A stretch of DNA of 63,283 nt from Obrimoposthia wandeli (taxonomy: Eukaryota). The notes beneath the pieces are model-generated. The model was not told the DNA's origin, ran no database searches, and saw only the letters and a program-made list of their open reading frames with translations. Location of the stretch: the NCBI GenBank assembly GCA_977020255.1, contig CDROCS010002422.1, positions 372,001 to 435,283 on the forward strand, in the 5' to 3' direction. Below, piece by piece: positions 1 through 63,283 of this stretch (its first letter is position 1; each line of letters starts with the position of its first letter). The translations under genes and the position numbers were made by a program.

Positions 1-966
1 AAATAAGTACTCACCGCCACCACCTGAGCAAACTTCCTTTAAAAAGCCAGCTTGTTTCACTAAAATAACGGCCGCTGTAATCGGCACATTCATTAATTTA
101 TGCGCATCCCAAGCCACAGAATCAGCTAGTTCAGATCCCTTCAATAAATGCTTATGTTTTTCACTAAACAGTACCGGCGCTCCCCATGCACCATCAATAT
201 GCAGCCAAATGTCGTAGCGCTTAGCTATTTGTGAACACTGCGTCACATCATCGTATGCACCTATTACAGTAGTACCTGCGGTTAATCCAATAAAGAACGG
301 CGTGTGTCCTTTTTCAATAGCACGCTTTATTTCGATCTCTAGTTGTTCAGGGTCTATCTTGCCATCGCTATCACTTTTAACCGCGATTAAATTATCGCTG
401 CCAATACCTAATACATTCACCGCTTTCAGACTTGAGTAATGTGCTTGATCTGAAACAAAAGCAACCAGCGTTTTACCACCTAGCCCTTGGGTTTTAGCTT
501 GTGGTGCTGCTTTGTGTCTGGCAAGTAACATGCCGATAAGGTTCGCTTGGCTACCCCCGCTAACCATCACGCCATCGCTTTGTTCAGGATCAAATCCAAC
601 TAATTGATTCCATTGTTTAATTAGCTCAAGCTCCATCAAGGTAGCGACAGGCCCTACCTGATAAGTATGCATAGTGGCATTAGAGAGGCTTGTCACCCAA
701 TCTCCAAGCACTGCAGGCGCATTTAAGCCGGAATAAAGCAGCTTAAAGAAATTTGTTTGTGATACTTCAGGATTGTAATGTAAGTAAGCCTGTGCGCTTT
801 CAAGTAGCTGTTCAGCGCTCGCGCCTTCATCAGTTAAGCCAACATCTAACAATTGTTGTAACGCTTGAGCGTTAGGTGCTTGAGACACAGGACGATCTTT
901 AGGGAGCTGCTCAATTAGAGTTGTTAGCAGCTCTAAGCTATTTTGTAATGAAATAGGACTGGCCAT
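1..966 (-). CDS. Group II PLP-dependent amino-acid decarboxylase (GAD/CSAD/DDC-like), 3'-truncated by window edge
   Basis: Not in ORF track. Manual translation from ATG at 966 is open to position 1 and contains SGGSQANL, SDQAHYS, TAGTTVIGAYDD, WLHIDGAWG and the PLP-lysine motif SVAWDAHK. Confidence 0.9.
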   Translation of the reverse strand, partial: MASPISLQNSLELLTTLIEQLPKDRPVSQAPNAQALQQLLDVGLTDEGASAEQLLESAQAYLHYNPEVSQTNFFKLLYSGLNAPAVLGDWVTSLSNATMHTYQVGPVATLMELELIKQWNQLVGFDPEQSDGVMVSGGSQANLIGMLLARHKAAPQAKTQGLGGKTLVAFVSDQAHYSSLKAVNVLGIGSDNLIAVKSDSDGKIDPEQLEIEIKRAIEKGHTPFFIGLTAGTTVIGAYDDVTQCSQIAKRYDIWLHIDGAWGAPVLFSEKHKHLLKGSELADSVAWDAHKLMNVPITAAVILVKQAGFLKEVCSGGGGEYLF

Positions 967-1296
967 TTATATTTCCTAGGTGCTTAGTTTATAACGGTGA
1001 AGTTTTTGCATTAAACTGGCATTGGTGAAAAATCGCAATCACCATTAATATAGATCTGTGCATTAGCTTCACTTGTGTGGTTATGTCAGCACAAGTGCAG
1101 TAATAGTTCAATTTAGTGCAAGATTTAATAGTATAATTTTTTATTGATTCATTGTGCCAATGCTAAATTTGTTAACCGTAGTTACTTTCTGTAATAAAGA
1201 AGGCTTGGTTTAAATTAGCATTGCTTAATAAGCATTATTAAGTCATTATCACTTATATCAGAATGATCGTTCTGCAACTAATTTAAAAGGCCAAAC

Positions 1297-1857
1297 ATGA
1301 AATTATACGCAAGTTATACCTCTCCCTTTGCTCGCCACTGTCGTATCGCCCTGTTACAAGGAAACGTTGAATGTGAGTTCATCGATACTGATTACGCACA
1401 AAGTGCGGCAAACTCAGCAACGCAAAAAGTTCCTTTTTTAGAAGATGGAGAATTAAAACTTACTGACTCTAGCTCAATTTTGTTCCACATAGCACAAAAA
1501 TCAGGTGGCACTTTCATTAAAGATACCCAAGAACAAGAGTTATTCAGTATGACGAATACTTGCTTAGATGCCACTATCAACCTGTTTTTATTGGAGAATG
1601 ATGGCATTAAAGCAGAAGCTAGCGGTTATTTACAGCGCCAGCAAAACCGTATTGTCTCTGCACTTAAAGAATTAAACGATAAAGTTGAAAACTTAAGTGG
1701 CCCGTTAAATACAGCACAAATGCGTTTAGCTTGTTATGTGGATTGGGCGCTTTTCAGAAAGCGTATTAGCATTGATGGATTAGATAACCTACAAGCATTA
1801 CTTGAAAATGCGCGTACGGATGCTAGTTTCAATGAAACCGCTATTCCAGGTTCTTAA
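1297..1857 (+). CDS. Glutathione S-transferase family protein
   Basis: N-terminal LYASYTSPFAR...KVPFLEDG...DSSSI GST_N signature. Confidence 0.8.
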   Translation: MKLYASYTSPFARHCRIALLQGNVECEFIDTDYAQSAANSATQKVPFLEDGELKLTDSSSILFHIAQKSGGTFIKDTQEQELFSMTNTCLDATINLFLLENDGIKAEASGYLQRQQNRIVSALKELNDKVENLSGPLNTAQMRLACYVDWALFRKRISIDGLDNLQALLENARTDASFNETAIPGS

Positions 1858-1923
1858 TATCTTGAAATAGCTACTTCAGGATTCAAACACATCAGTTTAC
1901 ATCCTGAATTAGCTATCCAATAG

Positions 1924-2075
1924 CATTGCTGTCCGGTTAAAAAGTGTAAGCCCTCTAACTCGTTGATTTGTGGTTTTCTAGCATCGTAAATTGGATTTTT
2001 TCAGCCGAATAACAATTGTCGTTAACGTAAAATCAATGAGTTAAAGAACAACAAAAATTAAACCGGACACTAATG
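1924..2075. mobile_element. 152-bp MITE, copy 1, with 9-bp target site duplication
   Basis: Imperfect TIRs CATTGCTGTCCGGTTAA / TTAAACCGGACACTAATG. ATCCAATAG is duplicated at 1915-1923 and 2076-2084. An inverted homologue lies at 47774-47925. Confidence 0.9.
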
Positions 2076-2098
2076 ATCCAATAGCTTAATTATTTAAG

Positions 2099-2992
2099 CT
2101 ATTGGATAGGAAGATATACTTCAGTGATCAACTTAGCTTCTGACACTTCTGGAAAAAAGTTAATATATTTAAAAAAACACGGAAAATCTCTTAAGCTATA
2201 ACCTGATTCAAGTAACCATTGCCCATACAGATAATGAATTTTTTCATCTAATAACGAATGGGATCCGAGGTGCACTATTTGCGCGCATAACCCTGCGGGT
2301 ATTAATTTATTCACAATACCATCATCGTTTTTTGCCACTGCCTTTATTACTTCACCGCAAATATCAAACTTAAAATCTTCGGGCACGGTTGTTGCTGGAT
2401 CTGAATAAGCTAAACCAAAAGTTGCACTGCTCTTAATGGGTGACAGCTGAGTCTTTTTGCGCCAAGTAATAAACGCTTCAATTGAATAGTTCAACCCTTC
2501 AACTGCACCCTTGTGTTCGTAAACAGCAACGCGAGTCTCTTCAAACCTTACTAAATTCACTTCCATAGCTGTATCTGTACTTGCATTCATAGCCACCTTA
2601 CCTCGTGAAATATTATATTGATATTTTAGATGCCAAGCTTTCCATAGTGGGGTAGCTCTAAATTGCGAAGGCGTTTGAGCAAAGGTTTTTTTAAAAGCGC
2701 GGCTAAATGATTCAGAACCCGCAAATTGCGCATCTAAAGCAATATCCAGCACACTCTTATCGAGATTAAACACCAACTGATAAGAAGCTCTTTTCAATCT
2801 TAATAACTGTAAATATTTAAATAAGCTAATACCGGTATATTCACAAAATTGACGATGAAAATGAAACTTTGAAAAACAAGCCACTTCACTGAGTAATGAA
2901 AGATTTAGATCCTCATCTAAATGTTGATCTATGTAGTCAAACACAGCGAGCATCTTTTGCTGATAACGCTGTTTATGTACGCTTATTTTCAT
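2099..2992 (-). CDS. AraC-family regulator with C-terminal GyrI-like domain
   Basis: ACFSKFHFHRQF, SESFSRAFKK AraC HTH motifs plus GyrI-like tail. ATG 2992 preferred over GTG 3001. Confidence 0.88.
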   Translation of the reverse strand: MKISVHKQRYQQKMLAVFDYIDQHLDEDLNLSLLSEVACFSKFHFHRQFCEYTGISLFKYLQLLRLKRASYQLVFNLDKSVLDIALDAQFAGSESFSRAFKKTFAQTPSQFRATPLWKAWHLKYQYNISRGKVAMNASTDTAMEVNLVRFEETRVAVYEHKGAVEGLNYSIEAFITWRKKTQLSPIKSSATFGLAYSDPATTVPEDFKFDICGEVIKAVAKNDDGIVNKLIPAGLCAQIVHLGSHSLLDEKIHYLYGQWLLESGYSLRDFPCFFKYINFFPEVSEAKLITEVYLPIQ

Positions 2993-3099
2993 GTTTCCCA
3001 CTATATTCCTTAGACAACCTTTAACTAAAAGGCATATATAGTATGAACAACGCGTACATATTTCACATGATCAAACTTGCTGTTTTTAGCTAGCAAAGG

Positions 3100-4047
3100 T
3101 TATTTTCTTTTCTTGCTGACCGCTAAAAATAGGCCTGGCAGAATCAATAGCGCTCCCAGTAAATGAAAGCGCTCTAACTCTTCGCCTAAAATAACCCAAG
3201 CTAGAGCCGCGTTATACAACGGAATTGCATACATCACTAAAGAGGCTTTTGAAGCACCCAGTGTGTTAATGATGTAAGCGTAAGCTGCATATGCCGTGAC
3301 AGAAGAGATAAGCGCTAAAAAGGGAATAGTTAGTACAAAAGTGTCAATAAATTCGCTGGTGATAAGTTCAGGTAATTGCTGGTACAGCTCAACTGCCGCA
3401 AAGGGCGCGAGTACTATAACCCCACCAATAGACATCGCCGTGAAACGTAAAAACAGGCTCAACTGACTTTTTAAATGCCCTTGCCATAGCGAATAAAAGC
3501 CCCAGGAAGCAGTTGCTGCTAACACCCAAATATCACCGACGGTGAAATTCAGTTGCTTAAGCACTTGTAAATCACCTTTTGCAACAATCACTAAAACCCC
3601 TACAAACGCAAATACCACCCCCATCATTTGGCGCTTACTTAAATGTACGGCATACAAAAGGCGGGCAAAAATAATGACAAAAATGGGCGACAGTGCATAG
3701 ATCAAACCAATATTGGTCGCCGTTGTGGTATGTGCACCAATATAAGGAAATGCGCCACAAATTCCCATCCCCAATACGCCAAGCATTAATAGCTGGCGCC
3801 ATTCTTGCGCTAAAATAGCTCTAGCTTGATATAGCTGAACACCAATGAAAGGCAACAGCACCATCACCGCAACCAGCCAACGGGTGAAAGCCAGCGTAAA
3901 GGGAGGGATCGTATCAGCCACTGCGCGCGCCACTATCATGTTCGAGCAAAGCAAAGCCGGGGTCAATAACAGCACTAGCAGCGCCCATTGCTGTTGTGTC
4001 AAAAGAAACTTTTTGGGGTTATCGGTGTTTAATGCAGGTGATGTCAA
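3100..4047 (-). CDS. DMT/EamA family transporter
   Basis: About 10 TM segments in two EamA repeats. Confidence 0.85.
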   Translation of the reverse strand: MTSPALNTDNPKKFLLTQQQWALLVLLLTPALLCSNMIVARAVADTIPPFTLAFTRWLVAVMVLLPFIGVQLYQARAILAQEWRQLLMLGVLGMGICGAFPYIGAHTTTATNIGLIYALSPIFVIIFARLLYAVHLSKRQMMGVVFAFVGVLVIVAKGDLQVLKQLNFTVGDIWVLAATASWGFYSLWQGHLKSQLSLFLRFTAMSIGGVIVLAPFAAVELYQQLPELITSEFIDTFVLTIPFLALISSVTAYAAYAYIINTLGASKASLVMYAIPLYNAALAWVILGEELERFHLLGALLILPGLFLAVSKKRK

Positions 4048-4113
4048 CGCTTAGTCTCTCTTAAATGCTAGCTTAGGCTACTCGATCGTGAAAATATGCA
4101 TTCATTCTCGTGA

Positions 4114-5034
4114 TCAGCTGCCAAACTCAGGATAATTATCAACCAGATGGTTGACCAATAATTTTAATCGCTCTGGGATATATTTAGATTGTGCATATTG
4201 TAATCTAAGTGTGCCTTGATAGTTATGCTTTATACACCAGTTTGGTAACACTCTGATTAAATTACCCTTATTGATTTCATCTAACGCGATAAAATCTGGC
4301 AGTAAACCGACGCCTAAATGTTGTTTGATGGCATTTAAACGCATTTGTGAATGATTTACACAGTAGCGCCCTGTTACCTCAACCGTGACTTTTTGACGCC
4401 CGTCTGAAAAGTTTAAAATATTGCTATCAGCACTTTCTCCAAGGGTAATACAGCTATGTTGGCTGAGTTCTTGTGGGTTATTTATCTGGCCTTTTTGCTG
4501 TATATACTGCGTACTCGCGCACAAAATAATACGTACCTTGGCTAATTCTTTAGCGATAAGGCCTAAATTCGGGCGCTCGGTAAGTGATACTAATAAATCA
4601 ACTTCGTTGTAAATGGGATCCACAATATGATCAGTCACTTTTATATGTAACGAAATCTGCGGATGCTTTAAAGCGAATGAAAGTAATAGCGGCTCTAAAA
4701 TGTGCTTCGCTATCGCTTTAGGCGCCGCTATGCGAATCACTCCTTGCAGCTCTGAACGCGTCAAGCTGGCAATAGTTGCCGCTTCTCTAGCTGAATCTAA
4801 CATCGTTCGACAAAGCTCGTACACAGGTTTACCTGCTGCGCTGAGTTGCATTTTGCGTGTCGTTCGCTCTAACAACTTAACCGACAAACTTTGCTCTAGA
4901 CGCGCTATCTGACGGCTAACCGTTGAAGGGGTTAGCGCGAGCTTTCGGCCTGCCGCACTAAAGCTTCCCTCTTCCACAACCGTCACTAAAACCGCCATAT
5001 CAGGTAGCGAAGTAATGAGCTTATTTATGTTCAT
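4114..5034 (-). CDS. LysR-family regulator
   Basis: EEGSFSAAGRKLALTPSTVSRQIARLE, LLERTTR. Likely start is ATG 5034. Confidence 0.92.
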   Translation of the reverse strand: MNINKLITSLPDMAVLVTVVEEGSFSAAGRKLALTPSTVSRQIARLEQSLSVKLLERTTRKMQLSAAGKPVYELCRTMLDSAREAATIASLTRSELQGVIRIAAPKAIAKHILEPLLLSFALKHPQISLHIKVTDHIVDPIYNEVDLLVSLTERPNLGLIAKELAKVRIILCASTQYIQQKGQINNPQELSQHSCITLGESADSNILNFSDGRQKVTVEVTGRYCVNHSQMRLNAIKQHLGVGLLPDFIALDEINKGNLIRVLPNWCIKHNYQGTLRLQYAQSKYIPERLKLLVNHLVDNYPEFGS

Positions 5035-5180
5035 TGCGCACAAGTCCTTATCATAATTACCTCTTTTGTATCTTGAACACACAAATTATACTGTAATTAT
5101 TGGCAATCAACGATTACTGCTAGATTAATTTCTAGTTGTTCGTGCTTATAGCTTTGTTCACTCATATTTACTCTATAGGA

Positions 5181-6170
5181 ATGACTATGTTTACCACTTC
5201 AGATGCATCATTAAGTAAAGATCAGATAAAAGTAGCCTTGGCGCAAATTGCCCCTGTATGGCTAGATAGAAATGCAACCATCGCTAAAGTGATCACCATG
5301 ATCGACCAAGCAGGTAGCGAGCAAGTTGATTTAGTGGCTTTTGGAGAGGCCTTAGTTCCGGGTTATCCTTTTTGGGTATCTGCCACTGATGGTGCAAGGT
5401 TTAACGCTCAAGATCAAAAAGAATTACACTCCCACTACACCGACCAAGCAGTGCAAATAGAAGCGGGGCATTTAGATGATGTGTGTGAAGCGGCTAAAGC
5501 TAATCGTTGCTCTGTTTATTTAGGCATCATTGAGCGTGCACAAAATAGAGGAGGACACAGCTTGTATTGCACAATGGTTTATATTGATAAGCTCGGTGTT
5601 ATTGGCTCTACACACCGTAAGTTAATGCCCACTTACGAAGAGCGCTTAACCTGGGCACCTGGCGATGGCAACGGCTTACGCGTGCACAATGTAGGAGCCT
5701 TTCACACAGGCGGCTTAAACTGTTGGGAAAACTGGATGCCACTTTCTAGAGCAGCTTTGTACGGTTTAGGTGAAGATTTACACGTGGCAATTTGGCCGGG
5801 CTGTGATCGAAATACACACGATTTAACCAAGTTTATCGCCAAGGAGGGCCGTTCCTTTTCAATGGCGGCTAGCGGTTTAATGCGCAAAGCTGATTTCCCC
5901 AAGGACACACCGCATTTATCGGCTATTTTAGCAGGCGTTGGGGATAACGAAATAGTCTCCAATGGTGGATCTTGTTTAGCTGGCCCTGATGGTGAATGGA
6001 TTATTGAACCGCAATGCGATGAAGAAGGTTTATATACTGCAGTGATAGATCATGGCCGTGTGCGAGAAGAGCGTCAGAACTTTGATGTTGCCGGCCACTA
6101 CAGTCGCCCAGATATCACTAAACTAACAGTTGATCGACGCCGCCAGTCTCTAGTCGAAACGATTGACTAA
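5181..6170 (+). CDS. Nitrilase (carbon-nitrogen hydrolase family)
   Basis: Glu-Lys-Cys triad in GEALVPGYP, HRKLMPT, LNCWEN, plus GHYSRPD tail. AGGA precedes ATG 5181. Confidence 0.9.
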   Translation: MTMFTTSDASLSKDQIKVALAQIAPVWLDRNATIAKVITMIDQAGSEQVDLVAFGEALVPGYPFWVSATDGARFNAQDQKELHSHYTDQAVQIEAGHLDDVCEAAKANRCSVYLGIIERAQNRGGHSLYCTMVYIDKLGVIGSTHRKLMPTYEERLTWAPGDGNGLRVHNVGAFHTGGLNCWENWMPLSRAALYGLGEDLHVAIWPGCDRNTHDLTKFIAKEGRSFSMAASGLMRKADFPKDTPHLSAILAGVGDNEIVSNGGSCLAGPDGEWIIEPQCDEEGLYTAVIDHGRVREERQNFDVAGHYSRPDITKLTVDRRRQSLVETID

Positions 6171-6218
6171 CCATACAGAAACGATTGATTACAGGGTATA
6201 TTTATTACTAACTAGTGC

Positions 6219-6392
6219 TCATCTTGAAACGGGGTCGTCGCGAGAGCGTTTCAATGATTCAAGATACGTACTACTAGATATGGGCGTTTGGTTATTCCAA
6301 ATAACTAGATCTTGTAGTGGGTAGATTGAGTTAGTGATGCGTTCGCAGTAGGCATTCGTTTCTGGATGGGCACTAACTAAGTAATAAGTCAT
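6219..6392 (-). pseudogene. Possible N-terminal fragment of a flavodoxin-fold NAD(P)H quinone reductase
   Basis: MTYYLVSAHPETNAYCERI resembles the xxAHPxxxS start of Flavodoxin_2 proteins. It stops after 57 aa. Confidence 0.3.
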
Positions 6393-6547
6393 GTTAAAGT
6401 CGGCTGTTTGTCGCCTTAAAGTCGTCACTGCTTTTAATATTTTTACTGGATAATGCAAAAACGTGCTGCAATAGATTATTCTAAGCTTTGTATTTAGCCC
6501 TATTATCAACCGTTGAATCACTGGGCTTAGAATCAATAGAGGAAGTT

Positions 6548-7018
6548 ATGATCGTTCGAAAACTAAGGTTACAACGCGCTTGGTCGCAAGAACAATTAGC
6601 CCAGCTAAGTGGTTTAAGTGTTCGTACAATTCAGCGAATTGAACGTGGTCAAAAAGGCGGTCTTGAATCTATGAAATCTTTAGCAGCTGTTTTTGAAATT
6701 CCACTCGCTGATTTATCCCAGCAGGAGAACGATATGCACCCTCAAACAGGTTTAACTACTCAAGAAACACAAGCTCTGCAACAGGTAAGAGATATAAAAG
6801 GGTTTTACACGCACCTGATCAAATACGCCATCATCGTGGGTGGATTATTTATCATCAATTTCTCAACTAGCCCCGATTACATATGGGCCTGGTGGGTCGC
6901 TTTAGGCTGGGGCATTGGGGTGATGTCACACGGCTTAAGTGTATTTGAAATCTTCAGCTTCTTTGGCCCCCAGTGGGAACAAAAGCAAGTTGAGAAGAAG
7001 CTCGGCAGAAAACTGTAG
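6548..7018 (+). CDS. XRE-family HTH regulator fused to a 2TM domain
   Basis: LRLQRAWSQEQLAQLSGLSVRTIQRIERG then two TM helices ending WEQKQVEK. GAGG precedes ATG 6548. Confidence 0.85.
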   Translation: MIVRKLRLQRAWSQEQLAQLSGLSVRTIQRIERGQKGGLESMKSLAAVFEIPLADLSQQENDMHPQTGLTTQETQALQQVRDIKGFYTHLIKYAIIVGGLFIINFSTSPDYIWAWWVALGWGIGVMSHGLSVFEIFSFFGPQWEQKQVEKKLGRKL

Positions 7019-7039
7019 ATAAAATTTCTATTTTTTCAG

Positions 7040-7528
7040 CTAGCGATTATTACCTGCTATAAAATTTTCAAGCGCTTCTATCCTTACAGGCCCTGCTTGC
7101 ATACCGACGATTTCACCTTGTGGGTTATAAAGTATGAAAGTGGGTGTGCCTCTAAAAGCACTGCCGGTTAGCTGTTGAAAGTTAATCGCCATGATAGGTA
7201 ATTCAACTAAAAATGAGGGGAATTTCATTCCTGTTTCGCGCATAAATCGTTGCGCCAAGTCTTTGTTCTTTTGCCCGTCAATACTCACTCCAATAACTTG
7301 GGCATCAACACCGCTGTGTTTAAGATGAAACTTACTTAACGCGGGCGTCTCTTGGCGACAAATACCGCAGCTATGGCTCCAAAAGACCACAACGGACCAT
7401 TTCCCATTAGCTACTTGCTCTTCAAGAGATGATTTTTTACCTTCGAAACTGACAAGTGCTAGTGCATACACACTGCTGCTACAAAAGATGGCTAGTACAA
7501 AAGATATTTTTAATATTATGCTTTTCAT
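7040..7528 (-). CDS. TlpA-like thioredoxin / disulfide reductase, exported
   Basis: Signal peptide, FWSHSCGIC (CxxC), GTPTFILYNPQG. Confidence 0.87.
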   Translation of the reverse strand: MKSIILKISFVLAIFCSSSVYALALVSFEGKKSSLEEQVANGKWSVVVFWSHSCGICRQETPALSKFHLKHSGVDAQVIGVSIDGQKNKDLAQRFMRETGMKFPSFLVELPIMAINFQQLTGSAFRGTPTFILYNPQGEIVGMQAGPVRIEALENFIAGNNR

Positions 7529-7768
7529 TGGAATCTCAGCACTCGTTAGTTTTCAACCAAAACGTTACCCTCTTGAGAGTAATTCAATGGTTGAAAATGC
7601 GGGCGATTAAAAAGGGACGCTTGGTTATGCCAAATAGAGCCATCTAATGGTGTGCAGAATGCTCTAATCACGCGTTCACAGTAAGTATCTATTTGGATGG
7701 AAACAAGTTATATGTTGTTTTTAGAGCGTAAAGGGTGGCTCAAGTTCAAAAGATAAATAATTAAGCAA

Positions 7769-9826
7769 TCATTGCTTTTTCAGTTGTTTAATTAAAATAT
7801 CTAACTGTTGTAAGGAAACTCGTTTAACTGCACTTATGTCATAAAGCAGCTTATCTAGCACTTTTGAAATTGCAATTAGCGTCGGTTCATTAATAGGGCT
7901 ATGCTGAGCTGCACGCTGTAAAAAAGCATTTGAAGTTTCTCCTTTTTCACGTGTTAAGTGCATTTTAGCCAACACTTTATCTAACTTCCTCAAGCGTACA
8001 ATAACGTCACTCTCCTTTTTCTTAGTTAACCCAAAAAATCGCCTAATAAATAGCGGGACCAACATTAAACTTATAACAGCCAGTAATAGCAAGCCAATGC
8101 GCCAAGCATCAATTCCACCTAAAAAGCGCGTAACTAAAGCTAGTTGCAACTTGTTGTCATATCCTAACACCCAGCGATGCCATTGATAATTAACATTATC
8201 CCAACGTAATCTAAATTGCCTCATGAGGCTGGATTGGTTTAAGCTGGTGATTAAACTGCTCCCTTGGGTTAATTGCGCAAGATAATCACTGGCACCACTT
8301 TCAATACGTTGCGGTGCTACCGCAGTTGTAGGATCTAATTTTATCCAGCCCTTGCCCGCAAGCCACACTTCCACCCACGCATGTGCTGCAGCTTGCGTCA
8401 CTAACAAATAGCGATGATCACTGCTCCACTGCCCACCTTGATATCCCGCTGCAATACGACTTGGTATACCTGCCGCCCTTAAGATAAAAGCAGTGCTACT
8501 TGCAAAATGCTCACAGTAGCCACGCTGCTTATTAAATAAGAAATCATCAATACCATCTTTAGCATTCATTTTTCCAGGCGCGAGTGTATAAGTGAACTGC
8601 TCACTATATTTTTGCATGATGGCATCGATAATCTGTTGCTTATCGCTGAATTTTTGTACTAGCGCAGCAGCATACTGGCGTGTTTTTGGGTTTTCTTGTT
8701 TGGGAAGTGCGGTTAATTTTTGATACTTCAGTGCTGACAATCCTCTTAAATCAACGTAGTCAGGATATGATTTAATAGTATATTGAAAGCGGTTTTGCAA
8801 ACTCTCACGCTTAGTCAAACTATAATCTTGCCACTGTGCTATTTGTGAATTGCTTGTGGTTGCTGTGTTTAATGCATACAGCCAAGGCTGGTCACTATTT
8901 TCTAGCATTACTTGATAACTTATGCTGTTTTTCGTGGTAGAAATCGCGCTGCTTTGAGCGGCTGATAATGGTGTCAAACGCTGCGTAGAGCGGCGCCAAG
9001 TTTTACCATCAAAGTTTTCAAGTATCACTCCTCGCCAATAAAGCTGCGCGTTATCAATTTTTTCAGGATTGGCAAAAGTGATGCGCATAGCCGCCGAATC
9101 ATCCTGATTTAACTTGGCAATATCACCCACTGAAAGGCTGTCGGTTACTCCTGTTTTGGCTATTTTACTGCTAAGCGGTACTTGCCATAAACTGCCAATC
9201 TTGGGGATAACTAAAAATAACACCACCGCAATGGGCAACGCCTGTAAAAAAAGCAGCAGCGTTTTGTTAAAATAACGCCATTGACTAATACTTTGATACT
9301 CGACAGATGTTGCTATCTTTGAAAGCGGCTTATGCAATTCACAGCACAGTTGCAGCAAGCAAAAATGGAGCAGCAATAAACAAAACACTACATAACAAAA
9401 TGCAATAAGGCTATTGTCAAATAACAACTGGCTTGCACTGATGAAGCAGCCCAAAAACACCATTAAAATATAGTCGCGCTTGCTTGTGAGCTCGATCGTT
9501 TTAAGGCACATCGTTAGTACTAATAAGGCCATGAAATTTTGTAGTGAATACCCACTATCACTACTGATAAATAATAGCAGTACTGCGACTAACACTAACG
9601 CAAGCTTAGTGAATTTACTGATCGCTGAAATCTTGCGCCTAACAATTTGTATTCGCATAAAAAACAGTGTTAAGCACAGCGGCAACATCCACCAAGGTAA
9701 CTGCTCAAATAGAGGGAGAAGCGCAGCGCACTGCACTAACATCAGCAATACAATATGTTTTACTAACAGTGCATCTGTCACTATAATTTCTTGAGCGGGT
9801 GAGTGCTTTTTTGTAACAGCCATCAT
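7769..9826 (-). CDS. tgpA: Membrane-anchored transglutaminase-like protein (TgpA/DUF3488)
   Basis: N-terminal TM domain and RGYCEHFAS, AHAWVEV, LDPT catalytic Cys-His-Asp. Confidence 0.88.
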   Translation of the reverse strand: MMAVTKKHSPAQEIIVTDALLVKHIVLLMLVQCAALLPLFEQLPWWMLPLCLTLFFMRIQIVRRKISAISKFTKLALVLVAVLLLFISSDSGYSLQNFMALLVLTMCLKTIELTSKRDYILMVFLGCFISASQLLFDNSLIAFCYVVFCLLLLHFCLLQLCCELHKPLSKIATSVEYQSISQWRYFNKTLLLFLQALPIAVVLFLVIPKIGSLWQVPLSSKIAKTGVTDSLSVGDIAKLNQDDSAAMRITFANPEKIDNAQLYWRGVILENFDGKTWRRSTQRLTPLSAAQSSAISTTKNSISYQVMLENSDQPWLYALNTATTSNSQIAQWQDYSLTKRESLQNRFQYTIKSYPDYVDLRGLSALKYQKLTALPKQENPKTRQYAAALVQKFSDKQQIIDAIMQKYSEQFTYTLAPGKMNAKDGIDDFLFNKQRGYCEHFASSTAFILRAAGIPSRIAAGYQGGQWSSDHRYLLVTQAAAHAWVEVWLAGKGWIKLDPTTAVAPQRIESGASDYLAQLTQGSSLITSLNQSSLMRQFRLRWDNVNYQWHRWVLGYDNKLQLALVTRFLGGIDAWRIGLLLLAVISLMLVPLFIRRFFGLTKKKESDVIVRLRKLDKVLAKMHLTREKGETSNAFLQRAAQHSPINEPTLIAISKVLDKLLYDISAVKRVSLQQLDILIKQLKKQ

Positions 9827-10836
9827 GTCAGGCTCTCAAACGGTGGCTCATGTCTCGCTAGTGCTGTTAAAACACGTTGTAAATGCCCATCGCCCCTGCC
9901 TTGCGCTATTGTTGTACTAATCAGCTCTAAGCTAAATACTTGTTGCTTTGCATGTAATTCTAGCGCTTGATAACATAAATATTGTAAGCGTAATTCTGCC
10001 TCAACACCTGGATAGCTATGCCAGCTAAGCTGTTTTTCTTCGCCAGCATCATCAGAAAAATTTTTTGTGTACAACACCTGTGTTCGAGCATAGTGCTTCC
10101 ACGCTATTTTACTTAGCGGTTCACCTGCACGATGCAGCTGTAAACTTTGATACTCTTGCTCTTCACCTTCTCTGGAATCTACGTATTGCTTATTTTCACC
10201 TTGTGCCGCACCACTGCTGACTAAGGGCAAGGAATTCTCAACAGGTAATGGGAAAACTAATTGCTGTGTCGCGATTGATAATTCACTCCAACAGCGAATT
10301 ATCCCAAGGGGGTAGTAGCTGATAATAGATAACCTTGGCAGTAGTAACGCCCCGCGTTGCGACGCTTCAGCCCCGAGTGATAACTGCACAGATTGCTGAT
10401 CAGTAAAATCGAGATCGATACCTGGCATCCCTTTAAAAGCGACTTTAATCGCAGCTTGATAGTTTTTATTACTGCGCGTAAACCGCAGATCAATAAACGC
10501 TATGTCGCCAACAAAGACTTTTGAGTTACGACTTTCAGGCGTTATATTGGTGATATTTAATCCTTGCAGATTAAAATAGCTATGAAATATACAGAGTAAA
10601 AAAATACTGATAAAGAGGTAGCTAACCCCAAGAATTAAATTGTTATCGTAATTTGTGCCCAAAAGCCAAAGTAACATTGATAACAATAAATAACAGCCAC
10701 CTAACCGCGAGGGGAATATATACAAGTTGCTTTGCTTAAGCCTGTGGTGCTTTTTAGCTGGGCTGCGTTTTTGTAGCCAACCCTGGTAATATTGCGCAAT
10801 CCATTTCATAGTTAAAGAGCCACCTAAGGTGTTCAA
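9823..10836 (-). CDS. DUF58 domain protein
   Basis: YPLGIIRCW, GEPLSKIAWKHYAR. Lies between moxR and tgpA. Confidence 0.85.
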   Translation of the reverse strand: MNTLGGSLTMKWIAQYYQGWLQKRSPAKKHHRLKQSNLYIFPSRLGGCYLLLSMLLWLLGTNYDNNLILGVSYLFISIFLLCIFHSYFNLQGLNITNITPESRNSKVFVGDIAFIDLRFTRSNKNYQAAIKVAFKGMPGIDLDFTDQQSVQLSLGAEASQRGALLLPRLSIISYYPLGIIRCWSELSIATQQLVFPLPVENSLPLVSSGAAQGENKQYVDSREGEEQEYQSLQLHRAGEPLSKIAWKHYARTQVLYTKNFSDDAGEEKQLSWHSYPGVEAELRLQYLCYQALELHAKQQVFSLELISTTIAQGRGDGHLQRVLTALARHEPPFESLT

Positions 10837-10927
10837 TTTGCATTAAAAACATAAGGCTGTGAGCCGATTTTTTCCTTATCTTATTATCGCACGCTATATT
10901 ATATAGAGGGCTCAACAAATAAAAAGT

Positions 10928-11890
10928 TTAGCTATAAACAACGTCTACTTGAGCCAAAACATGATTTGCCAAATCTTTCGCATTTTTACTACCCGTCGTA
11001 CCGCTTAAACGATGACCTACCACACTAACAAATACTTGCTGTATATCTTCAGGGATTAAATAACTACGTTTCTCTAACATTGCCCAAGCTTTTGCTGCCC
11101 GCACTAAGGCTAAAGACCCTCTAGGAGATATTCCTTGTGTAACGTTTGATTCTTGGCGTGTAAACTTGATTAAGCGTTGTACATAATCTAATAAGTGATC
11201 ACTCACTTTTACTTCACAGGCTTTATTGTGTAATTGTTCTAATTGCTGTGCATTCAATAAAGGCGCTAATTTGGCTCGATTAGCATCTACGCGCTTATGC
11301 GAGTTAGCTAATGTTTGCAACATTATACGCTCGGCGTCCTGAGACGGAAAACCTAAAGTAATACGCATCATAAATCGATCTAACTGGGATTCTGGTAGTG
11401 GGTATGTGCCGCTGTGGCTAGTTGGATTTTGTGTGGCGATAACAAAAAAAGGATCGGGTAATTTGCGAGTTACCCCTTCGATGCTCACTTGCTTTTCTTC
11501 CATAGCTTCAAGCAACGCGCTTTGTGTTTTTGCGCTACTTCTGTTGATTTCATCTGCGAGTAATAACTGGGTAAAAATGGGGCCTTGATGAAATTCAAAG
11601 TTACTTTCGTCTTTGTTAAATATAGAAATACCCAACAGATCAGCGGGCAATAAATCACTGGTAAACTGCACGCGTTTATAGCTCAAACCCAGTACATCAG
11701 CAATAGCATGCGCCAATGTAGTCTTTCCCATACCAGGTAGATCTTCAATTAGTAAATGCCCACCGGCAAAAATGCAGCTAAGCGCTAGTTTTATTTGCGT
11801 TTGCTTTCCCAGTAGAACTTGGCTAATGGTTGCTAGTATTTGATCGACATCGACTGGATATTCTGCAATATTTCTATCTACACTTCGCAA
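10928..11890 (-). CDS. moxR: MoxR-family AAA+ ATPase
   Basis: EDLPGMGKT, QFTSDLLPAD, LADEINR, IATQNP, LPESQLDRF. Confidence 0.93.
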   Translation of the reverse strand: MRSVDRNIAEYPVDVDQILATISQVLLGKQTQIKLALSCIFAGGHLLIEDLPGMGKTTLAHAIADVLGLSYKRVQFTSDLLPADLLGISIFNKDESNFEFHQGPIFTQLLLADEINRSSAKTQSALLEAMEEKQVSIEGVTRKLPDPFFVIATQNPTSHSGTYPLPESQLDRFMMRITLGFPSQDAERIMLQTLANSHKRVDANRAKLAPLLNAQQLEQLHNKACEVKVSDHLLDYVQRLIKFTRQESNVTQGISPRGSLALVRAAKAWAMLEKRSYLIPEDIQQVFVSVVGHRLSGTTGSKNAKDLANHVLAQVDVVYS

Positions 11891-12059
11891 ACAATATTCC
11901 TTCTATTAAACCACTCGTTGGTATTATGATGCCTTTGCAAAACGTAACGCACGATAATACAAAGCAAAGATCGAAATCAGTGTGCTGCAGTGCTCGGATG
12001 TAGAGCCACTTTTAAATAGCATACTATTGAGGCCTCGCTTTTTTATTTCACGAGCAGTA

Positions 12060-14789
12060 TTAACTAACCCCATCTTGATCTAACAATTTTTTTAACGCGG
12101 GCAATGTCATCGGCTTACCAAACAAATAGCCTTGGCCGATGTCACAATTTTGCTCGATCAAAAACTGCCTTTGTAAATCCGTTTCTATACCCTCAGCGAC
12201 AACTTTTAAGTTTAAGCTGTGCGCCATAGAAATGATAGCAGAGGTTATTTTCATATCTTCTTGGCTATCAGGAATATCTTTTATAAAGCATCTATCTACT
12301 TTCAATACGTTGATTGGTAAATTTTTCAAATAGCTGAACGATGAATACCCAGTACCAAAATCATCGATCGCGACACTAATACCTATACGCTGAATTTCAC
12401 GCAGCGTGAGTATCGCTTTATCAACATCTTCCATTAACAGTGATTCGGTTATTTCCACCTCTATATAGCGAGGGTCTATATCGTTGTCTCTCATCGATTT
12501 TTGAATGACACCTAATAGCGATGGATCACGAAATTGGCGCAGTGAAACATTTATCGCACAAGATATATTGGGATGGCCCATATCGCGTAACTGCTTCATG
12601 CTTCGACAAGCTTGCGCAAATACCCAATTACCTAGCGGCACAATAAAACCGGTATCTTCCGCTATAGGAATAAAATCAACCGGTGAAATAACACCCAATT
12701 CAGGATGCTGCCAACGCACTAATCCTTCGACACCAATCACTTGTTGTTTTTTCAAATCCATTTTCGGCTGAAAATTTAATATAAAATCACCATTGAGTAA
12801 CGCTTCTGGCATTTCTCTAGAGAAGCGAATGTAACGCTGTAGCTGCTCGTTGAGCTGTTCAGTAAATTGACGGAACTGATTACGCCCCATCTCTTTAGCT
12901 TGATACATCGCTAAATCCGCATGTTTCATGATTGTATCGGGCATATTGCCATCTTTGGGCAACCAAGCTAGACCAATACTGGTGCTAATTTGAATTTCAT
13001 TTTCGTTAATAATATAAGGCTGCGCAATAAGCTCGAGTACTTTTTGTGCGATTCTTTCAACTTGTTTAATATTTTTAACAGGGTTGATGAGAATTGCAAA
13101 TTCATCGCCTCCCAAGCGTGCTGCTAGCCCTTTTCCAGTGATATTTTGCTCTATACGCCGCGACACTTCTATTAATAGTTTGTCTCCAGCAGGGTGGCCT
13201 TGAGTATCGTTCACCGTTTTAAAATTATCTAAATCTAGCAACATCACAACGGCTGGAGATTCCATCACATCGGTCAGAAATAGGCTCTCTAACTCTCTAA
13301 AGAATAGACGCCTATTAGGTAATCCAGTTAACTCGTCATACAGCGCTAATTGCTCCATTTTTGCATGAGCATCTTTTAACTCAGAGACATCTTCGCTAAC
13401 AATAACAAAGTGAGTAAGCTCATTATATTCATTATTGATGGGAGAAATAGAAACAATTGACCAGTAAGGACTACCATCTTTACGAATGTTTTGCAGATCC
13501 CCGCGCCAGCTTTTGCCACTTAAAATATCTTTCCACATGCTGTCGTATTTATTTTCTGGCAAACACTCCCTAGAGAGCATTTGTGAGGTTGTTCCCTCTA
13601 ATTCTTCGATCTTGAAGCCCGTTGTCTCCGTAAATTTAGGATTAATATATTCAACGGTGCCAATAACATCGGTAATGATTACCCCTGAGCCACTGGCGGT
13701 GATGGCGCTAGAGAGTTTTTGCAGCAATGATTCTATATTTTTTCTATCGGAGATATCTTGGCAGGTACCTATTAAGCGAATAGTTCCGTTTTTCTGTTTT
13801 TCAACATTCGCCATCAAATGCAAATGTTTGATCACACCATCGTTTGAAACTCTAAAATCTGTTGATATAATAGTGCCTATTACCAGATCAGACTTTAATT
13901 TTTTGAATAAGCTATTTTTATCCGCTGAGTGCACTTGTTTAAAAAAATCATCTAGGCCACTCGTTTTGTGACTGCTATCTAACCCTAGTATTTCCTCTAA
14001 GCTTTTCGAAAACCAAATATTATCTTCTGCGACTTTCCATTCCCAACTCCCTATAAGTGCAACGTTATGTGACTCTTGTAACCTTTGCTCTCCTAGTTTT
14101 TTTGCTTCTACTTGGGAGAGAAGTTCACGTCTCATCACTGCTAAAGAAATGCGGGTTCTTTCAAATGTTTTGATTAAACCTGCCAAAACGGAAGAGCCAT
14201 GAACAACGGGAAAGGGAGTGTTAAAATTACCTTTTGCCAAAGATTGAGCAGCAACAATAACTTGATTAAGTAATTTCATAAACGAGGATCGGCGCAAACT
14301 AATCGTTAATAAAATGCAAGTGACGAAAAATATCAATAACAGTTCAAAACAGCGATATTGGAAAACTTGATCCTTCAATATTTTTTTTGGGTTAAACCAA
14401 AGGCCGTAAGCATAATCGGATCGGGGTAAGGGCTGTAGCAATAACTGTAATTGGTTATTTTTCAGTGCCTGCTGGCGTAACGTCGTTTGTGCTTCATATA
14501 CAATTTCTTCCCAGCCTTGCTTATCTGCTTGCAGGTTTAACTGTTTGAGAAAAATTTTTCTGCGTTGCTCTGAGCTTTCATGCACCCCCAAACGACTGGA
14601 TATCTGCAATGTTAATTGAAACTGGTTAATACGGTTATCCAATACTCTTTCAAGACTAATGGGCATCCAAATAAATTCAGAAGCCACCACTACCACTAAT
14701 ACTACGGCTATCCAGATATGCAACAAAAATGATAATGCAAAGTGTCGTATCTTGATAACCACACTGTCTTGTGTTCTTTTATTACTCAA
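12060..14789 (-). CDS. Membrane HAMP-PAS-PAS-GGDEF-EAL c-di-GMP enzyme
   Basis: DELTGLPNRR, ARLGGDEF, EGLVRW, DDFGTGYSS, VVAEGIE. Confidence 0.93.
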   Translation of the reverse strand: MSNKRTQDSVVIKIRHFALSFLLHIWIAVVLVVVVASEFIWMPISLERVLDNRINQFQLTLQISSRLGVHESSEQRRKIFLKQLNLQADKQGWEEIVYEAQTTLRQQALKNNQLQLLLQPLPRSDYAYGLWFNPKKILKDQVFQYRCFELLLIFFVTCILLTISLRRSSFMKLLNQVIVAAQSLAKGNFNTPFPVVHGSSVLAGLIKTFERTRISLAVMRRELLSQVEAKKLGEQRLQESHNVALIGSWEWKVAEDNIWFSKSLEEILGLDSSHKTSGLDDFFKQVHSADKNSLFKKLKSDLVIGTIISTDFRVSNDGVIKHLHLMANVEKQKNGTIRLIGTCQDISDRKNIESLLQKLSSAITASGSGVIITDVIGTVEYINPKFTETTGFKIEELEGTTSQMLSRECLPENKYDSMWKDILSGKSWRGDLQNIRKDGSPYWSIVSISPINNEYNELTHFVIVSEDVSELKDAHAKMEQLALYDELTGLPNRRLFFRELESLFLTDVMESPAVVMLLDLDNFKTVNDTQGHPAGDKLLIEVSRRIEQNITGKGLAARLGGDEFAILINPVKNIKQVERIAQKVLELIAQPYIINENEIQISTSIGLAWLPKDGNMPDTIMKHADLAMYQAKEMGRNQFRQFTEQLNEQLQRYIRFSREMPEALLNGDFILNFQPKMDLKKQQVIGVEGLVRWQHPELGVISPVDFIPIAEDTGFIVPLGNWVFAQACRSMKQLRDMGHPNISCAINVSLRQFRDPSLLGVIQKSMRDNDIDPRYIEVEITESLLMEDVDKAILTLREIQRIGISVAIDDFGTGYSSFSYLKNLPINVLKVDRCFIKDIPDSQEDMKITSAIISMAHSLNLKVVAEGIETDLQRQFLIEQNCDIGQGYLFGKPMTLPALKKLLDQDGVS

Positions 14790-15176
14790 TCAATCACCTA
14801 AAATCTATGTATGCGAATGATAACTTCGCCAAAAACGCGCTCGCTATAACCGTATTCAAATTCATTCACTAGTAACAAGGCTATCAATGCTAGATAACCT
14901 GTTTTAATAAACGTTAAGTTAAACCTTTGCCAAGTTTTTACGTTGAAATAGCACATCTAACGTATCGAGCGATAATAATACCAAGTAAACGGAGAATACC
15001 GAGTTAGCAGCTTTAAAACCCCGAGGGTATTAACCAAAACCGGCGGAGTAGCGCAATCAGCAAGCTTATGCTTGTTAGCCCTTGAACCGCTGCTTAACGT
15101 TGCATTGTCGAGCGCAGTTATCATTTTTACCGGGTGAATTACGCTGTAGCTTGATGTTAATAGTAGAAATCACTCA

Positions 15177-16412
15177 CTATATTGCTTTCATTACTTGTTG
15201 GGCCCAATTTAGACTGTGCCGATAAGCCATTTGGTAAATATCATTACTTAAATTACCTTTCACAGCATCAAAATCACCGTGTTGATAATATTTCACATCA
15301 CTGAGCACTGCTCCCATTTCTCCTTGATGATCTAAAATTGCATGGCTAATTTCCTCTGCTAAAGGCATTTGTTCTAATAGCTCTTTCATCTCCATATTCA
15401 ACAAAGCATCAAGCTGTGACAGCAGCCCAACCATGAAAAAGCTGATGGGATCACTTTGCCCAGACATCTCTGATATCAATTCACACATCCGTCCGCGCAC
15501 TAACATATTATTAATTAAGTCTGCAGAAGCACCGTCTTCTTTAGAGGTCATGAAAATCACGATCCAGCGCTTAATTTGCACCATACCTACCAAACTGATG
15601 GCGTGCGATAGTGACGTGATCTCTTTCGGGGTATTAAACGCGGCAGAATTCACAACTTTCAGTATTTTAAAGGTTAACGTTGGATCATTAAGCGCAATTT
15701 CTTCCATGCTTTTAGCACTCGCCCCAGGGCGATCAACTTCTGCTAGTAGCTGTAACAATATTATTTTATTAGCGGCTATTTTTTTACCTTTAACGGTGGC
15801 GGGTTCACTCAAGAAAAAACCTTGATAAAGCGAAAAGCCCATCTCGACACATTTAACATACTGCTCTTGTGATTCAACTTTATCTGCCAGTAACTCTAGA
15901 TGGTAAGGTCGTAATTTAGCAATAACACTCGGTAAATTTTCCATCCCTAAACGGCGAATATCTAATTTCAGTATATGTACAATATTGAGCAGTGGATCAA
16001 AACGTCCATCTTCAGGGTCGTAGTCAGCTAAGGCCAAGCGCACGCCTTTTTTTCCCAGTTCTTTGAGTTTTTCAACCAATTCAGGTGTGATTTTAGAGCG
16101 CCCTAATAGCTCTAAAACAAAGCGCCCTTTTGGCAATTCAGGTAGCCTGCCACTTAATAACAACTCATCTGTCACTTTGATAAAACAGGGAACAGGTTTT
16201 AACTCTCCATCTCTTACGATATTGGAGTAGTTATTAGCGATAACTTCAAAAGTAGCAGTCTCGTCATTGATGCTTGGATCAAAGGCATTTTGCGCATTAC
16301 GAAACAATAACTCGTAATACTCTACATCTCTGTTTTTACAATAAATAGAATGCCTTGCAAACAAGATATCTAAGTCCTGTTCCGTATTTTCTAACTCAGT
16401 TTGACCAACCAC
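15177..16412 (-). CDS. Degenerate EAL plus HDOD domain protein
   Basis: YELLFR, LALADY in place of DDFGTG, and HDOD motif DPTLTFKILKVVNSA. Confidence 0.87.
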   Translation of the reverse strand: MVGQTELENTEQDLDILFARHSIYCKNRDVEYYELLFRNAQNAFDPSINDETATFEVIANNYSNIVRDGELKPVPCFIKVTDELLLSGRLPELPKGRFVLELLGRSKITPELVEKLKELGKKGVRLALADYDPEDGRFDPLLNIVHILKLDIRRLGMENLPSVIAKLRPYHLELLADKVESQEQYVKCVEMGFSLYQGFFLSEPATVKGKKIAANKIILLQLLAEVDRPGASAKSMEEIALNDPTLTFKILKVVNSAAFNTPKEITSLSHAISLVGMVQIKRWIVIFMTSKEDGASADLINNMLVRGRMCELISEMSGQSDPISFFMVGLLSQLDALLNMEMKELLEQMPLAEEISHAILDHQGEMGAVLSDVKYYQHGDFDAVKGNLSNDIYQMAYRHSLNWAQQVMKAI

Positions 16413-16584
16413 ATAGAACTCCTAAAAATAAAAAACAACCGACTAATACTGCCTACTCATTGAACTATTTGTAACCTACTTAAGAGCACCCTCAAACAAA
16501 CGATACCTGCCCATCGTGCACATATCAGCTATATGACTGGTGCAAAGATTCCCAACAAAAGTAAGTATACAGATATAGCTTGTT

Positions 16585-17346
16585 TCAATCACAAATAAAG
16601 ACTTCTATTTTTTGCTCTTTCAATACCTTATCGAGATGATCTGGCACCGGCTTATCCGTGACTAACGCATTTATTTGATTTATGTTGGCTTGTTTTACCA
16701 TCGCACTGCGCCCGAACTTTGAATGGTCAGCGGCGAGTATCACTTTACTAGAGTTCGCTATAATCGCTTGCGCCACTTTAACCTCTCTAAAATCGTAATC
16801 TAATAAAGCACCATCATTGCCGATTCCGCTGATGCCGATAATACCAATATCCATATTAAACTGGCTAATAAAATCACAGGTTGCCTCGCCTACAATACCG
16901 CCATCACTATGGCGTACTTCTCCGGCGGCGATAATCACTTGAAAATCATCGTTGGCTGAAAGGATAGAAGCGACGTGGATATTATTGGTCACCACTCGCA
17001 ACGCTCTGTGCTGCAGTAAAGCTCTAGCGACCATCTCGGTAGAAGTGCCAATATTAATAAACAGTGAAGCACCATTGGGTACCATCGCTGCAATTTGTGC
17101 TGCCATCTTCTTTTTAGAATCTAAATGATTGATTTTTCGGCTTTGATAATCTTCATTCTCTGTGCTAGATTCTCTTTCTGCGCCGCCGTGATGGCGACGT
17201 ATTTTACTGGCATCAGCCATTTGATTTAAATCGCGCCGAATTGTTTGTGGTGTCACATCAAACAGTTCTACAAGTTCGTCAATGCTGATAAAGCCTTTTT
17301 CATTTATTAAGGCTAATATTTTACTTTGTCTCTGCTGGCTGGTCAT
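16585..17346 (-). CDS. glpR: DeoR-family glycerol-3-phosphate regulon repressor
   Basis: VTPQTIRRDLN, HHGGA, FINIGTS. Divergent from glpK. Confidence 0.9.
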   Translation of the reverse strand: MTSQQRQSKILALINEKGFISIDELVELFDVTPQTIRRDLNQMADASKIRRHHGGAERESSTENEDYQSRKINHLDSKKKMAAQIAAMVPNGASLFINIGTSTEMVARALLQHRALRVVTNNIHVASILSANDDFQVIIAAGEVRHSDGGIVGEATCDFISQFNMDIGIIGISGIGNDGALLDYDFREVKVAQAIIANSSKVILAADHSKFGRSAMVKQANINQINALVTDKPVPDHLDKVLKEQKIEVFICD

Positions 17347-17429
17347 GAATATTCTATCATCCAAAAATGGGCTCAGTTTATTTTGCGTTTATTATTGTTC
17401 CATTACCTGAATGGCAAGGCAACAGAAAA

Positions 17430-18911
17430 ATGAAATCCTATATTCTTTCTATCGATCAAGGCACCACCAGCTCAAGGGCTATCATCTTTGATGAAGATGC
17501 GCAACTTATTGCACAAGCCCAACAAGAGTTCGAACAAATTTTCCCCGCTGACGGCTGGGTTGAACATCGACCTAGTGATATTCTTGAAACCGTTTTAGCG
17601 ACTTGTAAACAAGTGCTTAGTGAAGCAAATTTAAGTGCTAGTGACATAAACTCCATCGGTATTACCAATCAGCGTGAAACCACTATCGTTTGGGATAAAG
17701 TCACCGGCAAAGCTATTTACAACGCAATTGTTTGGCAAGACAGACGTACCCATGAGTACTGCTCATCACTAGTTGAGCAAGGTTTAAGCGCGCAAATAAC
17801 CGCTAAAACGGGCTTGCTGATTGACGCATATTTCTCGGCAACTAAAGTCAGTTGGATGCTCGATAACGTCACAGGTGCAAGAACCAGAGCTGAGGCGGGT
17901 GAGTTACTATTTGGCACCGTTGATAGTTACCTGCTTTGGCATTTAACCAAAGGTGAAAAACACTGTACTGATGCGACTAACGCATCTCGCACCATGTTAT
18001 TTAATATCCACACCCAACAATGGGATAGCGAACTATTAAGTTTGTTTAATATCCCTAGTGCAATGCTACCTAAAGTGCTCGATTGCTCAGCGGATTTTGG
18101 CACCACTGATGCTAGCATTTTTGGCGCAAATATCCCAATAGGCGGCATTGCCGGAGATCAGCAAGCAGCATTGTTTGGCCAAGCTTGTTTTAGTAGTGGT
18201 ATGGCCAAAAGCACTTATGGCACTGGTTGCTTCTTAATTATCAACACCGGCAAAACGGCAGTTAAATCGCAACACCGCTTACTCACCACCGTTGGCTATC
18301 GTCTTAATGGCGAGGTAAGTTACGCGTTAGAGGGTAGTATTTTTATCGCAGGCGCCGCTATTCAATGGCTACGCGATGGGCTTAAAATAATTGACGACGC
18401 CAAACAAGTGGAGGCGCTGGCGCGCAGCGCAAACAGTGATTCGCAAGTAGTTATGGTTCCCGCGTTTACTGGTTTAGGCGCACCGCACTGGGATCCTAAT
18501 GCGCGCGGCGCAATACTGGGATTAACCCGTGACACTGGCATTGCAGATATCGTAGCTGCCGCTTTAAAAGCGGTGTGCTATCAAACTAAAGATTTGATTA
18601 CCGCAATTGAAGATGAAAATATCCCCTTAGGCAAGTTACGTGTTGATGGTGGCATGGCAAATAATGATTGGATGTTACAGTTCCTAAGCGATTTAGTCGC
18701 GGTAGAAGTGCAAAGACCCAGCTTAGTAGAGACCACAGCGTTAGGCGCAGCTTACTTAGCAGGATTGCATACCGGCGTATTCAGTTCTCTTGAAGACATC
18801 AGCGAAAAATGGCAGTGCCAAGCACAATTCAACCCTAGTTGGGGTGACGATCAACGCAGTGCACATCAGCAACTTTGGCAGCAATCAGTCGCAAAAGTAT
18901 TAACACGTTAA
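17430..18911 (+). CDS. glpK: Glycerol kinase
   Basis: [41 protein letters not shown]. Confidence 0.96.
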
Positions 18912-19633
18912 AACGGGCACTCACAGGTCACACTGATACGCTGCCCAGTGAAGGGGTGATCGAATTCAAGTAAGTTTGCATGCAACATCAACCGTGGCGC
19001 TAGCGCTTGGCTAGTGTCATTGTTGTATAAATCGCAGCCTATAATAGGATGCCCTATCGCCAAACTGTGTAAACGCAGTTGATGAGTACGCCCTGTTTGC
19101 GGCGTATATTGTACTTTAGTGCGTGTTGGGTTTTCTAACCTTGCTAGTACTTGATATTCGCTCAGTGCCGCTTTACCTTGCTCATAGCAAATTTTTTGTC
19201 GCGGAAAAACACCTTTTGCTAAGGGTACATCAATGCTACCGCTATCTTTGTCTACATCGCCTTGTAGCATCGCAATATAATGCTTAACCACTGTTCTGTT
19301 TTGTAACTGCTTCGTAAAATCAGCATTTACCGCTTTATTAAGTGCTACAAGCATAATACCAGAAGTGCCAAAATCTAGGCGATGCGCGAGGGCTGCGCTG
19401 AGGTAATCTTGTACTAGACGATAGTGAACTGAATCAAGATTAAGTGGATTTTTACCTGATAAGCTCAGCAATCCGCTAGGCTTATTGATGATTAGAAAAT
19501 CCTCGTTTTGCAGCAGAATCTCTATTTGTTGCGCGCAAAAAGGGGCAATAAAATCATCACCATTATTGCTCTTTGAGCTTTCAATTGAATGTTCTTTTTT
19601 TGATGAAGTATTTTCTGGTGCTGTGCTATTCAT
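18908..19633 (-). CDS. rluA: RluA-family pseudouridine synthase
   Basis: [24 protein letters not shown]. Confidence 0.88.
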
Positions 19634-19772
19634 ATAAATACGGATCCTTTATAAAGGCTTCCCCTTCTAAACAGGCTCTATTATAAACAGGCTTCTTATA
19701 AAAAGGCGCTAAAGCATAGCGCCATGCATTATGAAATAACAGCTAAAATATTTCTAACAAGGATAGGGGTTA

Positions 19773-20549
19773 TTAGCTTGTAACTATTAAAGGATGATCA
19801 TGCTTGGGATGGGGTAACACAGAGACTTCAATATCATACAAACTTGAAATTTGTTGCTCTGTTAAGATCTCTTTTACTGAGCCTTGGTTTATTACTTTTC
19901 CATTGCCTAATAGTAAAATTTTATCCGCATACTGCGCGGCCAAATTAAGATCGTGCAAAATACTCAGTACCCCAACGCCTTCACCAGCCAATGCTCTGGC
20001 TAGTCCTAAGGTGTGATGCTGATGGGAAAGATCTAGCGCAGAAGTTGGCTCATCTAACAACAAATATCGTGAACCTAAAACACTAGGCTCCCATATTTGA
20101 CATAACACCCGCGCCAGTTGCACACGCTGCTTTTCACCCCCTGAAAGAGATGGGTAAAGCGCTTGTGCAAGGTGAGCGACATCCGCCTTTTCCATGGCCG
20201 CGTGAACAATTTCTCTATCGCGTACTTTACCGGTGCTATGCGGTAAACGGCCAAGCAGTACTACTTCGTAAACACTAAAAGCAAAATCCAAACTAGACGC
20301 TTGTGGTAGCACGCCAATCATTTGTGCTCGTTGATTGGGAGTAATATCAGCAAACGCTTGGCCATTTAACGTCATGCTCCCCTGATAATGGCGGTATTCA
20401 CCCGCCATCACTTTAAACACGGTTGATTTACCCGCCCCGTTTGGTCCCAATATAGCCAATACTTCGTTTGGATTGACTGATAAATTAATATTGGAGACGA
20501 GTGTTTTGTTACCCATCGCCAAACTAATATCATTTAGCGTAAAACTCAT
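19773..20549 (-). CDS. hmuV: Haem ABC transporter ATPase
   Basis: GPNGAGKS, LSGGEKQRVQLARVL, LLLDEPTSALD. Confidence 0.93.
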   Translation of the reverse strand: MSFTLNDISLAMGNKTLVSNINLSVNPNEVLAILGPNGAGKSTVFKVMAGEYRHYQGSMTLNGQAFADITPNQRAQMIGVLPQASSLDFAFSVYEVVLLGRLPHSTGKVRDREIVHAAMEKADVAHLAQALYPSLSGGEKQRVQLARVLCQIWEPSVLGSRYLLLDEPTSALDLSHQHHTLGLARALAGEGVGVLSILHDLNLAAQYADKILLLGNGKVINQGSVKEILTEQQISSLYDIEVSVLPHPKHDHPLIVTS

Positions 20550-21622
20550 AGTGAATTACTCCGCGCGCGATAGACCACCATCGCAATAAAAAACGGGCCG
20601 CCTATAATGGTAGTAATTAAACCGATAGGCAGCTCAGCAGGGGCGATAATCGTACGTGAAATCATATCTGCAACTAACAAAAACAAAGCTCCTAGTGCCG
20701 CTGATGCTGTGAGCAAATAGCGATGATCTGGGCCAAGTACTAAGCGCACTATATGCGGCACAATCAAACCGACAAACCCTATCATGCCAGCCACTGCTAC
20801 AGATGCACCCACACCTATCGCCGTTAACGTGATGATTTGACGCTTTACTTTTTCGACATTAATACCCAAATGCCTTGCTTCAGACTCTCCCAATAACAAT
20901 GCATTCAAGTTCTTAGCGTGCAATGGCAAACAAATGAGCGGTATCGCAATCAGCGATCCCGCGGCTAATACTGTGCTCCAAGTGGCTCCACCTAAACTAC
21001 CCATTGACCAAAAAGTTAGCGTACGCAATTGCGCATCATCTGCCGTAAAAGTTAGCAGGCCAACCGCAGCGCCAGTGACGATGCCAATGGCAATACCTGC
21101 AAGCAACATACTGGTAATAGAAGTACCAAATTGAGTAGTGGCGACCTTAGCGACTAACATTGTGGTTAAAAAAGCACCTACAAAAGCCGCGATCATCAAT
21201 GTGTATGCACCAAACAGCGTAAACAAAAAGCTGAACGTAGTGCCGCCTAAAACAATCAATAGCACGGCCGCTAAAGAAGCACCACCCGTTACCCCTATTA
21301 GCCCAGGATCTGCCAGTGGGTTGCGAAATAATCCTTGCATCGCAGCGCCACAAACAGCTAATACCGAACCTACAAATACCGCTAATACAGCTCTAGGTAA
21401 ACGAATGGAAGCGACAATATTTTCCATAGCGCCTGAAACTTGCGTTTCTATTAAGCCCGTTTTGGCCACGATAACCGAAAGCGAATCAACTAAGCTAATT
21501 TGCATCGGCCCAATAGCTACCGATAGCAACAAAGATAACAGCAGAGCTAGCGCTAAGAAAACGAAACTCCATTTAACTTTTAGCTCTCTATAACTGCTTT
21601 GTATTTGGCTGGCATCACTCAT
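20546..21622 (-). CDS. hmuU: Haem ABC transporter permease (FecCD family)
   Basis: IRLPR, QGLFRNPLADPG, GFVGLIVPH. Confidence 0.93.
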   Translation of the reverse strand: MSDASQIQSSYRELKVKWSFVFLALALLLSLLLSVAIGPMQISLVDSLSVIVAKTGLIETQVSGAMENIVASIRLPRAVLAVFVGSVLAVCGAAMQGLFRNPLADPGLIGVTGGASLAAVLLIVLGGTTFSFLFTLFGAYTLMIAAFVGAFLTTMLVAKVATTQFGTSITSMLLAGIAIGIVTGAAVGLLTFTADDAQLRTLTFWSMGSLGGATWSTVLAAGSLIAIPLICLPLHAKNLNALLLGESEARHLGINVEKVKRQIITLTAIGVGASVAVAGMIGFVGLIVPHIVRLVLGPDHRYLLTASAALGALFLLVADMISRTIIAPAELPIGLITTIIGGPFFIAMVVYRARSNSL

Positions 21623-22521
21623 TGATTCGCTTCACTACTCGCCAATGCAAGCTGCGGGTAAAACGCGGTAATTAACCGTTCTACAGCCAATCCAACGCGT
21701 GGCCCAAAGCCCAGCATTAACATGCCATCCATCACCACAAGCCGCTTATTTTTCGCCGCTGGGGTGAGTTTAAAACCAGGCTGCTCGAAAATATCACTAC
21801 TAGCGCTGTGATCACCACCACGGTTCATCATGAGTACTATATCCGGTGCCGCGCCAATAATAGCTTCTGCTGACATTGGTTTATAACTGCTAAACCCTTG
21901 TGCAGCGTTAACCCCGCCCGCTAGTTTTATAATGGCATCGGCCATCGTTTCACTACCAGAAACAAGTGGACTGCCAGATTTCGCACTCAGTACAAACAAC
22001 ACTTTAACCGGTGTTTTAACATTTTTAAGGGCTTTTTGTGCCTGCTTTACCTGACTCTCTACTTTAGCCCAAAGCGCCGCACCTTGCGCTTCAACATGCA
22101 GTAATTTAGCCACGCCTGTTATCTTCTCTTTCACTACGCTCAGTTCCGGCTTAGCACTGTATCTTTTGATTATTACTCCGGCTTCTTCAATTTGCGTAAG
22201 GATTTTATCAGGCCCTGAATCTTGTGTTGCTATCAACACCTGAGGAGAAAGCGATAACACGCCCTCAGCTGAAATATTACGCTTATAACCTATCTGCGGC
22301 AATTTAGTGGCTTCTTGCGGATAACCTGAAGTGGTATCGACTCCAACCAACAAATATTGCTGTTTTAAGGCATAGACGATTTCAGTGAGCGAGCCATCCG
22401 CAGAGACTATTTTTTGAGGGCTGCTTGTTTGCACATCACTCGTTGCTGCAAGCACTGGCAAACTCGTTGCACTGCACAACAGCACTAAGCTTGAAAGGAG
22501 CGCCTTGCTAATCTTTTTCAT
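21619..22521 (-). CDS. hmuT: Periplasmic haem-binding protein
   Basis: GSLTEIVYAL, VGVDTTS, IGYKR (haem Tyr), LGFGPR. ATG 22521 overlaps the hmuS stop. Confidence 0.9.
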   Translation of the reverse strand: MKKISKALLSSLVLLCSATSLPVLAATSDVQTSSPQKIVSADGSLTEIVYALKQQYLLVGVDTTSGYPQEATKLPQIGYKRNISAEGVLSLSPQVLIATQDSGPDKILTQIEEAGVIIKRYSAKPELSVVKEKITGVAKLLHVEAQGAALWAKVESQVKQAQKALKNVKTPVKVLFVLSAKSGSPLVSGSETMADAIIKLAGGVNAAQGFSSYKPMSAEAIIGAAPDIVLMMNRGGDHSASSDIFEQPGFKLTPAAKNKRLVVMDGMLMLGFGPRVGLAVERLITAFYPQLALASSEANQ

Positions 22522-23615
22522 GCGACGGCTGCCTGCACAAGCAAACCTTCTGCAAGGCTCCTCCACTGAACATTTTCAGGCTCGCCTTCAACACGCTGTC
22601 CAAAGAACTGAGCAATCGTTTCACCTGCCTCATCGTATAACTCTAATGAAGTAACATGCCCGTCAGCATTTGGCTTACGGATTACCCATGCACTAGCTAC
22701 ATTGGCCTCTAACAAGTGTAAGTTAAATTCAGGATCTAAAATATTTAACCAGGGCCCCACTCTTTTTACGCTGTTAATTGGCCCTGTATGAATTTGAATA
22801 TTGCCTTTATTACCCACAAAACACATGATTGATAAATCTGTTTGCGCAATAGCGCTTAACAAACTCTCTAATTGTGATGGATCAAACTGCTGCGCTAGCG
22901 GCTCACCGACTAATGCAAACGATTGCTCACGGCTGATTTTGTGCTTTTTCAACATACCAAAAAACTGGTGTACATTGGTCATGCTTTCCCATTCACTAAT
23001 CAAAGCTTCTTTATCCACTGCTGCAGAATCAGCATAATCTTCAGCGTCTACTGATAAATCGAAACTCGCAGGCTGGTTATATTTTCCACGATGCTTCTCA
23101 ACAATTGCTTGATAAGCTGAAAAGTTACTTTCACCTTGAAGAAATATTTTTTGAATGGAAATGCCCGCTTTATCAAAGAATTGCAGGCTGTATCTAAAGC
23201 CGTCGCCTATCGCTTCTTGCACGGCAAAGCCTGTTGCCCAACGGCTCACTATAATACGTAAATCGATTTTACGATCATCAGATATCACCAGCCCCATAGG
23301 ACCTTTCACGCTCACATTTTCATAACAACCTTTACGCTCATGCACTGCGCTGCCGTTACGGGTAAGCGTCATGATGTAACCTAAGCTTGCAAGCTGATTG
23401 ATAATATCTGCAAATTTATCGTTAAGGCGAACACTGCGCAATCCACACTGCGCATCAATTAAAGCGGCTTCTGGTACATCTAATTGCAACGCAGCATCGC
23501 GTCTACGCAATTTAGGGTTTTGTTCATGCAGTTCGTCAAAACGAATTTGTAAGGCGCCCGCAGTTAATGGTTCTTGCATTGCTGGACTGGCAAATAAACT
23601 AGTTAATGTTTCCAT
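22518..23615 (-). CDS. hmuS: Haem-degrading/shuttle protein HmuS/HemS
   Basis: TRNGSAVHE, HQFFGML, CFVGNKGNIQIHTG, FNLHL. Likely start is ATG 23615. Confidence 0.93.
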   Translation of the reverse strand: METLTSLFASPAMQEPLTAGALQIRFDELHEQNPKLRRRDAALQLDVPEAALIDAQCGLRSVRLNDKFADIINQLASLGYIMTLTRNGSAVHERKGCYENVSVKGPMGLVISDDRKIDLRIIVSRWATGFAVQEAIGDGFRYSLQFFDKAGISIQKIFLQGESNFSAYQAIVEKHRGKYNQPASFDLSVDAEDYADSAAVDKEALISEWESMTNVHQFFGMLKKHKISREQSFALVGEPLAQQFDPSQLESLLSAIAQTDLSIMCFVGNKGNIQIHTGPINSVKRVGPWLNILDPEFNLHLLEANVASAWVIRKPNADGHVTSLELYDEAGETIAQFFGQRVEGEPENVQWRSLAEGLLVQAAVA

Positions 23616-23813
23616 TTTTTTCTCCAATGATTTATTACCGAAAAACTGCCAAAGGCAGTTTTGTGTATAAGAGTTCTTTTTAAGCGCCTGTTTTTGACAA
23701 TAAAACAAATACTTAACCCCTGAATTTTAGCGCTAGAGTTGGCTTATTAAATGGCAATTCTAATACTTGATAGCGTTCAAGGAGGAAGGACCTTGCAAAT
23801 TTTTCAGTGTAAA

Positions 23814-25700
23814 TTAGAATCGACCTGTTAACGCTAAACGAAATTCTCGACCAACATAAACAGCTTCTGGTCCGTCAAACACTTGCCTATCCATTAAGTT
23901 TTTAACCGAAGCAGAAACGTCAATATTTTTAGATAAGCTTTTAACGAAACCTAAGTTAACCACGCCATGGCCTGCAATTTGTGTAGTATTAGCTGCATCG
24001 GTATATTGTGCACTTACCCCTTTTATAGAAAGCGAAGCGCTAGCATCTATTGCACTTAAACGCTGTGTATACTTCAAATTAGCTGTATGGTTGGGTCTTT
24101 TTGTCAATTCTTTACCTGCATTAGTGCCACTGCTATTTTCGGTATCAAGATAGGTATAGTTAAAAGAAAGATTAGCAGTATTATTCACTTTCCAAGTGAC
24201 AGAGCTTTCTATCCCTCTAATTTTGGCTTCGTCTACATTGTTATATACAACCAGTGTATTAGCCCCTGTCACATTGCTGGTGGTAGCAATGAGATCCGTA
24301 ATATCAGAATTAAACACAGCAACTGAGCCTGATACATTTTCATTATCATAGGCCGCACTAATTTCATAAGTTTTACTGTTTTCAGGTTTTAAATCATCAT
24401 TACCTTGATAGGTTCTAGTTGGACCCGCTGGAATAATGTATAAAGCAGACCCCTCGCGAATAGCAGGAGAAATTCGACCTTCTGAATAGCCTGCTTTGAC
24501 ACTCCACTGCTCATCTACACTCCAATTCCAATAAGCCTTAGGACTAACCTTACCGCCATATTTATTATGGTCCTCATAGGAAAAACCTAAAGTTAGAGAG
24601 TGATCGTCATTTAAATCAATTCTATCTTGCGCAAACCCAGTGATAGATTTAAAAGTATCTGCAAAGTTTTTATCATAACGATGTGCTTTTTCTTCACGAT
24701 AGCCTAGGCCTGCACTTAAGTATTGCTGATCCGTTACGGCACCATCGATATCAAAATTGATATTATTATCATCAATCTCCCAATCTTGAGTCCCTTCCTT
24801 AACGGTCGTGTTACCTAGCGAGAGCGAGTACGTAGCATTGAAATCACCGATTTTGCTATTATATTGCGCAGAGTATAGCTGTTTGATTTGATTTACTTCT
24901 TTAACTGACACTCCTCTAGACGGCACATCTATGTCCTCAGCAACTTCTTCGCCGTAGAGTAAGTCAATTGCTAAGCTATCCTCTTCATTTACCGCCACAT
25001 CAAATCCTAGCTGCGTGTTAGTCACTCTTCTTTTAGAGCGTATTGACAAACCATCATCACCTAAAACGGCATCATCATCCTGATGATCTACGGAAAAAGT
25101 CACGCCTACTTTTTCGTTGACTGTTCCTCTTGTGGAGATATTAATACCTGATCCGTTACCCCCCTCTTGTTTAACTGAACGCCCATCAACAGTGACACTG
25201 CTCTGCCATTGTTCAGTTGCTTTTTTGGTGATGATGTTAATCACCCCTGATAATGCATCTGCGCCATACAAACTTGAAGCAGCGCCACGAATCACTTCAA
25301 TTCTCTCAATATTTTCAATCGCCACCCAGCGATTACGATTAGAAGGGCTAGAGGAAATGTTACGCTCTGTATTAGGTACGCGCTTACCATCGATTAAAAT
25401 CAACGCATATTCAGCGGCCATGCCGCGAATTCTAATATCCTCACCACCATTACCACCTGTAATACCAATAGCAACACCTGGTAAACCTTCTAACGCCTGC
25501 GCTACTGTTGTGGCACCGCTGGCTTTAATTTCTTCGCTTGTTACCACGCTAACTGAACCTGAATATTCTTGTGCGCTGATCGGTGCTTTTGCCGAAATAA
25601 AAACAGTATCTTGTTGGGTTTCTTCAGCTAAAACAACGCATGAACTGCCAAGAGCAAGCGCTCCACCAGCAATAAGCAAAGGAGATATAGAGAGTTTCAT
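23814..25700 (-). CDS. TonB-dependent outer-membrane receptor (CirA/IrgA-like), within haem operon
   Basis: Signal peptide, plug LILIDG...IERIEVIRGAASSLYGADALSGVINIITK, C-terminal Phe. Confidence 0.92.
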   Translation of the reverse strand: MKLSISPLLIAGGALALGSSCVVLAEETQQDTVFISAKAPISAQEYSGSVSVVTSEEIKASGATTVAQALEGLPGVAIGITGGNGGEDIRIRGMAAEYALILIDGKRVPNTERNISSSPSNRNRWVAIENIERIEVIRGAASSLYGADALSGVINIITKKATEQWQSSVTVDGRSVKQEGGNGSGINISTRGTVNEKVGVTFSVDHQDDDAVLGDDGLSIRSKRRVTNTQLGFDVAVNEEDSLAIDLLYGEEVAEDIDVPSRGVSVKEVNQIKQLYSAQYNSKIGDFNATYSLSLGNTTVKEGTQDWEIDDNNINFDIDGAVTDQQYLSAGLGYREEKAHRYDKNFADTFKSITGFAQDRIDLNDDHSLTLGFSYEDHNKYGGKVSPKAYWNWSVDEQWSVKAGYSEGRISPAIREGSALYIIPAGPTRTYQGNDDLKPENSKTYEISAAYDNENVSGSVAVFNSDITDLIATTSNVTGANTLVVYNNVDEAKIRGIESSVTWKVNNTANLSFNYTYLDTENSSGTNAGKELTKRPNHTANLKYTQRLSAIDASASLSIKGVSAQYTDAANTTQIAGHGVVNLGFVKSLSKNIDVSASVKNLMDRQVFDGPEAVYVGREFRLALTGRF

Positions 25701-25939
25701 TTTACAACCTGTTAGTTATGTCTGCTCTTTAGAGCATTTTTAGTTTGCTTGCGCACGCATGACCACAGGCCCAATAAACATTATGGACTCACTCTTGGTC
25801 TCGTACTGCAAGTTGCACTAACTGGCTGCCGTCAGGTGGCTATTTTAGGCAAGGAGAATATTTCTAAGCAGATATTTTAAACTTAACTGCTGTTTCGATT
25901 TTGTTTCAACTTTTCTTTAATACTAATAAATCAACCTAA

Positions 25940-26092
25940 TCACTTGGTAAGTATTAGCTTTCCATTACGCGTTATACGCAATATATAGCGTTGCTCACTA
26001 TGAAATATAATCAGCTCTTTTTTGCCTTGCATTAACTTCTCAGTAGAAATTATCTGCTCAGCACGAAAATCGGGTACGTTGGATGGGGGCAT
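25940..26092 (-). CDS. hemP: Haemin uptake protein HemP/HmuP (50 aa)
   Basis: Manual translation MPPSNVPDFRAEQIISTEKLMQGKKELIIFHSEQRYILRITRNGKLILTK carries the HemP signature Y-x-LRxTRNGKLILTK. It heads the hmu operon. Confidence 0.93.
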   Translation of the reverse strand: MPPSNVPDFRAEQIISTEKLMQGKKELIIFHSEQRYILRITRNGKLILTK

Positions 26093-26106
26093 TTTTCTTA
26101 ACTACC

Positions 26107-26131
26107 AATCTAAATGATAATGATTTGTATT
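26107..26131. promoter_or_regulatory. Fur-box-like site upstream of hemP
   Basis: AATCTAAATGATAATGATTTGTATT contains a perfect GATAATGAT half-site, 15 bp upstream of the hemP ATG. Confidence 0.8.
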
Positions 26132-26496
26132 TAATCATTAATTCTCATCATCATCAAGTGCTTTTTGTTATCTTTTTAAAATATAGATTAATTTAGGCAT
26201 GAAGGGATCAAGAAGTGTTCATTATTACCGGCGATAGCTCTTTATTCCCTATCTCTCGCCTGCATTGCGATCTTTATTACCTCTTATAAAATGGCGAGCT
26301 TTACAATCTCTTTAGGGTTAAAGAAAAGGCATAAAACCAATGTCATTTCTAAAATGCTGTTAAAAGGGGCTTACTTATTCTAGCTAAACTTTTAAAAGTG
26401 GCGCAATATCAAATGAATAGCAGTTATAAATAATGAATTTCGAGAAAATTTTATTTATATGAATACCCATTCCCATTTTTCTTAGGAGATGCTTTC

Positions 26497-26814
26497 TTGA
26501 AATCATACTTAATTTTAGATTTCACAATCACTAATTTACCTGCCTTTATGGAGTACGTTCAAAAAATACCTGCATATCTTAGCAAGCATGCTGGCCGCTA
26601 TTTGGTAGAGGGAGTGTCGCCTGACATTTTAGAAGGCGATTGGCAGCCAAAAACTATCGTAGTGCTGGAGTTCGAGACACCAGAGAACGTAAACAATTTC
26701 CTCTGTGATCCTCAGGTAAAACAATTATTTGACATTCGTCATAAAAATACCAAGAGCAATCTTATAAAAGTCAATGGTGGGTCATGGAGAGATGAGCTAC
26801 CTTCAAACCTGTAG
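26497..26814 (+). CDS. DUF1330 family protein
   Basis: Y...V...L.KHAGRYLV.G....LEGDWQP..IVVLEF pattern, with AGGAG RBS. Confidence 0.85.
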   Translation: MKSYLILDFTITNLPAFMEYVQKIPAYLSKHAGRYLVEGVSPDILEGDWQPKTIVVLEFETPENVNNFLCDPQVKQLFDIRHKNTKSNLIKVNGGSWRDELPSNL

Positions 26815-26838
26815 AGATAAACAGCCATTGGGTCATTT

Positions 26839-26961
26839 AATCAACCTCATAAGCACTTGGTGTGGATGAACTACCATGGTGTATGTTGGGTTTAGCCATT
26901 ATTGATCCTAGTAAAATTCTTTGGCGCTATGGCCAAAACATACAAGTTTAAGAGGTTATAT
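26839..26961 (+). repeat. attC-like imperfect palindrome
   Basis: AATCAAC-CTCATAAGCACTTG ... CAAGTTTAAGAG-GTTATAT, with extra unpaired bases on the left arm. It begins 24 bp after the DUF1330 stop. Confidence 0.55.
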
Positions 26962-26991
26962 ATAAGCGTAAAAATGAATTGATAAGCTTGA

Positions 26992-27345
26992 TTATTTTGC
27001 TAATGTGCGATTTTTCAGTTCTGGTTTTTTGTGTTTATTCATAAATCTTTTCTGACACATATTCTCTATTCTTTTATTGTAAATTGACCCGCCACCCTGT
27101 GGGCTGGCAGCAGAAGCCAACATCTCATCTTGAGCTGATTTAAATCCTTTAACAAAGCCCTCAGTAAACCCTTGTTGATACGCTGTTTCAGCACTTTCGG
27201 TACGTTCTTTTATAATGTTTTGCCTACAAACCCTGTCAGCTAATCTAAGCTGTTGGTTTAAACTTTGTTTGTTTTCGTGCGCTAATACTTGGCATGGCAG
27301 TGTTGGGATTATGATTAAGCAAAATATGGATATGTATTCTTTCAT
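26992..27345 (-). CDS. Hypothetical exported protein
   Basis: Signal-peptide-like N-terminus, AGGAG RBS overlapping the upstream gene end. Confidence 0.65.
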   Translation of the reverse strand: MKEYISIFCLIIIPTLPCQVLAHENKQSLNQQLRLADRVCRQNIIKERTESAETAYQQGFTEGFVKGFKSAQDEMLASAASPQGGGSIYNKRIENMCQKRFMNKHKKPELKNRTLAK

Positions 27346-27365
27346 GACAAACTCCTTTAAGCCTA

Positions 27366-28028
27366 TTAATGCTGGCCTTCACTTTGCTTCTTGCCAAGCG
27401 CCTGCTTTGCCTTTTCCAATATTTGTTCTTTAGAAGGCGCACTTATACGAAGCTTGGGCGAATAAACATAAGAACTTGAATCATCAACACCGATGACCTG
27501 CGACGCTAAATTTAAGTTGGGTATTGTCATCAAGCAAACACCAAAAAAAGCTAAAACGAGCCCCGGAGATGAGGTTGCTAAAGATATTTTTACCCCCCCA
27601 CTTTCTCCTCTTCCTTCAAACTTAGGCGCTTTAACTTGCCCAAGAACAAAGCCACTGCCAATCACTATCAATATCGATCCAAATAGCATACTCATAAAGC
27701 GTAGCCAAGTTCTTGTAGCGATGGCTGTTTTAGAGCGTTCGTGGCGAATCATCATCACATCATGCTCTAATAATACTCGTGTCAAAAGATCCAAGTCTTT
27801 AAATTCTTGCTCATTATTATTGATACTTTTAATTAGCTTTGAATCAAAATTATTAAGCTTAATATCCCCCTCATTTACCCTACCTTCTATCGTTGTTAGT
27901 ATTTCATCAAGCTTGTTATAGCTTTCGAAAATAAAATATGAGGAAGGCAGTACCAATAAAATAAATAACAATAAAAAGATATTTCTAGAGATACTTGAAT
28001 TTTGAGAAGCGCTCTCTAAATCAGACAT
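27366..28028 (-). CDS. Hypothetical membrane protein (3 TM)
   Basis: 220 aa ORF with TM, coiled region and two TM helices around SLATSSPGLVLAFFG. Confidence 0.75.
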   Translation of the reverse strand: MSDLESASQNSSISRNIFLLLFILLVLPSSYFIFESYNKLDEILTTIEGRVNEGDIKLNNFDSKLIKSINNNEQEFKDLDLLTRVLLEHDVMMIRHERSKTAIATRTWLRFMSMLFGSILIVIGSGFVLGQVKAPKFEGRGESGGVKISLATSSPGLVLAFFGVCLMTIPNLNLASQVIGVDDSSSYVYSPKLRISAPSKEQILEKAKQALGKKQSEGQH

Positions 28029-28429
28029 AGTTAAATCTCGTATGAATAATGATATAAAACATATAACGTACTCATAATATGACAGCCATTGCGCTAATTT
28101 CCGGCACTTTGATATCCATGTAATAAACCACTGCCTAAATTAGCTGCTGGTTGCTGGCATAATCTCTCACTTGAATATCGATCTGTAATGCATTTATATC
28201 AATTAACAAGCTGAGCACCCTTTGGTATTTTGGCACCGTAACCAGACTAGGTCTGCAGAGCACAATTTGTACAAGGCAATTACTTTATTTTTATATAACA
28301 TGTTGATTACAAATAAAAATAATTCATGGCCAATAACTCAAGCATGGAAACTTACTTTGTTAATTTCAATAGACCATTGCAACCGCATGACGATACAACA
28401 ACGCTTATAGCGAAAACTAAATTCTCAAC

Positions 28430-29659
28430 CTACAGCTGTCGCAACCAATAACTAGCAAGCTGATTGCTTGGATCAATGCGCATTACATTATTTAAATGCT
28501 CCTTTGCGATGGCGAACTTTTGCAAGTTGGCGCTACTCACGCCTAATATCAACTGTACTTCTTTTCCTTTGGCTAATTTTTGCTGCTTAATGGCCAGTGC
28601 ACTCTTGTAAGCAAGCTGCCATTTTTTGAGTTTAAAATAGAGCTTGGCGCGCATTTGCTCTATTGAAAACAGCTCATTGCTTTGCTGATTATTTTGTATG
28701 CTCGTAAGCGCCGCTTCATAAGCTTTGGCTTTACTAAAAAAGCCCACCATTAGCTGAGTGGCTTTGATATCGGCAACAATATACTTATCTTGCACTGCTG
28801 TTTGTAGTACTTGTGCCGCCTGCATATAGTTACCTTGCTTAGCGAGGCTTTTTGCCAGCCATAAAATATGTGCCTTGTTGGTGAGTATTCCTAAAGAAAA
28901 TGCACTGTATAGTAATGCCGTTGACCGCTCGGGCGCTGCAGCTCTATGTAAACCTGCCAATTTAAGCCAATAACTTACGGTATTGGGATACTTTTCAATT
29001 AATAGCGTTAGCAGCTGCTTGTGCTGTTCGCTATTTTGTAGTTTTTCTTCGTAGCTGAGTAATCTTTTATACCAAATATGTGGGGGTTGTGGCGTGAGCT
29101 TGATTGCGGTTAGCAACGCTTTTCTAGCGAGCTTCCATTTCTCTTGCTGGCGATAAGCATCGCTTATCAAGAGATAGTCTTCTGCTTTAGGCTTAGCTTT
29201 TTTTTCCCATTTTAGCCACCAGAAAACACTTTTTTCCCACTCTTTCACAAAGTAATTTAATTTGTGTACTTTGGCGAACAATTCAACTTTCGCCGATGAT
29301 GATAACTCATTATAACTAAGCGCTTTTTCATAAGCGGCTAACGCTTTAGGATACTCAGACTGGGTTTGGTAAATAGAGCCTAACATTTGCAGGCTAAGCG
29401 CTTTAGCTAGCTTAGAAACCTTTTTTTGATTAAAGGCTAATAACTGCTCTAGCGCATTTTCAAGCTTATCTGCGGTGACGGTTTGCTGCGCTTTTTTGAG
29501 CACTGCAAGCTCAGTTTTTGACAAGTACATCAGCGTTGCTTTATTACTCTTTGCCCACAGGTTGCCGGATTGGAGAAAAGCAATTACCAGTATTAGCGCG
29601 CACACTTTGTAAGCATTGCTAATGATTGGACTGTCTTTACAAATTTTGTACATTTTCAC
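28430..29659 (-). CDS. TPR protein of TonB operon
   Basis: Helical TPR-like repeats, last gene after tonB. Confidence 0.8.
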   Translation of the reverse strand: MKMYKICKDSPIISNAYKVCALILVIAFLQSGNLWAKSNKATLMYLSKTELAVLKKAQQTVTADKLENALEQLLAFNQKKVSKLAKALSLQMLGSIYQTQSEYPKALAAYEKALSYNELSSSAKVELFAKVHKLNYFVKEWEKSVFWWLKWEKKAKPKAEDYLLISDAYRQQEKWKLARKALLTAIKLTPQPPHIWYKRLLSYEEKLQNSEQHKQLLTLLIEKYPNTVSYWLKLAGLHRAAAPERSTALLYSAFSLGILTNKAHILWLAKSLAKQGNYMQAAQVLQTAVQDKYIVADIKATQLMVGFFSKAKAYEAALTSIQNNQQSNELFSIEQMRAKLYFKLKKWQLAYKSALAIKQQKLAKGKEVQLILGVSSANLQKFAIAKEHLNNVMRIDPSNQLASYWLRQL

Positions 29660-29680
29660 CCTTTTAGATGCAGGTAATAA

Positions 29681-30580
29681 TCAGTTTTTTTGCAGCGAGA
29701 AAACTAAGCGCTGCTGCGTTCTATACGATCGTTTATTAACCGCAAATCGCCATTTTGCGACCGCTGAGATAACGGCTTTATTAAACACTTTTGCGGGTTT
29801 TGCACTCACTATACGCAAAGTATTCTTAGCGACAGTGCCATTTTTATTAACCACAAATGCAACCGTCACCACACCTTCTACTCCTCTGCGCCTGGCACGT
29901 TTTGGGTATTTCGGCTTCACTCTACTTAAAGGCGTTGATGCAATAGATTGTGAGGAACCAGCTTGAGCACTTGAGGTAGAGTTTGTTTGTTGTATTGCTG
30001 TACCTTGCGCCATTAACCTAGTCGGTGCTGTTTTTGTTTGTGCAGTCTTAGTTGGCGTTAGCTTAGCGACCGCTTTTTTGACGGCAATCTTAGGCTGCTG
30101 CTTTTTAGGCCTTGCCACACGTTTAACTTTTTTGCGTACCGTTACTTTTTTCTCCACCGCAGCAACTGCCACGTTAGCGAGTAAATCAGTACTTTCGTCG
30201 CTATTAAATTTACTGGTTAATAACGCGTCATTTACTAATGGCTCATCTAACAAAAGATCATCCAGCAAAGGAACATCCTCAAACAGCTCGTCAGATGGAG
30301 ACTCCAAATCTGCCTGTGTTAATTCAGACATTTCTAATGCTGTTTGGGGCTCAAATTCTTGAATGCTCTCTTGTAACTGTGCCTCTTGCATCGCAGGTGG
30401 AATCTGCGCTGCTTGTTTCGCTACTGTTAACTCGCTACTATCAAACAACAGTTCGTCTTGTAAAGGTGGGCTAACAGGCTTTAATTGCGCTGTTATTCCC
30501 GCTAGCTGCACCATGAGTAACAGTAGCAAGAACATCAAAAATGCTGCCATTGGCGTTACCACAAAATATCGCATTTGCAC
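29681..30580 (-). CDS. tonB: Energy transducer TonB
   Basis: N-terminal TM and C-terminal PKYPKRARRRGVEGVVTVAFVV...F...AVAKWRF. Confidence 0.92.
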   Translation of the reverse strand: MQMRYFVVTPMAAFLMFLLLLLMVQLAGITAQLKPVSPPLQDELLFDSSELTVAKQAAQIPPAMQEAQLQESIQEFEPQTALEMSELTQADLESPSDELFEDVPLLDDLLLDEPLVNDALLTSKFNSDESTDLLANVAVAAVEKKVTVRKKVKRVARPKKQQPKIAVKKAVAKLTPTKTAQTKTAPTRLMAQGTAIQQTNSTSSAQAGSSQSIASTPLSRVKPKYPKRARRRGVEGVVTVAFVVNKNGTVAKNTLRIVSAKPAKVFNKAVISAVAKWRFAVNKRSYRTQQRLVFSLQKN

Positions 30581-30659
30581 TCCTTCATTAATTGCATGTT
30601 TCTTTTATCGCACCCATCAACTTCACGCTCAGCAATTACGCATTTTCAAGCGCATCGAA

Positions 30660-31070
30660 TTATTTGGCTTTTTGAGTCGCGACAGCAACTTGCTTTATAC
30701 CCAGTGATTTCACTAAATCTAACACGCTAATAAGATCGCCTGTTGAAGCTTCTTTATCGGCTTTAATTAATACTGATGTTATATCTTTTTGCGCTAAACT
30801 TAGCTTTAAAGCGGCGCTTAAATCGCTTATGGGCATCATTTTTTGCGCCAACCAAGCTTGATTTTTCGCATCGATCGATATCACCATAGCTTGTGAAGCT
30901 TGTACTTTGGCACTGGCAGCATTAGGGCTATTAATTGCAACTCCTTCATCACGTGTAAACGTGGTCGACACAATAAAGAAGATCAACATGATGAAAACCA
31001 CATCTAGCATCGGTGTCATATCGATGCTCGCCTCTTCTTCTTGGCCGATTAAACTTAATCTAGACCTCAT
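30660..31070 (-). CDS. exbD: ExbD/TolR
   Basis: IDMTPMLDVVFIMLIFFIV, IKADK. Confidence 0.93.
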   Translation of the reverse strand: MRSRLSLIGQEEEASIDMTPMLDVVFIMLIFFIVSTTFTRDEGVAINSPNAASAKVQASQAMVISIDAKNQAWLAQKMMPISDLSAALKLSLAQKDITSVLIKADKEASTGDLISVLDLVKSLGIKQVAVATQKAK

Positions 31071-31596
31071 GTTTATGCCCATGCCATGTTAAAGATAATT
31101 TTGTAAGTACACGGCGCTGCTTTACCACCCAACGCTGTATATAAGCGAATATAAACATAGCGCTAATCGCTATTACCATACCCGCCATTGTTGGTAAAAT
31201 AGCCTTCGCCACACCCGCTGCTAATAGCTGCGCACTGCTCACGCCTTTGAGTGCTATCACATCGAAAATCTCTATCATGCCTACCACTGTTCCCACTAAT
31301 CCCAGTAACGGACAAACGTTAATCGTGGTTCTTATTAAACTCATTGATTGCTGCAAAGCCAGCTGTGCGCTATTTTCTACTAAGGTAAAACTCGCTAAAT
31401 TTGCGGCGCTTTGACACTGCCTTAATGTTTTGGGAAATTCAAAAAACCTAAACCATAATCGAGTGAGCAACATGCAAAACAACACAAAAGCCACCAGTGT
31501 TAATACTTGCAGCACTAAGCCACCGGTTTGCAGAAATAAATTTATTTGGGTAATGGCAAGTAACTCGTCACCAATTTTTTCGACCAGACTAAACAA
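31060..31596 (-). CDS. exbB: ExbB (MotA/TolQ/ExbB)
   Basis: CPLLGLVGTVVGMI, GVAKAILPTMAG. Confidence 0.88.
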   Translation of the reverse strand: MFSLVEKIGDELLAITQINLFLQTGGLVLQVLTLVAFVLFCMLLTRLWFRFFEFPKTLRQCQSAANLASFTLVENSAQLALQQSMSLIRTTINVCPLLGLVGTVVGMIEIFDVIALKGVSSAQLLAAGVAKAILPTMAGMVIAISAMFIFAYIQRWVVKQRRVLTKLSLTWHGHKHEV

Positions 31597-33049
31597 TTGC
31601 GGAACGCTCCTGCGGCGTGCCTTGACCAGTCTTTGACTGAGGCCTTTCTTCTATTTGTGCATCATTAACGCTAGCCGACTTAAGTTCTATAGGCTGTACA
31701 GAAAAGAAGGTGCTGAGTAATAATAAGCTTTGTTGTTGAATCTGCTGTAGTAACAGTTTTGATTTGGCACTGATAAAACTGTGAGCAAATAATAGCGGGA
31801 TAGCCACACACAAACCCATCACTGTGGTAATTAAGGCTTGGGAAATACCACCAGCCATCAACTTGGGATCACTAGTACCCTCCAGCGTAATGCTTTGGAA
31901 TGTTTCTATCATTCCCGTCACGGTGCCTAACAGCCCTAGTAACGGCGCAACCGCAGCTAACAGCTTGACGAAACTATGACAGCGCTCTAATTTGGTGACT
32001 TCTTGCAGCATGGCTTTATCGATAAGTAACTCTGCACATTGTACGTCTTTCACGCCTTTTGCCGCTTGTAGCACGCGCCCTAAAGGATTGGTTGCTAAAG
32101 CTTCGCTTCTCTTAAATTGCGCATTTATTTTGAAGCCAACCCAAGTCATATAAAGCAAGCGCCAAAGCGCAACTAATAAACCCAGAGCACCTAAGCCCAA
32201 AATAATATAGCCGACTAACCCTCCTTGATGTATGCGCTCTTCAAACGTAGGAAGCAGTGTGCTTTGTATCAATAACGTGCCTTTTTCAGGATCAACAACA
32301 AGTGTGTTTGCAGTGCCTGAAACAAAGTTTTGCGCCAGTTCTTTAAGATCTTCGCTTTGCTTTTCTATCACTTGCAGCTTGCCACTGGCTTGGTTGAAAC
32401 GTAAATACTGCCCTTGCGCACTTACAGCCGCGAAAGGCCCTAATTGATAAACTTGCTGCGTGACTATCTCACCATCTGCATCCACCGTTGCGGTACTAAA
32501 GATCTGCACACCCGCATTTGCTACCATCTCTTGCAGCAACATAAACCATAAAGTTTTAAGGTTTTGTACACTAGGAATAGTTGTTTCAAAGGCAAAAGCT
32601 AATTCTTTATGACGCTCAAGATAGCGCCCACTGCTCAGAGAATTTGCGGTTTCTTTAGTAAAATCTAAAGCACTTTTTTTACTAACACTAAACAGTGCTT
32701 GCAACTGAGCGCTACGTTGGTCCAGCTTCTCTACTAATATCGTTTGCTCAGCTGTACCACTGTTAACAGCATCGACCAGTTGAGTTTGGCGCTGCGTTTC
32801 TTGCTTTAGCTCTTCTTCTAACGCTGTTAGCAACGCCTCTTTATCGGTTTTTTTCTGCTTGAACGTAAGCAACCTTTGGCTTTCTTGTTGCTGTTGCACC
32901 GTAATAGACAGCTTCACTTGCTGCAATAAATCCGCCATATTTTCACTGGCAAAAAGTGCACCGCTTAAAAATGTACTACTTATAAATGCACTGCTCAAAA
33001 GCACCGCTATGTATAAGCGACCAATCTTAATTAATTTAATCATTATCAA
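31589..33049 (-). CDS. Long MotA/TolQ/ExbB protein (TtpC-like)
   Basis: Periplasmic coiled-coil N-terminus, APLLGLLGTVTGMI, GGISQALITT. Confidence 0.88.
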   Translation of the reverse strand: MIMIKLIKIGRLYIAVLLSSAFISSTFLSGALFASENMADLLQQVKLSITVQQQQESQRLLTFKQKKTDKEALLTALEEELKQETQRQTQLVDAVNSGTAEQTILVEKLDQRSAQLQALFSVSKKSALDFTKETANSLSSGRYLERHKELAFAFETTIPSVQNLKTLWFMLLQEMVANAGVQIFSTATVDADGEIVTQQVYQLGPFAAVSAQGQYLRFNQASGKLQVIEKQSEDLKELAQNFVSGTANTLVVDPEKGTLLIQSTLLPTFEERIHQGGLVGYIILGLGALGLLVALWRLLYMTWVGFKINAQFKRSEALATNPLGRVLQAAKGVKDVQCAELLIDKAMLQEVTKLERCHSFVKLLAAVAPLLGLLGTVTGMIETFQSITLEGTSDPKLMAGGISQALITTVMGLCVAIPLLFAHSFISAKSKLLLQQIQQQSLLLLSTFFSVQPIELKSASVNDAQIEERPQSKTGQGTPQERSAIV

Positions 33050-33881
33050 GCTCCTTCTTTTCAGCAGCTTGTGAAAGTGTTGTCAAAATCGGTTGCTCTA
33101 ATGCAGATGCTAATGGTACTTCTAGCGGAAGTTCAAGTAATTGTGGTATCGCGGTGCCATTAGCCATTTGTATCGCTTTACTCACCGCTTTGTTTTCTGC
33201 GTCCGTTAACACCACCCAAGTTTGCGTGTTTAAAGACCATTTGGCCGCTTGTGTACCATCTAATTTTTGATAATAAAGCGCGACCCTACCTAAGCGTAAG
33301 TAGTTTACTTCTCGTGTAGCACCGTTTAATTGAAGAGAAGCTTGGTAGGTATCCATCGACAATCCATACTCGCCTTCTTCTTTAAAGGCTTGTAATATTT
33401 TTTGGTATTTAGTACTTAAATCTAATTCAACATTGGCTAAATCTTCTTCTAGCTGCGCTACTGCTCGCATGCGCTGATCCAGCATAAAAGGAAAGTCAGC
33501 AACAACGAAGTTTTTTAAACTGCGTTGCATTTCACGCATAATAGGCTCTATTTCTGCATCAACACCTGCAACAGATAGCAATTGCGTTTCTAAACTGGTT
33601 TTTTTCAGCGCTTGTTGTTGTAACTGCTTTTCTAACCCCTGGTTGTAGCTTTTAGTCGTTTTAAGGGTTAATAACAACTTTCTATACTGGCGATCAAGTT
33701 GATCTTCTTCTTTATATAGCTGATCAATTTCATGCTGTATTTTTGTGTTCTGGCGCTGTCCTGAGATGACACTTTCTTGTACTTCTGTTATTTCAGCTGC
33801 AATAGCACTTGGTGACAGCAAATATGCGAGCGCATAGGCGACAATCAAAAATAAATGTTTTGAGTTAGAGCGTTTTTTCAT
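33036..33881 (-). CDS. DUF3450 protein (TtpB-like)
   Basis: Coiled-coil, YLRLGRVALYY. First gene of the TonB cluster. Confidence 0.85.
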   Translation of the reverse strand: MKKRSNSKHLFLIVAYALAYLLSPSAIAAEITEVQESVISGQRQNTKIQHEIDQLYKEEDQLDRQYRKLLLTLKTTKSYNQGLEKQLQQQALKKTSLETQLLSVAGVDAEIEPIMREMQRSLKNFVVADFPFMLDQRMRAVAQLEEDLANVELDLSTKYQKILQAFKEEGEYGLSMDTYQASLQLNGATREVNYLRLGRVALYYQKLDGTQAAKWSLNTQTWVVLTDAENKAVSKAIQMANGTAIPQLLELPLEVPLASALEQPILTTLSQAAEKKELDND

Positions 33882-33888
33882 GACAGAT

Positions 33889-33913
33889 AATCTAAATGAG
33901 AGTGATTTGTGTT
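33889..33913. promoter_or_regulatory. Fur-box-like site upstream of TonB operon
   Basis: AATCTAAATGAGAGTGATTTGTGTT is 22/25 identical to the hemP box. Confidence 0.7.
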
Positions 33914-34159
33914 ATCTTATAATATTTATTTCCTCGCTTCTATGCAATCACTTTTACAGTTATTGCCAATTCTTAACGCTGGGCGCAGTTATTGAGTAAT
34001 TCAAAAGACTAGGTAGATCATAAGGTAGGTAAACAAATGAATGGGAAGATACTTAACGTGTTTGCTTTCAGCTTAATACAGGCCTTTCGTGCTCTATTGG
34101 ATATAGAAGCACGAAAATGGTTTCTTGATGCGGGCTAGCGAATAGATCGTTTTTCTAAT

Positions 34160-35167
34160 TTACAGCGTTTGCCAAGTGCCCGTTTTTGCCGCACTAAAGA
34201 TTGCATCTATGATGCGCATATTTGCGATAGAATTTTCCAGTGACACACATAAAGGCTGTTTATCTAAAATCGCTTTTGAGAAAAGCTCGCCTTGAATTTG
34301 ATATTGATCAGCAACTGCAAAAGTTTCTATTCGCACACCATCATTACCTAACACGCTGCCATCATCGATAAAAATGCGGTTTTCTTTATCGGTTGGCGCA
34401 TTGAAAGGGATTTCAACTTCTATGCGCCCTGTGCTACCTAATATGTTAACCCGCTGGTAGGGAACCATTTGTGTAGAGCAAAGCCAAGTGACTTGTACGC
34501 CGCTTGCAAACTCCATAATAACCGATGCTAATCTATCAGTTTTCAGTTGCGGATCTCTATCGATACTTGCAGCTAAACGACTGGGCTCCTCCCCTGTTAT
34601 CATGCGTGACACCATCACTAAATAACAACCGATGTCATAAATGCCTCCTCCGCCAATATCAGCTTGGTTGCGAATGTTTACGCTGTCATTATTGAAGTAA
34701 CTAAAGGCACCTTGCAACGCCAATAACTTACCTATGTCGCCTTGTTCAACTAATTCAAGCACGCGTAACCACTGTGGGTTAGAACATACCATAAAGGCTT
34801 CTTCTACTCTTTTGCCTGTTTCTTCACTCACCGCCAATAATTGTTCAGCTTCTGCACAAGTCAGTGCAATGGGCTTTTCGCAGAGCACATCTTTACCTGC
34901 GCGCATCGCTTGAATAGTCAGTGGTACATGTAAATGATTAGGTAAAGGGTTATAAATCGCATCAATATTCGGGTCTTCTAGCAGCTCTTCGTAACTGCCA
35001 TAAACTGTAGATATGGCCAGATCATCAGCCATTGCTTGCGCACGTTGTAAACTTCTAGATGCCACTGCAGCGATATTAACGTAAGGGCTGCGTTGCATTG
35101 CAGGCACCACTTGCTTCCAACCTATCTTGGCGGTACTGAGCACCCCCCAATTTAATACACTTTGCAT
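34160..35167 (-). CDS. Gfo/Idh/MocA oxidoreductase
   Basis: YNPLPNHLH, VLCEKP, GGGGIYDIGCY. Confidence 0.92.
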   Translation of the reverse strand: MQSVLNWGVLSTAKIGWKQVVPAMQRSPYVNIAAVASRSLQRAQAMADDLAISTVYGSYEELLEDPNIDAIYNPLPNHLHVPLTIQAMRAGKDVLCEKPIALTCAEAEQLLAVSEETGKRVEEAFMVCSNPQWLRVLELVEQGDIGKLLALQGAFSYFNNDSVNIRNQADIGGGGIYDIGCYLVMVSRMITGEEPSRLAASIDRDPQLKTDRLASVIMEFASGVQVTWLCSTQMVPYQRVNILGSTGRIEVEIPFNAPTDKENRIFIDDGSVLGNDGVRIETFAVADQYQIQGELFSKAILDKQPLCVSLENSIANMRIIDAIFSAAKTGTWQTL

Positions 35168-35475
35168 AAACCTACCTTACTAAACATTTATCAAATACAA
35201 AAAAAAGAATTTACAGGCTCTAATTACGCTGAGAAAATCAAGATTACAGTAAAGCTCTCCCTTACTTCAACGCAATTGACACTATGATACAAAACACTAA
35301 CACGAACACTTAAGACAAACTTCTCAAGACATTCTATATACCTAGTCATTGCTGCCCGGTTAGAAAGTGCGAACTCTCTAACAAAAATTAAACTGGAAAC
35401 TAATGAAGTAACCTGAGAGGTTTTCCTCACAGCGCTCAGCTTATCTATGAATGTCTATACGCTAGGGGTGAATAA

Positions 35476-35958
35476 ATGTATGAATGGCAACAGATAGATT
35501 GGGAGAATCCCGAAGCGCTGATTTCAGATAACTTTAAAGTTCGCGAGGCATTGCGCCTTAATCAATGGAATGTACTACACATCCCCAGTGATGCAGAGAA
35601 ACAGCAAATCGTCAAACTTGCCGCTTCAATGGAGGATATTAGAACCATTTTCAATAAAGGAATTAGCGTTCACTGCTGGATACGCCCTACTAGTGTCAAT
35701 TGCAACGACCCGCAATACATGGGGAAAAATTATAATAAGGCAGTGGGATCGACCTCAACCAAATCAGCTCATATTGCTGGCAGAGCTGTTGATTTTCATA
35801 TCATTGGTCTATCCAGTGCCGACGATTGTGCGGTAGTAAGGGAAGAAATACTACCGCATTTAGAGACATTCAACTTAAGAATGGAGGATCACCATGGTGG
35901 TTGGATTCACATTGACAACAAGCCTGTCATTAATAGCCGGTTCTTTAAAGTCAATTAG
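35476..35958 (+). CDS. Peptidase M15A-like Zn peptidoglycan peptidase
   Basis: WIRP, SAHIAGRAVDF (SxHxxGxAxD), WIHID. Confidence 0.85.
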   Translation: MYEWQQIDWENPEALISDNFKVREALRLNQWNVLHIPSDAEKQQIVKLAASMEDIRTIFNKGISVHCWIRPTSVNCNDPQYMGKNYNKAVGSTSTKSAHIAGRAVDFHIIGLSSADDCAVVREEILPHLETFNLRMEDHHGGWIHIDNKPVINSRFFKVN

Positions 35959-36062
35959 TAGATTATCCTCTCTACTCATTTGTTAGCTACCGGCGCTATC
36001 CTAGATATTTTATACAGTTTTGCTACACTCAAGCTACCTTCTTTTTGTGTAGGATCAATAAC

Positions 36063-37070
36063 ATGCAATACTCTCAACTTGGTAACTCAGGCCTTAAAGT
36101 TTCGCCATTGTGTTTAGGCACTATGATGTTTGGTGGGCGCACAGATAAAAACGTTAGTGCCAACATTGTGGCGAGTGCAGCCGATGCAGGCATTAATTTT
36201 ATTGATACTGCTGATGTTTATAATGCGGGAATATCTGAGCAAATAACCGGGAATTTAATAAAAGCTACCCGACATGATTGGGTGCTAGCCACAAAAGTAG
36301 GCAATGCAATGTCCACTAGCCCTATGGCAAGGGGATTAAGCAGAAAATGGTTAATGCAGGCTGTGGATGATAGTTTGCGCCGTTTAGACACTGATTACAT
36401 TGATATCTACTACTTACACCTGGAAGATTTAAACACGCCATTACAGGAAACGATTGGCGCTATTGGTGATTTAATTCGCCAAGGGAAAATTCGCTACTTT
36501 GGCTTAAGTAACTTTCGTGCGTGGCGCGTAGCTGAAATAATTCGCCTGTGCGATAAGCTAAATGTACCTTATCCTGTGGTGAGTCAGCCTTATTATAACG
36601 CGCTCAACCGCATGCCAGAAACAGAACATTTACCAGTATGTGCCCATTATGGGTTAGGTGTTTTTTCATATAGCCCACTCGCCAGAGGGGTATTAACCGG
36701 TAAGTATTTACCCCAACAAGCAGCACCTGCTGATACTAGAGCGGGACAAAATGATAAACGTATTATGCAAACTGAGTGGCGTGAAGAGTCACTAATAATT
36801 GCTCAACAAATTAAACAACATGCCACTGCACAAGGCATCAGCGCTGGGCAGTTTGCGCTTTCTTGGGTGCTCAATAATAGCCTTATCAGTGGCGCTATTG
36901 CAGGCCCGCGTACTATGGAGCAATGGCAGGAATACTTAAGCGCTCTCGACTATCAATTTACCAAAGCTGATGAAGCTTTAATTGATCAGTTGGTCGTAAC
37001 AGGACATTCATCCACACCTGGCTATAATGATCCTGCTTATCCGTTAGTGGGACGAGTTTCTAGAGTGTAA
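36063..37070 (+). CDS. Aldo/keto reductase
   Basis: LCLGTMMFG, FIDTADVY, LATKVG, LRRLDTDYIDIY, YSPLARGVL. Confidence 0.95.
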   Translation: MQYSQLGNSGLKVSPLCLGTMMFGGRTDKNVSANIVASAADAGINFIDTADVYNAGISEQITGNLIKATRHDWVLATKVGNAMSTSPMARGLSRKWLMQAVDDSLRRLDTDYIDIYYLHLEDLNTPLQETIGAIGDLIRQGKIRYFGLSNFRAWRVAEIIRLCDKLNVPYPVVSQPYYNALNRMPETEHLPVCAHYGLGVFSYSPLARGVLTGKYLPQQAAPADTRAGQNDKRIMQTEWREESLIIAQQIKQHATAQGISAGQFALSWVLNNSLISGAIAGPRTMEQWQEYLSALDYQFTKADEALIDQLVVTGHSSTPGYNDPAYPLVGRVSRV

Positions 37071-37188
37071 GAAGCTGTTCATGACGAGAATGCTGAGGGA
37101 TAAACTCTCATAATTTAAACCTCTGTCTAAGCGCGGCAGTGGCTTAATTATATGTGCTAATGCGGCGAGTATTCATGTTGTATACTGG

Positions 37189-37207
37189 CATGCTTAATCT
37201 GTTATAT
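37189..37207 (+). repeat. 3' half of an attC-like site
   Basis: CATGCTTAATCTGTTATAT is 15/19 identical to the 3' arm of the attC at 37638-37656. It sits directly before the cassette RBS. Confidence 0.45.
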
Positions 37208-37218
37208 TTTGGTGGTCT

Positions 37219-37580
37219 ATGGAAACTTGCACTCACAGTTTAAACCCTGTTAAGGGAATCTTATGCTCGGGTCCTTTAAGATTTAAATGTCGAAACTGTG
37301 GAATCAAATTAATTCGTGAGCACCCCAAAGCAGAGCGAGTGTTCCGTTTCTTATTCACCGGTCCAGATATCCCATGGGGAGTTTTTTCCTGTTATTAGTA
37401 CCTTGGTTGCCTTGGCTTTTATCAGGCTTAGTTATTATGTTCGGATTACTCTATGCGTGGGATATACCTGTACAGCCTATAAGAGAGAGCCAAGATAATA
37501 AAAAGAATAAACTTAGCAAATTTACAAAATTTCTTTTATTTTTTGCCGTTATAGTAATTGTTGCTATCTCGCAGATTTAA
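37219..37580 (+). pseudogene. Frameshifted gene cassette: Cys-rich N-terminus plus membrane domain
   Basis: ORF 37219-37398 (METCTH...CSG...CRNCG...PWGVF) joins ORF 37374-37580 if one T is added to the T6 run at 37382-37387, giving 120 aa. Confidence 0.6.
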
Positions 37581-37656
37581 ATATAACAAATTTAGGCACA
37601 GCGAATGGTCTCCGCTGCTTCGAAGCTACACCCATCCCATGCTAAAAGCGTTATAT
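37581..37656 (+). repeat. attC-like site
   Basis: ATATAAC-AAA-TTTAGGCA ... TGCTAAAA-GC-GTTATAT, starting immediately after the cassette stop codon. Confidence 0.75.
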
Positions 37657-37669
37657 ACAGGTGAATTAA

Positions 37670-37921
37670 TTGGAAGAACTAGCTTTTTTAATCGTTCGCA
37701 GCTTGTTTGCTGCTATCACATGGCTTATTGGTGATTTTCTTTTTTACCTTATTTTTTATTATATAGGCTGGTTTGTATGCTTAGTATTTACTTTAGGTAA
37801 ATACCCCGCCAAACAACTTTCTAAAAAAAGTCATAAACGCGGTTACTTGGATGGAAGTCTAGTTTCTATTATCGGTGTTATTAGTACAGTTATTGCCGTT
37901 GTGTTGATATATGCAGTATAA
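37670..37921 (+). CDS. Small membrane protein, probable gene cassette
   Basis: 83 aa hydrophobic ORF between two attC-like sites. AGGTG RBS follows GTTATAT. Confidence 0.65.
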   Translation: MEELAFLIVRSLFAAITWLIGDFLFYLIFYYIGWFVCLVFTLGKYPAKQLSKKSHKRGYLDGSLVSIIGVISTVIAVVLIYAV

Positions 37922-37932
37922 AGCGTTTCTTC

Positions 37933-38026
37933 ATATAACAAGAACGTGTTGCATCAACCACTATGAAGTTTGGATAGTTTTTCGCTAGTTCCTCCCTACA
38001 TTCCGCTGCAAATGTTGGCGTTAACT
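37933..38026 (+). repeat. attC-like site
   Basis: ATATAAC-AAGA-ACGTGTTGC ... GCAAATGT-TGGC-GTTAACT, 11 bp after the stop codon. Confidence 0.65.
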
Positions 38027-38386
38027 CACATTTAGTTCCATATAGCCGGCGCTAGCAGTAATAGTTAAAATTGGCTAAATAGCCGAGTAAAATATCAGTA
38101 GCTAGGAAGCTACTAATTCATATTCAATCTTTCATTTCCTGCTGCCACTAGTTAATCTTAGTTACGACGAAAAGAACCTACCCGTCAGAAGTTACAGCGC
38201 ATCTGTCTTGAAGGCTTTGAAACACGTTTTTCATAATTGAATGATATTGATAAATTTTCCAACTCAATTGTTTACCTCAGATTTAGTATTTGGTAGCGTA
38301 CCAGTAATTTAAAATGAGTGAATAGCATAGTTATCACCATATCGACAACTTACTAATTCACGCTTAACCTTATTCTGAGAACCTCC

Positions 38387-39925
38387 ATGAATATTCTATT
38401 TATCACTGCCGATCAATGGCGAGGCGATTGTTTATCTGCTCTTGATCACCTTGTTGTTAAAACTCCGAATCTAGATAAACTTGCTAGCCAAGGTGTTTTA
38501 TTTAAACGCCATTACGCCCAGGCTACTCCTTGTGCACCGAGTCGTACGTCTCTTCATACCGGCATGTACATGCAAAATCATCGCTGCGTTAAAAATGGCA
38601 CGCCTGTCGATAGCCGTTTGAATAACTGGGCAAAGGAAGTCAGAAAACTAGGCTACGACCCCTCCCTCTTTGGCTACACCGATACCGCCGTTGACCCTCG
38701 TGGCTTAAGCCCTAATGATGCTCGTTTGGCTCACTATAGTGAGCCCTTACCCGGCTTGACCAATCACACTCCCTATAAACAGGATGTTTCAGTCAATTGG
38801 GTGAATGACTTAATCAGTAAAGGTTATGTCATACCTGAAAAGCGATGGGACCTATATGGTGATAAAATCGATGGGATTGATTGGAAAGACGGCGGTGAAT
38901 TCCCACTGCCATTGGCGATAAAAAAAGAAGATCATGAAACGCATTTCATGATCGATAAATGTATCGATTGGATCAAAGGTCAAAATGATTCTTGGATTAC
39001 TCATTTGTCATTGTTGCGTCCACATCCGCCGTTTTCTGCTCCAGAACCTTATAACCGACTATATGATCCAGCGACCATGGCGCAACCTATACGCCAAGGC
39101 AGTAGAGAGACAGAGTCAGCGCAGCACCCATTTTTGAAGTATCACATGGAACACCCAGAATATGGATCGCCAATACCGAGTGCTGGAGAATCAGCAGCTG
39201 ATTTGACTATTCAACAGGCCAAAGCTAATTATTACGGATTGATGACTGAAGTAGATGACAATCTTGGTCGCTTAATTGAACAGCTCAAAGTAACAGGACA
39301 CTGGGAAACGACACTTATTATTTTCACCTCCGATCACGGTGAACAGATGGGCGATCATTGGCTTCTCAATAAGTTGGGGTATTTTGATCAATCCTATCAT
39401 GTGCCATTGATTATCCGTGATCCTAGAGCTGCAGCCGACTCCACACGAGGAATGCAGATAGACTCGTTTAGTGAAAATGTGGATATCATGCCAACCATGC
39501 TCGATTGGTTAAACGCTGACAAGCCTGATCAATGTGATGGCCGCTCATTAATACCGTTTCTTCATACTGGTAGCAAGCCCGATAATTGGCGACAAGAAGT
39601 ACATTGGGAGTATGACTTCCGCTCCGATGTGGGCGATGAGGTTGAGAAAAACCTCGGGATTACGGCTCATCAATGCAGCCTCGCGGTGATTAGAGATGAG
39701 CACTACAAGTACGTTCACTTTACCGCCATGCCTGCACTTTTTTTTGATTTAGCAGCAGACCCGCATGAGTTCAATAATTTGGCCGATCATCCCGACTATC
39801 AAGCGCTGCTACTGAGCTATGCCCAGAAAATGCTTTCCTGGCGCATGAATCATACTGATCGTGGTTTAACACAAACTCTATTAACCTCGGACGGCCCCAT
39901 AGCAAGGCGTTCAGACCTGCACTAA
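38387..39925 (+). CDS. Sulfatase-superfamily hydrolase, phosphonate monoester hydrolase-like
   Basis: ITADQWR, CAPSRTSLHTGMY (Cys-type formylglycine motif), LRPHPP, TSDHG, EYDFR. Confidence 0.82.
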   Translation: MNILFITADQWRGDCLSALDHLVVKTPNLDKLASQGVLFKRHYAQATPCAPSRTSLHTGMYMQNHRCVKNGTPVDSRLNNWAKEVRKLGYDPSLFGYTDTAVDPRGLSPNDARLAHYSEPLPGLTNHTPYKQDVSVNWVNDLISKGYVIPEKRWDLYGDKIDGIDWKDGGEFPLPLAIKKEDHETHFMIDKCIDWIKGQNDSWITHLSLLRPHPPFSAPEPYNRLYDPATMAQPIRQGSRETESAQHPFLKYHMEHPEYGSPIPSAGESAADLTIQQAKANYYGLMTEVDDNLGRLIEQLKVTGHWETTLIIFTSDHGEQMGDHWLLNKLGYFDQSYHVPLIIRDPRAAADSTRGMQIDSFSENVDIMPTMLDWLNADKPDQCDGRSLIPFLHTGSKPDNWRQEVHWEYDFRSDVGDEVEKNLGITAHQCSLAVIRDEHYKYVHFTAMPALFFDLAADPHEFNNLADHPDYQALLLSYAQKMLSWRMNHTDRGLTQTLLTSDGPIARRSDLH

Positions 39926-40042
39926 AGAGCCTTTGGGTGTGGAGTAAACCTTGCCTTTTAGGAATGAAATCGACACTTAGCTCGTAAATCAAATTTAAAG
40001 GCTCGCTCTACAAGAGCAAAAAACAAGCTTTGTTAAGTGTTG

Positions 40043-40723
40043 TTAGGGATGTAAATCTCCTAGTCCAACAACTGCGCTAACAAATGCTTTTAGCTGCGCT
40101 TGGGGTGGGTGTGGTTCTGGCACAAGCAGGCCTCGCTTCACGCCATCGCGCTGCATAAGACGCTCGTACCAAGCGGTTACATTTTGATGCGCATCCATCG
40201 GTAGCATTTCGCCAATAGGATGCACAAAGCACATTCTTATCCACGGCAAGAAAGCGATATCAGCGATGCTATATTCATCTCCTGCGATAAATTCGCTGTT
40301 TTCCAAATACTGATTAAGCACTGTTAATAACCGTGAAACTTCTTTTCGGTAGCGCTCGGTCACTTTAGGAAACTCGTTACCCCATGCGCCGCCCCACACC
40401 AATAACTGCCCAAAATAAGGGCCTAAACCACTCATTTGCAACATTAGTAGCTCCATCACTTTTGATCTTTTAGCTAAATCTTGAGGCAATAACTTGCCCG
40501 TTTTTTCGGCCAGATAGTATAAAATCGCCCCCGATTCACTAATAGTAATATCGCCATCAGTCAGTACCGGGATTTTCTGGTTAAGGTTCATTTTAGTAAA
40601 AGCGGGCATTTTTTGATCGCCACCTAAAAAGAGCCGATGGGCGGTGTACTCAAGCGCCAATTCTTCTAGAGCTATGGATATTTTCAAACCATTGGGAGTT
40701 GCATCTGTGTATAGGTTAATCAT
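40043..40723 (-). CDS. Glutathione S-transferase (YfcG-like)
   Basis: TPNGLKISIALEE, KIPVL, ESGAIL, YSIADIA. Confidence 0.9.
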   Translation of the reverse strand: MINLYTDATPNGLKISIALEELALEYTAHRLFLGGDQKMPAFTKMNLNQKIPVLTDGDITISESGAILYYLAEKTGKLLPQDLAKRSKVMELLMLQMSGLGPYFGQLLVWGGAWGNEFPKVTERYRKEVSRLLTVLNQYLENSEFIAGDEYSIADIAFLPWIRMCFVHPIGEMLPMDAHQNVTAWYERLMQRDGVKRGLLVPEPHPPQAQLKAFVSAVVGLGDLHP

Positions 40724-40918
40724 GAGGAGCTTCCTGTTTTAAGAACCTTGTTATCTAAGGGCTTATCATACAGGCTGCATTTTTGTTGAGAAGTGCGATA
40801 AACTACGTTCTATAAACGCATATTTGCGCCCTCTTTTTAGGCAGGAATTTTATAACTTAATTTTTATTACTTAGTTTTGATAGCTCAATTCTTATAACCT
40901 AAAGCACTGGAGTTTGTT

Positions 40919-41815
40919 ATGCACTGGGATGACATGAAGATTTTCCTCGCGATTGCTCAAACGGGAGGTTTAAAGAAAGCAGCCCTTAAATTGGCGATAC
41001 ATCACACCTCTTGTGCACGGCGCATCAAGAACTTAGAAACACAATTAGGTGTGGCGCTATTTCACCGTCTACCGGCGGGTTATCAACTCACTGAAACAGG
41101 TGAGCAGCTGTATTTATCATGCAGTATTATTCAAGATGAATTTAACGCCATTGAAAGAGATATTTTGGGTAAAGATTTACGCATCAGCGGTGATTTGTGT
41201 TTAACACTACCCAATGGTTTTGCAACGCACTTATTGATGCCTGATTTAGAAAAATTTATGGCTTTGTACCCAGATGTAAACTTAAAAATCATCATGAGTT
41301 ATGAACATAAAGATTTAGCCAGCAGAGAAGCGGATTTAGCTATCCGACACATCAATGAACCGCCTGATTCTTTAATGGGCAAGCGCGTGGGCCGAATTTA
41401 TAAAAGTGCTTATGCTAGTAATGAGTATTTGGCTGCGCATGATTTAAAAAACCAGCCGCAAACTTGTGCTTGGTTGGGATGGGGCGATAGCGCTAATCAT
41501 TTGAAATGGGCAGAAAAATCCAAACATCCTAGCATTCCAGTGAAAGGGAGTATGTATTCAGATGTACTACAGTTATCTGCACTTCAGGCACATATTGGTA
41601 TTGCTTCACTGCCTTGTTTTATCGGTGATAAAGCGTTGGGAGTTTCACGTATACCGCAAGCAGAGGCGATTGCAGGTGAATGGGTATGGATTCTTGCACA
41701 TAAAGATATGGCGAAAAACACCCGCGTAAGAGTGCTTATAGATTTTTTAGCTAAAGCTTTTAGCTCACATAAAAACGCACTAAGTGGCGTGCTAGAAAAT
41801 GAGCATGGGGCTTAG
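40919..41815 (+). CDS. LysR-family regulator
   Basis: MHWDD...RRIKNLETQLGVALFHR, READLAIR. Confidence 0.92.
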   Translation: MHWDDMKIFLAIAQTGGLKKAALKLAIHHTSCARRIKNLETQLGVALFHRLPAGYQLTETGEQLYLSCSIIQDEFNAIERDILGKDLRISGDLCLTLPNGFATHLLMPDLEKFMALYPDVNLKIIMSYEHKDLASREADLAIRHINEPPDSLMGKRVGRIYKSAYASNEYLAAHDLKNQPQTCAWLGWGDSANHLKWAEKSKHPSIPVKGSMYSDVLQLSALQAHIGIASLPCFIGDKALGVSRIPQAEAIAGEWVWILAHKDMAKNTRVRVLIDFLAKAFSSHKNALSGVLENEHGA

Positions 41816-41848
41816 CACTCACTAGCGGATAGAACGAATTTAACACAT

Positions 41849-41890
41849 AAAAAAGCCGCTCCTCTATACTACAAAAGAGGCAGCGGCTTA
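41849..41890. terminator. Intrinsic terminator between convergent genes
   Basis: AAAAAGCCGCT-CCTCT...AGAGG-CAGCGGCTT hairpin. Confidence 0.6.
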
Positions 41891-41922
41891 TAAGCGCGTT
41901 AAGTCAAAAAAAGCTTTGTTGC

Positions 41923-43422
41923 TTATTCTAAATCTAACCAAATTGTTTTCACATCGGTGTACTGATCATGTGCTTGTAGCGAGTTATCGCGCCCACCAAA
42001 GCCAGATAACTTAAAGCCACCAAATGGAGTGCTGATATCGCCTTCACTAAAGCAGTTAACAGAAACCGTTCCCGCTTGTAACTGACGCGCAAATTTATGT
42101 GCTTTTTTCACGTTAGCGGTGTACAAAGAAGCTTGTAAGCCGTAACAAGTTTGATTGGCAAGCTCTAGTGCATGCTCATCAGATTCTGCTTCTATTAATG
42201 CGAAAACAGGGCCGAAAATTTCTTCGATAGCAATCGTCATATCAGCGGTTACGTTGTCGAACAAAGTCGGTGCGATGAATAAACCATCGCCAATAGTGAT
42301 AGCCTCGCCCCCTGCTAATAAAGTAGCGCCCTCTTTTTTGCCTATCTCGATATAACCCAGGATTTTATCGTACTGCACACGGCTAATGATAGAACCTAAC
42401 ATGTGTTCAGGGTTCATTGGATCACCGGTTTTCCAGTTTTCCATTTCTGCTAAAATCTTAACCGTTAGCTCAGCTTTAATATCTTTGTGGATAATAATGC
42501 GCGAGTTAGCCGTGCAGTTTTGCCCCATATTCCACAGCGCTGCGTTAACGATGTTTTCTGCTACTGAGTCTAAATTCTCGGCATCAGCTAATACGACACT
42601 TGGGCTTTTACCGCCACATTCAAGCACGATGCGTTTTAAGTTGCTGCGCGCTGAATACTCTAAGAAACGACGACCGGTCGTTGTTGATCCTGTGAAAGAA
42701 ACCACTTGTACATCTTCATGCATGCCCAAAGGTTCACCTACATCTGGGCCTAAACCTGGCAATACATTGAATACGCCTGCAGGAATACCCGCTTCAATAG
42801 CGAGTTCTGCAATGCGCAGTGTTGTCATGCTGGTTGTTTCAGCAGGCTTTACAATAACCGAGTTACCCGCCGCTAGTGCTGGGCCTAACTTCCAAGCCAC
42901 CATCATCAGCGGGAAGTTCCAAGGTAATACGCAGGCGACAACGCCTAAAGGTTCACGCACGATCATGCCTACAGCACCATCGCCCGATGGTGACAACTGA
43001 TCGTATAACTTATCTGTCGCCTCTGCATGCCATGCGATGCAACTTGCTGTTTCTGGAAGGTCAGTTAATACACATTCGTGAATCGGCTTACCGGCTTCTA
43101 ATGTTTCCATTACCGCCAATTCAAGTGCATTTTCGGTGATCAAAGTCGCAAGTTTCGCTATGGCTGTTTTGCGCTCACTTGGATGTAATTTTGACCAATC
43201 GCCTCTTTCGAAAACAGCTTTTGCATTGGCGACGGCAACATCAACATCTGCTTGTTTACACGCGGCAACATTGGCAAGCAACTCACCGGTAGCAGGGTTA
43301 ATACTTTGCATGGTTGCGCCATCAATCGCATCAACAAAAGCGCCGTTAATAAATGCCTGAACCGGTAGTTTTAGTTCTGAAGCAATTTTTTGGTATTCTT
43401 GAGTGGTGAGTAGCTCTGACAT
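41923..43422 (-). CDS. Aldehyde dehydrogenase (PuuC-like)
   Basis: PWNFP, FTGST, LECGGKSP, GQNCTA, EEIFGPV. Confidence 0.93.
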   Translation of the reverse strand: MSELLTTQEYQKIASELKLPVQAFINGAFVDAIDGATMQSINPATGELLANVAACKQADVDVAVANAKAVFERGDWSKLHPSERKTAIAKLATLITENALELAVMETLEAGKPIHECVLTDLPETASCIAWHAEATDKLYDQLSPSGDGAVGMIVREPLGVVACVLPWNFPLMMVAWKLGPALAAGNSVIVKPAETTSMTTLRIAELAIEAGIPAGVFNVLPGLGPDVGEPLGMHEDVQVVSFTGSTTTGRRFLEYSARSNLKRIVLECGGKSPSVVLADAENLDSVAENIVNAALWNMGQNCTANSRIIIHKDIKAELTVKILAEMENWKTGDPMNPEHMLGSIISRVQYDKILGYIEIGKKEGATLLAGGEAITIGDGLFIAPTLFDNVTADMTIAIEEIFGPVFALIEAESDEHALELANQTCYGLQASLYTANVKKAHKFARQLQAGTVSVNCFSEGDISTPFGGFKLSGFGGRDNSLQAHDQYTDVKTIWLDLE

Positions 43423-43671
43423 TTAATTCTCCAGAATTCTGTATTTTTTACAAACTTAACGGTACTTAATGTAGCAACAATTCAGCGCAAAAACATTATG
43501 ATATGCTGCGATTTTATTCAACATTAAGAGAGTAAATAGATAATTGTATAGATTGATATATCAATTAGGTATCTAGATTGATACACAAGTGAATAGATTA
43601 CATGTAACTCTATAAAAGGTCTCCACGCTTAATTAACGTAAAGACCTGTCGTATATTTAAGCAATTACGCG

Positions 43672-44574
43672 TTAAGCAGCCATAATTTTTTCTAGTTCGC
43701 TCGCCGCTTTTTCAATCACACCTTTTACATTGCCAGCCATCTCAGCTTCCATTTCCATCATCGGCAAACGCACTGGCCCACCATCAATACCTTGCAGCTT
43801 TGCACCGTACTTAACACACTGGATGAATTTGCCGCTTTGCTCTAAAAGCTCCATCACTGGCATCAACGTTGCCATGAATTTTTGGCCTTTTGCGAAATCT
43901 TTCTCGATTACACAAGCTTCATAGAACGCCACACATGCTTTAGGGAAAATATTTGCGCAAGCACACACCCAGCTTTGCGCGCCCCAGGCAAAAAACTCTA
44001 ACACTTGGTCTTCAGCACCAGCGCTTAATTGCACTTGTGGGTAATCAATGGTTAATTGATGAATGCGGTTCACATCACCACTTGATTCTTTAATCGCTAC
44101 TATATTCTTGCGATCAGCCACTTGATCCATAAAACTAGTCCCCATTTCAACGCCTGTGCGTCCAGGATAGTTGTAAAGGATAATCGCTAAATCTGCCGCT
44201 TCATCGATACGGATAACGTGCGCTGCTAATTCTGATTCATCAGGAAGTGAGTATGGTGGTGCTGCAACTAACATTGCACTCGCGCCCGCCGCTTTCGCCG
44301 CTGCTGCATAAGCGTAAGCTTCTGTGGCAACCATATCGTTAACACCGGCGATCCAAGGAACTCGCCCTGCGATGTATTCATTGGCAAAAGCAAACTGCTC
44401 TAAACGCTCAGTTTTTGACATGGTGTAAAATTCACCGGTAGAGCCGCCAACAATCAAGCCGTGCACGCCATTGTTGATTTGGTTATCAATTACCGCTTTC
44501 CAACCATTATAATCGATACTGCCATCAGCGCTAAAAGAGGTAATAATAGGTGTGTATATGCCTTGAAACTTCAT
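43672..44574 (-). CDS. DapA-family lyase/deaminase
   Basis: GSTGEF, LYNYPGRTG, Schiff-base AIKESSG. Confidence 0.9.
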   Translation of the reverse strand: MKFQGIYTPIITSFSADGSIDYNGWKAVIDNQINNGVHGLIVGGSTGEFYTMSKTERLEQFAFANEYIAGRVPWIAGVNDMVATEAYAYAAAAKAAGASAMLVAAPPYSLPDESELAAHVIRIDEAADLAIILYNYPGRTGVEMGTSFMDQVADRKNIVAIKESSGDVNRIHQLTIDYPQVQLSAGAEDQVLEFFAWGAQSWVCACANIFPKACVAFYEACVIEKDFAKGQKFMATLMPVMELLEQSGKFIQCVKYGAKLQGIDGGPVRLPMMEMEAEMAGNVKGVIEKAASELEKIMAA

Positions 44575-44661
44575 TGTCTATCCTCGTATTGCTCTCTTTT
44601 GCGATAAGAGAAGCTAAATTTTATACGTGTATCACGGGTTAATTGCAAAAACTATACTGCA

Positions 44662-44682
44662 TTGAATACAAATTGTATACTA
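44662..44682. promoter_or_regulatory. Tandem GntR-type operator-like sites
   Basis: TTGAATACAA and TTGTATACTA are each one mismatch from TTGTATACAA. They lie between the divergent dapA-like and gntR genes. Confidence 0.55.
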
Positions 44683-44819
44683 AATAAATATACGATTACA
44701 ATTGAGTTGAAAAAGAGTAGAATTGGCCGCTAATTTTTCTACATCTTGCGAGCGTACAGCACCATGAAAAATTACCGAGTATATGCAAGCAAAATATTAC
44801 TGATCAAAAGGGATTAGCT

Positions 44820-45533
44820 TTGAGTAACGCCACTGTCACAAAAGAAAAACGCACCCGCGGTGAGGGTGCTAATCGTATTTTTAACATTCTGCGTGAAGAA
44901 ATTTTATCGCTACATTTAAACCCAGGCCAGCCGGTAGACGAAGTGGGTTTAGCTGAACGTTTTGGTGTTTCAAGATCTCCTGTGCGCGAGGCATTAGTAC
45001 GTTTAGCTTCGCAAGGTTTAGTGCATACCCTACCTAATAAAAGTACTATTATTGCCCCACTCAATATCGAAGAATTCCCACAGTATATTGATGCCTTAGA
45101 TTTATTACAGCGCGCCACGCACCGTTTGGCCGCTAAGTTACGAACTGAAGCTGATTTAATCGAGATTGATGCATTGCAACAACAATTCACCCAAGCAGTA
45201 AACGATAGCAATGTAGTGGCAATGATTGAGCGCAATCAAGCATTACATATGGCGATAGCTAAAGCTTCGCGCAATAATTATTTAATGAAAAGTTATTCAA
45301 CTTTGTTAGATGAAGGGCGCCGCATTCTACGTTTATATTTTCGCTCGTATAACGATACGCTTCCCCCTGAGTTAGTTGTTGAGCACAATCATATTATCGA
45401 TGCCATTCGCGCAAAAGATGCTGACCTTGCCGAAAAACTCGCTCATGAGCATAGTATTGAAGTTAAAACACGCTTCCTTGCTTATTTATCAACTAGCCAT
45501 ACTTCTGGTATCGCTGTTGATGTAAGCCAGTAG
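44820..45533 (+). CDS. GntR/FadR-family regulator (FCD domain)
   Basis: LAERFGVSRSPVREAL, EHNHIIDAI. Confidence 0.92.
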   Translation: MSNATVTKEKRTRGEGANRIFNILREEILSLHLNPGQPVDEVGLAERFGVSRSPVREALVRLASQGLVHTLPNKSTIIAPLNIEEFPQYIDALDLLQRATHRLAAKLRTEADLIEIDALQQQFTQAVNDSNVVAMIERNQALHMAIAKASRNNYLMKSYSTLLDEGRRILRLYFRSYNDTLPPELVVEHNHIIDAIRAKDADLAEKLAHEHSIEVKTRFLAYLSTSHTSGIAVDVSQ

Positions 45534-45902
45534 CGCGCTGTTAATTCGTTGCCAGCACATAAATGCTGGTATCTGTGTTGCTCTAAAAACTCAATTGTAA
45601 TTTAGTTTATTACAGCTTATTAACCGCTCTTAGACTTAATAAATTACGCGTAAAACGACACTCCACCTAATGCTCAGCGAGAGTTATTTGGCCTAATCTA
45701 TTCTGCTATCTCATGCTTATTTAAAACGGCCTAAACCATCGCGCATTGAAATTTAAGCGCCCCCAGCAAATATTAAACTTACCTTTCAATAACATCTGTT
45801 TAGGCATTGTCTAAGAATACCCATTCACTTTATTTATTGATTGACTCTCACCAGCCTTAAGGCGTACATTTGCGAAAACAATGGACGTTTAGGGTACGAT
45901 AT

Positions 45903-47747
45903 ATGACGGCAACACTACTCTCTTTGCTGGCACTTTTTTCTAGTGGCTTCGTGATTATGTCAGCCCATGGTTTGATCAATATTTTGCTGCCGTCTAAACT
46001 TAGCCTTGAAAATGTCAGCGCCGATAATATTGGCTTAATCATGTCTATGTTTTCGGTAGGCCTACTGCTTGGCGGTATCTACACTCGCCGTCTGATTATT
46101 CACGTTGGCCATATCCGTGTCTATGCGGCCAGTGCTGCAATGGCCGCCATCAGCATTTTAATATGTTATCTATGGCTCAATGAGTGGTTATGGGCGGTAA
46201 TGCGAATTCTCATGGGCTTTTGTATTGCTTCCACTAACATCGTTGCAGACGGCTGGTTGAGTGAACGCGCCACCAGCGATACCCGAGCACGAATTTTGGC
46301 AACGAATCAAATAGTGCTTTTATCGGCAATGTTTCTCGGCTCTTTCATGATTAACCTAGCAGATATCAGCCACGCAACCTTGTATATCATGGCCGGCCTG
46401 TTGCTTTGCGGTGGCGTAGTGCCCATTGCCATGAGCAGCGCATCGGCTCCAGATATCGATGACGCTCCGTCAATGCCATTACGTAAATTGGTTAACACCT
46501 CACCCGTTGGCACTATGGCCGTTTTGATGTGCGGATTAATACTTGGCTCTTTGCTGAGCATGCTGGCCGTTTATGCGAAGGCAAAAGGCATCACCGGCTT
46601 TAACGTTTCACTTTTAGTCGGCGCTGCGATTATCGGCGGGGTTATTCTGCAATACCCTATTGGCTATCTCGCCGACCGCTATGAACGACGTAAGGTCATG
46701 CTTAATATCGTGCTGGTGTCGATGATCTGTACCGGGCTAATCCCCTTTGTTATCGATTTGGATTTATTCATTCCAGCACTCGTTTTAGTAGGCCTCAGTA
46801 GTGGTATCATTTCTAGTTTATATCCGCTGGGGGTGGCCGAAACATTTGACCGTTTACAACAAAACGAAATGGGCCGCGCTATCGGAGCGATGTTTATTAT
46901 CTACGCTAGTGGCGGCATTATTGGCCCTTACGCAGTTGGTCTAGTGATGCAGCACAGTGGAGTCAATTCTTTCTTCATGTTCATGGCCGCTATGCAGTGC
47001 CTGTTTGCCTTCTTTATCGTTTATCGCAGCCGAATACGTCAATCAATCCCAACCGATCAACAAGAAGCATTTGTCGCTCAAGGTGCAACGGGTTGGGTGA
47101 GTACTGAGCTTGACCCTCGTACTGAATATGTTGATAACACAGCTCTCAGTGCAGCGGCACAAACGGCGGTAGATATCGCGCTGGTCAATCCAGCATTAGC
47201 ATTAGAGATGGTCAGTTTGATAGCTAAGGCTTCACCTGATCAAGTGATTGAAGTAGCAGGTGCCTTAGCTGGCGTTGAGGGAATAGACGTTACTGAGCTA
47301 TACAAATGCCTTAACGAAATAGCTCCAGAAGATCACCAAGAATTAGTACAAACCATCATTACTGCCACGGCTGATTATTCTACCGAATTGGTCAGTGCTG
47401 TGTTTGATGAGGCTGAATCTGCCGATATTGCTGAATTAGCCACAGCGATGACGGAGGCTGCCCCTGAGGAAAGCTTGGAAATTATTGAAGCTGCCACAGA
47501 GGCAGTGCTGGAAGACAATCCTGAAATGGTGGTGGATATTGCTGAAACCTACCTCAACAGTATGACCGACAGTTGGGAAGATATGCGCTATGCAGATCGC
47601 CTCGCTGACGATGGTGAACAAACCATCACCGATATGGTGTCAATGATTGCTGAGAAAGCACCTGAGCAGGTAGCAGAAGTAACTGCCATCATCTCTGAAA
47701 CGGATTTTGACGCAGACATTGATACTGACAATAGCCATGAGAATTAA
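45903..47747 (+). CDS. MFS transporter (YcaD-like) with long acidic C-terminal tail
   Basis: 12 TM core, GYLADRYERR, then about 200 aa D/E-rich helical tail. Confidence 0.88.
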   Translation: MTATLLSLLALFSSGFVIMSAHGLINILLPSKLSLENVSADNIGLIMSMFSVGLLLGGIYTRRLIIHVGHIRVYAASAAMAAISILICYLWLNEWLWAVMRILMGFCIASTNIVADGWLSERATSDTRARILATNQIVLLSAMFLGSFMINLADISHATLYIMAGLLLCGGVVPIAMSSASAPDIDDAPSMPLRKLVNTSPVGTMAVLMCGLILGSLLSMLAVYAKAKGITGFNVSLLVGAAIIGGVILQYPIGYLADRYERRKVMLNIVLVSMICTGLIPFVIDLDLFIPALVLVGLSSGIISSLYPLGVAETFDRLQQNEMGRAIGAMFIIYASGGIIGPYAVGLVMQHSGVNSFFMFMAAMQCLFAFFIVYRSRIRQSIPTDQQEAFVAQGATGWVSTELDPRTEYVDNTALSAAAQTAVDIALVNPALALEMVSLIAKASPDQVIEVAGALAGVEGIDVTELYKCLNEIAPEDHQELVQTIITATADYSTELVSAVFDEAESADIAELATAMTEAAPEESLEIIEAATEAVLEDNPEMVVDIAETYLNSMTDSWEDMRYADRLADDGEQTITDMVSMIAEKAPEQVAEVTAIISETDFDADIDTDNSHEN

Positions 47748-47773
47748 GGGTTAAGTACTTTTTTATTAAAAGT

Positions 47774-47925
47774 CATTAGTGTCCGGTTTAATTTTTGTTG
47801 TTCTGTAACTCATTGATTTCACGTTAACCACAAGTATTATTTGGCTAAAAAAATCCAATTATCTATGCTAGAAAACCACAAATCAATGGGTTAGAGAGCT
47901 TACACTTTTTAACCGGACAGCAATG
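47774..47925. mobile_element. 152-bp MITE, copy 2 (inverted), with 9-bp target site duplication
   Basis: Reverse complement of 1924-2075 with about 13 substitutions and no indels. ATTAAAAGT is duplicated at 47765-47773 and 47926-47934. Confidence 0.9.
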
Positions 47926-48047
47926 ATTAAAAGTGTAAGTTAAGTTGCGTTACGCGAAATATATATTCTATTAGCTGATTTAGCATCCTATTGTGAATAT
48001 TTAAATCAGCCTGATATACCGCTTTAAAGACCTCAGTTCAAGACTGC

Positions 48048-49280
48048 TCAACTCGCCAATAATGCAGCGACCATTTTTGCAGTACTAGGCCCTTGCGTTA
48101 AACCTAAGTGCCCATGACCTAGTGCATAGATAATATTAGGGTTCGCTGCACTTCGCTCAATAATGGGCAGTGAATCGGGTGTAGAGGGACGATGACCCAT
48201 CCAGCGGTAATTTTCCTGCTGTTGCAATGTTGGAAATAGCTCACGGGCGATTTTATCTATCGCTGTAAAATGCTTGGCATTGGGTCGGCGTTTAACACCA
48301 CCGAACTCTGCCCATCCACCGATGCGTAAACCATGATCTATAGGGGTTGCCACTACGCCTCTGTCGCCAAACATGATGGCTCTAGCGACATTAATTTGCG
48401 GGTCTGTATAAGTTAAATTATAACCGCGCTCAGCCTCTAGCAGTTTTGGCGTGTTGAGCTGTTTAAGAAGCGGTTTTGACCACACACCTGCACTGAGTAC
48501 CACTTTATCAAAGCGACATTGTTGGCCGTTTTTGTAAACTAACTCAATACCTTGTGTCACACTGTTCATTTGCTGCTCAATGTTAAACTGCGTAATTTCT
48601 TCACAGATAAATTCGCCGCCATTAGCACAGCAAAAATCCACTAGCCCTGTGACTATTTTTTTCGGGTCACTCACCGTCATCCACTGCGGTAACAAATATC
48701 CACCAGCAAATATCTTAGCTAAATTGGGTTCTAAATCGTAAAGCTGCTCAGTGCTTAAACTTTGCGCTGTAAAACCATACTCAGCTCTTTTAGCGAATCC
48801 AACGGCGGCAGCAGCCAAACTTTTAGTGCTTTCGTAAAGATATAAAGCACCGTCGCGATTTAAATACTGTGCAAGGTTAGTACTCGCAAATAAATCTTCA
48901 ACGTCTTGGAACACATGAGCATTCATATTCCCCAGCTTTTTAATATTTTGCTGATGAATAGCATCTTGTGAATTTAATGCAAAACGCCATAACCAAGGGA
49001 TCAACATCGGCCACTGAGTTAAAGGTACTTTTAAGGGTGATTTTGGATCAACCAACATTCCGAGCGCCGCGGTGACTATGCCAGGTGTGGCCATTGGTAT
49101 AATTTCAGGCGCTGCTATATGCGCAGCATTACCTCTTGATGGCCCTGCCATACCGGGCATTGAGCGGTCTATAAGAGTAACTTTAGCGCCTTGTAATATC
49201 AATTGCGCCGCGCAGCAACTTCCCACTATACCGGCGCCTACTATGGCGATATGCTGACCTTGTAAATTTTTTTCATTCAT
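48048..49280 (-). CDS. FAD-dependent D-amino-acid dehydrogenase family
   Basis: IVGAGIVG, SRGNA, WMGHRPSTPDSLP, GHGHLGLT. Confidence 0.9.
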   Translation of the reverse strand: MNEKNLQGQHIAIVGAGIVGSCCAAQLILQGAKVTLIDRSMPGMAGPSRGNAAHIAAPEIIPMATPGIVTAALGMLVDPKSPLKVPLTQWPMLIPWLWRFALNSQDAIHQQNIKKLGNMNAHVFQDVEDLFASTNLAQYLNRDGALYLYESTKSLAAAAVGFAKRAEYGFTAQSLSTEQLYDLEPNLAKIFAGGYLLPQWMTVSDPKKIVTGLVDFCCANGGEFICEEITQFNIEQQMNSVTQGIELVYKNGQQCRFDKVVLSAGVWSKPLLKQLNTPKLLEAERGYNLTYTDPQINVARAIMFGDRGVVATPIDHGLRIGGWAEFGGVKRRPNAKHFTAIDKIARELFPTLQQQENYRWMGHRPSTPDSLPIIERSAANPNIIYALGHGHLGLTQGPSTAKMVAALLAS

Positions 49281-49316
49281 TGCTGTCAATCTCAATAACT
49301 GTAACCAAAACCAGAA

Positions 49317-50351
49317 TCAGCTCACTAAATCGTCAGCATCGCCCCAACAATCTGCAACGCTATACCCTTCTTGATAGGGATCTGTTGGATCGACCCCTAT
49401 TTGGTGAATACCGTGAATCCAACCACGGCCCGAAACTTTAGGTAATACAGCTACTTTACCAGCTACCTGCGTCGTACCCGCCACGCTCATATCGAAACGG
49501 CTACCAATAATCGAATATGCGCTGTAGGTATCACCAACTGCGACTTCACCGCGAGCATGCATCACTGCCATGCGAGCACTATTTCCAGTACCACAAGGAG
49601 AGCGATCTAGCCTACCTGGGGGTAAAACGGTAGCGCCTCGCAATTGATTTTCCGGCCCTTTATCAATTAGCATGGTATAAGCAATACCTTTTAACTGCGC
49701 GTTTTCCGGATGCGCAATATCATGTGTTTTATTAAGTTGGCGCTGCACTTCACAACCTATCTCAACTATTTTTTTAGCATTACCCGCTTCGATGCTAATA
49801 CCTAGTTGTGCGCAATCGACCAGAGCATAAAAGATACCTCCGAAGGCGATATCAACGGTTAGTGTGCCATATTTTTCGGTGACAACTTGTACATCTAAGC
49901 TATGTACAAAACTGGCATTCATATCCAGCTCAACTCTTTCACACTTGCCATCATTACACTGCGCTGTTGCCGTAACCAAACCTGCTGGCATATCAAAACG
50001 CACGATTGTCTGTGGCTCTTGCATGGGCAGAATCCCCGTTTCCAGTAGCACTGTTGTCACACAAATACAGTTCGAACCTGACATCGCATGTGCTTGATCA
50101 CCTTGTAATATGATAAAGCCTGCATCGGCATCAGGGCGTGTTGGTGGCAGTAGCAAATTAGTACTCATTTGTGCGTAACCGCGTGGCTCAAACACACAAA
50201 AGCGTCGAATGCTGTCATCAACTTCATTAATGTAGGTCATTTTATCTAACATCGTTTTGCCGGGGATATCTAATACACCTCCCGTGACAACACGACCCAC
50301 TTCACCTTCTGCATGGGCTTCAACTAAATTCAGTGTTTTTTTCCAGCGCAT
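49317..50351 (-). CDS. Proline racemase superfamily protein, Ser/Cys catalytic pair
   Basis: HAEGE, EPRG, AMSGSN (Ser at first site), DRSPCGTG (Cys at second site). Confidence 0.92.
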   Translation of the reverse strand: MRWKKTLNLVEAHAEGEVGRVVTGGVLDIPGKTMLDKMTYINEVDDSIRRFCVFEPRGYAQMSTNLLLPPTRPDADAGFIILQGDQAHAMSGSNCICVTTVLLETGILPMQEPQTIVRFDMPAGLVTATAQCNDGKCERVELDMNASFVHSLDVQVVTEKYGTLTVDIAFGGIFYALVDCAQLGISIEAGNAKKIVEIGCEVQRQLNKTHDIAHPENAQLKGIAYTMLIDKGPENQLRGATVLPPGRLDRSPCGTGNSARMAVMHARGEVAVGDTYSAYSIIGSRFDMSVAGTTQVAGKVAVLPKVSGRGWIHGIHQIGVDPTDPYQEGYSVADCWGDADDLVS

Positions 50352-50449
50352 GGATTTTCTCTCTTTAAATTCTATTTTGGGCACATTATCTTGCATGCTC
50401 TACAGCGTCAATCATTAAATTCACTCTTTAGTGCAGTAGTGAATACTTT

Positions 50450-50459
50450 TTGTCGACAA
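50450..50459. promoter_or_regulatory. Palindromic GntR-type operator-like site
   Basis: Perfect palindrome TTGTCGACAA upstream of the racemase gene. Confidence 0.45.
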
Positions 50460-50710
50460 TGTTTTTTTATATTTATCCCACTGTAGTTAGTACATTCAAA
50501 CTCTGAGATTTTTCAGCTCATTGCTTTAAGCCTTACTTAGAAGCTCGCTGAAGTTTTATTTATGCTTAAACAAGAGTCAAAATTTATGTCGATAGTCACG
50601 GATGATAAGAGTAGACTGCTCGCTTCTTCGTCGCCGCTGTTGGATGGTTTACGCCTTGTAAATGCGAGCAGATTTTCTGTCTATACTAAACTCATGAGTT
50701 CAATTTCACT

Positions 50711-51586
50711 GTGCCAAACATAATCAATCATCCATGGAAATCTCTCGACATGGTCGCCCTCGCTGTTGTTTTATTTGGCTGGGGTGGGAATTTTATAGCC
50801 ATAAAATACGCGGTATTAGATATTCCAAGTTGGACTGCTCTCTCTTTACGCTTGGTCATAGTAGGCTGTTTACTAGTTTTTTTCTTACGCAATCCACTAC
50901 CACACTTTAAGTACTACTTATTTATTACGCTTGCCTTAGTGCCTGGCCATTTTGGCTTATTGTTTTTAGCCTCTCAGTTGACTACCAATGTTTCGGCTAT
51001 TTCGTTATTTATTCAGTTGAATCCGGCTTTTGCGCTGCTGTTTGGCTGGCTATTACTAAACGAAAAACCGGGTATGCGCCGTATTGTTGGCTTATTAATG
51101 GCGTTTATGGCCATGGTGATATTATTTTATGAACCGAATTTACTCGGCATAAGCCAGGCCTTAATTGTAGCCGCAATGTCAGCAATGTTTATGGGATTAT
51201 ATTCTGTATTACTGCGCTCTATGCCCAAACAAATACGCCCTATTGATATCATTGGCTGGACAGCCATTCTAGGTACTCCGATGGTAGCAAGTATTGCTTA
51301 CTTCACCGAAGGGTCTCCATTAGATACACTCAACGACGTGTCATCGCAAAGTTATCTTGCGGTGCTTTATTCCGCTATCGTATCCAGTATTATTAGCCAC
51401 GGTTTATGGGCTTGGTTATGCCGTCGCCATCCTGTGGCACAAGTTGTGCCTTTTAGCTTATTAGTGCCTATCATTGCGATTAGTTTGGCTGCGCTGTTTT
51501 TCGGCGAAAGTATCACTGTGCAAATGCTAGTGGCTGCGGCTGTGCTCTGTTTGGGGTTATTTATTATCGCTAAAGCGAAAAGATAA
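50711..51586 (+). CDS. DMT/EamA family transporter
   Basis: WGGNFIAIK, LLNEK, PFSLLVP, about 10 TM. Confidence 0.88.
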   Translation: MPNIINHPWKSLDMVALAVVLFGWGGNFIAIKYAVLDIPSWTALSLRLVIVGCLLVFFLRNPLPHFKYYLFITLALVPGHFGLLFLASQLTTNVSAISLFIQLNPAFALLFGWLLLNEKPGMRRIVGLLMAFMAMVILFYEPNLLGISQALIVAAMSAMFMGLYSVLLRSMPKQIRPIDIIGWTAILGTPMVASIAYFTEGSPLDTLNDVSSQSYLAVLYSAIVSSIISHGLWAWLCRRHPVAQVVPFSLLVPIIAISLAALFFGESITVQMLVAAAVLCLGLFIIAKAKR

Positions 51587-51713
51587 CTTGTATGACAGCA
51601 ATGAAGTTTGTGCGGGCCTAAATATCATGCTTTGATAAAAAAACAGACAGTGAATACTGTCTGTTTGTAGCTAAGCTGTTTAAATAAGTTGTTTTTCACT
51701 TAACTGCTTATAA

Positions 51714-52016
51714 CTATTTTAAACTTGCGAAATATGCTGCTACGTCTTCAATTTGATCTTCTGCAATAACCATCGCCATAGGAGTCATGGTTGCATCTTT
51801 ACGCGTCCCATCTCTAAATGCTTTGATTTGCTTGATAAAATATCCTGCCTTTTGTCCTGCTAGATTTGGCCATAAATCATTATTACTCACACCTGCAACA
51901 CCATGGCAAGCAACACATAGTTGCGATGCAGCTTTACCTTTTTCAATATCTGCTGCAAACGAAACTTGGCTCATTGCTAGCACACACGCACTTAATACAA
52001 TTCTTTTTAATGTCAT
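51714..52016 (-). CDS. Monohaem class I cytochrome c (c553/c4-like)
   Basis: Signal peptide, CVACH, PNLAGQ, MTPMA. Confidence 0.93.
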   Translation of the reverse strand: MTLKRIVLSACVLAMSQVSFAADIEKGKAASQLCVACHGVAGVSNNDLWPNLAGQKAGYFIKQIKAFRDGTRKDATMTPMAMVIAEDQIEDVAAYFASLK

Positions 52017-52357
52017 TTTGATAACCTTTTATGGCTTTAATTATAATGCTTAGAGGAAAATAGAAGCGGGTTACATTTAAAAGCTTATCCACCGGCTTAA
52101 TTAAGCTCTATTTAGATAAGATATTCTAGATATACCGCTTTTAAAGATACTCCTTAACAAGATTTAAATCTATGAGTTTAGCAACAGCTTAAAGTCTATA
52201 CTGTTAACTTAACTCCTCTCAAAAATTAATGAAGCCTTCGTGCAATTATCATGCTGTGCACTGCAGCTTCATTAAACTAACTAGCACCTAATAAACGTTG
52301 CTAAAGCAAACAAAATTAGGAGCGGTTAATGCTTTTCAACCCGTTTTTGAACGATAC

Positions 52358-55063
52358 CTACACTATATTTCGCGGCGCAAAAGAGAAGCTGCGATATTCG
52401 TGTTTGTACTTACTCTCACCAATTTTCTTGATTTTGGCGACGCCCATTTTAAAGTTATAATTACCTGAAATATTATCAACTACACGTGCGGTCAATGAAT
52501 TACTAGGCTGGCGCATGTCTAGCATATTTGCATAAAGCACCCCTACTTTTACCGCAGGAGTGACGATCGCAACCGCAGTCACCGCCGCTTTACTCAATTC
52601 AATATGACCTCGCTTGAGCAACTCACCAAACTGGAAGTTTTGGCTATCAATGCCTAGCAATGTATCTTTGAAAGCTGCGACTCTATCTGAGTACATCATC
52701 ACTTGATCACCGGATTCAATACCGCGCTTTTTAGCATCCTCTGGATGAATTTCTACCCAGTTTTCAGGCCAGCGTTGAGCGGTATAAGCACGACGTTCAA
52801 TATCATCAAAACCTGACTGCCAGATCTCATTGATACGTCCATTTGAGAACCAAAGTTCTTCCTCTTTAGGTGATAACCATTCATGAAAATCACTGAACAA
52901 ATTCCAAGGATGCTTTTGTAAATTAACTTTGCCGGTTTGTGAGTTAAAGTGCGTCAACTTCTTAGTCAACACATTCGCTCCCTGTGCTCCGTTTTCTAAT
53001 CCCATTTCTTTGAGTTTTTCTTTATTTTTAGCCAACTCAGTATCGTGCAAACGTTCAGTACCATGCAGTGTTTTCGTATCATAGTTATAAAAAACAGGTC
53101 CTTGGATACCGTTAGTGCCGAATTCGCGCATTTTTTGATGTAAGGTTTTCCCTTCAGCGTGAGCTGCAACTTTCACCATGTTGAAATCTTTACGACCCCC
53201 ACGACTAAAGCGTGCAGCTTCTTCTGCGACTTCGTTTGAATTTTGCCAATCAAACCCGTCATAGCCCATTTTTCTCGCTAGCTGGCTAATGATCCACCAA
53301 TCGGGTTTAGCGTCACCTGGTGCATCGTTAAACTTTTGATACAAACGTAATCGACGCTCTCCATTGGCGCGCATGAAATCCTCTTCACCCCAAGAGGCTG
53401 CAGGGAAAACTATATCAGCAAATTTAGCGCCAATAGGGTCACGCAAATAGATATCTTGATTGATGACTACCATGCCGCCCGAATCAGCACGCGCTTTGAG
53501 GGTATCGATTATTTCTTGCTTGTCGTAACTAAAAACTTGATGTGGATTGGCAGATGTTAGCTCCCAAAACTTTTTAAGTAGCCCCTGCGATCCAGACATT
53601 GACTGAATCCAAGTCGTGCCGATTACATGTGCAAAACGCGTGTGTCCAGAGTATGTCCAACGATCGGTGTCTAGCGCGCGACGACGACGCCCTGGCACTT
53701 TCTCCGGCGACTTATTACGCGGTAATTTCCCGCCTGATTGCCCGCCACGTTGATGCCCGCCTAAGCGTCCAACCACACGTCCCGGTCGTCCTCCTGCGCC
53801 AATAACTGTTGCTAACGAGCTAATTGCATTAGTATTACCAGTATTATTCGACCAGTAAAAACCTTTCTCAATGGCGATAGAGGCTTTCTTACGACTACCA
53901 TCTTCATTTGGCTTAGATAGCATTTGCGCTGCTTGATAAATTTTATCCGGATCAATTGCTGCCACTTTAGCGGCATTTTCCACTGAGTATTCAGGTTGTG
54001 CGAGTAACCATTTTTTGTAGTCTTCATAGCCGTCTGTTTGGAATTTCCCCCAAGTCGTACGCCACTGCCAAGGTGTGTTACGTGTTCCCTGACCAAACCC
54101 TGAGCTAGATTCCCATTTATTGTTAACCCATTCGTCAATCCACTCTTGATCCTGCCAATTGTTTTCCACAATCACACGTAAAATAGCGCCTAGCACTAGA
54201 TTATCGGATCCCGGGTTTACATCTAAATGCAAGCCACCGTGCTTCTTCATGTAAGCGATACCCGCTGTTTCACGAGGGTTAAGGATGATTGTTTTCATCC
54301 CTCGCTGAATGGCTGGCATCATAAACTGCGTAAAGAGAATGGTTTTGGTTTCATAAGGGTCTGTACCGCATAACATCAACACATCCGCTTTGCCCCAATC
54401 TTCGTAACTTGGGCCAAAGTTATCAAAACCTGCATCTCTAAAGCCTGGTGTAGAAGTTACATCAGAAGGCGTATCATGAAAGCTAAAGTTAGCGGTATTG
54501 ACATGCCTTAAAGCATATTTGGTAATCGCGTAGGTGTTTTCAATATATTGATAAGAGTAAGTTTTAACCCCATAAGCGTTCTCCCCATGTGTATCAATAA
54601 CATGGCGACCAACCGCCGCTGCAACTTCAATAGCGAGCTCCCAACTCACAGGCTGTAATGTGCCGCCAATACGCATTAATGGGCTGGTTAAGCGATCCCG
54701 GGTGCCCGTTGATGGATTGTAAACCTTTTGTGCGATCAACCCCCCTCTCATCGATGAATCACCATTTAAGTTAACCGCTTTGGTTTTCTTATCGGGAACA
54801 ATCACCACATTATAAGGCTGGCCTTCATGCATCACTACATTGTGCTGGGCAGGGGCCACCCACTCTTGTAATGCATAGGATGGAAAATCAATGCCAAAGG
54901 CATTTTGATCAGCTTTTATGCCACCGCTAGGCTTGTGCAACGGCCAGCGATAAACGTTGTAGCCGCAGGCAACGACACAATAATCACAAGCGGTGGTGAT
55001 TACCTCTGCATCTTTTGGTGGTAGTAATGAAGAATCTTCTGGTATGTAAAAATTAGTTGTCAT
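52358..55063 (-). CDS. idrA: Iodate reductase catalytic molybdopterin subunit (AioA-related IdrA clade)
   Basis: [3Fe-4S] motif CDYCVVAC plus SSMRGG, GRLGGHQ, NGRINEIWQS. It lacks the AioA HNRPAYNSE motif and is operonic with a Rieske and two peroxidase genes. Likely start is ATG 55063. Confidence 0.85.
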   Translation of the reverse strand: MTTNFYIPEDSSLLPPKDAEVITTACDYCVVACGYNVYRWPLHKPSGGIKADQNAFGIDFPSYALQEWVAPAQHNVVMHEGQPYNVVIVPDKKTKAVNLNGDSSMRGGLIAQKVYNPSTGTRDRLTSPLMRIGGTLQPVSWELAIEVAAAVGRHVIDTHGENAYGVKTYSYQYIENTYAITKYALRHVNTANFSFHDTPSDVTSTPGFRDAGFDNFGPSYEDWGKADVLMLCGTDPYETKTILFTQFMMPAIQRGMKTIILNPRETAGIAYMKKHGGLHLDVNPGSDNLVLGAILRVIVENNWQDQEWIDEWVNNKWESSSGFGQGTRNTPWQWRTTWGKFQTDGYEDYKKWLLAQPEYSVENAAKVAAIDPDKIYQAAQMLSKPNEDGSRKKASIAIEKGFYWSNNTGNTNAISSLATVIGAGGRPGRVVGRLGGHQRGGQSGGKLPRNKSPEKVPGRRRRALDTDRWTYSGHTRFAHVIGTTWIQSMSGSQGLLKKFWELTSANPHQVFSYDKQEIIDTLKARADSGGMVVINQDIYLRDPIGAKFADIVFPAASWGEEDFMRANGERRLRLYQKFNDAPGDAKPDWWIISQLARKMGYDGFDWQNSNEVAEEAARFSRGGRKDFNMVKVAAHAEGKTLHQKMREFGTNGIQGPVFYNYDTKTLHGTERLHDTELAKNKEKLKEMGLENGAQGANVLTKKLTHFNSQTGKVNLQKHPWNLFSDFHEWLSPKEEELWFSNGRINEIWQSGFDDIERRAYTAQRWPENWVEIHPEDAKKRGIESGDQVMMYSDRVAAFKDTLLGIDSQNFQFGELLKRGHIELSKAAVTAVAIVTPAVKVGVLYANMLDMRQPSNSLTARVVDNISGNYNFKMGVAKIKKIGESKYKHEYRSFSFAPRNIV

Positions 55064-55073
55064 GTTATTCCCC

Positions 55074-55652
55074 TTACCCAGCCAGTTTGTTATCGGTGCG
55101 GCCAAACAACAGACCCATGATGCCTACGGCATAAATATCGTCACCTTCTACTTCCAATAGTACTTGCGGTAGACTTTCATAGGCTTGACCCGAAACGATA
55201 ATACCGTGGCGGCGCATATCAAAAGTCGATAGATGAAAAGGGCATTGCCCTAACACTCGATGCTCATCGACTACTTTGTATTGCCCGATTAAAGGGCCTC
55301 CTTGATGCGTACATATGTAGCTAAATGACACTATATCTTGGCCTTGGCCAATACCGCCACCGCACTTGACACCGGTTTTAACGATCATCGCCTGTGAGTT
55401 AGGCCCCTTGTCTGGGTATTGAAAGTCAAAAGGCTGATTTTCTTTCAACTGACTCATTTGAGCAATTTTGATACGCGGATAAGCTGTCACTTGCGCTTTC
55501 ATTTCTTTTGCTTGTACAGTGCCTGGAAATAAATTCAGTGAAATAACACTAGTAGCTGCGGCCGTTGCACTTGAGTAAAGCAGAAATTTGCGACGCGAGA
55601 TCATGCAATCGGTATGCTCTTTCGCTGTTTGTTGGCTTCTATCCTTTTTCAT
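55074..55652 (-). CDS. idrB: Rieske [2Fe-2S] small subunit with Tat signal
   Basis: SRRKFL twin-arginine signal, CTHQG and CPFH Rieske ligands. Confidence 0.87.
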   Translation of the reverse strand: MKKDRSQQTAKEHTDCMISRRKFLLYSSATAAATSVISLNLFPGTVQAKEMKAQVTAYPRIKIAQMSQLKENQPFDFQYPDKGPNSQAMIVKTGVKCGGGIGQGQDIVSFSYICTHQGGPLIGQYKVVDEHRVLGQCPFHLSTFDMRRHGIIVSGQAYESLPQVLLEVEGDDIYAVGIMGLLFGRTDNKLAG

Positions 55653-56848
55653 TTTTTTGCCTCCTTCAGCTCTTCTATACTAAATAGCGGTGCGTATTCA
55701 GGAAGAGCGGGAATTTCTTCGGTGATTTTTTCACCTGAAAAGCTTTCAACGAATGCCAACAAATCTTTCTTCTCACCGGCACTTAAATTTAATGGTTTTA
55801 TTAAGTCTGATTTAGTTTTGATAAAAGCACTAGATCGGCCATCTTTAGCAATACCACCACGGTTATAAAAATCAATAACATCCGCTAACGTTTTTATACC
55901 TCCGTTGTGCATATAAGGTGCTGTATGCTTGGTGTAACGTATCGACGGGGTGCGAAACATACCTTTTTGCTGAGAAAGCTTGCTTCTAAAATAAATCCCC
56001 GGATCAGCTTTGGTGTTGCGATACATTTCCTCTGTAGAGCCTTTTGCGTAGAGTTCATAGCGAAAAGTAATTTGTGCTAGAGCATCTTCTTCCCAACGTT
56101 TGAGTGGCGGCACACCAATGTTATAGTGCTTTTGATCACTTGCTAATGCACCGTTGTGACATTGCACACAACCAGCTTTTCCCTCAAACAGTGTTTTGCC
56201 AGCCACTTGGCTCTTAGTTAGCGCACTCTTATCACCGGCTAAATACTTGTCTATGGGTGTATCTCTTTGCACTAAAGTACGCTCATAGGCGGCGATAGCT
56301 TTCCAAGCATTTGAGATTTTTGGCCAATTATCACCAAATACCTTTTTAAAACGCTGTCGATAATCTGGAATTAACGCTAAGCGTGCTTCCATGATGTCGT
56401 CTTCGCCATTACCTGCAACACCACCTTTGGCAGCGCTTTTTGCCTGCCCTTCTAGTGATTTTGATGAGCCTGCCCAAAATAACTTTCCATAGTAGGCCGA
56501 GTTGATAATAGTTTGCGAGTTACGCCAGTGAATTGTACCTGGGTATCCCAATGAAATATTATCTGGCCAATCCCATCCAAGTGCTGGCACATGGCAACTG
56601 CCACAACTGGTAGAGCCATCGCCACCTAAGCGGCCGTCAAAAAACAGGATTTTTCCCAATTCGATTTTTGCAGCGCTCATTGGGTTATCCAAGGGGATAG
56701 GCACTTCACCTAAAGGGGCTAATGGCGGTACTTCTTGTGCACTAGCTTGTAGAGGCAGCGCAAGTGCAGTGAGTGTAAATGTAACAAGAGCACAAAGTTT
56801 ATTTGCCGAAATGAACTTTTGCTTTAACGGTTGTAATTGCATTGTCAT
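55649..56848 (-). CDS. idrP1: Dihaem cytochrome c peroxidase/MauG-family protein
   Basis: CGSCH and CVQCH, FRTPSIR, APYMHNG. The P1/P2 labels are assigned by position. Confidence 0.82.
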   Translation of the reverse strand: MTMQLQPLKQKFISANKLCALVTFTLTALALPLQASAQEVPPLAPLGEVPIPLDNPMSAAKIELGKILFFDGRLGGDGSTSCGSCHVPALGWDWPDNISLGYPGTIHWRNSQTIINSAYYGKLFWAGSSKSLEGQAKSAAKGGVAGNGEDDIMEARLALIPDYRQRFKKVFGDNWPKISNAWKAIAAYERTLVQRDTPIDKYLAGDKSALTKSQVAGKTLFEGKAGCVQCHNGALASDQKHYNIGVPPLKRWEEDALAQITFRYELYAKGSTEEMYRNTKADPGIYFRSKLSQQKGMFRTPSIRYTKHTAPYMHNGGIKTLADVIDFYNRGGIAKDGRSSAFIKTKSDLIKPLNLSAGEKKDLLAFVESFSGEKITEEIPALPEYAPLFSIEELKEAKK

Positions 56849-56856
56849 TTCCTCGA

Positions 56857-57960
56857 CTAGTTTTTAACGTCTAACCAATTGTTGATAACTTGATAACTAT
56901 AATCATTTTTATCCCAGATATAAGTATCAGAAATCAGCGCATCACCTGAAAGCCCTTGCAGATAGCTCACCAAATCTTTTTGCTCTATCGCCGATAGCTT
57001 CAACGGCTTTAATAAGGCTGATCTGTTTTTATCTTCACCGCCGCCACCGTTATAAAAAGCGACTACTTCAGGTAAAGTATTGATCATGCCGTTATGCATG
57101 TAAGGTGCTGTATATTTCAATTCTCGCAAGCTCGGTGTCATGAACTTTCCAATATCAGTTCCATCCGCTTTATGTGTTTGTACATGAGCCCCAACATCAC
57201 GCTTTAGCGCCATATAGTTCTCATTACCCATAAACATATTGAACGCGATAAAAGTTTGATGATTGGCTGGTTTTAGGAAAATATCAAAGTTTTCAGCTAC
57301 GCCTGTGTTATGCGCTTTACCATCTGAAAATAACGGACCTGTATGACATTGAGTACAGTTCCCCTTACCTTTAAATAGTGCCTGACCACGCTTAGCAGAA
57401 GCACTCAACGTATTAGTATCTACCGGAGCGTTTTTAGAGGTTAAAGTCTTAAGGAACTCAGGTATTGCCTTGCGCACGCCACCGTTAGAGGGTTCACCAT
57501 AACCTGCTGCTTTAAACATAGTTACGTAAACAGGGTCTTGCTTTAAACGCTCTTGCATCAAACGCATATCCATATTCATACTGTAATCTTCAGTAATCAT
57601 AGAACGTGTGACATCATTTAAATTAGTTCCGATGCGGCCATCATGAAACCAAGATTTTTTGTAAATGGTATTGATTAATGAAGGTGCGTTTCGAAAATGC
57701 CCATTACCCGGATAACCCGGCGATAAAGCAGTAGAGCTGGCAAAGCCGTTTTTAGGCTCGTGACAACTCGCGCAGCTGATTGCGGTATCTCCTGACAAAC
57801 GAGTATCAAAAAACAACCGTTTGCCAAGTGCTGCTTTTTTTGCGTCTATTTTAACAACTGCTAGCGTATCCAGCGCAATCGCATTATTGGATAGAAAAAA
57901 ACAGCTGCTAAATAGCGCTGCTAACACTACTTTCTTTCTATTTTTGAGCCTAATGTCCAT
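56857..57960 (-). CDS. idrP2: Dihaem cytochrome c peroxidase/MauG-family protein
   Basis: CASCH and CTQCH, FMTPSLR, APYMHNG. GGAG precedes ATG 57960. Confidence 0.82.
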   Translation of the reverse strand: MDIRLKNRKKVVLAALFSSCFFLSNNAIALDTLAVVKIDAKKAALGKRLFFDTRLSGDTAISCASCHEPKNGFASSTALSPGYPGNGHFRNAPSLINTIYKKSWFHDGRIGTNLNDVTRSMITEDYSMNMDMRLMQERLKQDPVYVTMFKAAGYGEPSNGGVRKAIPEFLKTLTSKNAPVDTNTLSASAKRGQALFKGKGNCTQCHTGPLFSDGKAHNTGVAENFDIFLKPANHQTFIAFNMFMGNENYMALKRDVGAHVQTHKADGTDIGKFMTPSLRELKYTAPYMHNGMINTLPEVVAFYNGGGGEDKNRSALLKPLKLSAIEQKDLVSYLQGLSGDALISDTYIWDKNDYSYQVINNWLDVKN

Positions 57961-58461
57961 TTGTTGTCTCCACATTGGCTGATTTTATTGTTAGTACGTA
58001 CAAGTAATTTCGCCATCTTAACTAGCTTTATTTGTCGAGGCTGTACCACTAAGCTAGAGTCGTACACAAATCATTGAACATGCTACTAATCACGACAAGT
58101 GGAAATTATTTATACTGCTTCGCTCGCTCACATTTATTTTTGATCTTGTTACAAACAGCTTAGGGACTTAGAGATGGAATATAACTGTGCGGGACACACA
58201 AACAACGAATAAACCCCTACTGACTACTTGCCTATTTTAGATTAACGCGAATGAATTAGTATTATCAATTTCTCAATTGAGGTTCGTTGATATAGGTCAA
58301 TACGACAATGGGTAAATACTCGTTACTATTAATTATGTTCATAATTAATTGCGAAACTAGGTAATTGATAGCATTACTTAAAGCATCATATTGACGGCTA
58401 TTACTGACACAAATTCGCAAAGTAATAATAATAATATGCACAAGTGCTGGAGAGTATAACC

Positions 58462-60981
58462 ATGTCGCAAGCTTTGAAAACATCCTATTCAGAGACCCTT
58501 AATCAGCTTCTCATCTCTGACAATGAAGCCCAGAGTTGTTACGCTGCCCGGGCTATAGGTAGTATTTTACCCAACATCATTATTGGCAACAGCCACGCTC
58601 TTCAAGGACCCGAAGCCACTAAAACGGTGGAGAGTTTAATTGAATGCCTTCATCATCAAGACGTAGATGTGGTGATAGATGCTATTGATGCTTTAGGAAT
58701 GTTGCAGGCTAAACAGTCTATTGACATTTTACTTGATGCTGTAAATTTACATCCAGAAGGCGATGTGCGTGTCAGTGCAATTAGAGCTCTTGCCAATATG
58801 GTTGATGACAATTTACTAGAGCACTTTATACCTTGGGCAAAAGGAGAATTCGAACATCGCCAAACAGACACTTTGTGGAACGATGATTGGGACGTGCAAC
58901 TAATAGCCATTGAAACTTTTGGTAAACACCGTTTCCAAGGTGCTGTTGAAGTATTAAAAACGCTCTTACAGGAAAATAACTTAGACATGGAAGGGCAAGT
59001 TTTAAAAGCACTGACGCTTATAGGTGGCGAAGGGCTATTATACATTATCTCTCTTATTGAAGGCACAAAAAGTGAACCCTCTTTAATTGAACAACGCATT
59101 GCACGACGCGCTGCAACAGCCTTGGGTTTTGCTCATTGTAAACAGAGCATCACTGTGCTTACCCAAGCACTCAAGACAAATAATCCAAACCTTCGTGCTA
59201 GCGCTGTTACTGCATTAGGCAAGCGTCAAGCGCAGCAAAGCGCCATTGATATGTTAGAGCTACTTGATGATGTGGACAGTCAAGTAGTGACTGCAACCAT
59301 TACTGCATTAACAAGCATGCAACACCTTTTAAAAGAGCAGTTCGAGCTGTATGTTTCCAGTGAATATCTCTTATCGCAATTACCTAAACTCAATACTAGC
59401 GGACGTAATTTTGTCTATCAGCTACTCACTATAATGGCCGATGTAATTACTCTCGATCAAGCTCAAAAAGAGCAATTACACCAAGCTTTAGCTAGTGAAA
59501 ATCTAGATGAACAAATATATGTTTGCCAACTACTCAGTGCTATTTTGGATGATACTGCAGCCCCTGTGATCATGCAGCACCTCACTGAAAACGCAAATAA
59601 CACGCCTAATTCGCGCGCCACTCAAGCTATGTTACTTAGCTTAGGGAAACTGGCCAGTAATGATACGCGAACGCTATGTTGCTTAAATACCTTACTTGAA
59701 CTTCCTTCTTCATCACTACGTTTAGGCCTGATCCAAACGCTGGTGAGTATCGCTCAAAAACCTGCACTACAATCTGAGTTTAGCGCTGACACTCTGATTT
59801 TTGATTATCTATTAAAATCCACCGTTATCGACAACGCAGCCATTGAGAACCCAGAGCTTGAAGATAAGCCAGAAGATGATGAAAACAGCCCACTTATTCC
59901 AATACAAGCAATTGACCTAAACGGGGATAACGAGGCGTTTCGTTCTGCACCGCCAAGCTTGAGTGAAGAAGATAAATTACGCGCAATACTGGCAAGTGTA
60001 AGTGACGAGTATCCGCCAGCTGAAACAGTAACTGACAAAGCAATTGAAGAGATCAATTTTAAAGATACAGTAGTTGTTTCTACCTTAGACTCGATACAAC
60101 GCGAGACTATCAATGCTTTTGTTAGCCCTAAAGCAGAAAGTGCTGATGAAGTAGCGGCGCCACATATTCGCGAAATGGTTGAGCAATTGCCACAAAACGA
60201 ACAACAGTTTGCACAAATAGTGAATGATCATTTAGATAGTGGCGAAAGAGTCAAATTGAGCCGTAAAAAGATAGCCAAAATGCCGACTTATTCCAACAAA
60301 GTATTGGCACTGAAAGCCCTGACGGAATACCCAACTGAACACGTAGTAGATACTTTACTAGCACAGTTCTTATTTGATGATATTGAAGTACAAATTGAAG
60401 CGGTCTCATCACTAGCGATCATTGCTCGACAGCAGCCACAGTTACAGGCATTAAAAAAATGCTTGGGGCCTTTATGCACTTTATTGATGTCTGGAAATGA
60501 TCATTTACGCTTAATGTGCGCTCGAGCAATAGGTGCATTAGGGCACCGCACCGCATTACCTATACTATTAGAAGCACTCGCGGATACGGATAGTAATGTG
60601 CGTATCCAAGTGATAGATTCTCTGCACCAATACCTAGCTATTAATCAGCAAAGTCATTCTATATCTAAGAGCTTCGAAAAAATCGTTCCCCATGTCTTTG
60701 CTTGCTTACAAGATGATACAACTGGAGTGGTGATAAGGGCTTTAGCATTCTTTGCAGAGACTCATCACTATTTGCAAGATGCTGACAAAGAAGAAGTTAT
60801 TACAGCAATCATAACGGTTGGCTGTGCCAAAGATGATTATTTAGTAGCAGCTGCCAATAGTCTTGCTAATATTAATCGCCAAAGTGCTGGACAGCAGCTC
60901 TTTCAATTATTAAATAGCGCGCAAGAAAGTGAACAGCGTATCCCACTCTTAAAAATATTAACAATCGTGTTAGCTAATTGA
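58462..60981 (+). CDS. Large HEAT/PBS-lyase repeat protein
   Basis: Repeated units such as VVIDAIDALG, VRVSAIRALA, LRASAVTALG, LRLMCARAIGALG, VRIQVIDSL, with an acidic central linker. Confidence 0.85.
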   Translation: MSQALKTSYSETLNQLLISDNEAQSCYAARAIGSILPNIIIGNSHALQGPEATKTVESLIECLHHQDVDVVIDAIDALGMLQAKQSIDILLDAVNLHPEGDVRVSAIRALANMVDDNLLEHFIPWAKGEFEHRQTDTLWNDDWDVQLIAIETFGKHRFQGAVEVLKTLLQENNLDMEGQVLKALTLIGGEGLLYIISLIEGTKSEPSLIEQRIARRAATALGFAHCKQSITVLTQALKTNNPNLRASAVTALGKRQAQQSAIDMLELLDDVDSQVVTATITALTSMQHLLKEQFELYVSSEYLLSQLPKLNTSGRNFVYQLLTIMADVITLDQAQKEQLHQALASENLDEQIYVCQLLSAILDDTAAPVIMQHLTENANNTPNSRATQAMLLSLGKLASNDTRTLCCLNTLLELPSSSLRLGLIQTLVSIAQKPALQSEFSADTLIFDYLLKSTVIDNAAIENPELEDKPEDDENSPLIPIQAIDLNGDNEAFRSAPPSLSEEDKLRAILASVSDEYPPAETVTDKAIEEINFKDTVVVSTLDSIQRETINAFVSPKAESADEVAAPHIREMVEQLPQNEQQFAQIVNDHLDSGERVKLSRKKIAKMPTYSNKVLALKALTEYPTEHVVDTLLAQFLFDDIEVQIEAVSSLAIIARQQPQLQALKKCLGPLCTLLMSGNDHLRLMCARAIGALGHRTALPILLEALADTDSNVRIQVIDSLHQYLAINQQSHSISKSFEKIVPHVFACLQDDTTGVVIRALAFFAETHHYLQDADKEEVITAIITVGCAKDDYLVAAANSLANINRQSAGQQLFQLLNSAQESEQRIPLLKILTIVLAN

Positions 60982-61203
60982 TGACCGGTTAATAGCAGCG
61001 GTGGAAGAAAGCTCTGTGATTTAAAGTTCAGTGTAAACTAAGGACTAAGTTAAATTTTGCCGCTTTTGTAGCCATTGTTTATTACTAAGATGCTGTTGAA
61101 ATAAATCAGTTTTGAGGCACTTGCTGTTTAATCTTATTTGCAAGCGCATAAGGACTCAAGATTAACATGCTCTAGAAATGACAGCAAAGCTAACGTCACA
61201 AAG

Positions 61204-61995
61204 TTAGTTCGGATAAGCATCTTTAAATACTTGTACCGCTTTCTCATTCCAATATTCGCCAATCGGCACATCTAGCTCTTGATATTCAAGATCTTTACAA
61301 GGTTGTTGATTCGTTACATAGAGCTTAATTTGTCCTTTGCAAAATCTTAAAACATAAGAGTATACGGTTCTTAAATTTTCTTGATGATTACAAATACCTG
61401 TATCACCGCGGTCATGAGAAACTAATACACTATAAATTTGCTCAAAATCTTTAACATCACCGATATGCTTTCTTGCTGACGCTAAGCGCTCTTTACTGCT
61501 TTCTGATGCATCAGGATTATCATTGGCAAATAAAAATTGATGATTGGTGCTGGCAATATTATGCTCATCCATTTCAACTTGTAGTTGGCTCGCTCTAACT
61601 TCAATTCTTGCTACTTGCTTACCATCTATAAGAACTATATTCCCAGCCCAACTAGGATTGTTCACTATATGCTGTTGCAAGGCTGCAATGGCAGAAACTA
61701 CATCAGTCCCTTCTCGTAGTGCAACCTCAACTAATTTATCGTAGTTTGCGCAGCCTTCTGGCTCACAGCTAACATGTGAATCGCAGCATAACAATCCAAA
61801 GTGATTGGCGCCGATTGACAACCCTGAAAATATTTCTTTTGCCACATACTCTTCTGCAAAAGTTTCCACACCACTGGCACCAAATAGATGATTTTCTAAT
61901 ACTAAATGATCGCGAAATTCAGCTTTCCCGAAATCTTTATTTTTGAATAAGATGTAATCATCTTCTGTCAGAATAATAGCACCCGTTGTACACAT
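61204..61995 (-). CDS. Ntn-hydrolase (C45/AAT-like) with N-terminal Cys nucleophile
   Basis: M-CTTGAI start, KNKD, GANHFGL, STNH, SKERL. Confidence 0.7.
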   Translation of the reverse strand: MCTTGAIILTEDDYILFKNKDFGKAEFRDHLVLENHLFGASGVETFAEEYVAKEIFSGLSIGANHFGLLCCDSHVSCEPEGCANYDKLVEVALREGTDVVSAIAALQQHIVNNPSWAGNIVLIDGKQVARIEVRASQLQVEMDEHNIASTNHQFLFANDNPDASESSKERLASARKHIGDVKDFEQIYSVLVSHDRGDTGICNHQENLRTVYSYVLRFCKGQIKLYVTNQQPCKDLEYQELDVPIGEYWNEKAVQVFKDAYPN

Positions 61996-62365
61996 AATAA
62001 AATCCTTCAAGTTTACACAATCATTACACTCTTAGCGTGCAGTCGCAACAACGCTAATACAAGTGATCAATATATATTGGCTTAATAGCCCAGACACTAA
62101 ATTTTTTTATCAAATACCCTGATATGAGGCTGATATTTTAACAAGTTAGCGAGCTCCGGCACTTTTGCACGATGAAGAGGTAAGGCACATATGATAAAAC
62201 TATAAATTTAGACAATACTAGCAGTATAGTCACCAGTCAAAGCACACGTAAGCTAAGGGGAGAAGTTGTGTGTCTTATGGAGCAAGAGCAGACGTAACAA
62301 ATTTTAATTTTTAAAACTAAACACCGCACGGCTGCTTAGCTTAGTAGACTCATTCTCCTAGAACG

Positions 62366-62398
62366 AAAAAACCCCAAGCACTTAACAGTACTTGGGGT
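62366..62398 (-). terminator. Intrinsic terminator, repeat unit 1 (near copies at about 62573-62606 and 62776-62808)
   Basis: Minus strand AACCCCAAG..CTTGGGGTT plus U-tract, repeated with 208 and 202 bp periods. Confidence 0.8.
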
Positions 62399-62411
62399 TC
62401 ATCGGAATAAA

Positions 62412-62544
62412 AGCTTGGCAATGACCTACGTATCCCTAGGGGAGACCCCACACTACCATCGGCGAAAATCGTTTCACTTCTAAGTGCCACGGCGGATAGA
62501 GTGACGGGATTGCGTAAAACACAGCGCTATAATTAACAGAGCTT
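62412..62544 (-). rRNA. rrf: 5S rRNA-like copy 1 (divergent 5' domain)
   Basis: Minus strand contains AGAAGTGAAACG, CGCCGATGGTAGTGTGGGGTCTCCCC, GTAGGTCATTGCCAAGC. Confidence 0.7.
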
Positions 62545-62615
62545 TAACTACTTATTTTGTGGGTACTGAATGAAAAAAACCCCAAGCACTTAACAGTACT
62601 TGGGTTCATCGAATA

Positions 62616-62748
62616 AAGCTTACAATGACCTACGTATCCCTAGGAGACCTTTGCGCCACCACCATCGGCGCCAAATCGTTTCACTTAAAAGCCATGATAA
62701 AGAGGGATGGATTGTTTCGTAAAAAACAGCTGTTAACCAAGTAAGCTT
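62616..62748 (-). rRNA. rrf: 5S rRNA-like copy 2 (more divergent)
   Basis: AAGTGAAACG, CGCCGATGGT, GGTCTCC, GTAGGTCATTG. Its ends form a perfect 8-bp helix AAGCTTAC/GTAAGCTT. Confidence 0.55.
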
Positions 62749-62818
62749 TAACTACTTTTTTTAGTACCTCAAATGAAAAAACCCCAAGCACTTCACAGTA
62801 CTTGGGTTCATCGAATAA

Positions 62819-62925
62819 AGCTTGCAATGACCTACTTCTCATGGGAGACCTTCACACTACCATCAAAAGCAATCGCTTCATTTCTGAGTTCGAGCGGATC
62901 AGGTATCCAATTAAGTTGCCAAACA
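62819..62925 (-). rRNA. rrf: 5S rRNA-like copy 3 (canonical layout, many small deletions)
   Basis: TGTTTGGC...ACCTGATCC...GAACTCAGAA...GATGGTAGTGTG...GTAGGTCATTGC. Confidence 0.65.
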
Positions 62926-63148
62926 TAAACTGTGACTTTTTCGTAGACGAAAATAAAGAATATGGTTAAATTGGTACGTAACGCCGCGCAGTGATCAAAC
63001 CAAAGAAATATGTTGAACCGTTTCCTATAATCTGGACTTCGATGTCGCTTTATTAGAGTTATAGATAATTTCTTTTATGTAGTTAAACTCAACAACCCTA
63101 ATGCATTTTATCTTAATACGTTTACCAATCTTCCAAACGCCTTGTTAT

Positions 63149-63283
63149 ATGGTCAAGCTCACGAGCTGAGCAATTAGTATTGGTTAGCTCAAGACCCCAT
63201 GAAATTTACACACCCAACTGAATTACGCCTGTGATGTCTTAAATACCTTAGAATTCCATAACATAAATTGAACGAAGTTATAC
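63149..63283 (-). rRNA. rrl: 3' end of 23S rRNA, degenerate or error-rich, cut by window edge
   Basis: Plus strand ATGGTCAAGC...GCAATTAGTATTGGTTAGCTCAA...TTACACACCCAA matches the reverse complement of the conserved 23S 3' end. Confidence 0.75.

Follow-up and report, generated by a model that had tools for sequence, protein, structure and literature searches.

Does the idrP2-idrP1-idrB-idrA cluster in the 63,283-nucleotide stretch of DNA analysed here (the window) encode a dissimilatory iodate reductase, as a sequence-only reading had proposed, or the arsenite oxidase that automated pipelines would make of it? The reduction of iodate to iodide shapes marine iodine chemistry and the sea-to-air iodine flux, and idrA serves as its gene marker. 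The Idr function has been reported in strains SCT, IR-12, DN11 and NCP973 (PMC8692401, PMC10149662, PMC13455634). Judging from the genes and their relatives, the cluster quite probably represents a periplasmic Idr-type iodate reductase module in an Oceanospirillaceae-type gammaproteobacterium.

Organization of the idr cluster

The ORF listing clearly showed a complete and intact cluster with all four genes on the minus strand at 52358-57960; domains were assigned by Pfam and NCBIfam profile searches. The gene idrP2 (56857..57960, minus strand) encodes a periplasmic dihaem cytochrome c peroxidase-like protein of 367 aa (PF03150 CCP_MauG, E 1.3e-36) with two CXXCH motifs and a Sec-type signal. 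From an upstream ATG at 57975 the protein would be 372 aa long, but the start at ATG 57960 is favoured because of the better Shine-Dalgarno site there. A second dihaem peroxidase-like protein of 399 aa (PF03150, E 2.6e-41), with the haem motifs CGSCH and CVQCH, is the product of idrP1 (55649..56848, minus strand), which adjoins idrB. The latter (55074..55652, minus strand) specifies a Rieske [2Fe-2S] small subunit of 192 aa (TIGR02694, 114.4 bits; PF00355), predicted to be Tat-exported and bearing the twin-arginine motif SRRKFL and the ligand boxes CTH and CPFH. The molybdopterin (bis-PGD) catalytic subunit of 901 aa is encoded by idrA (52358..55063, minus strand; PF18465, PF00384 and PF01568). 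In the Pfam search, it comprised the N-terminal Rieske_3 domain ([3Fe-4S], CDYCVVAC), Molybdopterin and Molydop_binding, and it lacks a signal of its own. Although the first start codon of its ORF is a TTG at 55105, we take ATG 55063 as the true start because the homologues measure 898-902 aa.

The junctions consist of an 8-nt gap (idrP2/idrP1), a 4-nt ATGA overlap (idrP1/idrB) and a 10-nt gap (idrB/idrA), each with a Shine-Dalgarno-like site. Together with the ORF listing and the domain calls, these distances bear out the earlier description of a four-gene operon with tight or overlapping junctions.

Downstream of idrA lies a gene for a monohaem class I cytochrome c (51714..52016, minus strand; 100 aa, Sec signal, CVACH, PF00034), which is, by predicted co-transcription, the last gene of the idr transcription unit. 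No terminator-like site was found between idrA and this gene, and an intrinsic-terminator-like hairpin of 11 pairs followed by a T run (51641..51666, minus strand) ends the unit. A cytochrome c gene occupies the equivalent position, trailing idrA, in the 95% relative, Moritella, Vibrio marinisediminis and Azonexus.

Placement of IdrA and its two subclades

In an IQ-TREE phylogeny of 67 proteins (no ArxA reference among them), SH-aLRT support was 96 for the IdrA clade and 100 for each of its sister AioA clade, subclade I and subclade II. Pseudomonas SCT and Azonexus NCP973 both belong to subclade I; marine gammaproteobacterial, alphaproteobacterial and SAR324 members make up subclade II. The window IdrA falls within subclade II. 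Because it nests in the IdrA clade, outside that of AioA, the proposed IdrA membership withstood the reference tree. The window protein shares 47-49% identity with the validated IdrA of subclade I (47% with that of Pseudomonas SCT) and 27% with NT-26 AioA. Since the window belongs to the sister subclade at this distance from the validated enzymes, the claim that its host respires iodate needs one more inference step than first assumed.

Of 80 subclade II loci, 71 show the whole P2-P1-B-A order, and contig ends interrupt it in the remaining nine; the order also occurs in five subclade I loci, whereas none of the AioA loci examined has peroxidase genes. Compared with subclade I clusters, the window idrP2 product shares 45-48% identity with the outer peroxidase, and the idrP1 product shares 53-56% with the peroxidase encoded next to idrB in Azonexus and in Rhodobacteraceae loci of that subclade. 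Thus, the window shares gene order, P1/P2 orthology, domains, the [3Fe-4S] motif and the Tat-Rieske partner with IdrABP1P2 of Pseudomonas sp. SCT, Azonexus hydrophilus NCP973 and Denitromonas IR-12, all of subclade I. The neighbours differ: the Azonexus cluster is accompanied by a sensor kinase, a sigma-54 regulator and moaA, and all three, moaA included, are missing from the window.

Published qPCR primers for Roseovarius azorensis match subclade I Rhodobacteraceae genes, exactly 112 bp apart, and match no subclade II gene; by this primer match, R. azorensis IdrA is assigned to subclade I. The placeable iodate-reducing isolates (SCT, Azonexus and R. azorensis) therefore all belong to subclade I, and no cultured organism shown to reduce iodate could be assigned to subclade II. 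Rhodobacteraceae carry both forms, with 21 carriers among 401 genomes, 4-5 of subclade I and about 16 of subclade II. The idrA marker spans two deep subclades, with isolate-level proof only for the one that is rarer in this marine sample.

The cluster type itself is already known, and the window represents its divergent marine branch, validated so far in no cultured isolate. SAR324 and alphaproteobacterial clusters of a "new clade" from oxygen-minimum zones reduced iodate when expressed in E. coli in 2026, in a test with about 28% background reduction (PMC13455634). A set of 88 genomes yielded 14 SAR324 homologues, each sharing 64-71% identity with the window IdrA, which puts them on the subclade II side and makes it probable that the expressed SAR324 cluster belongs there too. 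Functional support for subclade II is limited to this heterologous expression. Iodate reduction islands have also been predicted in Endozoicomonas sp. OPT23, Moritella, Vibrio, Photobacterium and Marinobacter (Reyes-Umana et al. 2021, PMC8692401). These likewise fall in subclade II, with IdrA identities of 74-83% and the same HDTPSDVTS and GGHQRG motifs as in the window, and differ from it in host family and flanking genes.

A HEAT-repeat gene beside the cluster

Divergent from idr lies a HEAT-repeat gene (58444..60981, plus strand) encoding about 820-845 aa, the start codon being uncertain, with no signal peptide (PF13646 HEAT_2, E 2.8e-42). Of 80 subclade II loci, 51 have a homologue next to idr; these homologues include the upstream divergent gene of the predicted islands above (loci L009-L018), and the gene is kept in the 95% relative. 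HEAT_2 was found in 36 of 64 first downstream ORFs. Four genomes (G001-G004) have one or two HEAT_2 proteins apiece, one always beside idr, whereas none of five subclade I loci examined has the gene. By this linkage, it is a putative accessory gene of idr. The protein showed no informative family besides HEAT/PBS-lyase-like repeats, and its alignment revealed no Cys/His metal motif.

Active-site motifs and second-sphere residues

Residue-by-residue alignment to the solved NT-26 AioA (4aay) confirmed the reported replacement of the arsenite-site motifs HNRPAYNSE and GGHQEG by HDTPSDVTS and GGHQRG. With second-sphere numbering taken from PMC10448176, the window signature is S170 H196 D197 T198 S204 K400 R433 H437 R439, corresponding to NT-26 positions 169, 199, 200, 201, 207, 413, 447, 451 and 453. 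At these positions, the residues read S H D T S K R H R in the window protein, as against S H D K D K R H R in subclade I, so that the two have seven of the nine in common (Ser, His, Asp, Lys, Arg, His, Arg), including the Glu-to-Arg switch. The remaining two, Thr for Lys at 201 and Ser for Asp at 207, separate all of subclade II from validated subclade I IdrA. The motif corresponding to HDTPSDVTS in Pseudomonas SCT and Azonexus is HDKCSATND. From AioA, the window protein departs at five of nine positions (D169S, N200D, R201T, E207S and E453R), all invariant in the eight AioA sequences compared, while H199, K413, R447 and H451 are kept. Since Ser and Arg here take the place of the acidic funnel residues D169 and E453, and Ser that of E207, an anionic substrate would fit. 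Besides its linked HEAT-repeat gene and an enrichment of FNR-type sites (see below), subclade II has a residue signature of its own.

GGHQRG was also considered alone as an Idr marker and rejected: it is insufficient to define Idr because the intermediate AioA-like proteins P0292 and P0293 have it without adjacent peroxidases. The contig bearing P0291 is too short to show its neighbours.

Iodate, arsenite or another oxyanion

A genuine arsenite oxidase (AioAB), oxidizing As(III) with cytochrome c as the electron acceptor, is what the NCBIfam equivalog models would call: IdrA scores 390.7 bits with TIGR02693 (cut-off 359.05), and the IdrB score exceeds the TIGR02694 cut-off of 95.65. The mislabelling is therefore systematic, as the sequence-only reading had anticipated. 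Public homologues bear the names arsenite oxidase or arsenate reductase (azurin), and the curated annotation models still place the whole Idr clade under arsenite oxidase. The resemblance is real in that the best solved-structure matches of IdrA are AioA, and the window shares with AioAB (NT-26, 4aay; Alcaligenes faecalis, 1g8k) the fold family, the subunit pair and the [3Fe-4S]/Rieske/Mo-bis-PGD wiring. The small downstream cytochrome c also recalls the NT-26 aioBA-cytC operon, and is 33% identical to the cytochrome c552 encoded downstream of NT-26 aioA. However, the strongly supported position outside the AioA clade, the 27% identity and the substitution of five invariant residues all speak against arsenite, as do the two peroxidase genes, absent from every AioA locus. 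Moreover, tblastn gave no match to aioR and aioS (NT-26) or arsC (Acidiphilium) anywhere in the 63-kb window. We regard arsenite oxidation as highly improbable; compared with AioAB, electron flow in the window system would be reversed. As for arsenate reductase, no Arr chain occurred among the 26 PDB sequences matched to IdrA at E <= 1e-10, and AioA, Fdh and Nap outrank any Arr. Clade membership, the Idr-type synteny and the absence of aioRS and arsC from the window thus support the proposal of a probable iodate reductase cluster.

A different doubt concerns subclade II as a whole, which might act mainly on bromate, chlorate, selenate, another oxyanion or a peroxide-linked substrate, iodate being reduced by subclade I only or as a side activity. 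The deep split at 47-49% identity, the systematic K/T and D/S differences, the HEAT-repeat partner and the confinement of placeable isolates to subclade I would all agree with this. The occurrence of one copy of each subclade in some genomes, for example that of Sedimenticola hydrogenitrophicus, hints at non-redundant roles. Yet the four-gene architecture is identical, down to both peroxidases, and the second-sphere residues largely coincide; in addition, SAR324 and alphaproteobacterial clusters reduced iodate (PMC13455634), every SAR324 homologue found being on the subclade II side, and idrA abundance in the literature tracks iodide-rich oxygen-minimum zones. A primarily non-iodate substrate is therefore unlikely. 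It is rather unlikely, too, that subclade II, the dominant marine form with Thr/Ser for Lys/Asp in the substrate funnel and a HEAT partner, is a functionally distinct variant. If it were, its enzyme might, for instance, have a high affinity suited to the sub-micromolar iodate of seawater, or might prefer another halogen oxyanion, and the HEAT protein would then be required for maturation or regulation.

Predicted mechanism and regulation

For the favoured iodate reductase, homology with AioAB and published Idr models suggest that IdrA would fold in the cytoplasm around Mo-bis-PGD and [3Fe-4S] and be exported by means of the Tat signal of IdrB. Electrons would then pass from the quinol pool via cytochrome bc1 to a soluble cytochrome c, probably the downstream-encoded one, which is a candidate electron donor to IdrB, and further through the IdrB Rieske centre and [3Fe-4S] to Mo. 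There, IO3- would be converted first to HIO and from that to I-, and the two dihaem peroxidases would clear H2O2 or other oxidants arising en route.

The idrP2-HEAT intergenic region contains an FNR/CRP-type palindrome, TTGATATAGGTCAA (58287..58300), with one mismatch. Such FNR-like boxes (<=1 mismatch, <=450 nt upstream of idrP2) occur in 20 of 67 subclade II loci, compared to 1.9 +/- 1.4 (maximum 6) in 200 dinucleotide shuffles, and locus L009 has a perfect box at a comparable distance. A sigma-70 promoter scan did not rise above shuffles. The upstream box, along with NapA and ccoN (cbb3 oxidase) in the congener G678, suggests that the cluster may be used under oxygen limitation.

Host and distribution

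The 1.35-Gb assembly that contains the window is a mixture of many bacteria, the host among them. A search of sequencing runs traced this DNA to a single study, probably that of the source sample, with no RNA run among the matches. By best matches to Oceanospirillaceae MAGs (GlpK 96%, IdrA 95%) and a family search, it is assigned to the uncultured Oceanospirillaceae-type marine gammaproteobacteria. The suggestion of an unreported host holds in part: the family is not listed as a carrier in the searchable literature, to which the window thus adds one, but in public data 17 of the family's 190 species genomes already contain the cluster: a congeneric MAG, whose IdrA is 99% identical to that of the window, and 16 others. 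GC content gave no sign of recent acquisition. The other flanks of the window carry hydroxyproline catabolism genes and an EamA gene.

Phylogenetic position and signature motifs of the window's IdrA

The IdrA tree was built with IQ-TREE (SH-aLRT support) from the named IdrA-like proteins and the 50%-identity representatives of an exhaustive profile search, to which we added the IdrA of Pseudomonas sp. SCT and the plasmid gene of Azonexus hydrophilus NCP973. Four annotated AioA proteins (NT-26, Thermus HB8, Hydrogenophaga, Acidiphilium) and distant outgroups completed the set. The AioA clade received a support of 100 and the sister side holding IdrA a support of 99, the latter comprising, in order, two basal proteins with AioA motifs, a few GGHQRG intermediates and the IdrA clade. 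The IdrA clade (96) consists of two deep subclades (100 each). Subclade I includes SCT and Azonexus; in subclade II the window protein is joined by those of Endozoicomonas OPT23, Amphritea, Colwellia, Vibrio, Moritella and Marinobacter, as well as Thiotrichaceae, Sedimenticola, Ruegeria, Stappiaceae and SAR324. The assignment to IdrA made in the sequence-only reading is thus borne out, the protein lying neither in the AioA clade nor outside the IdrA clade. No Arr chains were found among the PDB matches to the window IdrA at E ≤ 1e-10.

The AioA-like GGHQRG intermediates between AioA and IdrA stand without peroxidase genes alongside, as seen for P0293 (locus L090) and P0292 (L089), one of which lies beside a multicopper oxidase and cupredoxins. 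Sedimenticola hydrogenitrophicus bears two idrA genes (P0112 and P0544), one per subclade, and two SAR324 genomes (G005 and G421) bear two copies each, all on the subclade II side.

The alignment to the solved NT-26 AioA showed that HNRPAYNSE is exchanged for HDTPSDVTS and GGHQEG for GGHQRG, just as had been noticed before any database search. At the nine second-sphere positions compared (NT-26 169, 199, 200, 201, 207, 413, 447, 451 and 453; list from PMC10448176), the residues are D H N R E K R H E in AioA (8/8), S H D K D K R H R in subclade I (with Cys at the last position in Azonexus), and S H D T S K R H R in subclade II, including the window IdrA. The two acidic funnel residues are lost and Arg at 453 is gained in both subclades. 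Since the subclades differ from one another at positions 201 and 207, HDTPSDVTS is, in the sequences compared, a signature of subclade II rather than of IdrA in general. The window IdrA is 47% identical to that of SCT, 49% to that of Azonexus and 27% to NT-26 AioA. The expectation that automated pipelines would call the enzyme arsenite oxidase also proved right: the NCBIfam arsenite-oxidase equivalogs score above the cut-off for both subunits, and homologues in public databases carry the names arsenite oxidase, arsenate reductase (azurin) or plain molybdopterin oxidoreductase.

All IdrA compared have GGHQRG except that encoded by the A. hydrophilus NCP973 plasmid (L003:5983-8661), which has GGHQCG. 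Because NCP973 is a validated iodate respirer, Arg at position 453 may be non-essential, or else the NCP973 record may contain an error.

The idr gene unit and its conservation

The genes form a compact unit on the minus strand (51641-57960, ORF listing), in which idrP2 (56857-57960, with an alternative ATG at 57975), idrP1 (55649-56848), idrB (55074-55652) and idrA (52358-55063) follow one another with a gap of 8 nt, an overlap of 4 nt (ATGA) and a gap of 10 nt, respectively. The idrA ORF as listed opens further upstream with the TTG at 55105; because the homologues are 898-902 aa long, we took the ATG at 55063 as the true start. Shine-Dalgarno-like sites precede idrP1, idrB and idrA. IdrP1 and IdrP2 match PF03150, each bearing two CXXCH motifs and a Sec signal; IdrB carries the twin-arginine motif SRRKFL and the Rieske ligand boxes; IdrA comprises the AioA-type [3Fe-4S], molybdopterin and dinucleotide-binding domains, and sequence inspection revealed no signal peptide on it. 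The tight gene order, domains and motifs all agree with the complete idrP2-idrP1-idrB-idrA cluster proposed earlier. On the same strand, 341 nt downstream of idrA, lies a gene for a monohaem cytochrome c of 100 aa (51714-52016), followed by the only strong terminator-like hairpin (51666-51641).

Clusters of this type have been on record since 2020-2021 and occur widely. A scan of GTDB species genomes found relatives encoded in at least 302. In the best 80 of these, which all share 67-82% identity with the window protein, the full P2-P1-B-A order was found at 71 loci, the remaining nine being interrupted by contig ends. Five subclade I loci have kept both this order and the orthology of P1 and P2, and peroxidase genes are absent at the AioA loci examined. 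Azonexus, Moritella and one Vibrio likewise have the small cytochrome c gene after idrA, but only 5/78 other loci do.

Divergent from idrP2, a gene for a HEAT-repeat protein occupies 58444-60981 on the plus strand. Its homologues adjoin the idr cluster in 51 of the 80 subclade II loci. In gammaproteobacteria they lie upstream in divergent orientation; in alphaproteobacteria they come directly after the cluster and point the same way. Four carrier genomes encode only one or two HEAT_2 proteins each, one always beside idr. The flanks of five subclade I clusters, searched out to about 8 kb, contained no HEAT-repeat gene, and the text of PMC8692401 makes no mention of it. A putative FNR/CRP-type box, TTGATATAGGTCAA, is situated at 58287-58300. 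Such boxes (≤1 mismatch, ≤450 nt upstream of idrP2) occur in 20/67 loci vs. 1.9 ± 1.4 in shuffles, an excess that is only an upper bound on independent support because the loci are related.

Evidence for iodate reduction and proposed mechanism

Idr function has been established in SCT, IR-12, DN11, TC-10 and NCP973 (PMC8692401, PMC10149662, PMC13455634). The IdrA proteins that have undergone functional tests also include those of R. azorensis (WP_093034476.1), Notoacmeibacter marinus, Aliiroseovarius sediminilitoris, Fu_MAG_99 and Arabian10_MAG_27; the DN11 protein is AYH44092.1. Iodate reduction under oxygen limitation was described for three marine alphaproteobacteria, and in R. azorensis IdrA was identified in the active band (PMC11445184). 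The R. azorensis idrA qPCR primers have their best paired sites in three Rhodobacteraceae genes, at a spacing of exactly 112 bp. The products of these genes share 74-75% identity with a subclade I protein and 48-49% with the window protein; no paired site was found in any subclade II gene searched. Because the primers pair in subclade I-like genes only, the R. azorensis IdrA most probably belongs to subclade I as well. In 2026, idrABP1P2 clusters synthesised from one alphaproteobacterial and one SAR324 OMZ MAG, called a "new clade", were reported to raise iodate reduction by E. coli over a background of roughly 28% (PMC13455634). The SAR324 phylum has 14 IdrA homologues in 12 of 88 genomes, all of which share 64-71% identity with the window protein, none falling in the 47-51% range. 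Functional support for subclade II comes from the E. coli expression, the expressed SAR324 cluster probably belonging to this subclade as judged by the SAR324 homologues. Taken together, the isolate proof in subclade I, the expression report for subclade II and the SAR324 identities make it quite probable that the window's enzyme reduces iodate; on the same evidence, a divergent main substrate seems rather unlikely. Two points might be useful to specialists: the division into two subclades, of which only subclade I has proof from isolates, and the HEAT linkage.

If the enzyme does reduce iodate, a mechanism can be proposed that is modelled wholly on AioAB working in reverse and on the published Idr models. 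IdrAB would be exported by Tat, electrons would pass from bc1 through a soluble cytochrome c, the Rieske cluster and [3Fe-4S] to Mo, IdrAB would reduce IO3-, and IdrP1 and IdrP2 would render H2O2 or reactive iodine by-products harmless. As candidate donor, the co-encoded cytochrome c is the natural choice. Cytochrome c552 holds the same place in the NT-26 aio operon, and the two proteins match weakly (33% over 48 aa). The congeneric genome G678 encodes NapA and a cbb3 oxidase, and NarG was not found in it, a gene content that would fit a micro-oxic, periplasmic-acceptor lifestyle.

Host and sample

The source assembly (1.35 Gb, 6912 contigs), in which the window spans 372001-435283 of contig C2422, is of a mixed or holobiont type, since dozens of bacterial molybdoenzyme genes are spread over many of its contigs. 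The best matches are in Oceanospirillaceae MAGs (96% identity for GlpK of the window, 95% for IdrA), and the GTDB family of an 82% relative has IdrA carriers in 17/190 species genomes. The suggestion of an unreported host holds for the literature searched, where neither the published carrier lists nor a full-text search named Oceanospirillaceae, but not for public genomes, which already hold the cluster. In G678, of the same family, IdrA is 99% identical; because the surrounding 13 kb of DNA are only about 85-89% identical, this genome represents a congener of the window's host rather than the same species.

A 95% relative, from a metagenome, shares the neighbourhood: the HEAT gene, idrP2P1BA, cytochrome c, EamA and hydroxyproline genes. 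In both, the idr unit lies beside a set of genes for hydroxyproline or D-amino-acid catabolism, which in the window (41923-50396) comprises a proline-racemase-family epimerase, a DAO-type oxidase, a DHDPS-family enzyme, an aldehyde dehydrogenase, and LysR and MFS genes. Another family member has idrA in three pieces in different frames or ORFs (G515:C1:954705-957404), apparently a decayed copy, which may correspond to the Aliamphritea spongicola fragment among the IdrA matches.

The source assembly contains a second cluster, idrP1-idrB-idrA-cytochrome c, on contig C3952 (216082-221775; L002), with an IdrA 82% identical to that of the window. Since this cluster almost matches the one in Moritella dasanensis, the sample, judged by its sequences, holds at least two idr-carrying bacteria.

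Two 5S-like units lie on the minus strand of the window (62413-62540 and 62819-62923), with Rfam 5S_rRNA scores of 28.2 and 24 bits, below the gathering score of 38; Rfam gathering scores were reached nowhere in the window. An element of ~155 nt with terminal inverted repeats, GTGTCCGGTT...AACCGGACAG, folding into a long hairpin, is present in two copies (47773-47925 and 1924-2076; 91.5% identical). G678 has over 40 copies. The element resembles a dispersed repeat of the MITE or REP type.
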